Shown here one piece after another: positions 1-64,000 of a stretch of 64,000 nucleotides of DNA (within the stretch, counting starts at the first letter, position 1; every line of letters begins with the position of its first letter). The position numbers were made by a program, and so were the translations under genes. The notes under the pieces are model-generated. The model was not told where the DNA came from, made no database searches, and saw only the letters and a list, made by a program, of their open reading frames with translations. Source of the DNA: Dudresnaya verticillata (lineage: Eukaryota); assembly GCA_977862235.1 (NCBI GenBank), contig OZ374560.1, positions 2,790,001-2,854,000 on the forward strand, in the 5' to 3' direction.

Positions 1-3000
1 CCTTCGAAGAAGAGAGGTTTCTTGGGTCGTCCCAGGCCAGCTCGCGTGGCGAGAATGGTCTGGCAGAAGTCATCGTTTTTCTGGCCCTCTATTATTTCAG
101 TCTGTGTTACTGGTGTTGGGAGAGTCTCTGCTGTCTTCCCTTCCATTTGTGCACGACTGAAAACTTCCGCTCGGCCATAGTCCGTATAATCGGCCATCAA
201 ATGTTCCTCCTCCCAGGCGTCGACATCATCGTCCCGTTCTCTCCTGTCGGCCATATTAGTTTCTCGATTTCTCCGGGCCCGCGTGGTCGTGAGAATAGAG
301 GGGGTACCGTCCAATACAGGTACAGTATCATCTATTGGCCGTGCATCTCCGCTCTCTTGCGGGGCGACCAAGCGGGACAAGGCATCGGGGACTTGGTTCT
401 TACGGCCCGGTTTATACTCAATCACAAAGTCGAACTCGGCCAGACGTAATCTCCATCTTGTAAGACGGCCAGACGAATCAGTGAGCGACATCAACCAACG
501 GAGGGCATCATGGTCCGTACGGACTGTGAACTTGGTACCTTCAACATATGGCCATAATGATGTAATTGTCCACACCACTGACAAACACTCGCGCTCAGTG
601 GCCGAATAGTTTTTCTCGGCCGACGTAAGGGAACGAGACCAATATCCCACGGGGTGGTACGTCTCGTCCTCTTGTTCTTGGAGCAAGACGCATCCAATCT
701 GGTATGCGCTGGCATCAGTCTCGATCACATATGGCCGGCCGTATCTAGGTAAGGCCAGAATCGGCGGCGAGACGAGAGCAGCCTTCAGTTTCTCGAAGCT
801 CTGACGTTGTTCCTCTGTTGGCCGTTCGAAGTCTGGCTCGGCATCCTTGCACAACATGCGCGTAAGTGGCCGTGCGATACTGGAATATTTGGCCACAAAT
901 CTTCGGTAGACATTGCAAGCTCCCAAGAAGGACCGAAGTTCTGTAAGGGATCCTGGAAACTCGGCTTCTTGTATTGCCTTGGTACCCTGCATGGCCATAC
1001 TTAGTTTTCCGGGGGTCACTACATGACCCAGATAATCTACTTTGGCCTGAAAGAAGGAACACTTCTTCAACTTCAACGTAATGCCGGCCGCCTTCAACAA
1101 GGTTAAGACCTCGTCTAGATGGCCAAGATGATCCTCCACATTCTTGGAGAACACGATGACATCGTCCAGATAGATGAGGCAGATCTGCCATCGGACACCA
1201 GAGAGAACTATGTCAAGCGCGCGCTGAAATGTGGCCGGTGCGTTCTTCAAGCCAAATGGCATTCGATTGTACCTGAATGTTCCCAAGTGAGAGGTGAAGG
1301 CCGTCTTATCCTTGTCCTCCTCGGCCACTGGTATTTGCCAATATCCGGAGTTACAGTCCAAGGTTGAAAACACGGCCGCATCCCCAAGGGAGTCTATGCA
1401 ATCGTCCATGCGCGGGAGCGGGTATGCGTCACCAACTGTCTTCGCATTGAGTCGGCGATAGTCGACACAGAAGCGGAGGGTGCCATCCTTCTTCGGCACC
1501 ATGACAATTGGCGAGGCCCATTCTACGTGCGATGGCTCTATAACTCCGGCCTCCAACTGCTTCTTAATATCGGCCTCTGCGATCGCGCGTAACGCTGGAC
1601 CCTGTCGATAGGGCATCGCTCTTATTGGCCGGGTTCCATCTTCCAAGTCTATCCGATGTTCGGTGGCCATGATCTGTCCCAAGGAACCGTCCCACATTGC
1701 ACTGTGTTTCTCTAGGATGGCCATTATCTTTTCGCGTTGTTTCTTGTCCGGAATATGATCAAGTTTGATCTTATCCCGACATTCTTGTGCCTATTGTCTA
1801 GGTACCTTTGGTTCCGAAGGCTCACCTCTTTCTTGGCCAGATTCTTCTACTTCTACTTGACTACTATCCTGATCCACATGTGGAGTAAGCCCAAGTACAC
1901 TGGCCATATTCTCCACACTCCGTCCGTGTGGCGTCAGGATTGCCATGGGGTGGCGGACGGCATAGCCGACCACGGTACCCTTTGGCAGTAAGACATCCCT
2001 TCTTCCCCAGTTGGCCAGCATTACCTGGAATGGTTTCTGCGGCCGAACCTCGGCAACTCCATTGGCCATCCGCGCATGGTGTCGAAAGCTCAAAGAATGT
2101 TTGGGTTCCAACACACATAACCCGCGGCCATCACTGCGAACAGACACGGTGGCTTGTTGACCAGCCCGTATGGTCAGACCTTTCGTCAAGCGTACAGTGG
2201 CCGCGTAGTGTCGCTGTGTCTTGCGCTCCGTACTGGCCGGATTGGAATTACCCGGAGGCGGGGCTCCCTTCGCAGCGGTTGGCTCTGCCCCGAGAGCCAT
2301 CGAAGTGCTGTCGGGTAACAAAGGAAGGACGTCACCGCGCACTAGGTGCACGGTCTGTCCAAGGCACTGAATGGTATCCACGTGCATGTTCAGAAACGCC
2401 GTACCCAACAAAACGGGTACGGCAAAGCGAAGGTCGGCGATAAGGAACGGCACTCGATATGAGTGACGTCCTAAGCGCACGACCAAGGAAACGGCCCCTC
2501 TAAAATGAATCGGCCGTTGGTTGGCGTCCCCCAGAAGAGGAGGTGATGTCAACGTAAGTGCGTTGTCCTTCCAATTGGGAGGCAACGCATCCAACCGGAT
2601 GATGTTCCAACTCGAGCACGTGTCTAAGACAATTGGCCCGGGTAACAAGGCGGACAGAGTGAGTCCGAATGAACCCGAAGGGGTATAGTTGGCCCCACCC
2701 AGGATGCAGACCATACCTTGTGATGAAACACTGGCCAGTTGGGATTCTTCTTTCTGTTCGTCGTTCGATGATTTGCAGCCACTCTTTGGCAAAGAACCCC
2801 CATTGTTTGTGGGGGTGGATGATGATGTAGTATGGCCAGACCTCCAGGGCGGTGACCACACCAGACCGTTTGATGAAAATGGGCAGTGGTAGGTCAAATC
2901 ATGGGTTGACCAAACCTGGATTGGCGTTGCCATACGCCATGCAATGGCTAACAAAGAAGAAAAATGGAGATGACTAAAAGGAAATAACTTAACTGAAACG

Positions 3001-3071
3001 AGACTAGCCGGTTTTGGGACGTGTACGGGCAACGGGATCACGACCGAAGATCTCGGCCCGGCTAGTTTCCC
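1..3071 (-). pseudogene. pol: Gypsy pol (protease-RT-RNase H) with one in-frame TAG at 1791-1793 and a degenerate protease site (LDTC instead of LDTG)
   Basis: ORF 1791-3041 continues in frame after the TAG: ...WASPIVMVPKKDGTLRFCVDYRRLN...MPFGLKNAPATFQR...CLIYLDDVIVF...ETDASAYQIG...RTDHDALRWL, read through to base 3. Confidence 0.92.
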
Positions 3072-5401
3072 GATGCCAACGAAGAATTATCGGACTCCAT
3101 ATCGGCCACCACTTCATCCAATGGATGTTCTTGCGTAGTGACTAACGTGGCCTGCCGATTCCCACGGTTCGAAGATGATTGTTGTGGCCGTCGGAGTATT
3201 CCCTGAGGGGGAGGGCGTCCCCTTCCATCCCCAAAGGAGACATTCCTTTGGTCGGGGCGGTAGCCTCGACCACCTCGGCCAGCAAACTGTTCGGGGTGCC
3301 ATCTAGCGAATTCATCTCGGAAGCGGAAGTTACGTATGGCAAACAAGTTCCTGATGGCCAGTGGTAAGTACACACAAGTGTACAAATCATGGCCCCATTC
3401 GCGACAACCCCAACAACGGGCACTGGTTTTGTCACTGCGTAGCATAATAGCGACTTTGGCCAGCTCATCCGACGTTAACGTCGGAGGTTTCCGGAGTGGG
3501 TCCGGGGTATTACCCCCGGACACCGACCCTGCAGGTGACGGCGTGGTCGGCGTGATCGTCGGTGTTTGCTGAGCACCATTCTGGCCAGGGGTAATGGCCA
3601 TAACCGGTATGGTGTCAAACGGATCATCATAGTTGGCCGCTATATCCTCGGGCTCCGCCTGCCAAGCAGGTTCGGCCGCAAGGGTAGGGATGACCAACGC
3701 ACTTCGAGAACTGGCCGAACTTGTTTTGGGACGTGCAGAAGCCAAGTAGGCTCTGTGTGTCTCCCCTTCGTCGATGGCGATACGGCGCACCGTCGAGAAG
3801 TCCTTCTCCTCCGGCCGCATCTGCATAAGTTTCTCAGCTACGGCCGAACGAGTGGTCGAAGGTAAACCCCTCACATAATGGTTGATCAGGGTGTTCTCCG
3901 AGAAGACATCGGCGCACGACAGCGCCGCATCCCCCAACCGGTCGGCGAATTCTGCTTCTGTCTCGGTGTCTTTCTGTTTGCTTCTGACCACTTTGTCGAA
4001 CGCAGCGGCCAGAACATCTTCGGTGCAGTAGCGCTTGATGAGAGCGTGGACTAAGTGTGGCCAGCTGATTTGTGAAAATCCACTCATCGGAAAGATGGAG
4101 TGTACTGACCTTATACCACGGGACACCCGGCCAGAATAGAACCTCTTCGCATCACCGGCCGTAAAGAAGGCCAGAAGACGCAAAGCGGCCCCTTCGTGGA
4201 CGTTTGTCCCGTCACAGGCATCCTTGAACTCCTTGAGGAAGGACAGGAGCTCAATCGGACGTCGGCCATCAAATGGGTTCATCTGCGGGAACAAGTTCCG
4301 GATTTGGCGAGTCATCCGGGACAAGCGCCGCGCATCCTCCATAGTCATCGTTGGCCGAGTATCCAACAGGCGGTGGGTTCGGTAGTCCACCACCCATCGG
4401 AAGGGTTCTTGGACGGTCTTGAGAGGCTCTAGACCTGGTTCCATTGGCCCTATCATCGCGACAGGAAGACCTGTTTCATCCAACTGGCCAGTGTATCCCA
4501 TGGAAGGTTCCCCTGCATCAACTGGCCCCGAAGGTCCAACTAAAGCAGGCCGTGGGGCGGCACCACTGTTCTGAGTGTTGCCCTCTTGCGGTGGTACCCC
4601 TTCTCCAGGAATATTTGGCCGAGCCTTGTCAGGATGCGACAAGGATGTTATCTCATCTTGCAACTTATCCAGTTGCTTCTGCACTGCTGCTACCGGTTCA
4701 CCCACCTGCGGTGCCAAGACTGGTAGGTTGGCCGGTGTTATCCGAGCGGACTCGGACCTTGTCTGGCCAGGAGGAGCAGGGAGTTTCCCCTTCCCGTCGG
4801 AAGAGAAAACGGCCTTCTCAACCTTTTCCAGACGCTCATCATAACGTTCTGCTATGGCCGTAAGTGCACCGTCTAGAATGACGGAGTGTATCTCCTGGCG
4901 AAGCTGCTGGTCCCTAATCAGAGCCGTGGTGGACATCTTGACTTGCATCTCGCCAAACTGGTTCTTTACCTCTTGCTGCCACTCGGCCGTACGTCGCTTA
5001 TACTGGTAGAACTCTTGCCGGCCCAACCAAACGTCGTGTTCTGGCTGGGAATCATCATCAACTGGAGGTGGACGAAGATTGGCAGGAGCGGCCAGCGGGG
5101 TCATCGGCGGCGCTGTGGCCGCCGGTGGCGTGCGCCACGGCGAGACCGGTGGGGCTGTCCGCGGCAGTGCCTCATTACGGACGGCACCTGCTGTGGAAGC
5201 TGACCCTGCTCGTCCAACTGTCGGAGGAATGAACTGGCCAGCCGATAACGGGGCCGGAGGAGCTGGTGTTGGCCCCGATAACGGTGGATACAGGCCAGGA
5301 GCAGGGGGTGGGCCTATGGGAGCTCCCAACGTGGAGGGAGGCGGAGCCGAGTCTTGTAAGGACTGCGGTTGTCCGCCTGCCTGTGAAGAAGAAGAAGACA
5401 T
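3062..5401 (-). CDS. gag: Gypsy Gag (779 aa)
   Basis: Pro-rich N-terminus, capsid-like region (FDGRRP...QKDTETEAEFADRL...YVRGLP) and zinc knuckle CWGCREWGHDLYTC. Lies directly upstream of pol. Confidence 0.9.
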   Translation of the reverse strand: MSSSSSQAGGQPQSLQDSAPPPSTLGAPIGPPPAPGLYPPLSGPTPAPPAPLSAGQFIPPTVGRAGSASTAGAVRNEALPRTAPPVSPWRTPPAATAPPMTPLAAPANLRPPPVDDDSQPEHDVWLGRQEFYQYKRRTAEWQQEVKNQFGEMQVKMSTTALIRDQQLRQEIHSVILDGALTAIAERYDERLEKVEKAVFSSDGKGKLPAPPGQTRSESARITPANLPVLAPQVGEPVAAVQKQLDKLQDEITSLSHPDKARPNIPGEGVPPQEGNTQNSGAAPRPALVGPSGPVDAGEPSMGYTGQLDETGLPVAMIGPMEPGLEPLKTVQEPFRWVVDYRTHRLLDTRPTMTMEDARRLSRMTRQIRNLFPQMNPFDGRRPIELLSFLKEFKDACDGTNVHEGAALRLLAFFTAGDAKRFYSGRVSRGIRSVHSIFPMSGFSQISWPHLVHALIKRYCTEDVLAAAFDKVVRSKQKDTETEAEFADRLGDAALSCADVFSENTLINHYVRGLPSTTRSAVAEKLMQMRPEEKDFSTVRRIAIDEGETHRAYLASARPKTSSASSRSALVIPTLAAEPAWQAEPEDIAANYDDPFDTIPVMAITPGQNGAQQTPTITPTTPSPAGSVSGGNTPDPLRKPPTLTSDELAKVAIMLRSDKTSARCWGCREWGHDLYTCVYLPLAIRNLFAIRNFRFRDEFARWHPEQFAGRGGRGYRPDQRNVSFGDGRGRPPPQGILRRPQQSSSNRGNRQATLVTTQEHPLDEVVADMESDNSSLASGN

Positions 5402-6251
5402 GACGAAGTACTTCGGAGACTGATTGGCCAGATACTTCTAGCGATTCGTGGCCACCCCGTGGCCGACGTGTGCAAAGTGGCCTTCCTGGGAACCACACTG
5501 TCGTGTGCAAAACACAGGGGTGGGAACGGACGATTCCGAGCTAATAGTCCCTATACTAAGGGCCGGACACTGCCGTGTGCAAAGCTCCCTGTGCTGGGAA
5601 CGAACCAGCGAGTGTGCAAAGTGGCCAACCTGGGAACGAACCAAGCGACGGGTATCTGGCCTGTGACCTAGACTGTGGCCACAGAAACGGGTTGAAGTAA
5701 ACTGACAATCAGATTGCGGAACCGGGTAGTTACTAACCCGCAATCTGCAACTTGCGGGGTTTGGCCACCACAGTAGCGAGGAAGAAACTGGCCGTCGTCG
5801 ACTACGGCCAGCTACTCGAGTCTTCTAACGGAGAATTACGGCCGAAATCACAACTGATCTTCTAGGTCGGGAGACCAGTGTAGTATCTCTAGAGCACCAC
5901 CGCGTACGGCAGCCCAACGAGACCCCAAGAAGACCACAAAGACCTGTCGGATTTGACCAAAACTGGCCAGAACGTAGAGCGGACCTGCGCGCCGGTAGCA
6001 AGCGTGGTAGAGCGGGAGCGCGCAGACGAAGTCGTGGCCAGTATCCGTGATGAGGACGGAAAATGGCCAAGTCGGGGGTTCAGTTGCTAACTTTACTCCC
6101 AACCTCTGGCGGGACGGCTTCGTACCTTTTTCGGCTTAGCCTTAGTGTGTGGCCAGCTAAGTAGGCCCAAAATTGGCCATCAGAGCTAATCTAGAGCTAT
6201 TCTACAGTTAGTGGCCGAGGTTACTCCGGTCGGCCATAATATCTACTTGTG

Positions 6252-6267
6252 TTCCGGCGTCGGGCCA
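6252..6267 (-). promoter_or_regulatory. Putative primer-binding site
   Basis: Minus strand reads LTR end ...TACAACA, one base, then TGGCCCGACGCCGGAA, starting with TGG complementary to tRNA CCA. Cognate tRNA not identified. Confidence 0.7.
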
Positions 6268-6268
6268 A

Positions 6269-6642
6269 TGTTGTACCCTTACCAGACTAAACCAAGTACT
6301 TGTTCGTTAGTGGTTGGCCAAATGAGTTAGATTTTCCCTTGATTTTTCCACTGTCTTCCCTTTGATTCACCTTGCGGCCAAATCCAATTTCCATTTGTGT
6401 CCTGGCCGAGAACCGGATCATACGTGTACAGCGGGCCACGTGGTGCGCTTCAGTGTCGTAGGTGGCCACGTGTGAGCCACGTGTACAGTCGGTGGCCACG
6501 TATCATACTTGCGCGCGCTCACCGCCGTCCGCGCGCCGACGGCGCAACTTCATTGGCCAAGTGTCTTCGTTTGGTTGGGCTGATAGTACAGTTGGCCCGT
6601 CGATTTGCTTCCTTTCGGCGGCCCCCTTGCCGTTGCACCACA
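6269..6642 (-). repeat. 5' LTR (374 bp) of the minus-strand Gypsy element
   Basis: Minus-strand termini TGTGGT...ACAACA (TG...CA with imperfect inverted ends). Adjacent to the PBS, and integrase-coding sequence of another element starts right after 6642. Confidence 0.75.
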
Positions 6643-8009
6643 CCGTAGACAGCGGTCTGCTGCGCTTACGTGTGCTCATCGCCGCACACACCGGACGAGG
6701 AGGACACCGCGGTATCGCACCGACTAAGGCAATCGTGCACGAACACTTCCGCTGGACGTCAATGGCTAAGGACGTGGAGGCATTCGTGAAAACGTGCCTG
6801 CATTGCCTCTGCACCGCGTCAGGAAGGACAATCCCGAGACCCATGGGGTACAGTCTACATGCCGACGGTCCTAACAAGATCTTGCACTTCGACTTCTGCT
6901 ACATTGGCAAGAGCGACAAGGCGTTTCTGTACGTGCTGATCCTGAAGGACGACTTTAGCTCCTTCGTTTGGCTTTTCCCTTTCGAGGCCGCAGACGCCTC
7001 GTCGACAGTGGACGCCCTGATGGAATGGTTCTCCTCATTCGGGGTCGTCCTACAGTGGGTATCCGACCGGGGACCCCATTTCAAGAACGAAGTCGTAGCA
7101 GGACTCAGCAAGAAGCTGCGAGGCTCTCAACACTTCACACTCCCATACTGTCCATGGACTAATGGTACAATAGAGGTGGTTTGCCGGGAACTTATGCGCG
7201 TTCTTAGAGCCCTCACGTCTGAGTTCCAAATACCTTTCAAGTCGTGGCGGTCCGTGCGGCCACTTGTGCAGGCAGTCCTAAACAACACGCCTCTGGCCCG
7301 CCTTAAAGGCAGATGCCCGCTCACGGCATTCACTGGCCTGCCAGCGGATACACCCTTAAGAGCAATCAAGACAGAAGTAAGGGGAGAGATCCAAATGCTG
7401 GACATAGAAGAGATACGAATTAAGCAAGTCATTAAGATCGAGGAGTTGGCGCGCGGCCTGGATCACATGCATCGAGAAGTGACCGAGCGATCTACAAAGG
7501 CTCGTGAAGCGCGCGTAGACAAGCACAATGCTCGCACGCGAGTGCGGAGGTGCAACTTCGACATCGGAGACTTTGTACTAAGAAGCAGCACTGAGAAGAC
7601 ATTTACTAGGAAGCTCTCGTTCCGCTGGCGAGGACCATACAGGGTTACGAAGGTTCTTTCGGATTTCCTCTTCCAAGTAGAAGACCTGAGGTCTACGAAG
7701 AAATCTACCGTCCATGGCACGCGTCTCAAGTTCTTCCGCAACAAAGACTTGGACGTCACGACCGAGGTCCTGGAGCAGCTTGCTTTTCAAGACGGCGAGT
7801 ACTGTGTTGTAGACAAGATCCTGGACATAAGGATTCACGAGGGAGAAACCCAGCTCCTCGTCGAATGGAAAGGTTTCACCGACGAGGGGCCGGCCTGGGA
7901 GGCATTTACCGTCATGCAAGAAGAAGTCCCTGCCTTGGTTACAGATTTCCTGGCAGACATCAAAGACAATGGCACGGCTAGGCAGAAGCGAATCGCCAAG
8001 CACTGCTAG
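6643..8009 (+). pseudogene. Chromovirus-type Gypsy integrase + chromodomain, cut off at its 5' side by the nested element
   Basis: HHCC finger (AAHTGRGGHRG...CLHC), DDE core (HFDF / VSDRG / TIE), WRGPY motif and chromodomain (YCVVDKILD...LVEWKGF...WE). Confidence 0.93.
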
Positions 8010-8049
8010 ATTTATCATCCTACAACCAGCTCAGTGTATACATCACTGG

Positions 8050-8456
8050 CTGTGGGGGGCTGTTATCCCGCTGTGGCACACAGCGGGCACTGTAGTTGAC
8101 GCGGACAACGTTAGATGGCAGCCAGATCATCTGGTATGATAGCAAACCCGTCAGTCAAGATAGGACGCATGATTTGGCGCAATTATGCGACAATAATCGC
8201 GGGAAGCCGTTTGCACGCCAGCGCGGCGCGGACGAGGGCCGACGGCGGGTTCGAGCGGCTCCCGCCTTGACAGAAGGCCTATATAAACCTGCTCCACTCC
8301 AGTCGAGGGGTGGGGGCAACCAGCACGGTGCCCACCAGACTTGCCAGCGCCCGAGCGCCTCTTCCCAGATCCCTACAGTGCCAACCGGGCTCCGGTCGCC
8401 ACAGGGCACGCACGCGATCGCCGCGCCGCACAGTACCCATCAATAAAGGTCTCCTC
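8050..8456 (+). repeat. PPT-like tract and truncated 3' LTR of the chromovirus
   Basis: GGGGGG tract immediately before TGTTAT at 8061, TATATAAA near 8280 and AATAAA at 8442. The sequence switches into the duplicated block at 8457 with no terminal CA. Confidence 0.65.
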
Positions 8457-9129
8457 CTGGAAGATAGCGAATATTGTTACACAGGCGATTGAGCTGAACC
8501 AGGGGCATAACCAGCGCCTGAAAAGGTGACGGGTAATGACAGAAACGATAAACAAGCGCGTTGGACTTCTGCCAGAACACAATACAGGAAACGCTATTTC
8601 TCTACGGCGCGAGAGAGAGACCTTTCTCTAAGGCGTTAGAATACTTGTGAATATTTGTCATGTCGTTTCTATGCTTGTTTCAGGATGGGTAGTATTGATG
8701 AGAGCTCATCATCTCTAAAGAGACAAGTGCCACAGGAGGTGAAAGTACAATGTACCTCGTGGGTGTAGAAAAGATGTTTAAGACAAGAGCCCAACTTTTA
8801 TGCTGTATACTAAGTGTTGTGAATCGCAACTACTATTTTTGATAATCACAACTCGTATCAAATGAATCGCAACTACTAATTTTTGTTAACCACAACCCGT
8901 ATCAATAGAACAGAATGACATTTCGAGGAACGAAGAGGACCATGTAGGAGGAGACGGAAGCAGCGAGAGGTCCCAGGGTGAACGGTTACGTCTGCCACCC
9001 GTCGGAACGTACCAGCAAATTCATGAGCTCCGCTGCGGTTTGGTACATAGCCGCACACAGCCGCCACCCACACCTGATACACCCACTCACCGATCCATGC
9101 GTGCCGCCACTCGTCCCTTCGAGCTTCTA

Positions 9130-9793
9130 ACAGCATATACGGGATTTTGCGTCTCAGGAGACGAGAAACTGTCTAAACATCTCACGTGGAAATATCTTTC
9201 AAACTCACTGGGACGAGGTCGTCGCCCTCGAAGCGAATTATGTGTTCCAGGCCGTACGCATCGGAAGTCTCGAGACCAAAAGCATTAAAGAAAGTGTGGC
9301 GAATACGATGGCCATTGCTCGTCTCGCGCATGCGAGCGACCATGGTCTCACCACTGGCCTGTCCAAACAGTTTGTAGGCTCTGCCTTGCTGTTCACACTT
9401 GCTCGCCCTGGAAGCTGAAGCGAGAGCCGTCAAAGCCAAACATTTCTGGATTCTTCGAGGCGAAAGCCATGCAGAAGGCCCGGATGCCGATGCTCTTAAA
9501 GTCGCATTCGTAGCGGAGCACGGCGTCAATTTTCAAGGGGACAATCTGCGTACTGGTTCAGCAGGAGAAGCCACACGGGTGATCGCCAGCGCAGGGGTCC
9601 GTGAGGCATCGCGCTTTCGGCTGGTCGCGGCACGCGTTTTCCGTGGCGCGGCGTTCGGTGAAAGTTGCCAGCCGGGTGGCACGCTGTCAAGTGCACGAGC
9701 AGCTACTAGTGTGTCGGGTGCGAGCGGTCCCCCACAGCAAATATACTGGGATAAGGAGGTAAAAGAAACAATCGATAGGGGGGTGCCGTCCAT
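9130..9793 (-). pseudogene. Decayed paralog of the Cys-rich/VWD-like secreted protein at 34246-35282
   Basis: Across frames: TSSCSC...ARCLTDPC...AFCMAFASKNPEMFGFDGSRFSFQGE and YKLFGQASGETMVARMRETSNGHRIRHTFFNAFGL. Contains stops, frameshifts and an internal deletion. Confidence 0.75.
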
Positions 9794-10447
9794 CTTCTCT
9801 GTGGCGGTGGTCGTGGGTGCTGGTTGATGTAAAAAGGTGGGTGCGAAGCGAGGTCGGTTCTTGTTCTTTAATAAAGGTCTCTCCTCCTCGGTTGAAAGTG
9901 GTACATACGGGCTGCAGCAAGGACGAGATTCGTGTTCCGTTTTGCTGTTTGTCGAAGGGGAGATCTTTTCGGAAGGCAGTACGGCCATTAACAATAATGG
10001 TTTAACGCGGAAACAATAACAAGAGTGTTTTGTAAGCGCGTTCAAGCCATTTTCTGACTCCGCCTGGGTTCTATGTATAGCCTGTACCTTGGTACAATCT
10101 CAAATGTTCAACAGCCAGCCTTGTAAATATGGACAGGACACCGAGCTGAGCTTCGATGTCAATAGACAAGGACGAAATAGAAATCAGACACACTACCGGT
10201 AGTAAAGCAAGCAACAACCCGGCAGTAATGGCACACACCCGCGACATTTTCAAGGCCTTGTTCTTCCACGTTCGCCATATTCAGTGTCTCTACAGGATCT
10301 GTACAGGAAGCACATGCCTAATTGCACTCGACTCGTTCTACCGGTCAGATCTTGGTCGTACACGTACCCGTCAGATCTTGGTCGTACAGGGATTTTATTA
10401 GTATTAACCTGCAAAGTCGCGAGAACGCGAGAACAAGTACAAAGATG

Positions 10448-10864
10448 TTAACTTGCAAACTCGCGAGAGAACTTTTCTGCTGCTCTTGTTGAAAACTGAG
10501 TATGGGTCTCTCCACGGACATCGTTCCGAATACCGATATATCCTGTGACTTTCGCAAGTGTCTCCATTACCTCCGTCACTGGAACCTTCTTCTGCCGTTC
10601 GTGGTCTAAAAGGTGATTATCTTCAAATGCACGCCGAAACCGTTCGTCATATGGAAGCTGCTTGTTCTTGCAGTCTTCCACCTGGAGTTGGTAGAAAAGC
10701 GGGAATAGCACAGGTGACTGTGGCCTCTGCTTTCGCTCGAGAAATTCTGGCAGCTCCAACATCGGCCACTTGCGAGCCACAAACGACGGCGAAAGAATGA
10801 AAGCGGCAGCCTTACTGCCGCGAATTGCCGCTCGAATTTGCTCTTCGTTTGTACGTTCCGAAAC
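10448..10864 (-). pseudogene. Orphan TIR C-terminus of a Sel1-ROCO-TIR gene (type of 49278-52892)
   Basis: ...RAAIRGSKAAAFILSPSFVARKWPMLELPEF...EKFSREFAS*, nearly identical to 49278-49694 and cut at 10864. Confidence 0.92.
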
Positions 10865-11200
10865 TAGTTTATAGAAACTGAGAGGAGACCTTTACTAAAG
10901 AACAAGAGAGAAGCCCCTTAAGGGGGCTTAGGATTCAGAGCTACCATAAAGAGGCGGAGGAGCAAGTTTGCGGCGGTTGACACTCACCGCGACGCATTGG
11001 AGAACTAAAGAGAGTAAACGAGTAGTGAGGCGAAGTTTCTCCGTAGACGGAGAGGTCCCGCGCTTGCTAGCAATGAAATTAGCAATACGTTGGGCGCCAA
11101 TTTCAGAGCCAGATCCAACTCGGCCATAGACATCTACAACCATAGGATGGAGAACCATATCCAAACTAGCGCATACGCGGCGGTAATGTAATGAGAGCAT
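10865..11200 (-). mobile_element. 3' stub of an RLE-type (CRE/R2-group-like) non-LTR retrotransposon
   Basis: HYRRVC...LHPMVVDVYGRVG...GAQRIANF...LVLQCVAVSVNRRKL*, followed by the hairpin AAGCCCCTTAAGGGGGCTT (10911-10929). Homologous to the other stubs and to 53762-54600. Confidence 0.7.
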
Positions 11201-11281
11201 TTGACACGTTTGCGAGCTGCAATGGCTTGGCAAGCAACGCGACCAGTTATAGAAACTGCCAAATATTGATCCTCCATAAAC

Positions 11282-11316
11282 TCTAGCTTCATGCTTTCGT
11301 AAAGTGACGTTTACCC
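11282..11316 (-). mobile_element. 35-bp micro-insertion with 11-bp target-site duplication
   Basis: Minus strand: GTTTATGGAGG [GGGTAAACGTCACTTTACGAAAGCATGAAGCTAGA] GTTTATGGAGG. Same core at 46706-46736. Confidence 0.8.
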
Positions 11317-11496
11317 CCTCCATAAACCCCGAGGGTATTGTTCGCAATGATCTGCGATCAGAAGCAAGCGCCAATATTTTGGCACTTTGGAGCTCGAAAA
11401 GCTTTGGCCAGAGAGAAAGAGGAAGCAAAAAAGGTATCTCGTGGCAGTCCAGGTAGCGATGTAACAGACAAGGAGGGGTGGCGGGACATAATTTAC

Positions 11497-14400
11497 TTAA
11501 GTATCCTCAATAGCCTCGAACAACATATGTGCAGCTCTCTTGGCGAACTCATTTTCCGATTCTCCTCTATCGTTCCGAGCACCAGTATATTTCGTCACCG
11601 CTGCAACTGTGTCCATTACCTTCGACTCTTTCCCGAACTCGCGTTCAAAGAAGCGATTCTCTTTAAACTCTCGCCAAAATCGGTCGTCGAACGGAAGCTG
11701 TTTGTTCTTACAATCTCTGTACTCGAGTTTGTAGAACAGCGGGAACAGCACAAGGCGCGGTGATCCTTGTTTGCGCTTGAGAAATTCTGAAAGCTCCAAC
11801 AGCGGCCACTTGCGAGAGACAAACGACGATGACAGGATGAAGACGGCAGCTTTGCTGCCCCGGACCGCTGCCCAGATCCGTTCATCAGTTGTTTGCGTGG
11901 AAACCCTCAGACTCTCTTCATCCAGAAAACAACGCAAGCCCTTCTCCATCAACGCACTTCGCAGCGGGTATGCAAGCGACTCCTTATCTGGCCCTGCGTG
12001 GCTGATAAATACATCGAAAGGTCTTGCAGCTAGTCGCACGTCAACAGGACGCGGACCTGAGCCCGCACTTGCTCCTTTGAGGATGTGCGGCTTCAATCGT
12101 TTGAAAGTCCAAAGCTGCTCGCAAACGCAAGTGCCTTCTGCTGGGTCCAGTGGCTGGCACTGCGTACTTGTTACCCAACTCCGACGGATACCCAACTGCA
12201 CGCTACTGGAACTTCCACACCCCCCGCGCAATTCCTTAGGGCAGTCGGTGATCAGATAGTCTTTCCAGCTTGCATTGGTCCCATGCAGTGGTCCCTTCAA
12301 AAAACTTTCCATGCCCCGCAAACACTGGTGCGCAACCTGCAGCGCCTCATCGGCATCCGCCCTTATAGTCCAGTCGATCCATCTCTTTTCTGGTATAAAG
12401 CGAACCACAACTCTGCATGCTCCCTCAAGGGTCAGGATGACGGCATCTTGACGAAGCTCGGGCGCTTTTGTCCGTTCTCTTCCAATGGTTCGGTGAAGGT
12501 ACGCGATCAGTGACCCTGTCAGACTTGGCGGAATGGTATCAACAAACTCTGTTCTTAAAATTATTTCACTCTCTCCCTCCTTTGTGTCACACGAGAACCC
12601 TTCCCAAACCTTTGGCAGCAGTGAAGGTATCCCGATTAGCTCGTTCTGTTCACCATCCGCTGCTTCCACAGCCTGAAGGCGCATGAGAATGTCAAATTGA
12701 CAAAGAATGCCAAGCATGACTTTTCGGACAGCCGATGGGTATTTACACCACAGTGCCTCCAGTCCTTCACGGGGTATCAACCCATTCCGATAACCGTCTG
12801 CTTCATGCTGTCCCAGAGTCTGTAAAGTCCTTTCAAACTCTTTCGCTTCTTCTTCACCCAGTCTTTCTCGCATAAACTCAGCCGGGCCCGTGACCTGCCG
12901 AATAAAGTCCAGAATAACTGTTGGATCTGGGAACACGAACCATCCCTCGCCCGTCTGCACTTCTACGATATGGCCCTGCTGACTCTGGAATTGGACGCAT
13001 TTCTCAACGTCGGCTTCTCTCTCCTCCTTGTCACTAGAGAATCCGGGAAGTCTGGCAGCATGGCTCTGAACTTCTGTCATTACCAGAAAGACTTTTTGGC
13101 TTTCAGTGGCGTGCGACAAAATGGCTTCCCTGAGGGCAGCCCACCGAACTGGAACCTCTTCCCTTCCGTCAAGAATGTCTTCACTTGCTTCCTTGATAAA
13201 CTTCTCCAGTTCCACAACGCCTGACCCGGCACGGTCTTGTTCAGCACTGCTGTTCTTGTTCTCGATGGCAACCCACCGACACTTGCATTTGTCGACATCA
13301 CCCTTCTCACGTACCCAGTCATTGTAGACAGCCCTTCCGAGATTCTTTCGCAGTTTTTGTCGCAGCTGCTGAAACAAGTCTTCAGGGCTTTCAACTTCTG
13401 CCTTCCTGGTTCCCACCAGGATCACCCAAACATTTTTCGGGATTTGCGAAGACGCATGTGCCATTTGCATCCAGTTGCATAGTTCTAACACTTCGTCCTC
13501 TTGGGTGACTTCTGACGCAAAACGTTTCAGATCTACCACGAAAACAAAAATGGAAGCGCGGCGGATGAAGATTGCGGGAACACTGAGGTACTCTGCCTGA
13601 CCCCCAAGGTCCCAGCATTGCACCAACGCAGCTCGATTATCCGCAGGAAATACGGCACTCATGAGCCCTTGCCGTGCTGCTTCCCAAATGGGAGACGCTT
13701 GGGAGTTTATAGACTGCGAAGCAGCAATACTGGGCGGAGCTGGTGGTTGTTGAGCAGTGGTATGGCTGCTTGCCAATGTGTCTCCACTCTGGGGAACGGT
13801 CCTCTTGGTCGGAGGAGCTCGCTTGAGCCAAGTGGGGAGTTTAAGGCGGAATCTTGCGGTGGATTTTTCACTCGGCCGCGATGATGCATCAGTTGCAGTT
13901 GGGAGAAACGCCGATCCAGCTCGAAAGGAGCCGGCATCGGATGCACTTGCTGTAGATGACGTTGGTCGTTCCGTTGGCGTGGGTACCTCTGGAATACGTG
14001 ACCGTTACATGAGGGCATGGAAGGCCTCGCTGTTGAAGGCGAGTTGGTCGACGATGTCATCGTCCAACTTGGGGCCGTCCGGGACGACAAGAGTGCGACT
14101 CAGCGACACAAAGTGTGTCGGCTGGTGGGTGGCAACGAAGGGCATGGAGCGCAGGCTCCTTACCGTGCTTGTCTTACCACGTGCCGCACCGCCGAGAACA
14201 AGAAGAAAGCACTGCCGTGGCTTTGCTGTGGCGGTCTTGAGGGTGTTTTCAACAAGTGTGCTAGTGTCACCGATGCGGTTGACAAGGTATTGCGACCGGC
14301 TGCCGAATAATCCAAGCTCAAGAGGCGTTACCTGTTGATGCGCTGCTTGTTGATGCAGTTGGGCTGCTGCGTGCTCATCGCGAGCAACACCGACATTTCC

Positions 14401-15183
14401 GCGGCCAAGCAATGTGGCGAGCTCATAGAGTGCGACGCGGGTGCGATGGAGTTCGATTGAGCGTTGGAAGAGGCTCTTCGCGCGCGGCGGATCGCGCGCG
14501 TCTCCGATATGATTGGACAAAAGCGCTTGGCCCAACCAAACCATATACATTGGGGCCCTCTCGTGACCGCTGTCGCAGGCGCGTTGGAGCAGTTCGACGC
14601 CGCGCGGAACGTCTCGCGGAACATCGATCTCGCCGCACAGCAGCAATTCGCCCAAATCGGCCATTGCGACGACATCTTCGCCCTCCGCGATGGCGCGCTC
14701 GTACAGCGCAGCGGCGCGCGGAGCGTCTTTGGCGACGCCGTCGCCGGTTGCGAGGAGATTGCCCAAATTGGCCATTGCGTTCACATCCGCAAACTCTGCA
14801 ACGGCTCGTTCGTACAGCGCTGCCGCGCGCTTTGTGTCTTTGACAAAATGGCGCCATCCGATATGGAGACCCACTCCGAGATTGTACAGCGACACCCCGC
14901 GCGGATCTCGCGCGTTGGTGCGCTCGACCAGCTCCGCGGCGCGGCGCTCGTCCTTGGGCACTCCCGCGGCACGTTCCTTTAGCAGCAGTGCAAGGCCATG
15001 CCGAGCTTCGTCATGGTTGCCCTCATGAATCGCTCACTCGAGCAAGGCGACGGCTTGCAAAGGTAGAACAGGCCCTCCATCTGAAGAGTCCCAGTACGCA
15101 AAGGCAAGTGCAACCATGTCGTCGACGTCGGCATTGTCGTCGATAGCTTGGCGAAGGGCACGGCGCTGCTGTGTGGCATCCAT
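11497..15183 (-). pseudogene. Sel1-repeat/ROC/COR/TIR protein, copy A; full length but with TGA (15034-15036) and TAA (14005-14007)
   Basis: One continuous frame from ATG 15183 (MDATQQRRALRQ). The stops align with CGA and TCA in the intact paralogs. Motifs: GGAARGKTS, WDLGGQ, FDVFISHAG, WPLLEL. Confidence 0.92.
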
Positions 15184-15269
15184 GTCGGCAGGAGCGGGCG
15201 GTCAAGCGGATGGAGATGGTTGGAGATGGGATGGTTGGGGTGTGCGTCGGTGGAGCGAGTGCTCCAACC

Positions 15270-16230
15270 GCACGGCTCTATTTATGCAGCGATGAAAGTT
15301 GCGAGTGATTGTGTAATCAACCTGATTTAGATTAAGTTGCGAGTGGGACGGCGGGAGGTGTTGACAGTTGCAGCGCAGCGTGTGCGGCTGTGTGCCGCCC
15401 GACGGTGATGTGTTTGTCAGTTTTGATCGGATGTTGTAAAAGTCGAAAGGCGCGTTGTCACGTCAGAGCAGAGTGCACGTGTATTTGGCGCCTGCGCGGA
15501 TTGCCGCTCTGCGAGATGTTTCGGCCACGCACAAACGACGTCATCGCTACAGCCCTTACAACAGAGTCGCGAGCCATCCTTCATCGCATCGCGAGCTTCG
15601 TGCGGAACAACACCTGCTCACCGCGAGCCGACTCCGGCCGTGTCCAGCCATGCTTTGTTGTTGCCGTCCTGCACGCCAGCCCCGGTCTCCATCCTCGTCG
15701 AGCGCGCACAGCTGCGGCGCGATACACGCAATAGAACTTGCTCGATGCTCCTCTATTGTTGTTTGTTAAGGTGGTCGTACGGGGGGTGACGAGCGCACCG
15801 TCCCGAGGGCTGGGGCACTGGCCTACTGGCCTGTGCCACGGCTACGGAAGTCATCCAAAGGGCGGCGCATTGCCGGTTGTTGGCGGAGGCGGTTGTCGTG
15901 TGCCGCGCGACGTGCGATCTCCCATCTCTTTTTGGCACAACGCAGCCGCGGCTGCATATCGCGGATGTTGCAAAAGTCGGCAGGCGCGTTGCGTCGTTGC
16001 ATCAGAGCGCAGCCTGCGGTGCACGTGTATTTGGCGTTTGCAGCATCATTGTCCCACCGCGGTGCACCTCGCATGACAATGACGACAAACACTGACAAAC
16101 ACAGACTGGCTCTCAACGCGACTCTCTTTCTCTCGATGGAGAGCGCACTCGGCGATGCGTTGCCGCCGCCGACCGACCACGCAATGCGCGCGAGGTGTTG
16201 TTTCTTTATTGCTGTGATCACGTACTAAGC
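15270..16230 (-). promoter_or_regulatory. Conserved upstream region of the Sel1-ROCO-TIR family (also 28410-29190, 52985-53760, 61070-61290)
   Basis: CATAAATA about 100 bp upstream of each ATG (15279, 28415, 52988, 61075). Internally repeated blocks GATGTTGYAAAAGTCGRMAGGCGCGT and GTGCACGTGTATTTGGCG. Confidence 0.55.
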
Positions 16231-17459
16231 AAACGTTAGAAATCGCGAAGCACATGAAGCATCACAACAGCATCTCACAGACAGTGTGGCTTCGAAGTCC
16301 TAAGATTCCAAACAGATGTTCGCGGTTCTGGTTTACATGGCGACAAGCAAAATATAAAGCATCGCGCTTCCGCAGTGCTTCCTTCAGGATACGCTTCCGT
16401 TAAAACGCGTTTGAGCACGAGGTCTCCCCTTGAGGAAACCACGCGGCTCCAACTAACTGCGGTCCATCCCGCTTATCAAGCAGCTCAGCCACCAATCCAC
16501 GCTATTGCCTGCATTTGGACAAAGTCGCGGATTGGCTCACTGCGAGATCTTTTGACCACACCCAAACGTCGTCATCGTACAGCTGCAGTCTCGCGCTCCG
16601 CCGCTGAACTCAGTCGCGCAATCCCATCCATCATCCACCGCCAGCATTTTGAGCCCACCAAACCACCTCGTGCTGCGCTCAACTCGTCCAGGTGGCACGT
16701 TCTCGCTGTCACAGCCGCTGCCGCACCAAACATCCCGACCACTCCTACCGCCGCTCCGGTCGCTGCAACCACCCAGCACCCGGCCCCCCTCGCTCCCATT
16801 GTACACTCACACCCCTTGTTGCGCGTTGTCCTTGGCAGCAAGACTTGCTCGCTGTGGTGCACTCGCACACCATCGCGCCCCAGCCCGCGGCACTATGTTA
16901 TTCGCTCCAGGTGTTGCAGACACTGTTTGACATTGTCGATGCTCTATAACAGCTTCTGCCCCGCGCGCGAGCGACTTGATCCCCACGATAAACATCTTGT
17001 GTCCCGTAGTGGTCCACAACCCAGCCTTAGCCGCTAACCAACCTCCCTGCGTCAGCTCGTCCATCCCTGGCAACTTGTGCACTGCGCTACAGATCGACAG
17101 CGCCTTGGAAATGTCCTAGCGCAATCGCAGGATGAGCCAGAAGAGCGTTGCGAGAAGGCGTGTCCGGCGCACCATGGTTGCTGCCGACGGTGGCTGGTAG
17201 GGGTACCGTGAAGGACTGTGACGGTTGTAATGTTAGTGGGTGCTTCGATTTCGTCGGGGCCGCCTTCATACAAATACACACCGCTTATTGGTGCCCGTCG
17301 CGGATCACGCCGAATTGATCTCTCCATGTGACCAATCAATGACCCCGAACGGCACAGGATTACCGGCACCCCGACGCCGTCAATCGTGAGAAAAGCAGAT
17401 CCCCCCACCATCACAACCGCCAGGTACGGTATGCACCACCGCGCCACACGAGCTGGCCA

Positions 17460-17548
17460 CGCTCAACATGGCTATGTTATAAACCGCCGTTTACTCTTCG
17501 ACCGTCGCCTTTCAGATGAGTTTTTGGTAAGCCCCCTTACGGGGCTGT
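17460..17548 (+). mobile_element. Very short 3' stub of the RLE-type retrotransposon
   Basis: INRRLLFDRRLS resembles ANRRELVDRRVS of the other stubs and is followed by the hairpin AGCCCCCTTACGGGGCT. Confidence 0.45.
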
Positions 17549-18259
17549 AGTCTTTCCTATGCATAAACGTCTCCATCTATGTTTTAATGCCCACCTCGCG
17601 TCTCATCCTTGCTTCCAACCGTCATCCTCGATCCCCTTTCAGCCGCAAATACTGCATTTCGACTAGGAGCCACAAGGCGGCCCCGTCGCTGAGGTCTGCT
17701 TCATTTCAAAGACTTTATGTTCGGCTACTATTGATATACCTACAGCAGTTTGTCACCCAGTATCCAAACTCTTGTCGATTACATTCAGAACACTTGGAAA
17801 AGGAGGTTGACGGTATCACGGTAACGGTATCAGGAAACAGACGGGAAAGGTTTTACTTCGGAGCGGGCACATCTCTTCTTAATTCATCATTGGGAAGAGT
17901 GTAGAGTACTCGCTTAAGTACTAAACATTACAAATGGAAAGTGCATCTACAACTAATCAGCACCGGTAGGAAGTTGACATGCAACAGGTCTCACCCGTAC
18001 CGATATGAATCTGACATGCAACAGTACCCAACCAGACGAAGCGGATAGAGTGCGCTGCAAAATCAGTAACTCGATTCTGAGCACATGTTTCACACACACA
18101 CACCCGGCATTGCTCTACAAAGTTGCGTGCTCCCTCGTGCCAGCGCAGTTGCACTTCTCTCCTCTACACATATGGAATGATAAAATCTTAGGCATAGAAA
18201 TAGTACCGTACCCGTTGAGCCTTCATGAATGATAGAGGTAATCAAGCAAGCATCCCTTT

Positions 18260-18680
18260 AATCGCAAGATTCAGAGTAAGTCCCTTAAGGGGACTTAAAA
18301 TGTACTGTTGCTAACGCGGCGGTCTACAAGCTCGCGCCTGTTAGCAGAAACCGCGACACACTGTAATACTAAAGGGGTACGGCGGGTAAGAAGGGAGACC
18401 TTCTCGCTAGGCGGGGACGTGTCTCTTTTCTCAGCGAGGAAATTCGCAATGCGTTGCGCACCACGATCACGGCCGATGGAGCCATAGATGTCCATAACCG
18501 TCGGATGTAGATCGAAATGGTTGTTTTCGCAGAGGCGAAGATAGTGGCGCGCTTTTCCTTTTTACAAGATTGAATCGCAAGATGGGCTCGAAAAGGAAGA
18601 GTGGGGAGTTACGACTGAGACGTCAAACGTTTGAGCGGTTGGTACGAAGCCAATCAATGAGCGCTTCAACTGAACTGAAA
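18260..18680 (-). mobile_element. 3' stub of the RLE-type retrotransposon (duplicate at 30370-30790, shorter copy at 25905-26070)
   Basis: TFDVSVVTPH...KARHYLRLC...LHPTVMDIYG...GAQRIANF...QCVAVSANRR and the 3' hairpin TAAGTCCCTTAAGGGGACTTA. Confidence 0.75.
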
Positions 18681-20094
18681 CAACTGAACTGAAACGCTCG
18701 TTGATTACCCGTATCGTTTTATTCGCCTGCAGTATACTGCTGTACATGTTAATCGTCGCCGTACGTATTCCAAACCAATAGCTTACCTCTACGGAGCGTA
18801 AGCTAGGGGTTACTCGGTTGTTATCATCTCTATGATAAAGCGACTTCCCCCTGGTTGACGGTACCAGCGCCCAGTACCAAACGGGGACCCCGCACGGCGG
18901 GGTGGAGACGCCAAACCAGCAAAATCCCTCCTCCTGCACAATGCGCCAGCCAACTTCTCAGCATTCTCCTAAGCCACTTCTGCTCCCTCAACGCTACCAC
19001 CCCCGCGCACCCACAATACCACCCTCGATGCAGTGCACCCATTTCACGTCACTGCCTACTCCAACACCCGTCCAATCGCGACCCACATCCGCACCGCGCC
19101 AAAGCATACCACTACCGCAAATAGATTTCAATACCATAAGTTCCTCAAACTGCATCATGAGCAAATTATAGCACAGGCAGTTCGCAGGCAGCTACGACTG
19201 CCACAAGTCACAGAGTAAGTAATCGAACCCGAAAGAAACCCATTGTTTAAGCCTTAATCAAGTCGGGACATCACAAACCCACTCGACATTTATTTTTGCC
19301 AACCTTAGAAACCTTAGTTTGAATCATCTCGTAAAGCTTAATCTCAAACTGGCGGGACTGGAATTGATAGGGTTCTGCGTCCGAGCGCAACTGAGCGCAC
19401 AATTGAGCTAACCAGCGATATCGAAGCGCAAGGCGAATGGATCCCATATCAGAACTGCCTCACAGTGCGATATCGGACTTCCGCTTGCTCCGCTGTGCGA
19501 CAACGAAGACGTCACCAGCCACCTGTCCGCCGACGCCTGCGTGTTCTGCGTCGCTTCTCATCACGATTCATCAATTCGGTGATGGACCTTATCCTGTTCC
19601 AGCAACCCCACTCCAGCAAATCCGCACGCCTCCCTAGGCGTAAGGCTCGCTTACCCCGGTCTCCGGCTTCATCTACAGCCCTGTGCCGCCGCTGCCAGCA
19701 GTATCGACTCGCGGCCGCGTCGTCGCTCGCTTGATCGTAATGCTCCACAAATCGACAAGCGGCGCTTCCGTATATAGCCTATCAGGCTGTGAACGATACG
19801 CAGGCAGAGCTGTTAGTGGGATTGGTTGATGCCCCGCCGCTTGGCCATTAGTAGAACGGTCAGGGCGAGAAAAGCCGCGCCGTCGGTAGCGACGGTGAGG
19901 CAGCACCGCTCCTCGATGGAGCAGATGTAGATGCTGTCAGTAGACGCAGGTGGTATCGCTTTCGCGTCAAAAGTCAAGGTTAGAGGAGAGGACGACGGTG
20001 ACGGTAGGCTGCGGCCAGTTGGTTCAGGGTTTTTCGTATTGGACTTGGATGTCATTTTCTCTTTACCGGAGCGCTATCTGCTCCTTTAAGTACA

Positions 20095-21872
20095 CTTTGT
20101 AGTCAATGGCTCCCACTCATACGCCCAGTCGCCAGTCCTCCATTACGGGATGCGTCTAATCGCGCTATACGCCCTCTTGGTCAGATCCAACTTTTCGTCC
20201 GTATCGGAGAGCTCCGTGCTCGCGTCCATTTTCTAGTGGTCGCGAACTTGGCGGCTCCCTGTATTTTGGGAACTACCTTCATCGACCGCTACGTGAAGGC
20301 AATACTCCCTCCGTTACGGAAAGTTGTTTTTCATCATTACCCACCGGTATCCCTTGTTGGTCAAGCCAAAATTCCGAAGAAGGGAACCACTGCAACCCTA
20401 CAGCCCTCACCTCTCTCTACCGCTACGGTTTCTCAGAAAATTTGTTTAGCAAAATCTACCCTTATTCCCCCTATGACTCAAGCCACCGTAACGGTTAATC
20501 CCCCCACGGGTGGGTTATGCTTTCTACAAAATCATCCTAAGCCGGCTTTTAAGCACCTTACGTTAATGGCTAATGGCATTATGGATGTTGTACCAAACAA
20601 ACCGTTTCGGATCTGGGTCTCTAATTTTTCTAACAAGCCGGTACGGTTGCCCAAATCTACTGTCGTGGGCCTCGCTACTGCTGCCCCCTCTGCTATTTTT
20701 ACCGTTGACGGTATACGTCCATTTAAGGAGGGGGGAGGAATTATTCAATCATTTAATTCTAACCCTACCTCCGAAAAGGCCAGCATCATCTCCCCTCACG
20801 ACAAGGAACTAAGCAAACCCGTAACGGAAAATACAAATACTACCGACTGGAAGGATCAAGTCCAGATCGGAACAGAAGAAGCATCGCTCCGCAAACGGAT
20901 TTTAACCCTACTCGAGGAATATAAGTCGATGTGGAGTGGCGATCTTGGCAACATTACAGCTGCCAAGCACCGCATCGAGTTAACTCCCGGAGCTAAGCCA
21001 GTATACCAAGCCCCATACCGTGCCGGACATAAGCAGCGAGATCTCGAAAAGACAGAGATCGATCGCATGCTTTCCGCTAAGGTAATTGAGCCAGCCTCAT
21101 CGGAGTGGGCCAGCCCCGTGGTTTTCGTTCCAAAAAAGGACGGCACCATGCGGTTCTGTGTTGACTATAGAAGGCTCAATTCCGTAACGGTTAGGGACTC
21201 ATATCCCTTGCCCAGGATGGATGAGTGCATAGATTCCCTTGGGCAAGCTACTGTATTTACAACCCTGGATTGCAATAGCGGATATTGGCAATTCGAGATT
21301 CCGGAAGAGGAAAGGGACAAAACTACTTTCACTAGCCATTTTGGCTTATACTGTTTTCGGAGAATGCCATTCGGATTGAAAAATGCACCGGCAACCTTCC
21401 AACGGGCAGTGGATATAATCCTTTCTACGGTTAAATGGCAATTTGCCCTCGTCTACCTGGACGATGTAATTGTCTACTCAAAAACCGTTACGGAACATTT
21501 CCACCACCTGAAGGAAGTCCTTACGCTTTTACGATCCGCTGGGGTAACGTTGAAATTGTCAAAGTGTGACTTCTTCAACGCGTCTGTACAATACCTGGGG
21601 CATGTTATCCGTCCCGGAAAATTAGAAGTGGATAATCGGAATATCCAATCCGTTAAGGTCGCGAAGCCGCCGACTAACCAAACGGAATTGCGATCCTTCT
21701 TGGGAATGTGCAACGTGTATCGTCGCTTTGTACCCAACTTCGCTCGGATTTCAGCACCGCTGAATAAGAAAACCGGCAAGGGCTCACCTTTTGAGTTTGG
21801 AATATTATCCGATACGGAGTACGAAGCCTTCGAGGAACTGAAGAGACGCCTTATCTCTCCACCTATATTGGA
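20095..21872 (+). pseudogene. pol: Gypsy pol fragment (partial protease + RT), truncated at both ends
   Basis: CILGTTFID, WASPVVFVPKKDGTMRFCVDYRRLN, MPFGLKNAPATFQR, LVYLDDVIV. Ends at LISPPIL where an unrelated repeat begins (21873). Confidence 0.92.
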
Positions 21873-22046
21873 TAGGGGCTACTCGGTTGTTATTATCTCT
21901 ATGATAAAGCGACTTCCCCCTGGTTGACAGTACCAGCGCCCAGTACCAAATGGGGACCCCGCACGGCGGGGTGGAGACGCCAAACCAGCAAAATCCCTCC
22001 TCCTACACAACGCGCCAGCCACATTCTCAGCATTCTCCTAAGGCAC

Positions 22047-22431
22047 GACTACCGCGACAGACTGCTGGCCATCCGGTGGCATTTGGGTACCTTCCCCATC
22101 CTCCCTTCCTGCCCTACCAAACGTGCAACCCTTCGAACCCACACCCAAGCCCTCCATCTGCTCTCCAAGCCAGACGCCACCCCAGACGATCTACACACCA
22201 TTGCCAGTACGATCGCCGCCATCCGCACCCTGTGCTCTGCCGAGTTTCCCTCTCTGAACACGCCGCCATCCTCCCAATCATAGACACACCACCGCTGTCC
22301 TTTTTTCCTTCCCGGGGTACACTACAGTGACAGCCCTCTTCCACTGTAGCTGATCCTGGTGTGCCTGCACATGGGCCTTTAAGTCGCCCGAGCGTGACCA
22401 CCTAAAACAACCATTAAAAGTTTACCATCAC
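22047..22431 (+). mobile_element. 5'-truncated LINE-like 3' end (385 bp) inserted at CAC
   Basis: Absent from the paralogous sites (about 18975 and 31110). Encodes DRLLAIRWHLGTFPI...ALHLLSKP...IAAIRTLC then a stop, followed by the tail GTGCCTGCACATGGGCCTTTAAGTCGCCCG...ATTAAAAGTTTACCATCAC. Confidence 0.7.
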
Positions 22432-25400
22432 TTCTGCTCCCTCAACGCTACCACCCCCGCGCACCCACAATCCCTCACTACATGCAGTGCACCCATGTCA
22501 CGTCACAGCCTACTCCAACACCCGTCCAAATGTGACCCACATCCCCACCGCGCCAAAGCCTACCACTACCGCAAACAGATTTCAATACCATAAGTTCCTC
22601 AAACTGCATCATGAGCAAATTATAGCGCAGCAAGTTCGCAGGCAGCTACAAACCTCAGTTTGAATCATCTCGTAAAGCTTATTCTCAAACTTGCGGGATT
22701 GCCACTGATGGGGTTCTGCATCCGAGCACAACTGAGCGCACAATTGAGCAAGCCAACGATATCGAAGTGCAAACGGAATGGATCCCATATCAGAACTGCA
22801 TCGTAGTGCGATATCGGACTTCCGCTTGCTCCGCTGTGCAACAAAGCAAACGTCACCAGCAACCTGCCCACCGACGCCTGCGTTTTCTGCGTCTCGCAGC
22901 AACATCGGCAAGTTGAGGAACAGTACAACCGGTGGTACGAAATCTCATCACTCATTTTGCGTCGGGAAGGACGGACCCACCGAGCCCAAGAATACACACG
23001 GTGCTACTGCCGGCTTCGCTGCCAATATGTCCGGACTTTGTCCTGTTCCAGCAATCCCTTTTCCGCAAATCCGCACGCCTCCCCAGTCGTAAGACTCGGT
23101 TACCCCGGTCTCCAGCTTCATCTACAGCCCTGTGCCGCAGCTGCCGGCAGTGTCGACTAGCGCCTGCGTCTTCGCTCGCTCGATCGTGATGGTCCACAAA
23201 TCGACAAGCGACGCTTCCGTATATAGCCTATCAGGCTGTGAACGATACACAGGCGGAGCAGTTAGTGAGATTGGTTGATGCCCCGCCGCTTAGCCATTAG
23301 TAGAACAAACGGTCAGGGCGAGAGAAGCGGCACCGTCGGTAGCGACGGTGAGGTAGCACCGCTCCGCAGATGTAGGTGTTGTCAGTAGCCAGTACCCGCA
23401 GGTGGTATCGCTTTCGAGCACCCGCGGCCTTAAGAGTTCGGTAGAGGAGGGTCATAACATGTCTGCAAAATGTGGCAAACTCCGGTTCTTGAGCTGTCGG
23501 ACCCTGGTAACGCGGTTGAAGGATTTTTGCTCGGGCTCGATAGTGGCAAGGTCGCTTTCCTCTCCCCTCTGGGAGCTTACCGTCTGGTCGGGTCGCGCTG
23601 CCTTTACTACAGACAGTCAGTACAATACAGTACTTTGATAATCGGTTAGCGGATGCGTAGCCTACTGTATGCACCAGACTGTACGCATATGCGCATGGTC
23701 ACTCCGCATACGGCAGACAACAGTCCGACTAGCACGAAACGGTACTGCATCCGGAAGCACAGTCAGGTCTATCGATGGTGTAATGGCGGCGGATGCGGCA
23801 AAGGTAAGGCGGCGGATGCAGGTGAAGGTAATGGTGTCGGATACCGTTCTCCATTCCTCCACCAAACAGCACGCCAAACGTCGCTCGCTCTAGCCGTCCA
23901 AAACTATCATCGCGGCAGGGTTCTACAAAAACCTCTCAGCATTCTTTCTACCGCAGCATTCTTACGTAGTTTTCACCCATACAGCGATGAGCCGTAACAA
24001 AGTGTACATGTCTTCGCGGACCGTTAGCTCCACCTGCGTTCGCCATTTCTCGCCATACTGGCTTCCCGAAGAACAAAACTGAATTTTCCCAGAACTAAGC
24101 AGTTCCATAGACCAGGAGCTGGATGTGTAAGCCGAGTAAGTAATGTCGTGAAGTATTTTAGTCATTTCGGATGCTGCCAACTGGTAACGCGACTCACCGA
24201 CTTTCCACCCAACTCGTATGTACTCAACTCGTTTGCAGTCAACTCGTTTGAAACGAAATGAGAGCCTTTCCTCATGCAATAATTTTTGAAGACTATCCAC
24301 AACCTCCATACCAAACCCGACAAATGGAGGAAAACTGTTGCAAAATCCGGTAGCGGACCAAAATCGTATTAGCACAACCACGTCGTACCACCCAAGGCTT
24401 CACTCCTCTCTCTCATTCGACGTTCAAACATTCCCACCCATCCACAAACCAAACGAGGCCAAAAATAACCTTTTTGTTTGGCCTCTCTAGAGAGGTTCTG
24501 TTGCTTTAATGCCAGCTTTGCTAAGGTCGGCAACGCGGAAACAATAATAGGGCTTATGGGGTAGCAGTCACAGGATATAATTGCGAATGTAAGGGTTTCT
24601 ATCCGTTTTAGGAGCATTAAAATTGCAAGTTATTGCTCGCACAAATGCAATATGATTCGAAGAAAGCGTTCTATCTCAAGTCGATAGGAGAACGATAGGA
24701 GAACGTACTCCAAGAGTGCTACAGTAGATCACATACGAAGGGAGTCGTTATAGGTCCGTACAGTGGGAAGAGGCCGCGTTCATCCTTCAGTCTCTGAGGG
24801 CAGCACGAGGTCAAGGCAGCGTGTACAAATGCGTACGTGGATATCTTATGTCAGTACAGGACGTTGCCTGTGGGTTCTTGGGCGTCGAAGAGACCTTAAT
24901 GGAGATCATAGGTTTCATTTCCAACCTATCCCAAAACGCATAGATTCTACTAAATGCAATTCTCTACTCCACAAAGCCATCGCTCTGGACGACGAATGAC
25001 TACTAAAGATAATCAGGAATATGTTGCATCAATGCTCTCCCCTTCGGCAATATATACAGTATTGCAACATAACAGCCATCACGTCCCAATAACATCTGCA
25101 ACATATGCGTACGTCGTGCAATAAGTTTGTGCAATGCCGTTGATGTTGTTTTACGCGCCTACAGAACGATATATATGATCTCGCTCGCGCACAAAGCCGC
25201 ACATATGCGTATCGTATACTGCATTTAACACTAGGGCTTCCAACACTTCTACTCGACCCAATAGGTACAGTATTGCAATATGCAATGTCACTGCAACAAC
25301 AATTGCAATTGCAACTAGTTTCCCGACAGCCCTGGCACTAACGGCAATGCGGTTCACTCCTTCCCGTGCACTCTAAACTTTGTTGAGTAAACTTTATCAT

Positions 25401-26619
25401 CACTCCTTCCCATCGCCCAGCGAATGCATCGCATACCATTTCCACGTCTTCTGCTTGCCATACACGAACCCCGCCGCGTACGGCGCACTCATTCTGATTA
25501 CGTTGCGCAAGGAAAGCAGTACTGCTGCATCGTCCGAATCACGCTTATCCCCTTCCTACCATTTCAAGAGTACTGCAGCACCTGTGCTCGGAGCGTCACA
25601 GCATAGACAGCCTCTGGACTAACAAGCGTTAGCGTCCCTCTTGAGCTTCTGCATAGAAACGTTCTCTCTCTATGTGATCTGTACAGTCCCTGGACAAGCG
25701 TCTCTACGTCCGCATTATCCCGCCGGGGCATTGCATTGTACTTTTTCTACAGTACTCTGCAACCACCCGCGCAAAGCTATCCGAGTACGCCTACACGAGC
25801 GCGCTGGTCTCCCTCCTACGCCACCTGACTCGCGAGTCGGGCACCCCCTGCCCCGGTTCACATTTATCCCCAAGGATCACAATCACAATCCGCAATAAGA
25901 CAGGCATCCTTTTAATCGCAAGATTTAGAGTAAGTCCCTTAAGGGGACTTAATACGCACTGTTGTTGCTAACGCGGCGGTCAACAAGCTTGCGCCTGTTA
26001 ACAGAAACCGCGACGCACTGAAATACTAAAGAGGTAAGGCGAGTGAGGGAGACCTTCTCGCTAGATGGGGCCGTTCCGTCCTCTGAAGCACCCGCATTGC
26101 TCCGAGGCCAAACTCCGCCTCATCGAGTACTCCATCACACTCGTTCTGCCACTTCTTCACCGTTCGCCTCCTGTCGCAGACTTGAAACCAAGGAAATCAC
26201 GAAAACAATAGATCCGCCATCCATGCCGTTTCAGCAGATGCCCTAATGTACGTATACACCGCTTGTTGTACCACAGGCTCTTTACGAGTCTATAGCAACC
26301 ATAACTGCATTGCTGTATGGTAGACGTTTCTACCGCTTTGCTCAGGAACGGTGACCCACGCACTTTCAGCAAGACCGTGAGAGGCCGCCGATAGATGTAT
26401 ACCTCCAACTTTTTCTTCGGATAGCCCCGTCGCCTACGATCTCAACCCCGTCGCCTACGATCTCAAGCGTTCAACAAACAGTCTTGTGTTCTGTAGATTG
26501 GAAAACGACAGCTCCTGTTTCCTTCCTCTCCCAGCACCCCTTCTTCACCTCTTTACACGACCTCTAGAAAAGTCCAATTGTAGGGCTTCTTTCGAAGCTC
26601 CAGAATGAAAAGCGTCTGT

Positions 26620-27410
26620 TTGCACTAGTATTCGAAGACCCCAGCGGGGATGTGATACCGGACGAGATGGTCTTGTACATGCGGGCGGTGTTCGGGATTA
26701 TGGATGCGTGCAGATGGAATGACGGGAAGCTGCTGGTGCACATCCACAAGAAGTGCGAGTCGCAGACCAAAAACACGCTAGAGTGTTTGGCAGCAGGGTG
26801 CGACGGGATGTGGAACTGCCTGTGCGTGGAGGGTGCGGCGATGGGGCACGCGTGCTCGACGATGGTGTTGATGAACTTTGTATGGCTGGGGAATTAGAAG
26901 GTGCTGTCCAAATACCGGTGCCAGGAGTTTCGGAAGACGGCGATCGAGGTTACGCGTCCGACGACACTGAAGGACCCGCACCCCAAGCAGTACGTGTACG
27001 GAGAGCGGGTGTTGTAACTTTTGTTTGACTCGGAAGGAATGGGGGGGGGGTGGGGGGGGGGGGGGGGGGGGGGGGGGATGGTTCAACATGGCAGAGCTTT
27101 TCGGGGAGCGCGAGACGAACCGGATGACGACGCTGGCGTCGCCGAACACGGTCGTGAACAGGCCCAAGTACTTGTTTGATGACGACGTGCAGTTTACAGA
27201 GGCAATGGTGCATACGGTGCTTTCGCAGATGCTAGTAGACCTGAATGTGGGACGGAAGAGTGCCAGAGCGCGATGGGACTGGCGGTGTTGTTCGACCGGT
27301 GCTGGGGGCAGATGACGGGGAAGATGAGCAAGGCGATTGCTCGCGTGCAGGTGCACGATGCTCACCACCAGAGGGTGATTGCGGACGTCCGCAAGGCGTG
27401 GGACTTTTGG
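26620..27410 (+). pseudogene. Decayed fragment of an uncharacterised protein with HMGL-like/DRE-TIM HxH motif
   Basis: VFEDPSGD...KLLVHIHKK...LECLAAGCDGMWNCLCVEGAAMGHACST...PHPKQYVYGER, with stops and a G-run at 27040-27077. The fold call rests on recalled motif similarity only. Confidence 0.5.
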
Positions 27411-27773
27411 GTCGCCAAAGACGCTCCGCGTGTACACCGCGCGCAGCTGCGCTGTACGAACGAGCCGTTGCAGAGTTTGCGGATGTGAAGGCAATGGTCA
27501 ATTTGGGCAATCTCGTCGCAAACGGCGACGGCGTCGCCAAAGACGCTCCGCGCGCCGCTGCGCTGTACGAATGCGCCATCGCGGAGGGCGAAGATGTCGG
27601 CGCAATGTACGATTTGGGCGAATTGCTGCTGAGCGGCGAAATCGATGTTCCGCGAGACGTTCCGCGCGGCGTCCGACTGCTCCAACGCGCCTGCGACAGC
27701 GGTCTCGAGAGCGCCCCAATTCATATGGTTCGGTTGGGCCAAGCGCTTTTGTCCAATCATATCGGAGACGCGC
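27411..27773 (+). pseudogene. Inverted internal Sel1-repeat fragment of the ROCO-TIR family
   Basis: VAKDAPR...AAALYERAVAEFADVKAMVNLGNLVANGDGVAKDAPRAAALYECAIAEGE...LLSNHIGDA on the plus strand. Confidence 0.9.
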
Positions 27774-28321
27774 ACCGTCTCCGAGGAGAATGCCCAAATT
27801 GACCATTGCCTTTCACATCCGCAAACTCTGCAGCGGCTCGTTCGTACAGCGCAGCGGCGCGCGGGACGTCTTTGGCGACGCCGTCACCGTTTCTGAGGAG
27901 AAAGCCCAAATTAATCATTGCGTCCACATTTGCAATCTCTGCAACGGCTCGTTCGTACAGCGCTGCCGCGCGCTTTGTGTCTTTGACAAAATGGCGCCAT
28001 CCGTCAGAGAGACGCAGTCCGAGATTGTACAGCGACACCCCGCGCGGAGCTCGCGCGTTGGTGCGCTCGACCAGCTCCACGGCTCGGCGCTCGTCCTTGG
28101 GCACTCCAGCGGCTCCTTCCTTTAAGAACAGTGCAAAGCCGCGCCGCGCTTGGTCATGTGCGCCATCATCAATCGCTTGCTCGAGCAAGGCGACGGCTTG
28201 CAAAGGTAGAACAGGCCCTCCATCTGAAGCGTCCCAGTACGCAAAGGCAAGTGCAACCATGTTGTGGACGTCGGCATTGTCGTCGATAGCTTGGCGAAGG
28301 GTACGGCGGTGTGGCATCCAT
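27774..28321 (-). pseudogene. 5' part of Sel1-ROCO-TIR copy D (Sel1 repeats only)
   Basis: Family ATG at 28321, then a 5-nt deletion; LRQAIDDNADVHNMVALAFAYW...AMINLGFLLRNGDGVAKD; 1-nt insertion near 27812; ends at an inversion junction. Confidence 0.9.
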
Positions 28322-29191
28322 GTCGGCAGGAGCGGGTGGTCAAGCGGGTGGAGACGGTTGGAGATGGGATGGTTGGGGTGTGTGTCGGTGGAGCGAGTGC
28401 TCCAACCGCACGGCTATTTATGCAGCGATGAAAGTTGCCAGTGGGCCCGCCGCAACGCCTCTTGCAGCGGGTTGCAGAATGTGCGGCTGTATGCCGGCGG
28501 TACTGTTTTGCGCGGGTGTTGTGAAAGTCGGCAGGCGAGTTGCCAGGTCAGAAGAGGCGCGCGGTGGTGCACGTGAATTTGGCGCTTGCGCAGATTGGCG
28601 CCCTGCGAGATCTTTCAGCAACGCACAAACGTCACCATCGCTGCAGCCCTTACGACAGAGTCGCGAGCCATCCTTGATCGCATCACGAGCTTCCTGTGGA
28701 AAAAGACGTGCTCCCCGCGAACCAACTCTGGCCGTGTCAAGCCATGCTTTCCTGCCGCCACCCTGCACGCCAGTGTGGTCTCCATTCTCGTCGAGCACGC
28801 ACAGCTGCGGCGCCATACACGTAATGGAACTTGCTTGATGCTCCTCTATTGTAGTCGTTAAGGTGGTCGTACGGGGGTGACGAGGGTACCGTTCGGAGCG
28901 CTGACACCCTGGCCTAGTGGCCTGTACTGTACCGCGGCTACGGAAGTCATCCAACGGGCGGCGCATTGCCGGTTGTTGGCGGAGGCGTTTGTTGCGTGCC
29001 GCGCGACGTGCGATTTCCATCTCTTTTTTTGGCACAACGCAGCCGCGGCTGCATATCGCGGATGTTGCAAAAGTCGGCAGGCGCGTTGCGTCGTTGCATC
29101 AGAGCACAGCGCGGTGCACCTGTATTTGGCGTTTGCAGTATCATCTAAAGCGAGTGCACCTCGCACGACAATGACGACAAACACGGCTCTC

Positions 29192-29708
29192 CGACCAGCG
29201 GGCGCCTTATCGGGCGAGGAGTGGCAGGCTGAGTTGAATAGAGAATATTGTGTTGCTGGCTGTGGGGTTTTTCTGTCCGACTTGATTGCTAGGGTCGGCT
29301 CGTTTACTCTAGCCTGTGGTACTTATAGCGACTTTGATCTGCGTAAACCTGCCTAAAAGTGCAGACGTATCCAAACTAGCCCACTATCAGCAGGGGCTCT
29401 AATAAGCACATTGCAACAAAATACGGGTTCTCTATAACAATTACATCAAGATACAATGAATACACAGTAGTGTGCATATGCGCAGAGAAATGTGCACAGA
29501 TGGAGTAGTAAAACCATACAGAAGATGTAAGTGGAGCCAGGTACTGTAGAAACCGATTGTAAAGTATGAATAGCCTTCTAACAGCCACAGGATTGTGCAG
29601 TATAGCAAGAGCATCCTTCAAGGATAGGAGGACCTCGTCGTGAGAAGAGTACAGTATACGCACCATAAGGTAATACAGCGGGAGATTATTCCTATTCCCG
29701 CTGTCAAT
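29192..29708. mobile_element. 517-bp insertion flanked by GCTCTC direct repeats
   Basis: Absent from the homologous upstream regions of copies A (about 16110) and B (about 53645). GCTCTC at 29186-29191 and 29709-29714. Confidence 0.6.
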
Positions 29709-32700
29709 GCTCTCGACACGACTCTCATCTCGATGGAGAGAGCAATCGGCGATGCGTTGCCGCCGCCGCCCGACCACGCAATGCGCGCGAGGTGTTGTTT
29801 CTTTATTGGTGTGATCGCATACTAAGCAAACGTTAGAAATCGCGAAGCACAACAGCATCTCACAGATAGTGTGGCTTCGAAGTCCTAAGATTCCAAACAG
29901 ATGTTCGCGGTTCTGGTTTACATGGCGACAAGCACAATATAAAGCATCGCGCTTCCGCAGTGCTTCCTTCAGGATACGCTTCCGTTAAAACGCGTTTGAG
30001 CACGAGGTCTCCCCTTGAGGAAACCACGCGGCTCCAACTAACTGCGGTCCATCCCGCTTATCAAGCAGCTCAGCCACCAATCCACGCTATTGCCTGCATT
30101 TGGACAAAGTCGCGGATTGGCTCACTGCGAGATCTTTTGACCACACCCAAACGTCGTCATCGTACAGCTGCAGTCTCGCGCTCCGCCGCTGAACTCAGTC
30201 GCGCAATCCCATCCATCATCCACCGCCAGCATTTTGAGCCCACCAAACCACCTCCCTCGTTCCAGCGCAGTTGCACTTCTCTCCTCTACACATATGGAAT
30301 GATAAAATCTTAGTCATAGAAATAGTACCGTACCGGTTGAACGTTCATGAATGATAGAGGTAATCAAGCAAGCATCCCTTTAATCGCAAGATTCAGAGTA
30401 AGTCCCTTAAGGGGACTTAATACGCACTGTTGCTAACGCGGCGGTCTACAAGCTTGTGCCTGTTAGCAGAAACCGCGACACACTGTAATATAAAGAGGCA
30501 AGGCGGGTAAGAAGGGAGACCTTCTCGCTAGGCGGGGACGTGTCTCTTTTCTCAGCGAGGAAATTCGCAACGCGTTGCGCACCGCGATCATGGCCGATGG
30601 AGCCATAGATGTCCATAACCAACGGATGTAGTTCGAAGTGGTTGTTTTCGCGAGGCGACGATAGTGGCGCGCTTTTTCCTTTTTACAAGATTGAATCGCA
30701 AGATGGGCTCGAGAAGAGGAAGAGTGGGGAGTTACGACTGAGACCTCAAACGCTTGAGCAGTTGGTGCGAAGCCAATCAATGAGCGCTTCAACTGAACTG
30801 AAACAACTGAACTGAAACGCGAAACGCTCGTTGATTACCCGTATCGTTTTATTCGCCTGCAGTATACTGCTGGACATGTTAATCGTCGCCGTACGTATTC
30901 CAAACCAATAGCCTACCTCTACGGAGCGAAGGCTAGGGGTTACTCGGTTGTAATCATCTCTATGATAAAGTGACTTCCCCCTGGTTGACGGTACCAGCGC
31001 CCAGTACCAAACGGGGACCCCGCACGGCACGGCGGGGTGGAGACGCCAAACCAGCAAAATCCCTCCTCCTGCACAATACACCAGCCACATTCTCAGCATT
31101 CTCCTAAGCCGCTTCTGTTCCCTCAACGCTACCACCCCCGCGCACCCACAATCTCACCCTCGACGCAGTGCACCCATTTCACGTCACTGCCTACTCCAAT
31201 ACCCGTCCAAACGCGACTCACATCCGCAACGCCAATGAACATACAGCCAAAGCTACCACCGTGACCGCAAACCGATTTCAATACCATATATCCCTCAAAC
31301 TGTATCATGAGCAAATTGTAGCACAGCAAGTTCACAGGCAGCTACAACTGCGACAAGTCACAGAGTAAGTAATCGAACCAGGAACAAACCCATTGTTTAA
31401 GCCTTAATAAAGTCGGGACATCACCAAGCAACGGCTGCCAATACGTCCGAACCTTGTTTTGCGCTAGCAATCCCATTTCCGGAAATCCGCACGTCTCCCC
31501 AGGCGTAAGACTCGGTTGCCCCGGTCTCCAGCTTCATCTACAGCCCTGTGCCGCCGCTGCCGGCAGTGTCGACTAGCGCCCGCATTGTCGCTCGCTCGAT
31601 CGTGATGCTCCACAAATCGACAAGCGACGCTTCCGTATATAGCCTATCAGGCTGTGAACGATACACAGGCAGAGCAGTTAGTGGGATTGGTTGATTCCCC
31701 GCCGCTTGGCCATTAGTAGAACGGTCAGGGCGAGAAAAGCCGCGCCGTCGGTAGCGACAGTGACTTGGTACCGCTCCTGGACGGAGCAGATGTAGGTGCT
31801 GTTGGTAGACGCAGGTGGTATCGCTTTCGAGCACCCGCGGCCTTAAGATCTATCGATGAGGGTCATAGCATGTATGCAAACCCTCTCGGCATTCTTTCTA
31901 CCGCAGCATTCTTACGTCTTTTTCACCCATACACCGATGAGCCGTAACAAAATGTACAAGTCTTCGCGGACCGTTAGCTCCACCTGCGTTCGCTATTTCT
32001 CGCCATACTGGCTTCCCGCCGAACAAAACTGAATTTTCCCAGAACTAAGCAGATCCCAAGACCAGGAGCTAGACGCGTAAGCCAAGTAATGTCGTGCAGT
32101 ATTTTAGTCATTTCGGATGCTGCCAACTGGTGACGCGACTCAACGACTTTCCACTCAACTCATATGTACTCAACTCGTTTGCAGTCAACTCGTTTGAAAC
32201 GAAATGAGAGCCTTTCCTCATGCAATAATTTTTGAAGACTATCCACAAACTCCATACGAAACCCGACAAATGGAGGGAAACTGTTACAAAACCCGGTAGC
32301 GGACCAAAAGCTTTATTTCTGGTCTTTGCTTCCTACATCGCAACTCCCGTCCCCGCATTGACCACCCCCAACCAAAGCTTTTTGGGGTAGGGTTGGAATT
32401 TCATCGAGTGTCAAAGAGGCTTTAGAGGGTTGAAAAGGTATCGTGGGAGATAGTGACCTTGCGGAACGTCCTTTTAGAAGCAAGAAGGAAAATGCCAACT
32501 ATTGCAGAGTTAACAATCAAATGTCAACGATAGTAATTACCTGTCAACGTCCCTCGGAGAGGACACTCTCTACGTTGCTGCAGCGTCAATAGTTATTGAA
32601 TGTATTCCGCAGAGAGATGTCCTCCCATCTCCACCCATGCATTACTGCATCTCATAATCGGGGAGGAGAGGAACAAATAGATACGTCCTTCAATTGTTCT

Positions 32701-33444
32701 GTCTATATAACTATCCGTGGTCTCACGGAAGTCAGAGCAAGTTCTTCCTTCCCACCCGCCCACCCGCAGAATCTTCTTCACTCCACAAGTCCTAGCCTTT
32801 ACTTCCCGACAAGTACAAGTACATGTCTTATTCTGACGCACCTTTTAGTTAAAAATGGCATCGGTTAGTCCCATGAAGCTATCACAATAAAGCTTTCACT
32901 TCTTTTCAGATGCAGAAAAGGTTCCATTCTTTATGGCAAGGAAAATTGCAATGCGCTGCACGCCAAGTTCAAACTCTACTTTGTAAGGAGGGATTTCACC
33001 TTATCATAGAGATCACATCACCCGAGTCACCCTACGGGGTGTCTAAAATTTGGGTTATGACGCAGACGGCGATTACGGCGATTAGTAGATACAGCGGTAT
33101 ACGGTAGGACTCTGTGAGATGGGGAGCTTTACTGAAGGACGACAAAAATACGGGTAGTCAATGAGTGTTCACAGTGTTTCTCAGAAAGCGGGGTGCACCC
33201 TTCCTCTCAGCAAGGAAGTGGACGAAAGTTTGAGCTTCAGTCTCGAAACCAGTACTCATACGACAGTAAATGTCTAGAACCATTGAATGAAGGTCGAAAC
33301 CGTGAAGACCGCTAATCAAAGGAGAGTAGCCTGTTTTCGCACACTCACGTGTCGCGATTGTCTGAGCACTTACTACATACTTTCTGGGCCAGTACCGCTA
33401 GAAGGTAAATGGGGCCCACGACAGAAAAATCGAAACCTTGGGGT

Positions 33445-33792
33445 CGAGCGGAGAAACAGCATTCAACGTCTCCTTTGCTACACCGCACACCGATACTCGG
33501 CATTACCGCGGTTTATGTGCCAACAACAACATTGATCTCCATCCTATGATGGTGGACATCTACGGTGCCGTTGGCCCATGCTCTGATAGTGGTGCCCAGC
33601 GTGTTGCCACTTTCTTGGTCATGAAGACGGGAACATCCCCTACTGCAGAAAAATCCTCCCTGCTTACTCGTCTCATCATTGTCGCTCGCTTTGTTATTTA
33701 TTAACTGCGTGTCAGTGGCTGTTAACTGGCGTAAGCTGGTGGACCATTGCTTAGAGCCCAGTACTTCTAAGTACCTTCTAGGGGGTTCTAGA
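33445..33792 (+). mobile_element. Older 3' stub of the RLE-type retrotransposon
   Basis: AFNVSFATPH...RHYRGLCANNNIDLHPMMVDIYG...GAQRVATF, with a degenerate terminal hairpin near 33768-33792. Confidence 0.65.
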
Positions 33793-34245
33793 TTTCTGAT
33801 GAATACAGTGAAGACTACTAGAATTATCTAATGCAGGAATGAGACAGCTGCCTACAGTAAATACTAAATACTAATCCTTCGTAGCTCTAGTCTTCCAGAA
33901 AGTGCTCTAGTACTTCAACTACCTATAAGAAGGTCCCTGTGCTGTAATTTAGCGTTGGTTACAATCGCTTAAGCTCTTTGGAGGTCCAAACACTGTACAC
34001 GAGGAGGGCGTAGGACTGGTTATTGCCGATAACGGCATGATAGGGAATCAGAGGAGCTGAGGTTCTCACTCTCTTACAAACGAGTGAGAAGGAAATTCTT
34101 TTCAGTGAGGTTGCTGATATCTTACTTTCTGGCGAGGAAGGTGACAAACGTATTTGGATAATGATGGAGCAGACGTTACGCAATGTCGAACAGAAATCCC
34201 ATACGGGGCCTTATTCAGAAGGAGAGGCAAAAATGTGGCTTAGTC

Positions 34246-35282
34246 CTAATTCGCATGCTTCACACCAGCGGCCACAATATACAGAGGGGCCACGGGAATT
34301 TTGCGTCTCAAAGAACGAGAGACCCCTCGCATGGCATCCGTATCACTCAAACTCTCCGGGAAGAGGCCATCCACCTCGAAACGCTTCCGCATTGCCTGTT
34401 CGAGATCATACGCATTCCGTTTTGCAACGTCGAGGCTGTCGTGGATTCTTTGGTCCAGCGCCTTGTTCAGAGTGAAGCCTAGGATACCCACGTAATCGGC
34501 CTCTTGACGCACTTCACCGGCGAGACTGACGTTGATGTCTAGATGCCGCGATCTGGATTTCGTAGAAGCGGCCCTGATTTCGTAGATTGAAAGCGGGGTC
34601 TTGATACTAACCCGATTCTTCTTTTTGTTCATGGATATAGATAGGGCACTAGATTGGGTGTTTTCTTCTACATTCTTACCTCCGATGGAAACTCGCACTA
34701 TCAAAGCACTGTTAGCCCCATGTTTCTCTTCGCCAATGGAGATCTTTACCTGCTGCCCATCGCCGGTCGTGAGACCGAAGAGATCAAAGAATGTGCGGCG
34801 AATCCGAGCACCCCTGTTCGTAGTGTGCATACGAGCGACCATGGTCTCCCCACCTGCCTGTCCAAACAGTGCGTAGGTTTTGCCATGTTCCCCGTGGAAG
34901 TCGAAGTGGGAGCCGTCGAAGCCGGACATGTGTGGGTCACCCCTTCCGGAGGCGGCGCAGACGGCCGGGCCCCCCCCCCCCCGCACTTGTAGCCACAGGC
35001 GTACTTGATCATGCCCGCCACAAAAACTTGATCAACCGAAGTGGAGCCTGTGCATGATTGGACGCAGCCGTGAGAGCAGTTATCCATGAGACATCGCTGT
35101 GCCGCGGTCACGAGATTGCATGCCGTGGTCGCCTCCGGCATTGTATCGAAGAAATCCACCAGGGAGGGGATGTCCTCTACCTGACAAGAGCATGTATTTC
35201 CCACGGTGGGGGCAGGCGCCAACAGGAGAGTTGTGAAGGAAAGTAGGATGAAGGCCCGGAGGATGGAGGAGTTTTTGTTCAT
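34246..35282 (-). CDS. Secreted Cys-rich + VWD/root-cap-like domain protein, frameshifted in a C13 run (34970-34982)
   Basis: Signal peptide MNKNSSILRAFILLSFTTLLLAPAPTVG, Cys-rich domain and Gly linker, then in another frame GDPHMSGFDGSHFDFHGEHGKTYALF. TATAAA on the minus strand at 35369-35374. Confidence 0.75.
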
Positions 35283-38200
35283 GGCTGGGGTTGAGATGGT
35301 GCTCGGCTCTGCGGTAATGGTCTTGGGTACCGGTGGGCGAGCGAGGTACGTTGGAAGAGTTTGTTGTCTTTATAGAAGTTTGACCTATCTCATATGCAAC
35401 CTGTAGCAAGCAATAAATTCGTGTTTAAGGTCACTTGCCGGCAGTGCGATATGACTATTTGTCAGGGGGGATTGTTCCCACGGTTCTGATATTTGCGAAA
35501 GGCCGTATTGTCACTCGCTGTGCCACTGCCTCCTCACGAGAAAGAACATGTTCAGCATACCCTTGGTTGACACAACTCTTTCCAAAGTGCCGCGTCGGAG
35601 CCAGGTCAAGTCACAGTATCCGCATTACTAGCACCAGGATATTTATTGTAACGTGGTTCTTTAACTGTAGGGTCACATACGCTTAGCATTACTGGGTTGT
35701 TTAAAGAGATGGTTGAGTGATCTTGATCATAATTGAATCGTTCCGATAGCTGAATAAAGTACATTCCCATTCTCGATAGACAGTTTAACTATGCAATTGC
35801 ATATTGTAGTATAGGCTGTGGTATACAATCATACAATATACAATTGCTTATACATTATTTTCTGTGCAGTGCTCATATCCGCCCAGAGCAATAAACTTAG
35901 CGCTTCCTCCATTCAATGTCTTGATTTACTTGCTGTTGTGCGTTACAATGCTTTCACGCCAGGGGGAAATGCCACGGAGAGCGTTTCTGCTAGAGAAACC
36001 GGGCGTTCCGGAGCTCATTGGCAAATGGAAGGCAGATTTTGCGACCAAAACACACACACCCAGCAATGGGTGTGCTCCCCAACCCCGCGTTGCAATGCAA
36101 TGCAAGGCAAAGCAGCTCTGTCCTCAATAAGTCTTCTTGGAAGGCGCTAAAGCCTTTAAAATGGCATCGAAAGTCCGGCCTTCTGTAGCAATTGCAGCCT
36201 GTTCTTCATTGCTGATTGGCATCCCAAGAAGCCACGCTTGGATATGACCGTTTTCAACACTATGGCACTGATAATGTGATGTTTTCTCTATTTGTTATTT
36301 ATGAGCACAACCTTGATTGTTGTTTATAGTGGTCCTACGCCGGCAGCTTAGGCCCAAGTGCAGGCGCACTTGAGTGTCCACGGGACTCATGGACTTATGT
36401 TTTGTTACGTGCTATGGGACGTTGGTGCTATCTGTAACGAGACCACTGTTAAGCGGTGGGGGACGAGGGGGTGGACGGTCTTGCGCGCACAGTCGGCGGA
36501 TTTTGTCAATGGCGGTGGAGAGAGCGGTAAGGTCGAAGGTGTTGATCGCGGGGCGTGACAATAGTGGAAGGACTACTGTACGGCTTGTGCACTCAGTGCT
36601 GATCATTTGATTGCACAGGAGGTTGGAATTGGAAAGGTTCAATAATCGCAAGCTTACGGTCGCGGTGGTTAAAGAGTCGGAACGCGGGACTTGGAACGAT
36701 GCATCTTGGACCGGAGGGGCTACAAAACGCTCTATTCTCGCGATCCAACACTACAGATGCCGCTCCGCCACAAAACCGTACATATGCTTATCGTATACTG
36801 CACTTAGCAATAGGGCTTCCAATATTACTACTCAACCCAATAGGTATTGCAATACGCATTGTCACTGCAATAAGAATTGCAATTAGCTACAGTATCAACA
36901 ACTCATTGAGCTATTGCTACTGTGTATTGCAAATACTAGCCCGACAGCTCCGCGCACATCTCGACCGCACCGACGCCCGCCGCTCCCACTCCGTCCTGCA
37001 CCACCTCGGCCTCCACCTCGGGGCTATCAACTATGTATCAACTCCGTCTAGAAAGCAATCCAACCCTTCACTGCCTGAAAGATCACGATAATGCGAAGTA
37101 ATATTCTTTGATCCAGGTCTAATCGACTTCGTAGGCGAAGTAGGCATTACTTGTTACACTTGTCCTCAGATATTAATGTGCAAGTTGGCGAGTCACAAGA
37201 GGGCTATCATACGCGACGAATCTTCAAGCGCACCAAATGCGCCGGGGAACATAAGTTGCATGTTCCGAAGACAGAACAGGCGCAATGGCTATGGCGAGGA
37301 GCACGCCACAAGACACAAAAAATCATATTGGGCGCGAGGGACCTCTGTCCTTGTTTGAAGATCCTTTGCAGCCTGCTCCCTGAGTTAGAAGAGCACATTT
37401 GAAGTACAGATCGCATGAAATCGACGCTCTGTACAGTACACAGTCTGTACACAGTCTGCACTGTCAGTCTCTTTCTTCTAAACTTTTAAAGTCAGAAACC
37501 CCGAGGTGAGAGTTGTTCTTCATAGAGAAAATAGAATTGTAATAAGTGTAGCAGAATCAAACTGCACACTTTTTATCTGATGCAGCATCACCAACAGCAC
37601 CACATGAGTACCGAACGCCTCCATTTCATTTGGTGCCGTAGCTTTATTACTACAGTACTACGGCACGTAACCAGCCTCGTTCATAGGATGGGACCGTCCG
37701 CATGTGCCATGGAGATGCACAGGCACAACCACGGCTTCTTTTGAGCCGATTCCCAACCACTGAAAAAGGTGACTACTGTAGATAAAGAACTAAATCCCGT
37801 AATACGATAATAAAGAACATGGAGAAATGTGGAGAACGATCTATTCTCACAGGGACGGGAGGTCGGGAAACAAAATCTGCGAGAAGCCTAGCGACGGGTG
37901 CAGGGGTCCATTCGTTTCTTCGGAAGGCGTTCTGCAGGCGGAAGCTTGTGTTTTCGAGTTTGAAGCATTTGTGCTCGTCACAGGATTGTCGACAAGTTCG
38001 ACTGTAGCGCACTAAGGCGGGAGTATGTAAACGAGGGCATTCTGGGCTTGAAGGTTTCGCCCCGATGCGACGGACCAGATGCTTTCAAGAGGGCAGGGTG
38101 CTGAGCCGTTTCCCGACGAGAATTTGGAACTCAGAAAAGCCAGCTTTCGGGACCAGTGGTCCAACCAACATTGCACATCCTCGCTCGATAATAATAAAAC

Positions 38201-39628
38201 CTCTTCTTCCTGCCTCGAAATACAATCCAGTCAATAACCAACTTCCGTCAAGTGAACAGCGTTCCAGCTTTTGCCAGCCGTTTTTATTTGATCGTAACCT
38301 TCGTTATTGTATCTCCTGTGCACTGTTTTGCACAGTTGCAATGCAGAAAAGCCCGCTCTAACAGAAGAAGAACCATAGGCTCCTCACGAAGAAGATATTT
38401 CACCGTCTTATTTCACTTGCACGTTCATACTAGTATGAAAATAACCCCATTGCGTGGACTGGACGATACAAACAAGCCTACTGTACATCTATCTACCGAA
38501 TTCTCGCACACTGAATATTTATGTGGCGATCAATGTCGCACTTTGAAGTCGCTCGCTTGACAAGCAGACCCGATCCCGGTCTACATATCTGGTTGATAAC
38601 CTGAAACTCCTTGGTTTTCTCTCTATTTGCCATATTAATACGGTATTATCCCGCTCCGTTTGCTGCCAGAATATTATCGGAAAACGGACGTGGATGCGCT
38701 TGATTACGAGAGCTATCACATATGGCTTGGGAAGATCTGCCCGGTGGCAGGGTTTTCCTTTCAGAAACGCGCAGTGCGCCCGAGCTGGCGATAGGCACCC
38801 GCCGAGACTGCGGGCGCCCACTGGACCGTAGCTCGTCGGGCTGTCCCGGGAACAGCAGCTCGTCCTAGGATGCGGATTTGTGCTGTAGAAAATCGAACGT
38901 ATAGCATCCTCAGCTAAAATACAGTGGGAAGGATGATTCAGCGAACGCAGTACAGAAAAAAGGAGAGGCGGGAGAGAAAACAAAAGCAATATGGTGGTGC
39001 AGTGTGCGTTGGAGATTGAAAGCACTGCGTCTCCGCGAACAAGTTGTTCGACGAAAAGAGGGAGATGGAGTCAAAGCGGTGAGCAAAGTTGTGAAAGTTG
39101 ACGTGAGAAGGTCTTCGTTCGGCGGCAGGGAACAGAGTGGGGCGCGGCGATCCGGGTCGCCAACAATTTGACTGTCAGGCGTCGCGAGAACTGAAACACA
39201 GAAGACGGCAACCGCCACGCCCAGTGCGTTGCACCGATACGAAACTAACGTTACTACTGATAAGTCCGCTGCAGTGCGGCAATGAGGTGTTTGAGGTAGA
39301 GTAAACCTCCTCAAAAGAGATACGATACCTGTGGCTGCATCATTTCATTCCACATACCATGGTGCAAATAATCAGGTGATAACATTGCGTGACGTCCCTT
39401 CCACTGTAATAAACTCACATCTTCGATTCAGTGCTCTGAAAGCGAACGACGTCGTTGGAGCAGCCCATTGGAGCTTATCTTTGCCGACTGCAATGACGCT
39501 TCGATCGGACCTTGTTTGCCGTGCCGAGACACAGAAACGTACGGTGTGAGAGGGAAGCTCCCAAAGGAACATTATATTCAACAGGAGTAGCCGGCCCCAG
39601 TGTCTTGAGTGGCTTCAAAACACTATAC

Positions 39629-39652
39629 CTCTCTCTCTCTCTCTCTCTCTCT
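39629..39652. repeat. (CT)12 microsatellite
   Basis: Read directly from the sequence. Confidence 0.95.
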
Positions 39653-39688
39653 CCGTAATTGTAACTATTGCATTACGGGAGTGATGCA

Positions 39689-39796
39689 ATGCACAGTGGT
39701 TTCTCCGGGAGAGGAACTTTCTCTGCACATTTAGTTCTCCGCCGAAAAAGTAAATGTGCAGAGAGATTTCCTCTCCCGGAGAAACTACATGTGCAT
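39689..39796. repeat. 108-bp near-perfect inverted repeat (MITE-like or small-RNA hairpin)
   Basis: ATGCACAGTGGTTTCTCCGGGAGAGGAA..TCTCTGCACATTTA pairs with TAAATGTGCAGAGA..TTCCTCTCCCGGAGAAACTACATGTGCAT. Confidence 0.85.
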
Positions 39797-40247
39797 CATA
39801 GCACTGTCCTAAAGTGACGGCCAGCGATGGCTCATAGAAAAGCTGTTCACGCCATGCGACGTGAGCTGCACTAATATTGAGTCCCTGACAGTATCAAATT
39901 GCATTGTGCAGGCAAATTGCGTAGGCGTATTATTGTATAATTGTGTAATATAGCGTATACAGTGGTTTCATGTTATATTCCTCGCAAATTGAATTGCTTG
40001 CAGATAAATTCTGACATACTCAAAAGTATGTTACGTAAGCTATCAACTATAACATCACCATGCTCTGCTACACCTGCCGCTGCCATCCCCGATACCTCTT
40101 TGCAGGCGGCCCCCCGGCACTGCTTAAAGCTGGCATGCATCGTCTGCCGCTATCGATCAACAACTCAGTCTCCAGTTTACTCGCCTCGAAAAGCAAAGCA
40201 CTTCCGTTAAACATCTCCCTCCTCAATTATTACTCCTCGTTCCCAAA

Positions 40248-40687
40248 ATGTTCCGATTCAAGATCCTAGTCCTGCTTCTGCTTGCTCTCGCAGCCCTATC
40301 ACTCGCACTCGCCCTCCCCGAGAGCATGAATGAGAAAATCCCCGGTGCCGTGTCCTTCAGTTCTCTTGTTGTGAAATATAAGGGTGGAGATGTAGTATCT
40401 CCTATAGATGTAACGAGGGCAGAGTCCTGCCAAAGACAAAGTGCGCACAAGCGCGTGTGGAGTCCCAGTAGATGACGTTGTTTACTGAGTTGTTCTTGAT
40501 TACTCCAGGTGTGTTCTCACTACGTGTTGGAGCGCTTAAATACACACCAGTCGACTTCCAATACTCTGAAACCAGCTCTCCAGATTATCGCACTATCGTT
40601 CGTTCCTACTTTCTCTGCAATTCAAGTAAACTACAGGGTGACACTGTAGAACGAGGCAATACAATTGCAGGTGTCGGTGAGTTCTGA
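40248..40687 (+). pseudogene. Probable broken gene for a small secreted protein
   Basis: Strong signal peptide MFRFKILVLLLLALAALSLALALPE; ORF ends at 75 aa with an overlapping downstream ORF. No family recognised. Confidence 0.35.
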
Positions 40688-42601
40688 GGGCCGCAGTTTG
40701 CCACGTTCAGTCGCAGGCGCAGTCATAGCTGCTGACAACTTCCCACGCCCAGCCACGTTCATTCACAGCCGCAGATATCCTTGATGAGAGCTTACCAGGT
40801 CCGCACGCCAGCGACCACAGTATAACTGAAGTACTTGCGGGGGTTGACGAATGACATGTCGAACGCGTCAGCCTCTCGGAGATTTCAACATCTCTCTCCC
40901 AACTAAGGCGATTAAAGCCTTTGCAGCCCCCCGCGGCCCCCCGGTCGGGGTTTTCTTTCCAGGATCCGCAAATTCACGGGACCATTTAAGAAGGGGCTCA
41001 AGAAGATTTTCCCGAGACTTGCACGGCGCGGTAAGGTTGCATTGAGGAACGTTGTTAGAAGAGCTTCGGTTACGGCTCATACCAGAGTTCTCCAGGGATG
41101 CAAGTTTCTAAATCACGGGAGTCAGAGTTTAACATCAGTCAGAATCCCCTTGAATGGCGCCTTTTGCCGTTTTTTATGCTCAGACCTTTATGTGAGCTGT
41201 CTTGAGGCTTTTGACATACTCCCCCCCGCGGCTCCTGCGTGTCTAGCCGGATGCACTGATGCTTTCATTTCCTGCCTTTCCGGCTGTTAAGGTTTCATTT
41301 CTGCTGCCAGCGTTGTATAACTCTAGGCAATTTGCGTCATATGTAGTTTTCTCTTCGGCAGCTATGCGATAAGCTATTATGGGACGTCTAGAATTGAGAT
41401 ACCTTCGCAGCGCAACACATCACCACGTTGTGGCTGCAGAAATCCTGGTATTCTTAATGTTGGCTGAGTTTGTGTTTCATTCTTCATGTTATGATTTTCT
41501 TCCTTACGCGTGAGTCGCTCCTGTTCTTTAGTAGCGATCGTTCGAGTTGTTTGGGTTGTTTGTGAAGTAGAATATTAAATTTTCCAATTGTTACCATAAA
41601 GACGCGGGAAGAAGTCTGCCGAGCTATAATGAGCAACGAACTGGGTGAAGCGAAGTCCTTTTGTAGCGCTCTGCAGTGCTTTCTCAACTCACTAATATCG
41701 ATGGCAACTAGCCAAATCGATGGAAGCATGCCTGTCCTGAGTCGCATTTGTAAGGCTCCCGTAGATGATCAGTACTGTTGAAGTCAGATATAGAAGCGCC
41801 GTCGCGCTTCTATTATGTCATGACAATAGGGATTTCCGAGGTCCTCCGGGAACGACCATAACAAGTGGGGCATTCCAGACCCACTGAGCGTGCAAATGAC
41901 TAACCCATCTGTATCTCCTACCCTGGTAAGATTGAACAGGTTGACAAGCGGAAGCAACAACTGTCGATGCACTTCAAACTCCACATTTTCGTGTGCATAT
42001 ACACGCCCCTTGTCAACGCCAGTAGTGCCGTTCGTCTTCAGAGCTGCCATATCACGCACGAAGCCTTAGTCTTTGACAAGGCGGAACGACAGGACATGGA
42101 AAAGTATTCCCACGTTCCGCGGGTGGAAAGCTTGAAGCTTGACGGGTCTGAGTAAGAGTGCAGGATATCCTCCCAGGCAGAGCGTGATGTCAGGATGCGG
42201 GGGTACTTCCCTGCAGGAAGCTCATAAACAGTTGCGGTTAAACCAGGGCGTATCGGTCCAAACAGGGATTCATGAGCAGGATTTGACTCCGAAAACGTTG
42301 CGGCGGTTACGGATGTCGTGAGCAGACGTGTTGCAGTTGGTAAAGGCATTGCCCGAAAGACTTGCTATGAATTGTTCGCCACGGATGACTGTCGCATGTA
42401 GAATTCAGCGACCTGTTCTGAAGAGGTCGCTTCGTCTGGCTTTTTGTCCTGGCATGCGTGCCTGCGAACATGCGCGAGTCAAATGCATGACACGAGACCT
42501 TGCAACGTTGGTCGTATGTAGAGACCAAATTGAATCCAGCTGCAACTGGCGACTTTTCGTCATTAACAAGTTTTACATTCGGAGCGGAGTAATCATCAAA
42601 C

Positions 42602-43727
42602 ATGGACTCTTCAGAGTTTATCCCACCTCTCAAACCTAGCTCTAACCCATTTTTCAGGACAATCTCCGTTGTCCCCCCCCCCCTTCGTCCCGTTATGGCT
42701 CTCTGCCATCGAGATCTTCTTCACTTGTATCAAGGCTGTGCTTTTGGGAAGAAAATCCCCGCACAGAATCGCCGTTACAATTGCCTTTTTCATCGAATCC
42801 CTCATAGGCATAGTCTTGTCAGTCTTGCTGCTGACAAATTCTCTTCGATATGCGCAGGTAGCCGTTGAAGGATTTCATTACTTGCTTACTATTTTAGCAG
42901 CCATAGCAATCGCAACTGAGCTTTTCTGCGTTGTTATAGAAGTGTCTGTTATCCGTCGAGCATTTCTTCTGCGCTACAATGCTGAAGCCCGGGAAGAAAT
43001 TCAAGTTAACATCGGCGAGAAGTGGCGGACAGTTCTGAAGTGGGTCGCACTCATAGTGGGCACGGCCACACTTCTAACAGGGCTACTGTCGATCGATGTA
43101 TTCAACGACGAATTCGGGTTCAGCGGCTGGAGCTACACATGGACCAATCCGTTCAGTTATGCCACTCTAGCTTTGATTGCAATTCAAATAGGAACTCTCA
43201 TCGTGCTGAGTTTGGTATTAGAGGGGTCGTACTGGATTCGAATATGTTTCATTGTGAGCTTTCTGGTGATTAACATAGTAGGAGTGATCATCTTCCTACT
43301 CGCAGGAGGACAGTTGATAGGAGCAAGTGGGATTTTCGAGTTTAATCGTCGGCATCAACTTCTATCTTTCTTCGTGTTGAGCCTCGCCAGCGCCATCACT
43401 GCTTTGTCGGCATTTAGACTTTCCGGGCCCAGAGAAACTGGAGAGGCAACGAATGAATCTACAAAGGTGCTGGAGACGTTTTTCTTTGCTGCCGTGCCAC
43501 CAATTATTCTTCTTACGCTGGTGGGGAGTGAGGGGTTTGCAACAGCGGCCGATGTGGACGGAACTGGTTTTCAACTGATACTATACGAGTCTGATGTACT
43601 TCTTGTACTGATTACGATTCTGCCGCAAATGGCGGTGTTCGTGGTGCCCCTACTATTTGACCATGCCACTCTTGCTTTCCGATTGCGGAAGAATAGACGC
43701 AGTGCGTGCACCACGGGCGGAGGGTGA
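42602..43727 (+). CDS. Multi-pass membrane protein of unknown function; 5' end uncertain
   Basis: 352-codon open frame (42669-43727) with about nine hydrophobic segments. The nearest upstream ATG (42602) is out of frame by one base across a C11 run (42673-42683); alternatively CTAAC...TTTTCAG (to 42657) is an intron acceptor. Confidence 0.65.
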
Positions 43728-44057
43728 CAAGAATCGCAAACAATCTCTGCCTAGGATTGCAATGAGAACAAGGAAGGAGATTTGTACCACAAGCCGAGGT
43801 GGGTACGCCGACATTTTATTGGAAGAATGTAACGGGTTGGCGTGGATCCGTGAAAAATGTATAAAAGGTGTTTGTATCTATTGTCGTAGTGCAAATATAA
43901 ATATCCTTTCGAAGCTCGTGCTGTGCTGCAATAATGTATAATAATTGTGATTATTATTTATTTTGCTATTATTACAACCTCTTAAATCAGATTGGACTCT
44001 GCATTTTACCAAAGTGTCCAGCTCTATTATCCCTTAATGCCACAACTTGTGATTTCC

Positions 44058-44496
44058 GATGCATCCCGTAGCGGGTAGGCAACGGATCTCTTTTCCGCCC
44101 CTGCGTGGCTGATAAATACAGAGCAATATATCGTCCGGCGTCACTGAGCGCTGTAGTTCAAAAGGGTAGTGGCCTGTGAGGCTGATGATCCCTGAGATAC
44201 TCACTCAAGAATATGCGGCACCAGTTGTCCATACTTCCGCATTTCCCTTCGGCCACCTCGAGTGCCTGGCATTCTTCAGTCGAAACCCATGCCCGAGGTA
44301 TTGACTGCAACACGCTTTTGGAGCGGCCGCGACCACCCTGGACGTTCGAAGGACAATCGGCAACTAGAAAATGATTCCGAGCTTCGCTGCTTCCATGCGG
44401 AGGTCTTTTCAAAAACTCTTGCATAGCTTTCAAATATTGTTGAGCCACCGTCGCTGAGACGGCAACAATCGCACCTGATCGTCCACACAATCCATC
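44058..44496 (-). pseudogene. Old relic of the COR-TIR junction (B type)
   Basis: WIVWTIRCD...LKAMQEFLKRPPHGSSEARNHFLVADCPS...WVSTEECQALEVAEGKC...VFISHAGAEKRSVAYPLR, with frameshifts. Confidence 0.85.
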
Positions 44497-44499
44497 AAG

Positions 44500-45286
44500 C
44501 TGGGCTCTGGGACAATGGCTGCAAGCAATAACATTGCAAATTATTGTTGCACCAATACTCTCTCCGTCGGCTATCTATATTGCTATATAGCCGCCATCAT
44601 GCCCCAGTAACATCTGCAGAATATGCCTACGTCGTGCAATAAGTCTGCAATAGACTTAGATAGTGCGAAGGAAGCATGGGGATCCATGTTAACGTTTGTG
44701 TAATGCGATGTCAAAACTGTTCATTCATTTTGAGGAATATAATAGCTTCAAAAACTTGGTGGTCATCGCCTTGCGATTGTCGGTTAGCACGTGCTCCGCA
44801 ATGCTCCTGAGCCGGTCAACCTCGGCAACGGATCCAAGAATAAAGTTGCAGTTGATAATGGCATCTAGTTTCCAGGGTACCTTTCGCTTCTTGGATAAAC
44901 GCTGAATGATCGATGACTTGTAAATTATAAGTCATGGTGCATCATCGACGACGATGCTCCTATTGGCGAGAAAGCAGACCTGGCAACTTGTTAGTGATAA
45001 AGTAGCAATGATTTGGTACTATGTAATTTACAGCATGGGGCTAGAAAACGCTATATTCTCGGGATCAACTCTAGAGATACCGCTCCCCCGCAAAACCGAA
45101 CATATGTATACTGCTTTTAGCAACAGGGCTTCTAATATTGCTACTTAACTTAACCCAATAGGTATTACAATATACATTGTCACTGCCATAAGAATTGCAA
45201 TTTGCCATCACATCAGCAACTCAATATGCCATTGCTATTGTATATTGCAATATATTGCTACTGCAATTAATTGCACGACAGCCCTG
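44500..45286. repeat. TTGCAA-rich dispersed repeat, possibly a non-autonomous DNA transposon (related pieces 25020-25340, 36720-36950, 56400-56550)
   Basis: Shared blocks such as TAGGTATTGCAATAYACAWTGTCACTGC...AATTGCAATT and a common end CGACAGCCCTG. No convincing TSD. Confidence 0.5.
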
Positions 45287-46267
45287 GTCACCAGCCCTGA
45301 CGCGACGCTTCTGCAACTTTCTGCGCTTCTTTTCCTCTTCTTGCCCTCTTTTTACCCTTCTTTTCTGTCCTTTCTGTCCGTTTTCTGCAGCCCATCCGAC
45401 GTTATTAACCTTTTATCCTGTCCTGCAAGACAGCCATGGCAGGGATCAAACAGATACCTACCTTTTTGTCACCTTGCCATGTGCTCATTATGACGGCGCC
45501 AGAAAACTATTACACCGGCACTTTAATCACTCAACCCTGTTCGTATTCGAAGCAACTGTGAACAATGTCGTGGCAGAGCTGTGCGACTCTCATGCATGCG
45601 ATTTTAGACAAGTCTCCGAAGGGATGTCCGTCGAATATCGTCGATATATCTGCCCTTTTTGGTCTAACAACATCTCGAACACAAATGTGACGTGGCTTCG
45701 GTGCTGAAATGGACCGCGACCAGAGAATAGCTTTATCATCGTGTCTAGACTCCTTCGTGAAGGAAACCATGGGCGAATATATTATGTACCCATTGCGCCG
45801 ATACTCCTGAAAGTTTGGAGAGAGGAAACACATGCTTGAGAACAAACAAATTGTTGAAAATATTTGTCAACACTTGTTCACAGACTTTATCCGGACAAGA
45901 CTGGCGGAGACGAAACAAGAAACAGAGCCTCACTCTTCATATCTCTTGTACTCGATCATAGTCATCAGCAAGGGAGACGTGACGTTGGACACCTCCCTGG
46001 TCGTCGAATTTGCTCTCTCCAGATACGTTTCAACCAACCAGGCCTTATCCTAGGCTGTTTACGAGACTTGCAGAAACTCTAATGTTGAATACTTGACAGG
46101 GACTCAAGTTTCTACCCGCTTTAGGGACCGGCTGTTTAACCGCCCTTTATCTAGACGGAACGTTTGAGAGCCTCCGTATCTGAACAGGGTATGTAACTGC
46201 AACAATCAAGCAGCCCGCAAGACCGGTAAAATTACGCAGTGGCGGAACCAAGGTCCCAGAGGGGGCA

Positions 46268-46505
46268 TTGGTGATGAGTCTTCAAAGCTGGGCACACCTG
46301 GACCCCAAAATATGGCGCGGTCCGTTGGGGTTTGATCCGGAAGGGTGGGTCTGCAGAACTTCTCGTAGAGAGGGTGACAAAGTCCGACCTGGAACTTATG
46401 TTCCGTTCGGTAGTAGGTCTCGTGCTTGCGCCGGTAGGTTTCTTGCCGAGTACGACTAAGCTCTCATCCTCGCCGAATTGCACCGTAGTTTTAATTTCAT
46501 GCTAG
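46268..46505 (+). pseudogene. Cytochrome P450 C-terminal fragment
   Basis: HLDPKIWRGPLGFDPEGW (meander/PERF-like) and heme motif YVPFGSRSRACAGRFLA, followed by an in-frame stop. Confidence 0.8.
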
Positions 46506-46641
46506 CTTCCGAGAAGAGCGAAGGAGTGGGAGAGACGGCTTTTGTCGAGGTTGCCAAATCACCCTCTGTGAAGGGAGGGGGAACGAAGCAGATGTGTTCA
46601 TGTTAGAATAGAGGGGCGATAGCACATCAGATTGTTTTGTG

Positions 46642-47046
46642 GTGATGTTGTATTTATTTGTTGTTTAAGGTGATCCAGCGCGGGCAACTTGGGCCCCTAT
46701 GCCGGGGGTAAACGTCACTTTACGAAAGCATGAAGCTGCCGGCGCACCGCTAACGAGGTCCTTACTGGGGTCCTGGCGACAGTACTGTAGCAGGGAGAGA
46801 GGATCTATTGTGGGTTCCCGCCAGTATGGGAGGTGGGAAAGTCACGCGCACGAAGTCCTGATTGCACAAATTGCACGCGAGATGGCTACAAGGGTCTGCG
46901 GGGAGGGGTGTGGCTTGGAGGGGTGTGGCTTGGAGAGGTCGTGGAGTGCGCGGGAACGTTTGCGCACTAAATCGCGGGCGGACAGGAAGCGTGGCGGGAT
47001 GGGAAATGTTCCCAGGTGCCAACGGTTTGTGGTGAGTCAAGTTTCT
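46642..47046 (-). mobile_element. 5'-truncated LINE-like 3' end related to 22047-22431
   Basis: LTTNRWHLGTFPI...ALHDLSKP...ICAIRTSC, then the tail GGCATAGGGGCCCAAGTTGCCCGCG...AATAAATACAACATCAC. Confidence 0.72.
46706..46736 (+). mobile_element. 31-bp micro-insertion with 6-bp target-site duplication, inside the LINE tail
   Basis: TGCCGG [GGGTAAACGTCACTTTACGAAAGCATGAAGC] TGCCGG. Removing it restores the tail motif seen at 22358 and 47692. Confidence 0.82.
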
Positions 47047-49694
47047 CTGGAAGATAGCGAATATTGTTATACAGGCGATTGAGCTGAACCAGGGGCATAA
47101 GCAGCGCCTGAAAAGGTGACGGGTAATGACAAAAACGATAAACAAGCGCGTTGGACTTCTGCCAGAACACAATACAGGAAACGCTATTTCTCTACGGAGC
47201 GAGAGAGAGACCTTTCTCTACGGCGTTAGAATATTTGTGAATATTTGTCATGTCGTTTCTGTGCTTGTTTCAGGATGGGTAGTATTGATGAGAGCTCATC
47301 ATCTCTAAAGAGACAAGTGTCACAGGAGGTGAAAGTGCAACGTACCTTGTGGGTGTAGAAAAGATGTTTAAGACAAGAGCCCAACTTTTATGCTGTGTGC
47401 TAAGTGTTGTGAATCGCAACTACTATTTTTGATAACCACAACTCGAATCAAATGAATCGCAACTACTATTTTTGTTAACCACCCGCCCGCGGAGGCGGAC
47501 GGGTGGTGCAGTGGTTCGCCGCTGCGCGGTCGATTCCGGGAAACCGAGTTCGACTCCCGCCAGGTCCCATGGTTCTACATTTTCAAGGATTTTTCCCCAC
47601 TGGGGTTGTTTGCCGATTCTTCTCATGGAGCCGGCTGGACTGCCTCCAGATTACGGGTGTAAGCCCGTCAGTAGATAGCTGGTTGGTAGGGCGTGTGCCT
47701 GCATATGGGCCTTAGTCGCCCGCGCAACTGCGCACGTTAAAGACGCAATAAAAGTACAACATCACAACCCGTATCAATAGAACAGAATGACATTTCGAGG
47801 AACGAAGAGGACCATGTAGGAGGAGACGGAAGCAGCGAGAGCTCCCAGGGTGAACGGTTACGTCTGCCACCGTCGGAACGTTCCAGCAAATTCATGAGCT
47901 CCGTTGCGGTTTGGTACATACCGCACACAGCCGCCACCCACACTGATACACCCACTCACCGATCCATGCGTGCCGCCACTCGTCCCTTCGAGCTGCTAAC
48001 AGCATATACGGGATTTTGCGTCTCAGGAGACGAGAAACTGTCTAAACATCTCACGTGGAAGTATCTTTCAAACCCACTGGGACGAGGTCGTCGCCCTCGA
48101 AGCGAATTATGTTCCAGACCGTACTCATCGGCAGTCTGGAGACCAAAAGCATTAAAGAAAGTGTGGCGAATACGATGGCCATTGCCCGTCTCGCGCATGC
48201 GAGCGGCCATGTTCTCACCACCGGCCTGTCCAAACAGTTTGTAGGCTCTGCCTTGCTGTTCACACTTGCTCGCCCTGGAAGCTGAAGTGAGAGCCGTCAA
48301 AGCCAAACATGTCTGGATTCTTCGAGGCGAAAGCCATGCAGAAGGCCCGGATGCCGATGCTCTTAAAGTCGCATTCGTAGTGGAGCACGGCGTCAATTTG
48401 CAAGGGGACAATCTGCGTACTGATTCAGCAGGAGAAGGCACACGGGTGGTCGCCAGCGTAGGGGTCCGTGAGGCATCGCGCTTTCGGCTGGTCGCGGCAC
48501 GCGTTTTCCGTGGCGCGGCGTTCGGTGAAAGTGGCCAGCCGGGTGAAGGCAGGCTGTCAAGTGCACGAGCAGCTACTAGTGTGTCGGGTGCGGGCGGTCC
48601 CCCACAGCAAATATACTGGGACAAGGAGGTAAAAGAAACAATCGATAGGGGGGTGTCGTCCATCTTCTCTGTGGCGGTGGTCGTGGGTGCTGGTTGGCGT
48701 AAAAAGGTGAGTGCGAAGCGAGGTTGGTTCTTGTTCTTTAATAAAGGTCTCTCCTCCTCGGTTGAAAGTGGTACATACGGGCTGCAGCAAGGACGAGATT
48801 CGTGTTTCGTTTTGCTGTTTGTCGACGGGGAGATCTTTTCGGAAGGCAGTACGGCCATTAACAATAATGGGTTAACGCGGAAACAATAACAAGAGTGTTT
48901 TGTAAGCACTTTCAAGCCATCTTCTGACTCCGCCTGGGTTCTATGTATAGCCTGCACCTTGGTACGATCTCAAATGTTCAACAACCAGCCTTGTAAATAT
49001 AGACAGGACACCGAGCTGAGCTTCGATGTCAATAGACAAGGACGAAATAGAAATCAGACACACTACCGGTAATAAAGCAAGCAACAACCTGGCAGTAATG
49101 GCACACACCCGCGACATTTCCACGGCCTTGTTCTTCCACGGTCGCCATATTCTGTTTCTCTGTACAGAAACCGCATACCTAATCACACTCGACTCGTTCT
49201 ACCGGCCAGATCTTGATCGCACAGGATTTTAATAGTCTTAACTCGCAAACTCGCGAGGTACAAGATGTTTATTAGTATTAACTTGCAAACTCGCGAGAGA
49301 ACTTTTCTGCTGCTCTTGTTGCAAACTGAGTATGGGTCTCTCCACGGACATCGTTCCGAACACCGATATATCCTGTCACTTTCGCAAGTGTCTCCATTAC
49401 CTCCATCACTGGAACCTTCTTCTGCCGTTCGTGGTCGAAAAAGTGATTATCTTCAAATACACGCCGAAACCGTTCGTCATACGGAAGCTGCTTGTTCTTG
49501 CAGTCTTCCACCTGGAGTTGGTAGAAAAGCGGGAATAGTGCAGGTGACTGTGGTCTCTGCTTTCGCTCGAGAAATTCTGACAGCTCCAACATCGGCCACT
49601 TGCGAGCCACAAATGACGGCGAAAGAATGAAAGCGGCAGCCTTACTGCCGCGAATTGCCGCTCGAATTTGCTCTTCGTTTGTACGTTCCGAAAC
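47047..49694. repeat. Segmental duplication, copy 2; includes the VWD-like pseudogene (about 48000-48663, minus)
   Basis: Matches 8457-10864 apart from the SINE insertion and small indels. Confidence 0.95.
47483..47765 (+). mobile_element. tRNA-derived SINE (283 bp)
   Basis: A box TGGTGCAGTGG (47504), B box GAGTTCGACTCC (47546) and a LINE-like tail ending AATAAAAGTACAACATCAC. Absent at the paralogous site 8891; CAC on both sides. Confidence 0.85.
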
Positions 49695-52600
49695 CTTCAA
49701 ACTCTCTTCATCCAAAAAACACCGCAATCCCATTGCTTCCAATGCATTACGTAGCGGGTAGGCAACGGATCTCTTTTCCGGGCCTGCGTGGCTAATAAAG
49801 ACATCATACGGAGTTACTGAGTCTTGTAGTTCAAAATGATCGTGGCTTGATCCCTCAGACACACCCTCAAGAATATGTAACTTCAGTTGTCCATAGTTCC
49901 ACAGTTGATTGCAATAGCATTTTCCTTCTGCCTCATCGAGTGCCTGACATTCTTCAGTCGAAACCCATGTCTGAGGTATTGACAACAACACACTTTTGGA
50001 GCCGCCGCAACCCCCCTGGATGCTCGAAGGGCAATCAGTAACTAGAAAATGATTCCGAGCTGCGTTGCTTCCGTGCGGAGGTCTTGTCAAAAAATCTTCC
50101 ATAGCTTTCAAACATTCTTGAGCCACCTTCATTGCTGAGACGGCATCGCACCTGATCGTCCACACAATCCATCTTTTCTTAGGAACGAAGCAAACAACAA
50201 CGCGGCAAGTCCCCTTCAGAGAAAGAATTACAGCATCTTGGCGAAGTTCCGGTGGCTTTGTTCGCTCTCCTCCGATAGTGCGATGAAGGAATGCAACAAA
50301 GTAGCCCTCCAAGCCAGGGGGAATGGCATCGTCAAAGATGGTTCTCAAAACAATTTCGCACTCTCCTTCTTTCGTAGGGCACTGGAATCCCTCCCAACCT
50401 TTAGCAAGCAACGACGGGATCCCGACTAGCTCCTTCCGCTCACCACCCTCCGTCTCTGTAGAGTGCAAACGCATAAGAATGCCAAACCGGCACAGAATGT
50501 CAAGCATCACATCTCGAACAGGAGGTAGGTATTTACACCACAATTCATCCAGTCCCTTTCGTGGGATCAACCCTTTCTCGTAACTTTCTGCTTCATGCTG
50601 TCCCAAAGTTTGTAAACTCCTTTCGAACTCTTTCGCTTCTTCTTCACCCAGCCGTTCTCGCATAAGTTCCGCTGGCCCCGTGACCTGCCGAATAAAGTCC
50701 AGAATTACGCTCGGATCTGGAAACACATACCATCCCTCGCCCATCTGAACTTCGACGATATGCCCTTGTTGACCCTGGAATTGGACGCATTTCTCAACGT
50801 CGGCTTCTCTCTCCTCCTTGTCACTAGAGAATCCGGGAAGTCTGGCAGCTTGGCTCTGAACTTCTGTCATTAACAGAAAGACTTTTTGGCTTTCAGTGGA
50901 GTGCGATAAAATGGCTTCCCTGAGGGCAGCCCACCGAACTGGAACCTCTTCCCTTCCGTCAAGAATGTCTTCACTTGCTTCCTTGATTCTTTTCTCTAGT
51001 TCCACAACGCCTGACCCGGCACGGTCTTGTTCAGCACTGCTGTTCTTGTTCTCGATGGCAACCCACCGACACTTGTATTTGTCGACATCGCCCTTCTCAC
51101 GTACCCAGTCATCGTAGACAGCCCTTCCGAGATGCTTTCGCAGTTTTTGTCGCAGCTGCTGAAACAAGTCTTCAGGGCTTTCAACTTCTGCCTTCCTGGT
51201 TCCCACCAGGATCACCCAAACGTTTTTCGGGGTTTGCGAAGACGCATGTGCCATTTGCATCCAGTTGCATAGTTCTAACACTTCGTCCTCTTGGGTGACT
51301 TCTGACGCAAACCTTTTCAGATCTACCTCGAAAACAAAAATGGAAGCGCGGCGGATGAAGATTGCGGGAACACTGAGGTACTCTGCCTGACCTCCAAGGT
51401 CCCAGCATTGCACCAACGCAGCTCGATTATCCGCAGGTAATGCGGCACCCATGAGCCCTAGCCGTGCTACTTCCCAAATGGGAGACGCTTGGGAGTTTAT
51501 AGACTGCGAAGCAGCAATGCTGGGCGGAGCTGGTGGTTGTTGAGCAGTGGTATGGCTGCTTGCCAATGTGTCTCCACTCTGGGGAACGGTCCTCTTGGTC
51601 GGAGGAGCTCGGTTGCGCCAAGTGGGGAGTTTAAGGCGGAATCTTGCGGTGGATTTTTCACTCGGCCGCGATGATGCATCAGTTGCCGTGGGCAGCCGGA
51701 ACAATGTAGCTCTTGACATGAGGGCATGCAAGGCCTCACTGTTGAAGGCGAGCTGGTTGACAATGTCATCGTCCAACTTGGGGCCGCCGGGGACGACAAG
51801 AGTGCGACTCAGCGACACAAAGTGTGTCGGCTGGTGGGTGGCAACGAAGGGCATGGAGCGCAGGCTCCTTACCGTGCTCGTCTTTCCGCGTGCCGCACCG
51901 CCGAGAACAAGAAGAAAGCACTGCCGTGGCTTTGCTGTGGCGGTCTTGAGGGTGTTTTCAACAAGTGTGCTGGTGTCACCGATGCGGTTAAGAAGATATT
52001 GCGACCGGCTGCCGAAGACTTTAAGCTCAAGAGGCGTTACCTGTTGATGCGCTACTTGTTGATGCAGTTGGGCTGCTGTTTGCTCATCGCTAGCAACACC
52101 GACATCTCCGCGGGCAAGCAATGTGGCGAGCTCATAGAGTGCGACGCGGGTGCGATGGAGTTCGATTGAGCGTTGGAAGAGGTTCTTCGCGCGCGGCGGA
52201 TCGCGCGCGTCTCCGATATGATTGGACAAAAGCGCTTGGCCCAACCAAACCATATAAATTGGGGCCCTCTCGTGACCGCTGTCGCAGGCGCGTTGGAGCA
52301 GTTCGACGCCGCGCGGAACGTCTCGCGGAACATCGATTTCGCCGCTCAGCAGCAATTTGCCCAAATTGGACATTGCGATGACATTTTCGCCCTCCGCGAT
52401 GGCGCGGTCGTACAGCGCAGCGGCGCGCGGAGCGTCTTTGGCGACGCCGTCGCCGGTTGCGAGGAGAAGGCCCAAATTGACCATTGCGTCCACATTCGCA
52501 AACTCTGCAACGGCTCGTTCGAACAGCGCTGCCGCGCGCTTTGTGTCTTTGACAAAATGGCGCCGTCCGATATGGAGACGCGCTCCGAGTTTGCGCAGCG

Positions 52601-52892
52601 ACACCCCGCGCGGATCTCGCGCGTTGGCGCGCTCGACCAGCTCCGCGGCGCGGCGCTCGTCCTTGGGCACTCCCTCGGCTCCTTCCTTTAGCAACAGTGC
52701 AAGGCCATGCCGCGCTTCGTCATGGTCGCCCTCATCAATCGCTCGCTCGAGCAAGGCGACGGCTCGCAAAGGCAGAACGGGCCCTCCATCTGATGCGTCC
52801 CAAAACGCAAAGGCGAGTGCAACCATGTCGTGGACGTCGGCATTGTCGTCGATAGCTTGGCGAAGGGCACGGCGCTGCGGTGTGGCATCCAT
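49278..52892 (-). CDS. Sel1-repeat/ROC/COR/TIR protein, copy B (1204 aa, intronless)
   Basis: ATG at 52892 (MDATPQRR), Sel1 repeats, P-loop GGAARGKTS, WDLGGQ, VGTRK, COR (VPVRW...GHI...PSLL) and TIR YDVFISHAG...FLDEESL...FILSPSF...WPMLEL. Confidence 0.93.
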   Translation of the reverse strand: MDATPQRRALRQAIDDNADVHDMVALAFAFWDASDGGPVLPLRAVALLERAIDEGDHDEARHGLALLLKEGAEGVPKDERRAAELVERANARDPRGVSLRKLGARLHIGRRHFVKDTKRAAALFERAVAEFANVDAMVNLGLLLATGDGVAKDAPRAAALYDRAIAEGENVIAMSNLGKLLLSGEIDVPRDVPRGVELLQRACDSGHERAPIYMVWLGQALLSNHIGDARDPPRAKNLFQRSIELHRTRVALYELATLLARGDVGVASDEQTAAQLHQQVAHQQVTPLELKVFGSRSQYLLNRIGDTSTLVENTLKTATAKPRQCFLLVLGGAARGKTSTVRSLRSMPFVATHQPTHFVSLSRTLVVPGGPKLDDDIVNQLAFNSEALHALMSRATLFRLPTATDASSRPSEKSTARFRLKLPTWRNRAPPTKRTVPQSGDTLASSHTTAQQPPAPPSIAASQSINSQASPIWEVARLGLMGAALPADNRAALVQCWDLGGQAEYLSVPAIFIRRASIFVFEVDLKRFASEVTQEDEVLELCNWMQMAHASSQTPKNVWVILVGTRKAEVESPEDLFQQLRQKLRKHLGRAVYDDWVREKGDVDKYKCRWVAIENKNSSAEQDRAGSGVVELEKRIKEASEDILDGREEVPVRWAALREAILSHSTESQKVFLLMTEVQSQAARLPGFSSDKEEREADVEKCVQFQGQQGHIVEVQMGEGWYVFPDPSVILDFIRQVTGPAELMRERLGEEEAKEFERSLQTLGQHEAESYEKGLIPRKGLDELWCKYLPPVRDVMLDILCRFGILMRLHSTETEGGERKELVGIPSLLAKGWEGFQCPTKEGECEIVLRTIFDDAIPPGLEGYFVAFLHRTIGGERTKPPELRQDAVILSLKGTCRVVVCFVPKKRWIVWTIRCDAVSAMKVAQECLKAMEDFLTRPPHGSNAARNHFLVTDCPSSIQGGCGGSKSVLLSIPQTWVSTEECQALDEAEGKCYCNQLWNYGQLKLHILEGVSEGSSHDHFELQDSVTPYDVFISHAGPEKRSVAYPLRNALEAMGLRCFLDEESLKVSERTNEEQIRAAIRGSKAAAFILSPSFVARKWPMLELSEFLERKQRPQSPALFPLFYQLQVEDCKNKQLPYDERFRRVFEDNHFFDHERQKKVPVMEVMETLAKVTGYIGVRNDVRGETHTQFATRAAEKFSREFAS

Positions 52893-53761
52893 GCCGGCAG
52901 GAGCGCGCGGTCGAGCGGGTGGAGACGGTTGGAGATGGGATGGTTGGGGTGTGTGTGTCGGGAGCGAGTGCGACAAGCGCACGGCGCTATTTATGCCGCG
53001 ATGAAAGTTGCGAGTGGGACGGCGGGAGGTGTTGCAGCGCGGCGTGGGCGGCGGTGTGCCGCGTGGCGGAGCTGTTTGGAGCGGATGTTGTAAAAGTCGA
53101 AAGGCGCGTTGTCACGTCAGAGCACAGTGCCCGTGTATTTGGCGCTTGCGCCGATTGGCGCTCTGCGAGATGTTTCGGCCACGCACAAACGTCGTCATCG
53201 CTACAGCCCTTACAACAGAGTCGCGAGCCATCCTTCATCGCTTCGCGAGCTTCGTGCGGAACAAGACCTGCTCCCCGCGAGCCGACTCCGGCCGTGTCCG
53301 GCCATGTTTTTCTGTCGGCGTCCTGCACGCCCGAGGTCTGAGGTGTTGGACATGAGGCGCTGGCCTAGTGGCCTGTGACGCGGCTACGGAAGTCATCCAA
53401 CGGGCGGCGCATTGCCGGTTGTTGGCGGAGGCGGTTGTCGTGTGCTGCGCGACGTGCGATCTCCCATCTCTTTTTGCCACGCAGCAGCCGCGTCTGTATG
53501 CCGGCGGATGTTGTAAAAGTCGGCAGGCGCGTCGCGTCGTTCATCAGCGGCTGTATGCTGCGGATGCGCATCACTGTATTTCTACATCTGCAGCATCTTT
53601 GTCCCACCGCAAGTGCACCTCGCACGACAATGACGACAAACACAGCTCTCAACGCGACTCTCTCTCTCGATGGAAGCGCACTCGGCGATGCGCTGCCGCC
53701 GCCGACCGACCATGCAATGCGCGCGAGGTGTTGTTTCTTTATTGGTGTGGTCGCATAGCGT

Positions 53762-54600
53762 CATTCCTTGTTATAAGAATGCTTCGGTAAAAGAACAAGC
53801 CTTCCGTCCACCGATCCGGTTCCTTTGAAATCAGCCAGTACAGCTCACGTATGAGGGCCACATTCCTCGATAGCTGCTCGTGCACCTTTTACTGCCCTCC
53901 CGAATACCTATCGCGGTACTCGCTTCACCCCGGAGGAATGGATTACCGCGTGTGATATCCGCTTGGGCAACCCGGTTTTTACCGGCACTACTCGTTGTCC
54001 CCACTGTGTACTCACGCGGGGCGTGACGCAAGCTCCTCTACTTGATCCTCGCGGGAAACATGCCATCATCCGCGCTAGGCGCGAAGGTGCTATCCGGCGT
54101 CATAACACCTTACGCGATGCTCTAGCCAACGAATTCCGCCAGTTGGGCCTACGCCCTATCTATGTCGAATACTCGTTTCTCGCCGAACGTCATCTGCCCC
54201 CTACTTCTCGTCGCCGTATGGACGTGGTGGTTCCTATATCTGCCTTTAGCCCCCGCCCTCAGGCCTTTGACGTTACGGTGGCAGCCCCGTTTGCTGCCAA
54301 TTACTGCACTGCCGCCTCTCGCTTGGGTGGGGCAGCGGCGACGCTCGCTGAAAGGCCCAAAAGAGCGCATTACCAAGATCTACTCGACAGCGAGGGAATG
54401 GATTGGCCGCTTTACGTCCGAACAGAGAGGGAGTAACCCTTCGGACGAAACGCAAGCACTCACGAATCGCATTGTATCTCATCTTCTCCGCTTTCAGGCG
54501 CTGGCGATCAATCGCCGTCGTCTTGCCCTTCAGGTAGGTCCTTGCGTAGACGGGGCGACTTAGCGCCCTTCCAACCCTACCATAAAGGTCCCCATCTCTC
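53762..54600 (+). mobile_element. Truncated non-LTR retrotransposon with restriction-like endonuclease (CRE/R2-group-like)
   Basis: CPHC...HA...RRHNTLRD...RRMDVVV...FDVTVAAP...AAATLAERPKRAHY, then in another frame QALAINRRRL. This is the zinc-knuckle + RHN + (P)D..D + KxxxY layout of RLE domains. Confidence 0.8.
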
Positions 54601-57019
54601 CCATCTCTCAGAGCAGTGCACGTGTAGTGTATTTGGCGCTTGCGCGCGCTCCGCACGCGCCGCCATCCGACAATCATCCGCGGCGCCCATCGATCACAGT
54701 CCCATCGTCACCTCGCGCCGCCGCCGCTGCAGCATTCTGCCGACACATCGCTACATCACGCGCTGCACCACGCTCGCCCCCCGCGGACGCACAGCACATC
54801 ACATCCACAGAACTGGCGGTGCGCAGCAGGACAATGATACCTCGTCCCTCCCCTCCGCCGCGGCAGCAAAGCAGACCCACAAAAGTGTCTAAAAAAGCAT
54901 TCCAATCTCCAATCGCATCGCCAACGCGTCAGCCCCTTACTCCATGTCGATACCGTTTTGGCGGTAGTGGTGCTCTTTAATTGATGGTTGTAGCTGTGTT
55001 GGTGGAGGTACGTAGTTCGGTAACAATACTCTTTGGCTGAAGCACTTACTATGTTTCGCTCAGTGAAGGCACCCCGCCCTCTCACCCCAAAAAGCAGTAT
55101 TGCGCCCCGCCCCGTACGCAACACAGCAGGAGAGTCAGAACGCTCAAACCGACGTCATCGCTACGGCCCTTACAACAGAGTCGCGAGCCTTCGTTCATCG
55201 CAGCGCGATGCACGCGTATTTGGGGCTTGTGCGGATTGGCTCACTGTGGGATCTTTTGGCCACACCCAAACGTCGTCATCGTACAGCTGAACTCAGTCGC
55301 GCAATCCCATCCATCATCCACCGCAACCGTCAGCATTTCGTGCCCACCAAGCCACCTCGAGCTGCGCTCAACTCTGCCCGTGTTGCGCAGTCTCGCCGTC
55401 ACACCTGCTGCCGCGCCAGACATCCCGACCACGCCTACCGCCGCTCTGCTCGCTGCAACCACCCGGCGAATCGCCCCCCTCGCTCCCATTGTACACTCAC
55501 ACCCCTTGTTGTCCGTTGTCCTTGGCAGCAAGACTTGCTCGCTGTGGTGCACTCGCACACCATCGCGCCCCAGCCCGCGCCACTATGTTATTCGCTCCAG
55601 GTGTTGCATACGCTGTTTGACAATGTGCGTACTGGACATCTACGGACGTCCGCTGAACCAACGCCGTCGGTATTGCGCGGATTGTGAACAGTTGTGCATA
55701 CCTGGTGTCGCAGTTGGCCACAGCAGACGAAACATACAAGCGGTCCCCCATCTACTGCCTCGTATCGTTGCGTATCGGGAGAAGCGAGCCCCCTTTGGCT
55801 ATATTGCCCACTAACACCGATGTCTCCACCGACAGGCATCGGAAATGTCAAAGTTCCAGCTAGCGCGGGGAGGAAGCAAGGCGGCACGAGGCGAGGATCA
55901 CAATGTTTGCATGGCCGCTCACCGCCTCGATCGCGCAGTATCCCTGCACCGTGCTCACGCCTCCCTCGCCCACGGCATCCGTCTCGCTGCGCTGCTCTGC
56001 ACCCGCATGGATGGCCTCACCGCGGCGATGGATGTGGGGCACGGTGCACCTCTCACGCAAGGTGCTGGGAGAGGGTACGCCGGGCTCGAAGAACGCGCCG
56101 GGGATTCACCGTGGCGGCGGGGTGGGGCTGTTCAACTGTAGCTTGGACGACCGCGTGGCGCTCCGATGCGTCTACTGCGTCGAGTACGGCGACGCGCAAA
56201 TACCGGAAGACACCGGGGGAGGCAGCGTGCCGTGCGTGTTCGAGCTGTCCGCCCCTGCCGGGGTTCGCGCACGGGGTAGCACACCGCGTGTGATAGGCAC
56301 TGTTTGGGACTCCGGCCGCACCGGTAACGGAAAAAGCGTTCTTCGAATCACTTGTCGATCGACTACGATGACGATACGTTCAGTGACGGCGGGATGCTAT
56401 CCACAAGGGCTGCAGGCAATAACATTGCAAACACAAATGCAATAAGCAGCATGTTGCACCAATTCTCTCCCCTTCGGCAATAGGTATTGCAATATACAAT
56501 GTCACTGCAACAACAATTGCAATTGTAATTACGAGCCCGACAGCCCTGGCACTAACGGCAAAGCGGTTCACTCCCACTCCTTCCCATCGCCCTTCCACGT
56601 CTTCTGCTTGCCATACACGAACCCCGCCGCGTACGGTGGATTGCTGCCGGCTTCGCAGACAATGCGTCCGGGCCTTTTCCTGCACCAGCAAGTCGCGATG
56701 CCGGACATCCGTTCGCCCCAGGCGTGACTTACGCACTCTGTGTTATGCTCCCGTACCAGCCGCCCTTCACAGCTCCCCAGTCTCGCAAAATCAATGAAGT
56801 AGGTGCGGTGCACAGGCCGTGCGCCGTTGTGCGTCATGGAAGAGGCAGCAGGTGGAAGGGATGGGATGGGCGAGGGCCATCGAGAAAAGAAGGCGGCGCA
56901 CCGAATATGTAATACCTATTGTGTCGTCATGAGCTGCGTCGCAATAATGATTGCTGCAGGCAGTAAACGATGAGATATTTTAAACGGCAACGACAAACGT
57001 ATACTATGGACAAACTCAA

Positions 57020-60000
57020 CTAGTGACTTTCTAGTTTCTGGAGTAGTGTGATTGCGGCTCGTTGAGCAAAATCCTCGTTCGCCTCTTCGCGGTCATTCCG
57101 AATACCAACAAACGAGCTTAAACGCCCGGCCAAGTCAGCAATTTTCGTTGATGGCGATTGACTCTGTCGTTCGTATTCGAAAAACCCTCTCCTCCTGAAA
57201 AGATCGCTATTCTCTCCATGGAAAACATCCATCGCCTTCTGACACTCTTCGACCGAGAGTTTGTAGAACAACGGGAAAATCAAGGGAGGTTTCTCGCCTC
57301 TTCCAACCGCCTCATCCGTCCGCTTGAAGAATTCTTCCAGCTCTAGCATAGGCCACTTGCGAGCCAGGAACTCTGGTGACAGTATGAATATTGCAGCTCT
57401 GCTCCCTCGAATTGCAGCCATAATTTGGTCCTTATTCGTCTTTGTGGATACCTCGAGGCTTTTCTCATCTAAGAAACAACTGACCTTTGTGCCCATTGCA
57501 TTCATTACCGGCACGGCGAGGCACCCCTTCTCGCTCCCTGCGTGGCTGATAAATACATCGAAAGGTCTTGCAGCTAGTCGCACGTCAACAGGACGCGGAC
57601 CTGAGCCCGCACTTGCTCCTTTGAGGATGTGCAGCTTCAATCGCTTGAAAGTCCAAAGCTGCTCGCAAACGCAAGTGCCTTCTGCTGGGTCCAGTGGCTG
57701 GCACTGCGTACTTGTTACCCAACTCCGACGGATACCCAACTGCACGCTACTGGAACTTCCACACCCCCCGCGCAATTCCTTAGGGCAGTCGGTGATCAGA
57801 TAGTCTTTCCAGCTTGCATTGGTCCCATGCAGTGGTCCCTTCAAAAAACTTTCCATGCCCCGCAAACACTGGTGCGCAACCTGCACTGCTTCATCGGCAT
57901 CCGCCCTTATAGTCCAGTCGATCCATCTCTTTTCTGGAATAAAGCGAACCACGACTCTGCATGCTCCCGCAAGGGCCAGGATGACGGCATCTTGACGAAG
58001 CTCGGGCGGTTTTGTCCGCTCTCTTCCAATGGTTCGGTGAAGGTACGCGATCAGTGACCCTGTCAGACTTGGCGGAATGGTATCAACAAACTCTGTTCGC
58101 AAAATTAGTTCACTCTCTCCATCCTTTGTGTCACACGAGAACCCTTCCCAACCCTTTGGCAGCAGTGAAGGTATCCCGATTAGCTCGTTCTGTTCACCGT
58201 CCGCTCCTTCCACAGCCTGAAGGCGCATGATGATGTCAAATTGACAAAGAATGTCAAGCATGACTTTTCGGACAGCCGATGGGTATTTACACCACAGTGC
58301 CTCCAGTGCTTCACGGGGTATCAACCCATTCCGATAACCGTCTGCTTCATGCTGTCCCAGAGTCTGTAAAGTCCTTTCAAACTCTTTCGCTTCTTCTTCA
58401 CCCAGTCTTTCTCGCATAAACTCAGCCGGGCCCGTGACCTGCCGAATAAAGTCCAGAATAACTGTTGGATCTGGGAACACGAACCATCCCTCGCCCGTCT
58501 GCACTTCTACGATATGGCCCTGCTGACTCTGGAATTGGATGCATTTCTCAACGTCGGCTTCTCTCTCCTCCTTGTCACTAGAGAATCCGGGAAGTCTGGC
58601 AGCATGGCTCTGAACTTCTGTCATTTCCAGAAAGACCTTTTGGCTTTCAGTGGCGTGTGACCAAATGGCTTCCCTGAGGGCAGCCCATCGAACTGGAACT
58701 CGTTCCCTTCCGTCCAGAATGTCTTCACTCGCTTCCTTGATAAACTTCTCTAGTTCCACAACGCCTGACCCGGCACGGTCTTGTTCAGCACTGCTGTTCT
58801 TGTTCTCGATGGCAACCCACCGACACTTGTATTTGTCGACATCGCCCTTCTCACGTACCCAATCATTGTAGACAGCCCTTCCAAGATGCTTTCGCAGTTT
58901 TTGTCGCAGCTGCTGAAACAAGTCTTCAGGGCTTTCAACTTCTGCCTTCCTGGTTCCCACCAGGATCACCCAAACGTTTTTCGGGGTTTGCGAAGACGTA
59001 TGTGCCATTTGCATCCAGTTGCATAGTTCCAACACTTCGTCCTCTTGGGTGACTTCTGACGCAAACCTTTTCAGGTCTACCACGAAAACAAAAATGGAAG
59101 CGCGGCGGATGAAGATTGCGGGAACACTGAGATACTCTGCCTGACCCCCAAGGTCCCAGCATTGCACCAACGCAGCGCGATGGTCCTCAGGAAAAACGTT
59201 ACTCAAGAGCCCTTGTCGTGCTGCTTCCCAAATGGGAGACGCTTGGGAGTTTATAGACTGCGAAGCAGCAATACTGGGCGGAGCTGGTGGTTGTTGAGCA
59301 GTGGTATGGCTGCTTGCCAATGTGTCTCCACTCTGGGGAACGGTCCTCTTGGTCGGAGGAGCTCGGTTGGGCCAAGTGGGGAGTTTAAGGCGGAATCTTG
59401 CGGTGGATTTTTCACTCGGCCGCGATGATGCATCAGTTGCCGTGGGCAGCCGGAACAATGTAGCTCTTGACATGAGGGCATGCAAGGCCTCACTGTTGAA
59501 GGCGAGCTGGTTGACAATGTCATCGTCCAACTTGGGGCCGCCGGGGACAACAAGAGTGCGACTCAGCGACACAAAGTGTGTCGGCTGGTGGGTGGCAACG
59601 AAGGGCATGGAGCGCAGGCTCCTTACCGTGCTTGTCTTGCCGCGTGCCGCACCGCCGAGAACAAGAAGAAAGCACTGCCGTGGCTTTGCTGTGGCGGTCT
59701 TGAGGGTGTTTTCAACAAGTGTGCTAGTGTCACCGATGTGGCTAAGAAGGTATTGCCATTGGCTGCCGAAGACTTTAAGCTCAAGAGGCGTTACCTGTTG
59801 ATGCGCTACTTGTTGATGCAGTTGGGCTGCTGTTTGCTCATCGCTAGCAACACCGACATCTCCGCGGGCAAGCAATGTGGCGAGCTCATAGAGTGCGACG
59901 CGGGTGCGATGGAGTTCGATTGAGCGTTGGAAGAGGTTCTTCGCGCGCGGCGGATCGCGCGCGTCTCCGATATGATTGGACAAAAGCGCTTGGCCCAACC

Positions 60001-60979
60001 AAACCATATAAATTGGGGCCCTCTCGTGACCGCTGTCGCAGGCGCGTTGGAGCAGTTCGACGCCGCGCGGAACGTCTCGCGGAACATCGATTTCGCCGCT
60101 CAGCAGCAATTTGCCCAAATTGGACATTGCGATGACATTTTCGCCCTCCGCGATGGCGCGGTCGTACAGCGCAGCGGCGCGCGGAGCGTCTTTGGCGACG
60201 CCGTCGCCGTTTGCGAGGAGAACGCCCAAATTGACCATTGCGTCCACATTCGCAAACTCTGCAACGGCTCGTTCTAACAGCGCAGCGGCGCGCGGAGCGT
60301 CTTTGGCGACGCCGTCGCCGCTTTCGAGGAGAAAGCCCAAATTGACCATTGCGTCCACATTCGCAAACTCTGCAACGGCTCGTTCGAACAGCGCAGCGGC
60401 GCGCGGAGCGTCTTTGGCGACGCCGTCGCCGCGTCTGAGGAGAACGCCCAAATTGGACATTGCGACGGCATTTTCGCCCTCCGCGATGGCGCGCTCGAAC
60501 AGCGCAGCGGCGCGCGGAGCGTCTATGGCGACGCCGTCACCGGTTGCGAGGAGAAGGCCCAAATTGACCATTGCGTTCACAATCGCAAACTCTGCAACGG
60601 CTCGTTCGTACAGCGCTGCCGCGCGCTTTGTGTCTTTGACAAAACCGCGCGATCCGTTATCGAGACGCAGTCCGAGATTGAACAGCGACACCCCGCGCGG
60701 ATCTCGCGCGTTGGCGCGCTCGACCAGCTCCGCGGCGCGGCGCTCGTCCTTGGGCACTCCCACGGCACCTTCCTTCAGCAACAGTGCAAGGCCATGCCGC
60801 GCTTCGTCATGGTCGCCCTCATCAATCGCTCGCTCGAGCAAGGCGACGGCTCGCAAAGGCAGAACGGGCCCTCCATCTGATGCGTCCCAAAACGCAAAGG
60901 CGAGTGCAACCATGTCGTGGACGTCGGCATTGTCGTCGATAGCTTGGCGAAGGGCAAGGCGCTGCGGTGTGGCATCCAT
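57020..60979 (-). CDS. Sel1-repeat/ROC/COR/TIR protein, copy C (1319 aa, three extra Sel1 units)
   Basis: ATG at 60979, same architecture as copy B, four GDGVA-type 37-aa repeats, and TIR FDVFISHAG...WPMLELEE. Confidence 0.93.
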   Translation of the reverse strand: MDATPQRLALRQAIDDNADVHDMVALAFAFWDASDGGPVLPLRAVALLERAIDEGDHDEARHGLALLLKEGAVGVPKDERRAAELVERANARDPRGVSLFNLGLRLDNGSRGFVKDTKRAAALYERAVAEFAIVNAMVNLGLLLATGDGVAIDAPRAAALFERAIAEGENAVAMSNLGVLLRRGDGVAKDAPRAAALFERAVAEFANVDAMVNLGFLLESGDGVAKDAPRAAALLERAVAEFANVDAMVNLGVLLANGDGVAKDAPRAAALYDRAIAEGENVIAMSNLGKLLLSGEIDVPRDVPRGVELLQRACDSGHERAPIYMVWLGQALLSNHIGDARDPPRAKNLFQRSIELHRTRVALYELATLLARGDVGVASDEQTAAQLHQQVAHQQVTPLELKVFGSQWQYLLSHIGDTSTLVENTLKTATAKPRQCFLLVLGGAARGKTSTVRSLRSMPFVATHQPTHFVSLSRTLVVPGGPKLDDDIVNQLAFNSEALHALMSRATLFRLPTATDASSRPSEKSTARFRLKLPTWPNRAPPTKRTVPQSGDTLASSHTTAQQPPAPPSIAASQSINSQASPIWEAARQGLLSNVFPEDHRAALVQCWDLGGQAEYLSVPAIFIRRASIFVFVVDLKRFASEVTQEDEVLELCNWMQMAHTSSQTPKNVWVILVGTRKAEVESPEDLFQQLRQKLRKHLGRAVYNDWVREKGDVDKYKCRWVAIENKNSSAEQDRAGSGVVELEKFIKEASEDILDGRERVPVRWAALREAIWSHATESQKVFLEMTEVQSHAARLPGFSSDKEEREADVEKCIQFQSQQGHIVEVQTGEGWFVFPDPTVILDFIRQVTGPAEFMRERLGEEEAKEFERTLQTLGQHEADGYRNGLIPREALEALWCKYPSAVRKVMLDILCQFDIIMRLQAVEGADGEQNELIGIPSLLPKGWEGFSCDTKDGESELILRTEFVDTIPPSLTGSLIAYLHRTIGRERTKPPELRQDAVILALAGACRVVVRFIPEKRWIDWTIRADADEAVQVAHQCLRGMESFLKGPLHGTNASWKDYLITDCPKELRGGCGSSSSVQLGIRRSWVTSTQCQPLDPAEGTCVCEQLWTFKRLKLHILKGASAGSGPRPVDVRLAARPFDVFISHAGSEKGCLAVPVMNAMGTKVSCFLDEKSLEVSTKTNKDQIMAAIRGSRAAIFILSPEFLARKWPMLELEEFFKRTDEAVGRGEKPPLIFPLFYKLSVEECQKAMDVFHGENSDLFRRRGFFEYERQSQSPSTKIADLAGRLSSFVGIRNDREEANEDFAQRAAITLLQKLESH

Positions 60980-62273
60980 GTCGGCAGGAGCGGGCGGTCG
61001 AGCGGGTGGAGGCGGTTGGAGATGGGATGGTTGGGGTGTGTGTGTCGGGAGCGAGTGCGCCAAGCGCACGGCGCTATTTATGCCGCGATGAAAGTTGCAA
61101 GTGGGACGGCGGGAGGTGTTGCAGCGCGGCGTGGGCGGCGGTGTGCCGCGCGGCGGAGCTGTTTGGAGCGGATGTTGTAAAAGTCGAAAGGCGCGTTGTC
61201 ACGTCAGAGCACAGTGCACGTGTATTTGGCGCTTGCGCCGATTGGCGCTCTGCGAGATGTTTCGGCCACGCACAAACGACGTCATCGCTACACCCCTGTC
61301 ATACACGGCGCGGCAGCGGCCGTGACGGCGAGACTGCGCAACGGTTTGGTGGGCACGAAATGCTGGCGGTGGATGACGGATGGGATTGCGAGACTGAGCT
61401 GAGCGGCGGAGCGCGAGACTGCAGCGGTACGATGACGATGTTTGGGAGTGGTCAAAAGATCCCACAGTGAGCCAATCCGCGCAGGCGCCAAATACATGTG
61501 CACCGCGCTGCGATGAAGGAAGGCTCGCGACTCTGTTGTAAGGGCTGCAGCGATGACGACGGTTAGCGGCGAAGGCCAAGTTTCCCTCCTCTTGGTCTAC
61601 TTGGCATTGCCTGCTATGATTTTTATCTCCCCGCCCCATTAATCGCGACCAGGACGACTATTTCTTCGGTCGTAGACGAAGTAGGGCGAGGTACAGAATA
61701 GTTCTATTGCGGGGCTCGGTCGGAATCCGCACTAGCGGAGAACAGTTCTTTCACGCTGCCGTGGCTATTCCTCCAGGATACGACGTGTTAAACAGGATTG
61801 AGCACGAGCTCTCCCCTTTTAAGGAAGCCACTGCAGTTTTGACGGTCTTGAAACCGCATATGAAGATGCTCCTATGGCCAAAATGAGAGTACGTTGGCGA
61901 TAAAAGAGCGAAGACCAACAAGTCATTTGGCCAGTTCAAAGATAAAGATTGTTGTTCGAATTGGGGTATTTCTAACGTTTAGGTGCCTTCTATCGCATTT
62001 CCGATGATATGTTTCGCTATCCATTCCAATTGAGTGACTGAAGGAAAGATGCTTGTGAATCTTAAACGAGGCACCGACAACTTCACTACTAACTCGGTTC
62101 AGCTGCTCCGGTTTGATTACTACAACAGTCAAAACGGCAGGGTTAGACTATTTCACGACTGGTCTAGTTACAGTCTCCCCGATAACTACGATGCCGGATT
62201 ATCGCGGATCACAAACAACGACTTATAACTGTACCCCTCCTCTCCCTGTTTTCGGGAATCGTGTGCTTTCCAT

Positions 62274-62945
62274 CTAGGTAGTCATACGTTGCAATAGCCT
62301 CAAGCTGCCCTTTTTCTGACATGTACTGACGTTGTTGATAGACTTCCCATTTGTCTTTAAGGTAGGTTTCGTAACCGTCTGCAGCGCTTCCAATATTATC
62401 AAAAGTTGCGTGGAGAGAGTTCTTCCATTTACCGGAATACAGAATAGGCCTGAAACCGTATCTACTACCACGTTGCTGTTCTTGAGTTTATGTCTCATTG
62501 TGTATTCAATACCATAGATACGAGAATTGCTCGTGACCTGAAATTCCATCGCGTGGTAAGAAGACTCTGTGCTCCCCTCATCTGTAGGGTCCCCAACGGT
62601 TCTGCCTTTAATCGTATCGCTCGGAAGATGGGCTGTATCCCCGTTCCAAATGTACGGAAAGTCCAGCTCAATGTCGAGGTCCGATTCATGCACTATGAGC
62701 ATGTTGATGGTAGCTATTGCTCCCAATATGAAAATAACAGCCACCGGATGCTTCAGTAGAGACTTTGTCAGTTTCTTAACAGCTTTTTTAAAGCCCTTGC
62801 CGACGGCTTTTCTAGAAACTGATGCTGCAGTCTCAACGCTGTCCCCCGCTATCATACGTTTCGTGAATGTCGACATCAACTTAAATCCAGCCCGTACGCA
62901 TGTATTTGTCAACTCCCATACATCTTTGGACACATTTCCGTCCAA
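62274..62945 (-). CDS. Hypothetical protein (223 aa), possibly part of a larger broken gene
   Basis: Long non-repetitive ORF in AT-richer DNA, with an amphipathic Lys-rich stretch and one hydrophobic segment. No family recognised. Confidence 0.35.
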   Translation of the reverse strand: MDGNVSKDVWELTNTCVRAGFKLMSTFTKRMIAGDSVETAASVSRKAVGKGFKKAVKKLTKSLLKHPVAVIFILGAIATINMLIVHESDLDIELDFPYIWNGDTAHLPSDTIKGRTVGDPTDEGSTESSYHAMEFQVTSNSRIYGIEYTMRHKLKNSNVVVDTVSGLFCIPVNGRTLSTQLLIILEALQTVTKPTLKTNGKSINNVSTCQKKGSLRLLQRMTT

Positions 62946-64000
62946 TTCCTTGAACGCTTTAGAGAAAGCGTACCAAACGTCTTGGCGATATTAGCAACCT
63001 GTTCGGCAAGAACAGATTTTCCCAGCACAAATACACCAAGCCTGAACAACGCATCTGGAATTCGAACAACGCATCTGGAATTCCAACGGAAACCATATAC
63101 GAAAGAGGTATGTTGAAAACGACCGTATCACTAATGCCATTGGTTTCGATATACGTTAATGCAGGTTCTATATCATCAAAGGCTTGTGTGATGTTATGCT
63201 ATGATCATGTGACGTGATAATCAAGAAATTAGCCAAACCACTTTTGCTAGAGGAAGTAGGGCTATGTGACGCCACAGCTACCATCCCCATCGAATGACAT
63301 ATATATTTAATAGAACGGGGTGACTAGTACTATCAACCTTTCTTTAGGAAACATGCTCTTCCTAGGGAAAGATTCGTGGTGGATCAACAGATATTGAGTC
63401 CCCCTTTACTGTTTTGCATGTTCGTACATGTGTGTAGGAGAGTGCGTGTTGCATCGAGACGTGTTTTCATTGGTCACGATTGGGGTCTTAGGTACCGTTC
63501 TGAAATGCTACTGGTAGGCTTTCAAAGCGATAAAAAAAGTTCCGAAAATCCACCAGTAATGACACGGCGGGGGCTTTGACACTGAGGGAAGCATCACTTT
63601 AACCAAGGCGTACCAGGAGGTCCCATCAGGGGACGAGACTACGACGAAGGACTGAGGTGCTGAGACGGAGCTGACGGTTCACAGCAAGGGCTACATGTTG
63701 GAGCACAACCAAAACTAGACGAGATGGAGACCTTATGCACTAGACGAGTGAGGAGAGAATTCTTCTCAACAAGCGGATTCGAGCCCTTCTTGCCCGTGAA
63801 AAAGCCAGTAAGTGTTTGCAGTCCAGAATGAAAGCTGATTCCAACTAGACTGTAGATCTACCGGTAGATATTCACTACTAACGGATGAATGGTGATGCCA
63901 TGAACAGGGCAAATATCATGATAGTGGCCGCCCTTAGCACGCTCGCGAGCGGCAAGGGCCTGCCCAGAAACAACGCCAGACGAGCTTGAATGAGAATGAG

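Follow-up and report, generated by a model that had tools for sequence, protein, structure and literature searches.

The window, by which we mean the whole 64-kb stretch of Dudresnaya verticillata DNA analysed here, harbors two copies of one short sequence, 35 and 31 nt long, each inserted between perfect target-site duplications. Both inserts are real and retroposed. They are probably the extreme 3' ends of a subfamily of CRE-like LINEs with a restriction-like endonuclease (RLE), made by target-primed reverse transcription that ended after 31-35 nt. We favor this LINE-end reading because the inserts are identical, their duplications are perfect, one end is fixed and C-rich, and the layout from TAAAG to that end is that of the RLE-type tails in the window. 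Nowhere in the window does a copy match the insert in full and extend beyond it, and the parent copy would accordingly lie outside the window.

Two inserts and their target-site duplications

An identical 31-mer occurs exactly twice in the window with up to three mismatches allowed: at 11286-11316 on the minus strand and at 46706-46736 on the plus strand. Matches to it were obtained in 0 of 100 dinucleotide-shuffled windows, and the next-best ungapped match in the window agrees at 19 of 31 positions, leaving no third, diverged copy. At site 1 the complete insert spans 35 nt (11282-11316, putative RNA sense on the plus strand) and reads, on its C-rich strand, as 18 nt, TAAA and 13 nt; its TAAAG (11300-11304, plus strand) is, by its spacing and by likeness to the red-algal UAAA signal, a candidate poly(A) or 3'-end signal of the donor. 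It is bracketed by 11-bp duplications at 11271-11281, on the variable side where 5' truncation would have occurred, and at 11317-11327, beginning with CC, at the fixed end, the putative 3' end at which priming took place (both given on the plus strand). At site 2 the insert is 31 nt long (46706-46736, putative RNA sense on the minus strand), matches the first fully over its own length, and is bracketed by 6-bp duplications at 46700-46705 (fixed end) and 46737-46742 (variable end, overlapping the donor sequence by 1 nt), likewise given on the plus strand. The duplications are thus perfect in both members of a sample of two. For comparison, direct repeats no shorter than 6 bp flank a 29-37-nt segment at 0.47% of window positions, and an 11-bp repeat surrounds 35 nt at 3 of 63,920.

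On one strand both fixed junctions show five G, and two of these are duplicated target; the chance of GG from the target at both is 0.39%. As this GG is common to the two junctions, it may be assigned to either the target or the donor. The flanks of site 1 and site 2 are unrelated. The initial annotation, which had described the same 31-35 bp with duplications at two unrelated sites, starting alike after a target GG and differing at the far end, is borne out in each of these respects. It had also pointed to a small hairpin in the core: this is present, but it is no stronger than in shuffled sequences (z from -0.97 to +1.07 over five folds; not significant). Poly(A) is absent from both inserts.

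A Helitron 3' end, suggested by a hairpin, 12 nt and CTAG on the G strand, was tried as a candidate and dropped: site 2 lacks the CTAG, and the inserts have duplications, whereas Helitrons, to our knowledge, make none.

Settings of the two sites

Site 2 lies in the 3' remnant of a second LINE-like family (46640-47030, minus strand; homologues at 22060-22431 and 36310-36400 and in a SINE tail at 47693-47768). Insert 2 interrupts the tail of this remnant, and the homologous stretches at 22359-22431, 36310-36370 and 47693-47768 lack it. The earlier statement that removing this copy restores a conserved LINE tail is upheld, with the qualification that the gap is clean in the gapped alignment to the 36k copy and less so in the other two homologues. 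The SINE tail belongs to a 283-bp insertion at 47480-47762 (plus strand) that is missing from a paralogue at 8891; its head has A- and B-box-like motifs, recognised by eye, and its tail is common to the second LINE family (22359-22431, 36310-36370, 46640-46705), making it a probable tRNA-headed SINE.

Site 1 has no empty-site paralogue in the window. It lies just outside a 366-bp, 5'-truncated RLE-type (CRE-like) LINE copy (10881-11246, minus strand), in the orientation opposite to that copy. A placement of site 1 within the RLE ORF was considered and rejected: homology ends at 11241, and the 10.9k copy has its own 12-bp duplication (10869-10880, 11247-11258). A contig of run X1 matches this copy over 192 nt (10885-11076) and departs from it at 10885, which provides an independent mark of the copy's 3' end. 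Across 10870-11570 this is all that the run, a DNA run with a share of 0.07, covers, no RNA run being listed; against 33000-49200 it yielded 14 short, diverged matching pieces, none of them at site 2. The run therefore does not truly represent the host, and its lack of matches at the inserts carries no weight.

The window at large is rich in repeats and includes Ty3/gypsy ORFs as well as Sel1-Roc-TIR genes in tandem. For one of its RT ORFs, Agarophyton chilense supplies the best named relatives (3 of the 120 matches listed), which would make a florideophyte red alga the probable host. The Sel1 repeat-Roc-TIR genes are intronless, lie on the minus strand (11497-15033, 49278-53111 and 57020-61198, with fragments at 10448-10891 and 27757-28413) and vary in their number of 111-bp Sel1 units. 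The top Atlas match is a eukaryotic Roc-COR cluster (0.90), a word-index protein search recovered no close relative, and a literature search for such genes found nothing; the family is likely to be immune-receptor-like. Other features of the window are: a 108-bp near-perfect inverted repeat at 39689-39796, which is MITE-like and whose Rfam miRNA matches fall far below the cut-offs; a 37-nt G run at 27041-27077 within a decayed Sel1 gene region; and a hydrophobic 386-aa ORF at 42567-43727 (plus strand) with no Pfam match.

An RLE-type LINE family with a conserved tail

A profile built from four RLE-type remnants of the window retrieved 47 relatives. The longer ones carry a CCHC knuckle, an RH motif, two acidic residues (D..D) and a K..Y helix, as does the window copy at 53.9-54.5k (53860-54530); the definitions of the knuckle and the RLE motifs, and the layout of RLE-bearing LINEs of the R2/CRE group, follow PMC5678591. 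Pfam gave no match. When seven of the relatives were used as tblastn queries, about ten RLE-type C-terminal remnants were detected across the window, all of them 5'-truncated. The name CRE-like reflects what we take to be a resemblance, confined to C-terminal features. A word-index protein search with a short RLE fragment gave no match, a viral locus search found no relative, a metagenome locus search yielded one locus out of 224 pattern matches, and a literature search found no paper on this RLE LINE family.

The 3' ends of these elements follow a common plan: stop codon, a hairpin (stem 7-8 bp, loop 4-5 nt), a spacer of 16-18 nt, TAAA(G) and a pyrimidine-rich end of 10-13 nt. The remnants at 33.1k and 33.7k are without a clear hairpin or TAAA, and one distant metagenome relative has the same tail layout as the RLE-type ends of the window. 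In the 10.9k copy the hairpin occupies 10911-10929 (minus strand), 16 nt upstream of TAAA. Another copy, at 63586-63650 (minus strand), has hairpin, spacer and a TAAAG at 63601, and is the closest match in the window to the fixed end of the insert. Among six tails, which form a small and related set, two-sided changes occur at five of the seven stem pairs, a pattern that is no more than suggestive. In the red alga C. merolae, UAAA serves as poly(A) signal and lies at a mean of 17 nt before the cleavage site (PMC6413133, PMC8831791).

Comparison of the insert with LINE tails

With TAAAG followed by 12 nt on its C-rich strand, the insert matches the spacing of the RLE-type tails; in 35-mers such spacing arises by chance, on either strand, in 3.0% of cases for TAAA and 1.0% for TAAAG. 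When aligned, the longer insert starts exactly at the expected end of the 3' arm of the hairpin. We scanned insert suffixes of nine lengths by local alignment against all 50-nt tiles of the window, on both strands and with self excluded. The LINE end at 63601 ranks first for five of the nine (16, 18, 22, 24 and 26 nt), second at 20 nt, third at 28, sixth at 31 and eleventh at 35; in the opposite orientation the best rank of any tail of the family is 36th. The likeness between the insert and the 63601 tail is limited to the last 17 nt, where 14 positions match, and fades upstream.

A TAAA-anchored matrix was derived from seven tails, one per subfamily, with the anchor excluded and the 26k and 30k tails omitted as near copies of the 18k one. 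The insert scores 1.5 bits on it, which is less than five of the seven leave-one-out scores of true tails (leave-one-out ranks 0, 1, 2, 3, 4, 14 and 33 of 314) and is reached or beaten by five of 314 other TAAA sites, three of these being tail stubs. A standing of 6/314 is by itself too little for a call, but the tails of the second LINE family, along with the SINE tail, rank at 90-121. Pairwise tests of the insert against single tails gave p values of 0.02-0.75. Since the comparisons were picked after the sequences had been seen, we regard the resemblance as after-the-fact evidence of moderate weight, short of identity.

A TAAA near the end is equally expected of any Pol II transcript. A source that we consider unlikely is some other polyadenylated RNA, be it a SINE, a cellular mRNA or the RNA of another LINE clade, whose 3' end the LINE machinery copied in trans and truncated similarly. 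It is consistent with this source that red-algal poly(A) sites in general have TAAA 13 nt before the end (PMC6413133, PMC8831791), that the second LINE family and the SINE of the window also end in TAAA and about 10 nt, and that a 34-nt duplication-flanked segment at 25366 resembles the end of that second family. The insert, however, scores like RLE-type tails, whereas the tails of the second family reach -12 to -14 bits on the RLE matrix, and pairwise scores of the insert against them are not significant. As for a cellular mRNA, retrocopies of mRNAs usually carry poly(A), and neither insert does.

Searches for a donor and other possible sources

Matches to the insert in other collections were few and short, and none pointed to a donor. 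Exact scans with a 27-mer of it in metagenome contigs, and with a 24-mer and one 17-mer in viral contigs, gave 0 matches; in viral contigs a 16-mer gave 18 and an 18-mer three, none running beyond the seed; in prokaryote genomes a 19-mer gave 0 and a 20-mer one, with no extension past the seed. BLAST of the insert returned no plasmid match and seven weak phage matches (E 0.1-5), and a literal literature search with four 16-letter strings from it found no occurrence in the papers covered. At the insert site Rfam gave no family match and ARAGORN no tRNA.

The last two results bear on a small non-coding RNA as the source, which the initial annotation had raised as a small structural RNA. On such a reading the G-rich strand would be the RNA, GGG its natural 5' end, and internal priming at nt 31-35 would have produced a tailless retrocopy. 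This has a precedent in the tailless retropseudogenes of therian mammals, which like the inserts are short, devoid of poly(A) and flanked by target duplications, and which are 5'-complete with clustered end positions (PMC5322556); clustering of this kind would explain the two similar insert lengths. Those retropseudogenes, however, are 3'-truncated copies of known RNAs made at A-rich priming sites (PMC5322556), unlike the inserts, whose fixed end resembles a processed 3' end and which match no RNA family. Moreover, the variable end at site 2 has 1 nt of target complementarity, as against the 2-18 nt given in PMC5322556; the TAAA of the G strand scores -9.2 bits on the matrix; and the fold is not significant. 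With Rfam empty and the hairpin no stronger than chance, a small RNA is left unsupported, and we judge it improbable.

A further candidate of the initial annotation was a telomerase product. At staggered breaks with GG ends, telomerase may have added an unconventional repeat of great length or copied past the boundary of its template, a course of events that seems very improbable to us; just as doubtful is the corresponding view of the sequence, in which a 33-37-mer would be a single telomere repeat of unusual length, or else the template and read-through of a red-algal telomerase RNA. Telomerase would account for the GG, and interstitial telomeric insertions of mammals do offer parallels, in that the G-rich strand is added after in-register bases at a break and duplications occasionally accompany it (PMC2246262). 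Red-algal telomeres are also reported to vary, some repeats starting with long G runs (PMC9812998), and PMC8287931 identified no telomerase RNA from these algae. On the other side, each insert is a single, non-repeated unit: neither has a second or partial repeat unit, and there is no tandem array in the 64-kb window. The florideophyte repeat found in print is the 10-mer TTTTTAGGGG (bioRxiv 10.1101/2025.02.11.637652), and duplications accompany 6 of 130 insertions in rodents and 4 of 25 in primates (PMC2246262), compared with both of the two here. Telomerase would also leave unexplained why the C strand has a poly(A) signal at LINE-end spacing and why a LINE end matches the insert, and the candidate has gained no positive support. 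Were it true, the inserts would disclose a telomerase RNA sequence from a red seaweed for the first time, and only then would they be of wide importance.

The insert length is within the size of the 'tail' of Penelope-like elements, a 30-40-bp extension of the pseudo-LTR, and these elements, whose reported hosts include red algae, make duplications of a similar size, 8-10 bp (PMC3846280, PMC8557442). A solo tail of this kind, inserted alone, is nonetheless a most unlikely source. The tail is always joined to a pseudo-LTR in the accounts given of it in PMC3846280 and PMC8557442, which as far as they go describe no tail-only insertions, whereas the flanks of both inserts are unrelated target sequence with no pseudo-LTR beside them. 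Neither a Penelope-type RT nor a GIY-YIG domain was found in the 33 ORFs scanned with Pfam, a set composed of the longer ORFs.

The closest likeness is to 5'-truncated copies of RLE-bearing non-LTR elements of the R2/CRE group, with which the inserts share a fixed 3' end, a variable 5' end, a target duplication, short 3' microhomology and the lack of poly(A). They differ from such copies in being only 31-35 nt long and in having, at two sites, no target specificity beyond GG. Among the candidates originally listed, an extremely truncated, tail-less retroelement is thus the one preferred, given the LINE-tail layout and the match to the LINE end at 63601.

Further stubs in the window

Two other short segments have the same character. 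A 28-nt tail stub of the 10.9k family (9860-9887) is flanked by 6-bp duplications (9854-9893, plus strand) and agrees with the 10.9k tail in 24 of 26 aligned columns; a second copy of it at about 48724-48763 arose via segmental duplication. A 15-nt tail-like stub (63724-63738) lies between perfect 10-bp duplications (63714-63748, minus strand) and causes a frameshift in the LINE remnant that hosts it. In each of the two stubs, the pyrimidine tail is prolonged by the opening bases of the 3' repeat, as CC does at the 31-35-nt inserts. The four stubs are truncated at 3, 12, 14 and 18 nt upstream of TAAA, at or before the base of the hairpin.

An unbiased scan for duplication-flanked TAAA segments revealed no excess when duplications of at least 6 bp were admitted (34, against 31-41 in six simulations), and an excess only for those of at least 10 bp (4, against 0-1 in six simulations); of these four segments, the one at 49284 is a tandem duplication and that at 25366 is without a clean empty site.

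Several further segments were observed. At 8430-8457, the edge of an LTR-like segment carries some 20 nt that match the tail of the 10.9k LINE; they have no recognised duplication and are probably another stub. The 34-nt segment at 25354-25411, between 12-bp repeats, has an end resembling the tail of the second LINE family; its paralogue at 56k displays a 40-bp gap and no clean empty site. At 15296-15345, upstream of a Sel1-Roc-TIR gene, a 26-nt filler lies between perfect 12-bp repeats; three paralogues have the empty site, and a minus-strand TAAA is 18 nt from one end. A 19-nt segment between 10-bp repeats is found at 437-475 within a Ty3/gypsy ORF.

A model for the inserts and its implications

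The initial annotation had proposed target-primed reverse transcription from an RNA with a C-rich fixed end; the geometry fits, and the interpretation is supported in part. On the LINE-end reading the steps might be as follows: processing would leave the LINE RNA with an end some 13 nt past its UAAA signal; this pyrimidine-rich end would pair, through its terminal C's, with 3'-GG at the first nick, a microhomology of 2 nt; the reverse transcriptase would copy 31-35 nt and then halt prematurely, perhaps on meeting the base of the conserved hairpin in the 3' UTR; and a second nick 6-11 bp away would give rise to the target duplication. With the hairpin 16-18 nt upstream of TAAA, its base would lie 31-35 nt from the RNA end. 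A pause of reverse transcription at the hairpin is compatible with the truncation data, and is put no more strongly here because the hairpin is retained in the remnant at 17.5k and other remnants run to hundreds of bases; the scatter of truncation points among the four stubs likewise lends no support to a sharp stop. The resulting stubs would be dead on arrival and devoid of function.

On the LINE-end reading the inserts have little significance in themselves, truncated LINE copies being an expected and ordinary by-product of element activity. Nevertheless, perfectly duplicated targets around stubs of 15-35 nt seem to be frequent, the 64 kb having received four or more such insertions; the stubs fall below the length cut-offs of repeat annotation and can shift reading frames. 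The conserved hairpin-TAAA tail furnishes a handle on an RLE LINE family, and if truncation points were to cluster at the hairpin genome-wide, they would constitute a natural read-out of a reverse-transcription pause.

Follow-up and report, generated by a model that had tools for sequence, protein, structure and literature searches.

Two intact genes in a window of the red seaweed Dudresnaya verticillata (the whole 64-kb stretch of contig OZ374560.1 that was analysed), here designated A and B, seem likely to encode intracellular non-self receptors, in which the groove of a Sel1 solenoid would be the sensor, ROC-COR the switch and a predicted NAD+-cleaving TIR domain the output. Groove diversification, repeat-number variation and TIR exchange, as read from the sequence, support a receptor role.

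Gene copies and fragments in the window

The window was found to carry two intact genes, one full-length pseudogene with two stop codons (copy C) and four fragments, as follows.

10448..10864, minus strand: fragment D, the 3'-terminal 138 codons of a TIR of the A type, 94% amino acid identity to A
11497..15183, minus strand: copy C, a pseudogene of full length, interrupted by point stops at codons 50 and 393
about 27411..27773, plus strand: fragment E, Sel1 units, inverted relative to fragment F
27774..28321, minus strand: fragment F, frameshifted, the 5' end of a copy with the upstream region and first Sel1 units
44054..44538, minus strand: fragment G, broken, the end of COR and the start of TIR, about 79% nucleotide identity to A
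49278..52892, minus strand: gene A, intact, uninterrupted open reading frame of 1204 aa
52988..52993, minus strand: TATA-like hexamer of A, of presumed function, 101 nt upstream of the ATG
57020..60979, minus strand: gene B, intact, uninterrupted open reading frame of 1319 aa, domain order as in A

This inventory, based on the open reading frames, the stops in copy C and fragments D to G, agrees with that of an earlier note on the same DNA, and the birth-and-death turnover proposed there is borne out. The description as a tandem family needs two corrections: only A and B are direct neighbours (4.1 kb between them), and the two Sel1 relics, fragments E and F, adjoin each other with opposite orientations and have the appearance of a single copy that an inversion has split. 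Fragment D is followed by a duplicate of about 2.4 kb of the 3' flank of A, and copy C combines a COR-B of the B type with a third TIR, unlike the TIRs of A and B. The TATA-like hexamer is found at the equivalent place in B and C, and also in F. Pieces of LTR retrotransposons (Pfam) and a VWD-like neighbour gene also lie within the window.

Both intact genes appear to be intronless, as had been proposed, since 94% of the queried region of the open frame could be aligned with a Chondrus crispus protein and no consensus in-frame intron candidate was found. The possibility of an intron within the ROC insert described below was rejected, consensus signals being absent there; relatives too have an insert at this place.

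Domain order and predicted folds

A, B and C consist of Sel1 repeats followed by ROC, COR and TIR. The boundaries in A are given below.

aa ~1-286: Sel1 solenoid
aa ~322-649: ROC
aa ~650-1010: COR
aa 1029-1204: TIR

The profile scan suggested in the earlier note confirmed the order that it had given, with Sel1 (E 6e-23 in A, E 2e-42 in B), Roc (30.5 bits in A, 34.4 bits in B; cut-off 27) and TIR_2 (57.1 bits in A, 34.2 bits in B; cut-off 28) above the Pfam cut-offs and COR recognised by its predicted fold. COR itself fell under the cut-off (COR-A E 0.034 in B, no match in A), while the relative P0006 gave a COR-A match at E 1e-7. The predicted model of A 281-1204 (pLDDT 82.6) resembles LRRK1, the C. 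tepidum RocCOR tandem 3dpu and the isolated COR 3dpt; because it matches both the tandem and the COR-only structure, a COR following the ROC was accepted in A. The modelled ROC has an insert of about 70 aa predicted with low confidence, and the COR terminates in four conserved Cys residues. The Sel1 units are helical hairpin repeats of 36-38 aa forming a solenoid (model pLDDT 90.8), whose best Foldseek matches are Sel1 structures. At E 0.05, neither A nor B gave a Pfam match to NB-ARC or NACHT.

The motifs G1, G3 and W-x-x-x-E-L are present in A, B and C as previously reported, as verified by alignment. Their positions, together with that of the G4 region, are as follows.

A 51876..51902, B 59630..59656, minus strand: ROC G1 P-loop, canonical
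A 51387..51401, B 59141..59155, minus strand: ROC G3, canonical
A 51186..51203, B 58940..58957, minus strand: ROC G4 region, Ala at the position of the guanine-specifying Asp
A 49581..49598 (Glu1103), B 57338..57355 (Glu1213), C 11791..11808, minus strand: TIR W-x-x-x-E-L

The G1 Lys (22/24), G2 Thr (22/22) and G3 Asp (26/27) are kept in nearly all aligned rows. The G4 Asp occurs in only 6 of 29, Ala standing in its place in A, B and C; the switch II His that follows G3, kept in 23 of 28, is Pro in the same three copies. The G4-G5 region is variable among Rocos, and the G4 Asp does not define the family (PMC6337361). The claim that these are GTPase-switched proteins is less safe than the earlier note put it: the replacement of the G4 Asp by Ala lowers the case for a normal GTPase, and with the switch II His missing as well, nucleotide handling may differ from that of the Rocos studied so far. 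Purifying selection was detected on ROC (w 0.15-0.38) and COR-A (w 0.19-0.41).

The best PDB sequence match of the TIR is AbTir (E 5e-11), with the Trp and the catalytic Glu aligned; the predicted fold of the TIR of A is nearest to plant TIRs. The catalytic Glu is kept in 32 of 34 aligned rows, and the TIR core is under purifying selection (w 0.12-0.14 where dS could be estimated). A conserved Glu is not proof of NADase activity; cleavage of NAD+ by these TIRs is a prediction. In AbTir the E208A variant is inactive and the active site spans two TIRs (bioRxiv 2022.05.07.491051).

Variation of the Sel1 groove

Six positions of each Sel1 unit (2, 5, 6, 9, 12 and 13, position 1 being the start of helix A in the model) were assigned to the groove class; the same six are the ligand contacts of TPRs (PMC1261162). 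Across 17 Sel1 units, 29 of the 42 minimum amino acid changes fall on the groove positions, at 24 of 120 codon sites, and no synonymous-only variant occurs there. Of 593,775 sets of six positions, only 4 attain 29 changes, and the best shifted register reaches 20; these figures are to be read with the fact that the variable columns had already been seen when the class was fixed. The 33 nonsynonymous steps over 183.5 groove sites compare with 9 synonymous steps over 312.3 sites, a ratio of 6.2 (p 5e-8), where the change events are not fully independent because the Sel1 units are related to each other. The ratio is 5.4 (p 8e-5) in the intact genes alone, and 0.77 at non-groove positions. The selection signal rests on the groove class, as dN/dS over the whole Sel1 region (1.4-2.75) does not significantly exceed 1 (p 0.13 and 0.25).

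Repeat number varies as well, B having a block missing from A and C.

60209..60541, minus strand: three extra 37-aa Sel1 units of B, 111 codons

In an ungapped scan the extra units show 87% identity across 60 aa at offset 37, and by the same kind of scan highly similar internal repeats (80% over 60 aa) were detected in only 3 of 17 relatives. Hypermutation of the DGR type, which targets adenines and draws on a template repeat, was rejected as the source of the variation, since 8 of the 27 variable groove nucleotide columns have no A in any copy. No DGR reverse transcriptase was encountered in the window; the reverse transcriptase matches are LTR-type RVT_1 pieces, close to which pieces of RNase H or integrase-chromodomain were also detected.

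Mosaic structure of the copies

The copies are mosaics, in which near-identical 5' halves (92-100% identity in most windows of the comparison) are joined to three deeply diverged TIRs. The breakpoint between B and C lies at the first TIR strand.

B 57536..57559, C 11992..12015, minus strand: first TIR strand, recombination breakpoint; B and C identical before it, saturated beyond

Of the fourfold sites compared between B and C, 2 of 91 are different in COR-B and 18 of 33 in TIR. The maximum chi-square for the mosaic was 478-784, whereas 500 permutations gave no value above 28. Synonymous sites of the 3' ends show saturation, and the 3' flanks that follow are unrelated.

Proposed mechanism and alternatives

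In the receptor proposed here, the groove of the Sel1 solenoid, which diversifies rapidly, would bind a ligand that is foreign or altered, and ROC-COR would serve as a switch of oligomerisation that depends on nucleotide. Under the Roco model in the literature, in which the GTP-bound form is a monomer and the GDP-bound form a dimer via COR-B, the resting state would be a monomer with an isolated TIR. Ligand binding might then favour nucleotide hydrolysis or release and COR-B pairing and, as COR-B directly precedes the TIR, paired TIRs could meet and form the two-molecule active site, although a two-fold dimer alone may be insufficient for a head-to-tail TIR active site. NAD+ cleavage by clustered TIRs would produce a defence signal or lead to local death of cells. 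Point changes at the six groove codons of each repeat, together with unequal recombination of repeats, could generate new specificities with no need of introns, and inter-copy recombination might spread them onto older COR-B/TIR ends.

The switch step could be questioned by supposing that the ROC is a degenerate, non-switching scaffold and that ligand-driven clustering of the Sel1 solenoid alone joins the TIRs, for which the missing G4 Asp and switch II His speak, as do family members with Sel1 and TIR lacking a Roc match. This is fairly unlikely given the conservation of the G1 Lys, G2 Thr and G3 Asp across aligned rows, the purifying selection on ROC and the variation at G4-G5 already known in Rocos (PMC6337361). 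The nature of the ligand may also be viewed differently: instead of a microbial molecule it would be a polymorphic protein from algae of the same kind, met in cell fusion or in parasitic red algae, comparable to fungal het-d/het-e. Florideophytes, to which the host likely belongs, do have cell fusion and parasitic relatives. Moreover, groove selection, similar repeats and repeat-number change mirror fungal NLRs, among which some govern heterokaryon incompatibility (PMC4986451). An identical signature is however predicted by pathogen pressure, and no linked polymorphic partner gene was identified within the window, so that allorecognition is rated as having a low probability.

A role in non-immune signalling (stress or development), or a family decaying under relaxed selection and gene conversion, would suit the one pseudogene and four fragments that outnumber the two intact genes, the LTR retrotransposon pieces in the region and the response of brown algal ROCOs to other stress (PMC11378527). 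It is nonetheless improbable: relaxed selection should give a ratio near 1 along the repeat, where about 6 in the groove and 0.8 elsewhere were obtained, the groove excess persists in the intact genes alone, and the downstream domains are under purifying selection. The identity of the 5' halves might in turn raise the suspicion that uncollapsed haplotypes or misjoins in the assembly made the copies and mosaics. Such an artefact is very improbable, since two alleles cannot give three different TIRs and two COR-B types, the synonymous saturation of the 3' ends and their unrelated flanks speak against it, and a misjoin leaves the groove-specific change unexplained.

An extension of the receptor reading, tentative and rather doubtful at present, is that of a red seaweed equivalent of the NLR system, for immunity or allorecognition, built on a ROCO chassis: at an intronless locus the groove would be diversified by codon and by repeat number, separate swaps of COR-B/TIR cassettes at the first TIR strand would let one sensor serve several NADases, and nucleotide-controlled ROCO pairing would directly switch the enzyme on. 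If so, the coupled NADases may give different signals or evade different inhibitors. A and B are not themselves NLRs, as they have a ROC-COR core and a C-terminal TIR rather than a STAND core; they would at most work in an NLR-like way.

The arms-race signature singles out one family, in which six residues per repeat likely set specificity; with candidate specificity residues named, the family becomes testable and relevant to seaweed farming. The Roco monomer-dimer cycle, which underlies LRRK2 biology, is debated (PMC6337361), and a TIR NADase behind COR, if active, would offer a simple enzymatic read-out of it.

Comparison with known systems and relatives

The architecture search suggested in the earlier note led to a layout already published: the available text of a 2024 paper names 'TPR-ROCO-TIR (Chondrus crispus)', giving the architecture and a count of five (PMC11378527), and that text makes no mention of clustering, of selection on the groove or of an exchange of TIRs for these proteins. 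This mention was the only one of Sel1-ROCO-TIR proteins retrieved by a search for functional or evolutionary studies that covered few subscription papers. A published list of potential receptors for pathogens in red algae includes Sel1 proteins (PMC12115072), and the accessible parts of PMC8307928 and PMC12115072 describe domain-architecture candidates only and no functionally shown red algal immune receptor. The architecture, the ROCO receptor hypothesis and groove selection in repeat receptors are thus already in print, and the present analysis adds sequence-level evolutionary evidence pointing to a receptor function of Sel1-ROCO-TIR genes.

Brown algal LRR-ROC-COR proteins, candidate immune receptors, are like A and B in having a repeat sensor before ROC-COR, concave-face selection and many pseudogenes, but their sensor is LRR instead of Sel1, each of their repeats is encoded by its own exon, subject to shuffling and alternative splicing, where A and B have an open frame, and they mostly lack a C-terminal effector, none being described with a TIR in the available text (PMC11378527). 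Fungal NLRs of the het-d/het-e type (highly conserved WD/TPR/ANK repeats) also have closely similar repeats that are polymorphic in number, sites under selection on their concave face (TPRs included) and modular exchange of effectors (PMC4986451), whereas their core is a STAND ATPase with an N-terminal effector. Bacterial (LRR-)ROC-COR-TIR proteins (several ESM Atlas clusters; P0105) likewise have ROC-COR followed by TIR_2 but an LRR sensor, the likeness being one of feature-score leads without alignment; no function of theirs was found in literature searches. C. tepidum Roco and LRRK1/LRRK2 have the ROC-COR fold predicted for A, from which they are distinguished by the absence in A and B of a kinase, the G4 Asp and the switch II His. 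AbTir and the plant proteins RUN1, RPP1 and L6 share with the TIRs of A and B the Trp, the Glu and a basic residue two before the Trp; unlike in these, the TIR of A and B, with its predicted NADase activity, is C-terminal to a ROC-COR unit.

About 8,000 candidates from word-index searches were scored for relatives, and a profile search of a 5.8-billion sequence set gave two weak matches only. Full-length homology in the order Sel1-ROC-COR-TIR was found for the C. crispus proteins XP_005713456.1 and XP_005712860.1, and ROC-COR-TIR homology for XP_005710386.1 and XP_005719309.1 of the same species. Identity of A and B to the Chondrus proteins over ROC-COR-TIR is 29-36%, and in the ROC-COR tree A and B are nested among rows that include them. 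Shared features are the domain order, the G motifs, the four Cys ahead of the TIR and the catalytic Glu; the two Sel1 members are, unlike B, devoid of highly similar internal repeats. Neither ROC nor TIR is obligatory in the wider family, as relatives P0002, P0020 and P0028 have Sel1 and TIR without a Roc match, and P0012, P0014 and P0030 have Sel1 and Roc without a TIR match. P0014 and P0155 are nearly identical.

Family copies in the window

The two intact genes and the full-length pseudogene claimed in the earlier note were found as described, together with four fragments recovered by tblastn and self-blastn within the window.

Members of the Sel1-ROC-COR-TIR family in the window
49278-52892, minus strand: gene A, uninterrupted ORF of 1204 aa
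57020-60979, minus strand: gene B, uninterrupted ORF of 1319 aa
11497-15183: copy C, full-length pseudogene found by tblastn and self-blastn, two point stops (codons 50 and 393)
10448-10864: fragment D, TIR end
27411-27773, plus strand: fragment E
27774-28321, minus strand: fragment F
44054-44538, minus strand: fragment G

The count of four relics stands for the fragments as such, but E and F probably represent a single inverted copy, because they abut in opposite orientation. Pfam detected Sel1, Roc and TIR_2 over curated cut-offs and in this order in A and B, whereas COR-A gave just a weak match in B (E 0.034). The proposed order Sel1, ROC, COR, TIR was borne out, COR by fold match of the predicted model. 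The model of A 281-1204 (57-row alignment as input, pLDDT 82.6) resembles LRRK1 (E 2e-13) and the C. tepidum RocCOR 3dpu (8e-13), and its further matches are the plant TIRs RUN1 and RPP1 and, for COR alone, chain 3dpt (TM 0.61 by target). The model of B 1-410 (pLDDT 90.8) resembles Sel1 solenoids. B includes three extra Sel1 units, and the ROC insert of C is longer by 27 codons.

A, B and C each have a TATA-like hexamer 101 nt 5' of their ATG. Family genes are also preceded by copies of a non-coding element about 80-130 nt long (53081-53248, 55147-55281, 15428-15546, 16526-16577 and 61208-61509), with two before A, two before C and an inverted pair before B.

Diversifying change in the Sel1 sensor

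The dN/dS of the whole Sel1 region was 1.4-2.75, above that of ROC (Fisher p 0.002 and 0.004), with the excess over 1 not significant for the region as a whole (p 0.13 and 0.25). For a comparison of individual repeats, A, B, C, E and F supplied 17 units, sorted into four position classes and each represented by its codons 1-30. The set excludes units missed by the pattern (first and last, unit 2 of C and F, a partial unit in E), and steps were counted on minimum spanning trees of the units. TPR numbering was assumed to transfer to Sel1 on the basis of the common fold and the TPR consensus. In the predicted model, helix A begins at position 1 of the unit. TPR ligand contacts are at positions 2, 5, 6, 9, 12 and 13 (accessible text of PMC1261162).

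These groove positions, a set fixed after the variable columns had been seen, account for 24 of 120 codon sites and take 29 of the 42 minimum amino-acid changes, a count equalled by just 4 of 593,775 six-position sets; shifted registers gave at most 20. The ratio of nonsynonymous change per site to the synonymous rate was 6.2 in the groove (p 5e-8) and 5.4 there with the intact genes alone (p 8e-5), these p values being approximate because the repeat units are related to each other; outside the groove it was 0.77. The codon comparisons indicate that the Sel1 sensor is under diversifying change. Internal repeats of similar conservation were present in 3 of 17 relatives checked.

Mosaic copies and TIR exchange

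Across Sel1, ROC and the beginning of COR the copies differ by 4-6%. From about aa 720-770 A departs from B and C, reaching 33-39%. B and C share 96-100% identity throughout COR-B and part exactly where the first TIR strand ends, with 2 of 91 fourfold sites differing before that point and 18 of 33 after it. Maximum chi-square values were 478-784, versus at most 28 in 500 permutations. Thus, two COR-B types and three TIRs are found behind near-identical sensor-switch halves. A 39-row TIR tree, drawn open, grouped A, B, C, D and two further TIRs (support 90/94), a grouping consistent with exchange between old, local paralogues. Segmental duplications of 86-96% identity (8457-10864 vs 47047-49694; 16109-24363 vs 29709-32309) carry gene ends and non-coding blocks.

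Cysteine and TIR motifs

The TIR Glu, reported earlier as kept in all three full-length copies, occurs in 32 of 34 rows of the family alignment, motif counts here and below including near-duplicate rows. In the PDB the best sequence match was AbTir (E 5e-11), whose Trp and Glu align with those of the TIR; its E208A mutant is inactive and its active site is formed across two TIRs (bioRxiv 10.1101/2022.05.07.491051, available part). Four Cys N-terminal to the TIR, kept in 25-27 of 26-28 rows, are likely a metal site. In gene A they fall at aa 954-994 (about window 49911-50033), between COR-B and TIR.

Relatives

Among named relatives the best match is Chondrus crispus XP_005713456.1, which has Sel1, Roc and TIR (30% identity, 94% of the queried region covered). 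The full HMMER scan yielded 27 representatives with E up to 1e-30, and cluster look-up of 22 matches found Chondrus names on 4 clusters and Gracilaria domingensis on 1, a TIR-only match. These names suggest that the host is likely a florideophyte red alga, but not Chondrus. The family is modular: among the 36 of 150 listed matches scanned with Pfam, Sel1, Roc and TIR occur together in 3, Sel1 and Roc without TIR in 3, Sel1 and TIR without Roc in 2, Roc and TIR in 4, and ankyrin or LRR with Roc, COR and TIR in 1 each; NB-ARC or NACHT proteins also carry close TIRs. Variants among P0013, P0159, P0009 and P0002 include a two-TIR TIR-ROC-COR-TIR, ankyrin-ROC-COR-TIR and Sel1-TIR without ROC. The ESM Atlas holds bacterial ROC-COR-TIR clusters, taken as leads. 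A quick tree of ROC-COR from 20 rows (rows below 380 aa and C left out) places A and B in a 7-row group that includes a Chondrus protein; no single clear orthologue emerged.

The window genes encode ROCO proteins, members of the Chondrus-type group. The accessible text of PMC11378527 names TPR-ROCO-TIR in Chondrus, where ROCOs number five. The earlier observation is real and correctly read, and the architecture is already in print. The same text describes selection on the concave face and pseudogenes in brown algal LRR-ROCOs, but the repeats there are LRRs. Sel1 proteins of Asparagopsis are counted as potential pathogen receptors (PMC12115072, in part), and the available portions of PMC8307928, PMC9806590 and PMC7159879 do not describe Sel1-ROCO-TIR. 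On selection, clustering or TIR exchange in such genes the literature search returned no study, to which the Chondrus and Porphyra genome papers and supplements may add. What the present analysis adds is selection specific to the groove and exchange of output cassettes; these turn the family from a domain list into a testable receptor candidate.

Proposed function

The proteins are probably sensor-switch-effector receptors, their anatomy and evolutionary signature being observed. A ligand would be bound in the Sel1 groove and ROC-COR would pass through the nucleotide cycle proposed for Rocos, in which the monomer is GTP-bound and the dimer GDP-bound, with COR-B as main interface (PMC6337361, available part); on that model, activation would come from hydrolysis or release of the nucleotide and not from GTP loading. 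The TIRs would then cluster and cleave NAD+, and the outcome may be defence or cell death.

Of the motifs that bear on the GTPase switch proposed in the earlier note, G1 (Lys in 22 of 24 rows), G2 (22 of 22 with Thr) and G3 (26 of 27 with Asp) are conserved. At G4, where 6 of 29 rows have Asp, the copies in the window have Ala, and in place of the switch II His, kept in 23 of 28 rows, they have Pro. In Rocos G4-G5 is variable and the switch II region the most conserved part (PMC6337361). A ROC acting as a non-switching scaffold is considered unlikely, and a role in allorecognition slightly more so. Purifying selection was found on ROC, COR and TIR where dS was estimable; a family that is non-immune or decaying is improbable, and an assembly artefact highly improbable. 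Repeats in fungal NLRs behave as the Sel1 units do (PMC4986451, in part), and the window proteins, as sensor-switch-effector receptors, would work like NLRs but are not NLRs. The boldest reading, an NLR equivalent on a ROCO basis with swappable predicted NADase outputs, is put forward tentatively.

Other features of the window

The protein encoded by a gene at 34150-35320 (minus strand) is probably secreted; its N-terminus is rich in Cys, it matches VWD weakly (E 0.002-0.007) and it has one homologue (49%). A G run separates the two halves of the gene, which are read in different frames owing to a frameshift or an intron. Immediately 3' of A (48126-48316) and fragment D (9259-9449) there are degraded copies of it. 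LTR retrotransposon pieces occur at 3-5437 (minus), 6462-8009 (plus) and 20008-21927 (plus): one RT is accompanied by RNase H, an integrase with chromodomain is encoded on the opposite strand, and there is another RT. At 1791-5437 two additional long ORFs had no Pfam match. Pfam likewise matched neither a 386-codon open frame at 42567-43727 (plus), which encodes a very hydrophobic and likely multi-pass membrane protein, nor two short frames at 40128-41290 (plus), of which the first has a stretch resembling a signal peptide and the second a basic tail that contains Cys.

What the first reader, a model, noticed from the sequence alone, without database searches (positions are those of the whole stretch)
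57020..57560. TIR effector domain swapped at a precise breakpoint (FISHAG motif)
Seen: A and C are almost identical through COR up to CCTGCGTGGCTGATAAATACATC (about 11993 in A, 57537 in C; FDVFISHAG). They then diverge abruptly into different TIRs and unrelated 3' flanks. B has a different COR C-half (from about 50600) and a third TIR, yet shares the late Sel1 region and short ROC linker with C. Inference: sensor, switch and effector are reshuffled by recombination or gene conversion through conserved motifs, without introns.
Basis: partly seen in the sequence, partly recalled or inferred. Interest (0 to 1): 0.78.

Follow-up and report, generated by a model that had tools for sequence, protein, structure and literature searches.

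The report
Seaweed receptor genes swapping TIR tails
Three neighbouring copies of a likely seaweed immune-receptor gene have nearly identical front ends but different signalling (TIR) tails, and two of them part ways within one base at a short conserved motif, most likely because ordinary recombination between gene copies joined a young front end to an older tail.

Summary
The breakpoint is real. Sel1-ROC-COR-TIR paralogs A and C differ at 28 of 1164 bases before window 57536/11992 and at 226 of 489 after it (MaxChi 508, permutation maximum 32). Fourfold-degenerate differences jump from 2/118 to 18/30, so fast TIR evolution cannot explain it.

It is a one-sided junction: TIR and 3' flank change together and identity never resumes. 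Protein distances mark C's TIR as the outlier, but the direction is not settled.

The FISHAG DNA is one of the three best-conserved patches between the divergent paralogs B and C. A decayed B-type fragment carries the A/C version of its 22 bases exactly, hinting at a second exchange there.

The wider claim is only partly supported. B's junctions lie inside COR, the 5' part is a fine mosaic, A has two premature stops, and deeper COR and TIR trees of 15 relatives mostly agree. The architecture is already reported in Chondrus crispus.

Best reading: homology-seeded ectopic recombination in a likely red-algal immune gene cluster, with homogenised sensors and diverse effectors. No reads or genome were available.

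The parts
57020..61069 (-). Gene C: intact single ORF, Sel1 repeats-ROC-COR-TIR, 1349 aa from GTG (probable ATG at 60976); three more 111-nt Sel1 units than A and B
57020..57535 (-). TIR of C after the junction; 44-47% aa to the TIRs of A and B; keeps a longer loop seen in several outgroups and the predicted catalytic Glu (WPMLEL)
57536..57557 (-). 22-nt VFISHAG motif (first TIR strand and following loop) at whose 3' end A/C identity stops
57536..57632 (-). 97-nt tract identical to A 11992-12088 directly before the junction
11497..15180 (-). Gene A: same architecture, in-frame stops at 15036 and 14007, 69 nt extra in the ROC linker; COR 3' part 97% identical to C, TIR closer to B
11992..12013 (-). 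The same 22-nt motif in A; junction at 11991|11992
49278..52982 (-). Gene B: intact single ORF, 1234 aa; 5' two thirds about 94-99% identical to A/C by segment, then an old COR end and its own TIR
50586..50774 (-). Zone of intermediate identity (~87%) between B's two junctions, inside COR
44054..44496 (-). Fragment E: decayed B-type COR end and TIR start (86% to B, 61-64% to A/C) that carries the A/C version of the 22-nt motif exactly (44099-44120), with a 10-nt insertion a few bases 5' of it
8457..10864 (-). Remnant of a B-type TIR (13 differences in 417 nt) plus B's 3' flank (93-96%), lying behind A
10865..11330 (-). 3' end of a multi-copy element (LINE-like by recalled motif, no Pfam hit) between A's 3' end and the B-type remnant; 5' limit approximate
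27411..29184 (-). Fragment D: upstream region and Sel1 part of a further copy, part of it inverted

Best explanation
A and C share a nearly identical Sel1-ROC-COR front end that is joined to two long-diverged TIR tails at the FISHAG motif, most likely because a single ectopic crossover or one-sided gene conversion between paralogs used that conserved patch, and C is probably the copy that received the older tail. Shown: the junction, its sharpness, the synonymous jump, the unrelated flanks, the mosaic 5' region. Inferred: (1) repeated exchange keeps the promoter-Sel1-ROC-COR-N part of the cluster homogeneous; (2) exchange tracts that run into the divergent 3' part can resolve only in the few well-conserved patches, FISHAG being one; (3) a junction after the first TIR strand is seamless for the fold, so such a chimera can stay intact; (4) by analogy to NLRs and other Roco proteins, Sel1 repeats would sense, ROC-COR would switch and the TIR would signal, probably as an NADase, so the swap would couple one sensor-switch to another output.
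For: MaxChi 508 vs 31.6 maximum of 2000 permutations. Fourfold sites A/C 2 of 118 before, 18 of 30 after, Fisher p 2e-13. ML distances C-A 0.05 in COR and 1.32 in TIR. COR data reject (A,B), AU p 0.006; 46-row TIR data reject (A,C), AU p 0.019. FISHAG ties for the best 24-nt window (21 of 24; median 15) between B and C over 1.3 kb. Fragment E matches the A/C motif over 22 nt, the longest exact run in 7 divergent pairs (next 16); chance of 7 of 7 same codons about 0.002. 5' informative sites form 41 runs against 61 expected, 0 of 10000 permutations as low. Direction: TIR/COR distance ratio is 0.77 for A-B (typical) and 1.61 for C-B, above all 120 background pairs (maximum 1.18).
Against: With 18 rows the TIR data did not reject (A,C) (AU p 0.12); both AU runs used fast searches. 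The donor's own upstream sequence is not in the window, so the crossover is placed at the motif only if the donor's COR was divergent. The direction is not settled: fourfold sites do not separate A-B from B-C in the TIR (26 of 47 vs 18 of 32), and A is followed by a B-type TIR remnant and flank, which fits A being the rearranged locus. B itself differs from the A/C motif at 3 of 22 bases. Immune function and NADase activity are by analogy only.
Confidence: 0.72

Rival explanations
1. Same kind of event, other direction: C is the native gene and A is the chimera. A piece holding a B-lineage TIR, its 3' end and a LINE-like end replaced the stretch between FISHAG and a downstream B-type TIR, possibly during a retroelement insertion with template switching.
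For: Behind A lie the element's 3' end and then a B-type TIR remnant with B's flank, mirroring the order C then B; B'/B divergence (3-7%) resembles A/C divergence; A's TIR groups with B's; A is broken.
Against: Needs C's TIR to have evolved about twice as fast as expected (ratio 1.61); the element piece looks decayed (stop and frameshift in the frame reading), so it may be older than the junction.
Confidence: 0.25
2. The motif is a true exchange hotspot, kept identical at the DNA level across old lineages, so TIR effectors are swapped repeatedly at this one site as a diversification system.
For: The A/C junction ends at the motif's last base, and fragment E carries the A/C motif exactly with an insertion beside it. 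The Chondrus P0009 group has a TIR nested among NB-ARC-linked TIRs. Relatives show Ank, TIR or Sel1 front ends and other C-terminal domains.
Against: B's junctions (50774, 50586), both ends of E and the start of the B-type remnant are elsewhere. Deep COR and TIR trees mostly agree. The P0009 shift is not formally significant (AU p 0.06 and 0.26; 0.16). No recombinase among 13 ORFs scanned.
Confidence: 0.15
3. No exchange: the TIR diverged fast under diversifying selection after A and C duplicated.
For: The TIR has more amino-acid change than the COR end (pN 0.37 vs 0.02).
Against: Synonymous sites jump as well (pS 0.05 to 0.80; fourfold 2 of 118 to 18 of 30) and the non-coding flanks are unrelated.
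Confidence: 0.01
4. Assembly chimera or two haplotypes placed in tandem.
For: Identical tracts of 97-241 nt between A and C could let an assembler switch copies; no reads were listed to test this.
Against: Both TIRs are joined to the same 97-nt COR end, so a switch upstream would not create the pattern. C reads through the junction in frame to a full TIR, the window has no N, A and C differ at many sites, and their surroundings are not colinear.
Confidence: 0.05

Closest known systems
Chondrus crispus Sel1/TPR-ROCO-TIR proteins (CDF33637, CDF33057, CDF40092; 'TPR-ROCO-TIR (Chondrus crispus)' in PMC11378527, passages read)
   Same: Same domain order; the best named relatives in both searches.
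   Different: About 25-35% identity in the domains compared; five ROCOs are counted in Chondrus, and the passages read describe no recent tandem copies or exchange between them.
Brown algal LRR-ROCO exon shuffling (PMC11378527, passages read)
   Same: Expanded Roco genes proposed as immune receptors that diversify by rearrangement.
   Different: There single LRR exons shuffle and splice in the sensor; here B and C are single ORFs and the change is in the effector tail.
Fungal NLR effector-domain shuffling and intergenic repeat exchange (PMC13449251, passages read)
   Same: Sister genes with different effector domains, exchange between paralogs, many pseudogenes, repeats of high internal identity.
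   Different: NACHT/NB-ARC switch with an N-terminal effector; here ROC-COR with a C-terminal TIR, and the junction is resolved to the base.
TLR1/TLR6 gene conversion in mammals (PMC2077338, abstract read)
   Same: Tandem receptor paralogs with one region homogenised by conversion and sharp tract borders.
   Different: Mirror image: there most of the TIR is homogenised and the sensor diverges; here the sensor-switch is homogenised and the TIR differs.

Membership tests
Roco proteins (ROC-COR) | ROC GTPase with P-loop and DxxG motifs | tested here: met
   Pfam Roc E 3e-8 (C), 5e-7 (B), 6e-6 (A piece, just under the cut-off); GGAARGKT and WDLGG in all three; G4 reads GTRK, a degenerate form.
Roco proteins (ROC-COR) | COR domain directly after ROC | tested here: inconclusive
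   No Pfam COR hit in A, B or C. Relatives aligned over the whole profile hit COR-A below the curated cut-off: P0011 1e-7, P0014 7e-7, P0013 1e-3.
Red-algal Sel1/TPR-ROCO-TIR (Chondrus type) | Order Sel1-ROC-COR-TIR and nearest named relatives in red algae | tested here: met
   3 of the 10 clusters looked up carry a name, all Chondrus crispus; the other 7 are unnamed.
Catalytic TIR (NADase) | Glutamate in the WxxxEL helix | tested here: met
   WPLLEL, WPMLEL, WPMLEL; aligns with the WPQKEL of solved TIR 3h16. That this Glu is catalytic is recalled knowledge.
Catalytic TIR (NADase) | NAD+ cleavage | not testable with these tools
   Needs an assay.
Exon-shuffling receptors of brown algae | Each repeat or module on its own exon | tested here: not met
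   B and C are uninterrupted ORFs of 1234 and 1349 codons and the junction lies inside the ORF. No RNA was available to exclude in-frame introns.
Programmed or site-specific cassette exchange | Two-ended cassette, with identity resuming behind it | tested here: not met
   The A and C flanks share nothing.
Programmed or site-specific cassette exchange | Recurrent junctions at one site | tested here: inconclusive
   One crossover and one 22-nt patch at the motif; five other junctions or fragment ends elsewhere.
Programmed or site-specific cassette exchange | Dedicated recombinase | tested here: inconclusive
   13 of 45 ORFs of 150 aa or more were scanned; apart from the receptor pieces only retroelement integrase and RT scored clearly. 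The genome is not held.
Ectopic recombination / gene conversion in immune gene clusters | Patchwork of tracts, abrupt change at synonymous sites, discordant domain relationships, pseudogene fragments | tested here: met
   fragments D, E and the B-type remnant.

The most novel reading that the evidence does not exclude
In this intron-poor red-algal Roco family the 22-nt FISHAG sequence acts as a shared, DNA-level exchange site: it is kept identical between lineages whose other synonymous sites are saturated, and whole TIR effectors are repeatedly re-coupled there to a homogenised Sel1-ROC-COR sensor, an intron-free counterpart of exon shuffling that diversifies immune output rather than recognition.
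Probability: 0.15. Interest if true: 0.75.

Novelty: new variant of a known kind. Interest (0 to 1): 0.45.

Why it matters
Red-algal immune receptors are known almost only from domain lists. This locus shows, base by base, how an intronless Sel1-ROC-COR-TIR cluster changes: front ends are homogenised, Sel1 copy number varies, and old TIR tails are re-coupled. The usual picture is a variable sensor with a steady effector; here it is reversed. B and C are a natural pair with nearly the same sensor and ROC but different TIRs, so one can test directly whether the TIRs make different products and whether ROC-COR controls them. The mechanism itself, ectopic recombination in a receptor cluster, is well known elsewhere.

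Tried and rejected
No whole genome is held, so genome-wide paralogs could not be tested. No sequencing run was listed; this is no evidence either way. Metagenome scans with the protein alignment (595 pattern matches, none confirmed) and with a 23-nt motif pattern (0 matches) gave nothing.

Word-based protein searches were weak: 7 hits, 0, 0 at E 1e-10 for the TIR of C alone. No close relative of C's TIR, hence no donor, was found. Four answered look-ups of earlier scan findings returned nothing.

The Chondrus genome paper, sought by two recalled ids, is not held, so what it or its supplement says about this family was not seen.

Diversifying selection alone was rejected (synonymous jump). A two-ended TIR cassette was rejected (no return of identity). 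Rampant deep TIR swapping is not supported. An ancient TIR replacement in the P0009 group is suggested by tree position but not significant. Fourfold sites could not give the direction (Fisher p 0.24 and 0.38). No structure or complex was predicted, as it would not bear on the junction.

Full report
Setting. The window is 46-61% GC in 2-kb bins, rich in retroelement pieces and free of N. It holds three minus-strand genes with Sel1 repeats, a ROC domain and a C-terminal TIR: A (11497 to about 15180), B (49278-52982) and C (57020-61069). B and C are single ORFs. A has in-frame stops at 15036 and 14007 and is probably dead as a full-length receptor. There are also three fragments: D (Sel1 part, 27411-29184), E (COR end and TIR start, 44054-44496) and a B-type TIR remnant with B's 3' flank behind A (8457-10864). 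The best named relatives are Chondrus crispus proteins: 3 of 10 clusters looked up carry a name, all Chondrus. A red alga is therefore inferred; the species was not determined.

From the start of COR, A and C differ at 28 of 1164 aligned bases up to C 57536 / A 11992 and at 226 of 489 after it. MaxChi is 508 against a maximum of 31.6 in 2000 permutations, with 0 of 60 mismatches just before and 29 of 60 just after. The last identical tract is 97 nt and ends with the codons of FDVFISHAG. Synonymous difference rises from 0.054 to 0.80, and fourfold-degenerate sites go from 2 of 118 to 18 of 30 (p 2e-13). Selection on the TIR cannot do that. The three 3' flanks share nothing better than E 0.07. 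The junction is one-sided: TIR and flank change together, and this is not a cassette with two ends.

Domain relationships. A profile of the three ROC-COR-TIR parts found 26 proteins at E 1e-30 or better among 1.84 billion representatives. Of 25 top candidates (P0001, P0008-P0031) I used the 15 with enough of both COR and TIR. The 10 dropped were P0016, 18, 21, 25, 27 (no TIR of this kind, or truncated), P0022, 29, 31 (no COR) and P0028, 30 (little COR). In the COR end A and C are 95% identical and each is 60% to B. In the TIR A and B are 65%, and C is 46-47% to either. ML distances are C-A 0.05 (COR) and 1.32 (TIR). AU tests: the COR data reject (A,B), p 0.006. The TIR data did not reject (A,C) with 18 rows (p 0.12, 5000 replicates) and did with 46 rows (p 0.019); both used fast searches. 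The distance jump, not the topology, is the strong evidence.

Deeper in the family the two domains mostly travel together. The groups (P0001, 12, 19, 26), (P0013, 23), (P0014, 20), (P0015, 17, 24) and (A, B, C) appear in both trees. One exception is suggested: the TIR of the Chondrus P0009 group sits among NB-ARC-linked TIRs, but constraints that move it back are not rejected (AU p 0.06 and 0.26; 0.16). Architectures do vary over long times: Ank-ROC-COR-TIR (P0014), TIR-ROC-COR-TIR (P0015), ROC proteins with a different C-terminal region (P0021, P0027) and Sel1-TIR without ROC (P0022, 29, 31), among 15 proteins scanned.

Which copy is the chimera? The TIR/COR distance ratio is 0.77 for A-B, typical of 120 background pairs (median 0.69, maximum 1.18), and 1.61 for C-B. 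Most background pairs are distant; the four closest give 0.74-1.15. C's TIR also keeps a longer loop found in several outgroups. This favours a young A-type front end joined to an older TIR and flank at the C locus. Against it, A is followed by the 3' end of a multi-copy element (LINE-like by a recalled motif, no Pfam hit) and then a B-type TIR remnant with 13 differences in 417 nt plus B's flank. That mirrors the order C then B and could mean A is the rearranged locus. Fourfold sites do not decide. I put about two to one on C. No donor was found.

Is the motif special? Between the divergent 3' parts of B and C, FISHAG is one of three windows with 21 of 24 matches (median 15), beside RKWPMLEL and LEALWCKY, so it is a natural place for an exchange to resolve. 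Fragment E is 86% identical to B and 61-64% to A/C, yet it matches the A/C motif over 22 nt exactly, while B differs at 3 positions; the pattern has 4 matches in the window and none in 100 shuffles. It is the longest exact run in 7 divergent pairs (next 16 nt). The chance that all 7 codons agree, from codon sharing between B and C (93 of 215 conserved residues keep the codon), is about 0.002. E also has a 10-nt insertion a few bases 5' of the patch. This hints at a second exchange at the motif, but it is one decayed copy. Other junctions are elsewhere. B leaves A/C at about 50774 and 50586, both inside COR. E's two ends and the start of the B-type remnant are not at the motif. The 94 informative sites of the 5' part form 41 runs against 61 expected (0 of 10000 permutations as low). 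The cluster exchanges sequence at many places.

Likely working. Shown: a mosaic cluster with one sharp junction after the first TIR strand. Inferred: frequent exchange among near-identical front ends, with tracts ending in the rare conserved patches of the old 3' parts. A junction inside a motif that both parents share leaves the TIR fold whole, so selection may also favour survivors of this kind. By analogy with NLRs and Roco proteins (established knowledge, untested here), Sel1 repeats would bind a ligand, ROC-COR would act as the switch and the TIR would signal. All three keep the P-loop, DxxG and the WxxxEL glutamate, and C's TIR matches solved bacterial and plant TIRs at E 5e-6 to 2e-3 (8 sequences).

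Artefact. No reads could be listed. An assembler switch within the identical tracts (up to 241 nt between A and C) would only change which upstream copy is attached; both TIRs would still follow the same 97 nt. I put this at about 5%.

What is known. TPR-ROCO-TIR is named for Chondrus crispus, with five ROCOs, in PMC11378527 (passages). Sel1-repeat proteins are listed as potential pathogen receptors in Asparagopsis in PMC12115072 (passages). TIR-NB-ARC-WD40 in Chondrus is mentioned in bioRxiv 10.1101/2021.11.29.470438 (passages). PMC8307928 (passages) reviews algal receptor candidates without this family. Effector shuffling and exchange between paralogs are described for fungal NLRs (PMC13449251, passages), and conversion of the TIR side for TLR1/TLR6 (PMC2077338, abstract). 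Nine searches listed no paper on recombination or TIR exchange in red-algal Roco genes, judged from listings and the passages named. The library lacks most subscription papers and the Chondrus genome paper and its supplement.

Verdict. Real, sharp and well supported as recombination. The architecture and the mechanism are known kinds. The new element is the base-level view in a red-algal Roco-TIR cluster, with homogenised sensors and exchanged effectors. A dedicated hotspot remains possible (about 15%). Interest 0.45.

Noticed in passing
window 60113-60647 (gene C): Four near-identical 111-nt Sel1 units (82-90%); C has three more units than A and B, and the units vary at a few fixed positions, as in repeats of high internal identity.
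   Followed up: partly
window 10865-11330, 18130-18550, 25895-26074, 30252-30730, 33488-33740, 63729-63986: At least six decayed copies of the 3' end of one element family, LINE-like by a recalled motif, no Pfam hit for the one copy scanned.
   Followed up: partly
window 61307-61564 vs 55147-55417 and 61208-61287: The region upstream of C is an inverted copy of a segment upstream of B and forms an 80-nt inverted repeat (80%) with C's own proximal upstream region.
   Followed up: no
window 27411-27773 and 27792-29184: Fragment D: Sel1 part with an adjoining inverted piece 94% identical to A; shares a long upstream region with A.
   Followed up: partly
window 42669-43727 (+): 352-aa hydrophobic, likely multi-pass membrane ORF with no Pfam hit.
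   Followed up: no
window 1791-8009 and 20236-21927: LTR retrotransposon pieces: chromodomain integrase (6462-8009 +), RT (20236-21927 +), and two ORFs on the minus strand (1791-5401) that look gag- and protease-like by eye, no Pfam hit.
   Followed up: no
proteins P0021, P0027, P0014, P0015, P0022, P0029, P0031: Relatives with other front ends or tails, including Sel1-TIR proteins without ROC-COR whose TIRs fall near those of A, B and C.
   Followed up: partly
proteins P0009, P0154, P0030, P0032: Roco proteins whose TIR groups with NB-ARC/WD40-linked TIRs; a possible ancient effector replacement, not significant by AU test.
   Followed up: yes

What the first reader, a model, noticed from the sequence alone, without database searches (positions are those of the whole stretch)
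60100..60690. Sel1 array varies in copy number and at three hypervariable codons per 111-bp unit
Seen: copy C has four GDGVA-type units versus one in A and B. The units are nearly identical in DNA, but NLG-x-L-L/V-x-x-G reads LLLAT, VLLRR, FLLES, VLLAN (C), NLLAT (A), FLLRN and ILLGD (D), NLVAN (inverted piece). The codons change only at positions 1-2 (GTT/TTT/CTT/AAT/ATT; GCA/GAA/AGA/GGA; AAC/AGC/CGC/ACC/GAC). The preceding repeat is equally variable (YNLGVGLHIGW, RKLGARLHIGR, FNLGLRLDNGS, YNLGLRLSDGW). Inference: diversifying selection on one face of helix A, forming a ligand-binding surface, plus unequal crossing-over.
Basis: partly seen in the sequence, partly recalled or inferred. Interest (0 to 1): 0.82.

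Follow-up and report, generated by a model that had tools for sequence, protein, structure and literature searches.

The report
Fast-evolving Sel1–ROCO–TIR receptor repeats
A cluster of duplicated genes, likely from a red seaweed, encodes repeat–GTPase–TIR proteins whose repeat units differ in number and change almost only at residues predicted to line the binding groove, as expected of a likely immune or non-self receptor that would work like an NLR with a different central switch.

Summary
Observation confirmed and extended. The 111-bp array lies in an uninterrupted 1,319-aa Sel1–Roc–COR–TIR (ROCO) reading frame, one of four tandem paralogues (B and C open; A and D broken). The nearest named relatives are Chondrus crispus proteins (30–34% identity), so a red alga is likely. 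The variable codons are Sel1/TPR positions 9, 12, 13 (also 5), the positions that contact ligands in TPR grooves. Positive selection is supported by a site model (P≈2e-6; 1.6e-4 for open genes only), tree-free counts (13 non-synonymous vs 3 synonymous changes) and simulations with gene conversion; Roc, COR and TIR show dN/dS 0.1–0.4. Hybrid units point to unequal crossing-over. Corrections: the 'inverted piece' is D's own flipped continuation (D had three units), the ILLGD codons abut that junction, and the variable patch includes both neighbouring repeats. COR and TIR modules are mosaic between paralogues. Likely an NLR-like intracellular non-self receptor family with a GTPase switch and an NADase-type TIR; function untested. 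The architecture is already named for Chondrus and this evolutionary regime is known from fungal NLRs and brown-algal ROCOs; I found no report of the combination. New variant; interest 0.6.

The parts
57020..60979 (-). Gene C: uninterrupted ORF, 1,319 aa from the first Met; about ten Sel1-type repeats, Roc, COR, TIR
60581..60694 (-). Repeat 0 of C (FNLGLRLDNGS); variable between paralogues at positions 5, 6, 9, 10, 12, 13, 15, 17 with no synonymous change
60470..60580 (-). Unit C1 (L/AT), same three codons as B1
60359..60469 (-). Unit C2 (V/RR), hybrid: start like repeat 5, end like repeat 0
60248..60358 (-). Unit C3 (F/ES), hybrid: helix B ends like repeat 0
60137..60247 (-). Unit C4 (V/AN)
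60020..60136 (-). Repeat 5 (GEIDV type); its five amino-acid-variable positions among 4 copies are 2, 5, 6, 9, 13
58880..59704 (-). Roc GTPase domain of C (approximate bounds; P-loop GGAARGKT, DLGGQ; long low-confidence insert)
57575..58879 (-). COR region of C (approximate bounds)
57032..57562 (-). TIR domain of C, with the W-x-x-x-E-L glutamate aligned to NADase TIRs
49278..52892 (-). Gene B: open paralogue, 1,204 aa from the first Met, one GDGVA unit (52383-52493), divergent COR end and TIR
11497..15183 (-). Copy A: broken paralogue with two in-frame stops; one GDGVA unit (14674-14784)
27774..28321 (-). Copy D, 5' part: repeats -2 to 0, unit D1 (27817-27927), frameshifted start of D2 ending at the inversion junction
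27411..27773 (+). Inverted continuation of D: rest of D2, unit D3 (27485-27595), repeats 5 and 6
10451..10864 (-). Orphan TIR 3' end, 94% identical in protein to B's
44054..44538 (-). Decayed COR/TIR fragment of a further copy

Best explanation
The array is the variable part of the Sel1 repeat domain of a tandemly duplicated Sel1–Roc–COR–TIR gene family, likely red-algal, whose units vary in number and carry an excess of amino-acid changes at positions predicted to line the binding groove, likely because the proteins are intracellular non-self (immune) receptors. Shown from sequence: the architecture, copy numbers 1, 1, 3 and 4, hybrid units, dN well above dS at helix-A positions 5, 9, 12, 13 (and 6 in repeat 0), purifying selection on Roc, COR and TIR, and mosaic COR/TIR modules. 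Inferred: units are gained and lost by unequal crossing-over inside short shared tracts (C is most simply a one-unit B-like 5' half joined to a three-unit D-like array), conversion keeps the scaffold uniform, and selection keeps new groove residues. Inferred and untested: a variable ligand bound in the groove would trip the Roc-COR switch, cluster the TIR domains and start NAD+ cleavage and defence or cell death, as in NLRs but with a GTPase in place of the STAND ATPase.
For: Pfam Sel1 142 bits, Roc 34.3 and TIR_2 34.1, all above cut-off; Roc-COR fold hits LRRK1/2 and C. tepidum Roco and an Atlas cluster at 0.97 with Roc 83%, COR-A 58%. M2a vs M1a: 2dL=26.0, omega about 19 at sites 5, 9, 12, 13 (8 units); 17.4 for the 5 units of open genes; 22.4 for repeat 0. 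Tree-free minimum counts at literature-defined groove positions: 13 non-synonymous vs 3 synonymous (8 units), 10 vs 1 (open genes), 11 vs 0 (repeat 0), P 3e-4 or lower; other positions of the GDGVA units run at about 0.5 of the synonymous rate. Simulations with conversion reach 13 groove changes in 0 of 4000 runs at omega 1 and 0 of 4000 at 0.4. B and C differ by 4 bases in the 93 codons before repeat 0 and by 0 in the 118 codons of repeats 5-7, but by 9 non-synonymous and 0 synonymous changes in 17 codons of repeat 0. TIR's best solved relatives are NADase TIRs and the glutamate is kept in A, B and C. Tandem cluster with broken copies among retrotransposons. Same regime in fungal NLRs and brown-algal ROCOs.
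Against: No ligand, expression or phenotype data. Only 9 units and 4 repeat-0 copies from one window; 4 of the 9 units lie in broken genes. The site model is my own implementation with a tree that recombination distorts. The overall scarcity of third-position changes is not significant on its own (P=0.06 under neutrality). TPR groove positions vary across any TPR family, immune or not (PMC1261162). The Roc-COR model is poor (pLDDT 55, pTM 0.31), Pfam COR-A does not hit C itself, and the G4 motif (TRKAE) lacks an obvious aspartate. No read support for the array could be checked.
Confidence: 0.65

Rival explanations
1. Same selection and repeat turnover, but the receptor serves allorecognition or another non-pathogen recognition (fusion of thalli or sporelings, gametes, symbionts), like the het-d/het-e NLRs of Podospora.
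For: The repeat regime matches the Podospora NWD allorecognition family, broken copies included (PMC1805685). That red algae fuse cells through secondary pit connections is recalled, not from a call.
Against: Divergence here is between paralogues in one assembly, not shown between alleles; a TIR effector and cluster turnover fit pathogen defence equally well.
Confidence: 0.17
2. Diversifying selection acts on a non-immune adaptor: paralogues are diverging to bind different endogenous or environmental partners in stress signalling.
For: Many brown-algal ROCOs respond to non-pathogen stresses (abstract of PMC11378527); TPR groove variation is generic.
Against: The changes are very recent (flanks 99-100% identical) and recur in adjacent repeats, and half the copies are broken: more like an arms race than stable sub-functionalisation.
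Confidence: 0.1
3. No selection: relaxed constraint, conversion from unseen divergent copies, or local mutation hot spots produce the pattern.
For: A and D are broken; A vs B/C shows 14 non-synonymous vs 1 synonymous change in repeats 5-7; unseen donors are likely.
Against: Signal persists in open genes alone; imported tracts should carry synonymous changes, and repeat 0 has none; third bases of the hot codons never vary; 2 of 12 CpGs vary; simulations with conversion fail to reproduce the clustering.
Confidence: 0.05
4. Targeted mutagenesis of the diversity-generating-retroelement type (adenine-specific) rewrites these codons.
For: Two of the three codons have the NNT/NNC form, and all six variable columns of codons 9, 12, 13 show an A in at least one unit.
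Against: Nine A columns, three of them silent or partly silent, are invariant in 8 of 8 units; codon 9 of repeat 0 varies without any A; all 8 matches of the unit core lie in gene copies, no separate template; the window's reverse transcriptases go with RNase H, integrase and chromodomain ORFs of LTR type.
Confidence: 0.02
5. The extra units are an assembly artefact.
For: No reads could be laid on the array; an inversion junction and a 37-base G run lie near copy D.
Against: The four C units all differ (79-94%), stay in frame, and copy D independently shows three units with the same linker order as C2-C4.
Confidence: 0.01

Closest known systems
TPR-ROCO-TIR / 'Sel1-repeat containing' proteins of Chondrus crispus (named in PMC11378527; P0003, P0004, P0047, P0198)
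   Same: Same domain order; 30-34% identity; B and C nest with them in the Roc-COR tree (95/91 support).
   Different: The Chondrus-cluster proteins tested have no near-identical repeats (best 37-residue self-match 11-13 of 37, against 33 of 37 in C). The passages I read report no selection or copy-number analysis for them.
Fungal NLRs with highly conserved WD/TPR/ANK repeats (Podospora het-d/het-e NWD family, Pa_2_10340; PMC1805685, PMC4986451)
   Same: Intra-exonic repeats under concerted evolution, repeat-number change, a few positively selected codons on the binding face, broken copies in the family.
   Different: Central domain is Roc-COR, not NACHT/NB-ARC; sensor is N-terminal and effector C-terminal; repeat is Sel1; internal identity is lower (about 77% over 111 aa, counted by hand, below their 85% threshold).
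Brown-algal LRR-ROCO and NB-ARC-TPR candidate receptors (PMC3341825, PMC11378527)
   Same: ROCO switch behind a variable repeat sensor; positive selection on the concave face; clustering and gene turnover.
   Different: There each repeat is its own exon and varies by exon shuffling and splicing; here repeats lie in one uninterrupted frame, are Sel1 not LRR, and a TIR follows COR.
Plant TIR-NLRs and bacterial NADase TIR proteins (RUN1, RPP1, L6; AbTIR)
   Same: TIR with the conserved glutamate; clustered, fast-evolving sensor.
   Different: No NB-ARC, no LRR; TIR is C-terminal; activity untested.

Membership tests
ROCO proteins | Roc GTPase domain | tested here: met
   PF08477 34.3 bits (cut-off 27) in C, 30.5 in B; P-loop GGAARGKT and DLGGQ visible
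ROCO proteins | COR domain directly after Roc | tested here: met
   The 18 best Foldseek rows are LRRK1, LRRK2 or C. tepidum Roco/COR (from a low-confidence model); Atlas first cluster 0.97, COR-A in 58%; Pfam COR-A does not hit C and is below cut-off in relatives P0050, P0052
ROCO proteins | GTP binding and hydrolysis, COR-mediated dimer cycle | not testable with these tools
   G4 reads TRKAE, without an obvious aspartate; canonical form recalled
Sel1-like repeat proteins | 36-38-residue helix-turn-helix repeats with A3, L7, G8, G14; SLR superhelix | tested here: met
   PF08238 142 bits; model pLDDT 87.5; top folds are Sel1 proteins 6ok3, 4bwr; conserved positions as in PMC3851747
Enzymatic TIR domains | TIR fold with conserved catalytic glutamate | tested here: met
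   TIR_2 above cut-off in A, B, C; W-x-x-x-E-L aligns with AbTIR; that this E is the catalytic one is recalled
Enzymatic TIR domains | NAD+ cleavage on self-association | not testable with these tools
   needs an assay
NLR (STAND) receptors | NB-ARC or NACHT ATPase | tested here: not met
   no such Pfam family in B or C; the nucleotide domain is Roc. Not an NLR, though it may work like one
Fungal-type high-internal-conservation repeats | 85% identity over at least 100 aa (PMC4986451) | tested here: not met
   86 of 111 residues (77%) at offset 37 in C, counted by hand; best single window 33 of 37
Fungal-type high-internal-conservation repeats | Positive selection at concave-face codons and repeat-number variation | tested here: met
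   number varies between paralogues, between individuals not tested
Brown-algal exon-shuffling ROCOs | One exon per repeat | tested here: not met
   B and C are uninterrupted frames
Diversity-generating retroelements | Adenine-specific variation, template repeat, dedicated RT | tested here: not met
   window only, genome not available

The most novel reading that the evidence does not exclude
Red seaweeds have evolved their own equivalent of NLR immune receptors from ROCO GTPases: a Sel1 groove diversified by repeat shuffling and positive selection as sensor, Roc-COR as switch, and exchangeable NADase-type TIR modules as effectors, converging independently on the fungal-NLR mode of making specificities.
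Probability: 0.4. Interest if true: 0.82.

Novelty: new variant of a known kind. Interest (0 to 1): 0.6.

Why it matters
How red algae recognise pathogens is largely open: candidate receptor lists exist (391 'potential pathogen receptors' in PMC12115072; NB-ARC-WD40/TPR and TIR-kinase genes in PMC6928737), but a list does not say which genes are in an arms race. This locus gives specific genes and specific codons under diversifying selection, so the question becomes testable (amplicons, allele swaps, TIR assay). It would also add a case of ROCO proteins serving as NLR-like receptors, with a sensor type and mechanism different from brown algae, and it could matter for disease in farmed seaweeds.

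Tried and rejected
No whole genome is held for this window, so no genome-wide unit set. No sequencing run was listed; this says nothing on expression and left no reads to lay. The tool that returns DNA around database proteins was closed, so relatives could be compared as proteins only. Metagenome scans gave nothing: 150 pattern matches, none confirmed, and 0 exact matches of the unit core. A search with the Sel1 region found only distant Sel1 proteins, 27-45% identical in the 120 rows listed. The 122-residue length difference between P0055 and P0199 is a C-terminal extension, not repeat number. A neighbouring ORF searched as a taxon check gave 1 unnamed hit. Three look-ups of earlier findings returned nothing. 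The Chondrus genome paper was not held under two ids. A TIR-transfer preprint had 0 hits for red algae, Roc or Sel1. Rejected: DGR-type mutagenesis, CpG hot spots, neutral conversion, assembly artefact (see rivals); the inverted piece as a separate fifth copy; a bacterial contig (LTR retrotransposon ORFs with chromodomain; tree with Chondrus proteins).

Full report
What the locus is. The array lies in a minus-strand frame of 1,319 residues from the first Met (57020-60979). Pfam finds Sel1 (142 bits), Roc (34.3) and TIR_2 (34.1), all above cut-off. The Sel1 part folds confidently (pLDDT 87.5) and matches solved Sel1 proteins. The rest gives a poor model (pLDDT 55), yet its 18 best fold matches are LRRK1, LRRK2 and C. 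tepidum Roco, and the Atlas first cluster scores 0.97 with Roc in 83% and COR-A in 58% of members. So C is a Sel1–Roc–COR–TIR ROCO protein. The window holds a second open copy B, a copy A with two in-frame stops, a broken 5' copy D, and two further fragments, with co-duplicated flanks and LTR-type retrotransposon ORFs.

Origin. Of 44 full-length hits, the two best are Chondrus crispus proteins at 30-32%. A profile search found more Roc-COR-TIR relatives; of 10 looked up, 2 clusters are named, both Chondrus. In a 23-row Roc-COR tree B and C sit in a clade with Chondrus proteins (95/91). A red alga is likely; the species is not determined.

The observation. Codons and copy numbers are as stated, with the corrections listed under the observation check. 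The inverted piece begins where D's second unit breaks off, so D had three units. Copy numbers are A 1, B 1, D 3, C 4.

How units arise. Units C2, C3 and D1 start helix B like unit 1 and end it like repeat 0, switching inside a shared tract of about 11 bases; C2 also starts like repeat 5 and switches inside the NLG codons. These hybrids are what unequal crossing-over leaves. The linker order of C2-C4 equals that of D1-D3, and C1 carries B1's three codons, so C is most simply a one-unit 5' half joined to a three-unit array (inference). Recombination also acts further down: C and B are 94-100% identical in most windows from the N-terminus into Roc, C and A are 95-100% identical across the COR end where B is 59-75%, and the three TIRs differ (46-78%).

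Selection. PMC1261162 (passages read) names 2, 5, 9, 12, 13 among the most variable TPR positions, on the concave face, and 2, 5, 6, 9, 12, 13 as ligand contacts; PMC3851747 (passages) states that the first helices form the concave surface in a Sel1 protein. In the model these positions lie in helix A; I had no coordinates, so exposure rests on this correspondence. A codon model I wrote (GY94, F3x4, FastTree topology) favours M2a over M1a for 8 units without D2 (2dL 26.0, sites 5, 9, 12, 13), for the 5 units of open genes (17.4; adds site 19) and for the 4 copies of repeat 0 (22.4; omega at its bound because no synonymous change exists). Because recombination can inflate such tests, I counted minimum changes per column: groove positions 13 non-synonymous vs 3 synonymous in codons 3-27, 10 vs 1 in open genes, 11 vs 0 in repeat 0, binomial P from 3e-4 to 4e-6; other positions run at about half the synonymous rate in the GDGVA units but about three times it in repeat 0. 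Forward simulations with conversion gave the top-three clustering in 0 of 4000 runs at omega 1 and 2 of 4000 at 0.4, and the groove count in 0 of 4000 for both; the low third-position count alone has P=0.06 under neutrality. Controls inside the gene: B and C differ by 4 bases in 93 codons before repeat 0, by none in repeats 5-7, but by 9 non-synonymous changes in 17 codons of repeat 0; Roc, COR and TIR have dN/dS 0.10-0.42 (its residue labels run one too high). Repeat 5 varies in amino acid only at 2, 5, 6, 9, 13; in repeats -2, -1 and 6 positions 9, 12, 13 are invariant among 4 copies. The variable patch thus spans repeats 0-5. Against over-reading: 4 of 9 units are in broken genes, the sample is one window, and A vs B/C shows 14 non-synonymous to 1 synonymous change in repeats 5-7, which may partly be decay.

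Mechanism. Shown: architecture, turnover, selection. Inferred: a variable ligand binds the groove, the Roc-COR switch changes state, and TIRs cluster and cleave NAD+. The TIR's closest solved relatives include AbTIR and plant NLR TIRs and the glutamate of W-x-x-x-E-L is kept in A, B and C; its catalytic role is recalled knowledge. Defence is preferred over allorecognition only modestly.

Comparison. PMC11378527 (abstract and passages) names TPR-ROCO-TIR in Chondrus and reports exon shuffling and selection for brown-algal LRR-ROCOs; PMC3341825 (passages) likewise. PMC4986451 and PMC1805685 (passages) describe the same repeat regime in fungal NLRs. It is not an NLR (no STAND domain), has no exon-per-repeat structure, and falls below the fungal 85% threshold. 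Of 12 proteins tested for near-identical repeats, 2 reach 30 of 37 or more: C and the unnamed Sel1-Roc protein P0055; Chondrus-cluster proteins reach 11-13, so the expansion is lineage-specific but perhaps recurrent. Five searches aimed at red-algal Sel1/ROCO/TIR receptors and one at selection on Sel1 repeats listed no paper reporting this; I saw listings, and passages only of the papers named here plus PMC12115072 and PMC6928737. The Chondrus genome paper and its supplement could not be read and may describe these genes; subscription journals are largely missing.

Verdict. New variant of a known kind: known architecture, known evolutionary regime, combination not found in print. Interest 0.6; 0.82 if the family proves to be the red-algal counterpart of NLRs.

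Noticed in passing
window 49278-52000, 11497-13900, 57020-59700: COR end and TIR are mosaic between paralogues: C shares COR with A but not TIR; B differs in both; the switch between A and C falls near the start of TIR. Suggests effector-module exchange.
   Followed up: partly
window about 59735-59760 and 59175-59225 (C) vs B: Two further small patches of dense B/C difference outside the repeats (about residues 437-444 before Roc and 616-631 inside Roc); likely conversion tracts, they include synonymous changes.
   Followed up: no
window 27761-27790: D's inversion junction carries a perfect 9-bp inverted repeat around a 5-base loop; an 11-base insertion lies near the other end, and a 37-base G run at 27041-27077.
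   Followed up: partly
window 1-8009 and 20000-21927: LTR-retrotransposon ORFs: RT/RNase H (3-1724, -), gag-like (3062-5401, -; by position and motif, no Pfam hit), integrase with chromodomain (6462-8009, +), a second RT (20236-21927, +).
   Followed up: no
window 34246-34986 (-); 9257-9391; 48127-48346: ORF with a weak VWD-like hit (below cut-off) and one unnamed homologue (49%); decayed copies lie downstream of genes A and B inside the duplicated block.
   Followed up: partly
window 42669-43727 (+): 352-aa hydrophobic, probably multi-pass membrane ORF with no Pfam family.
   Followed up: no
proteins P0052, P0053, P0070: Relatives with other architectures: ankyrin-Roc-COR-TIR, TIR-Roc-TIR and Sel1-TIR, suggesting sensor swapping in the family.
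   Followed up: no
protein P0055: Unnamed Sel1-Roc protein with two near-identical adjacent repeats (32 of 37), a possible second case of recent repeat expansion.
   Followed up: partly
protein P0003: Labelled 'NB-ARC protein' in Chondrus, but Pfam finds only Roc and TIR.
   Followed up: no
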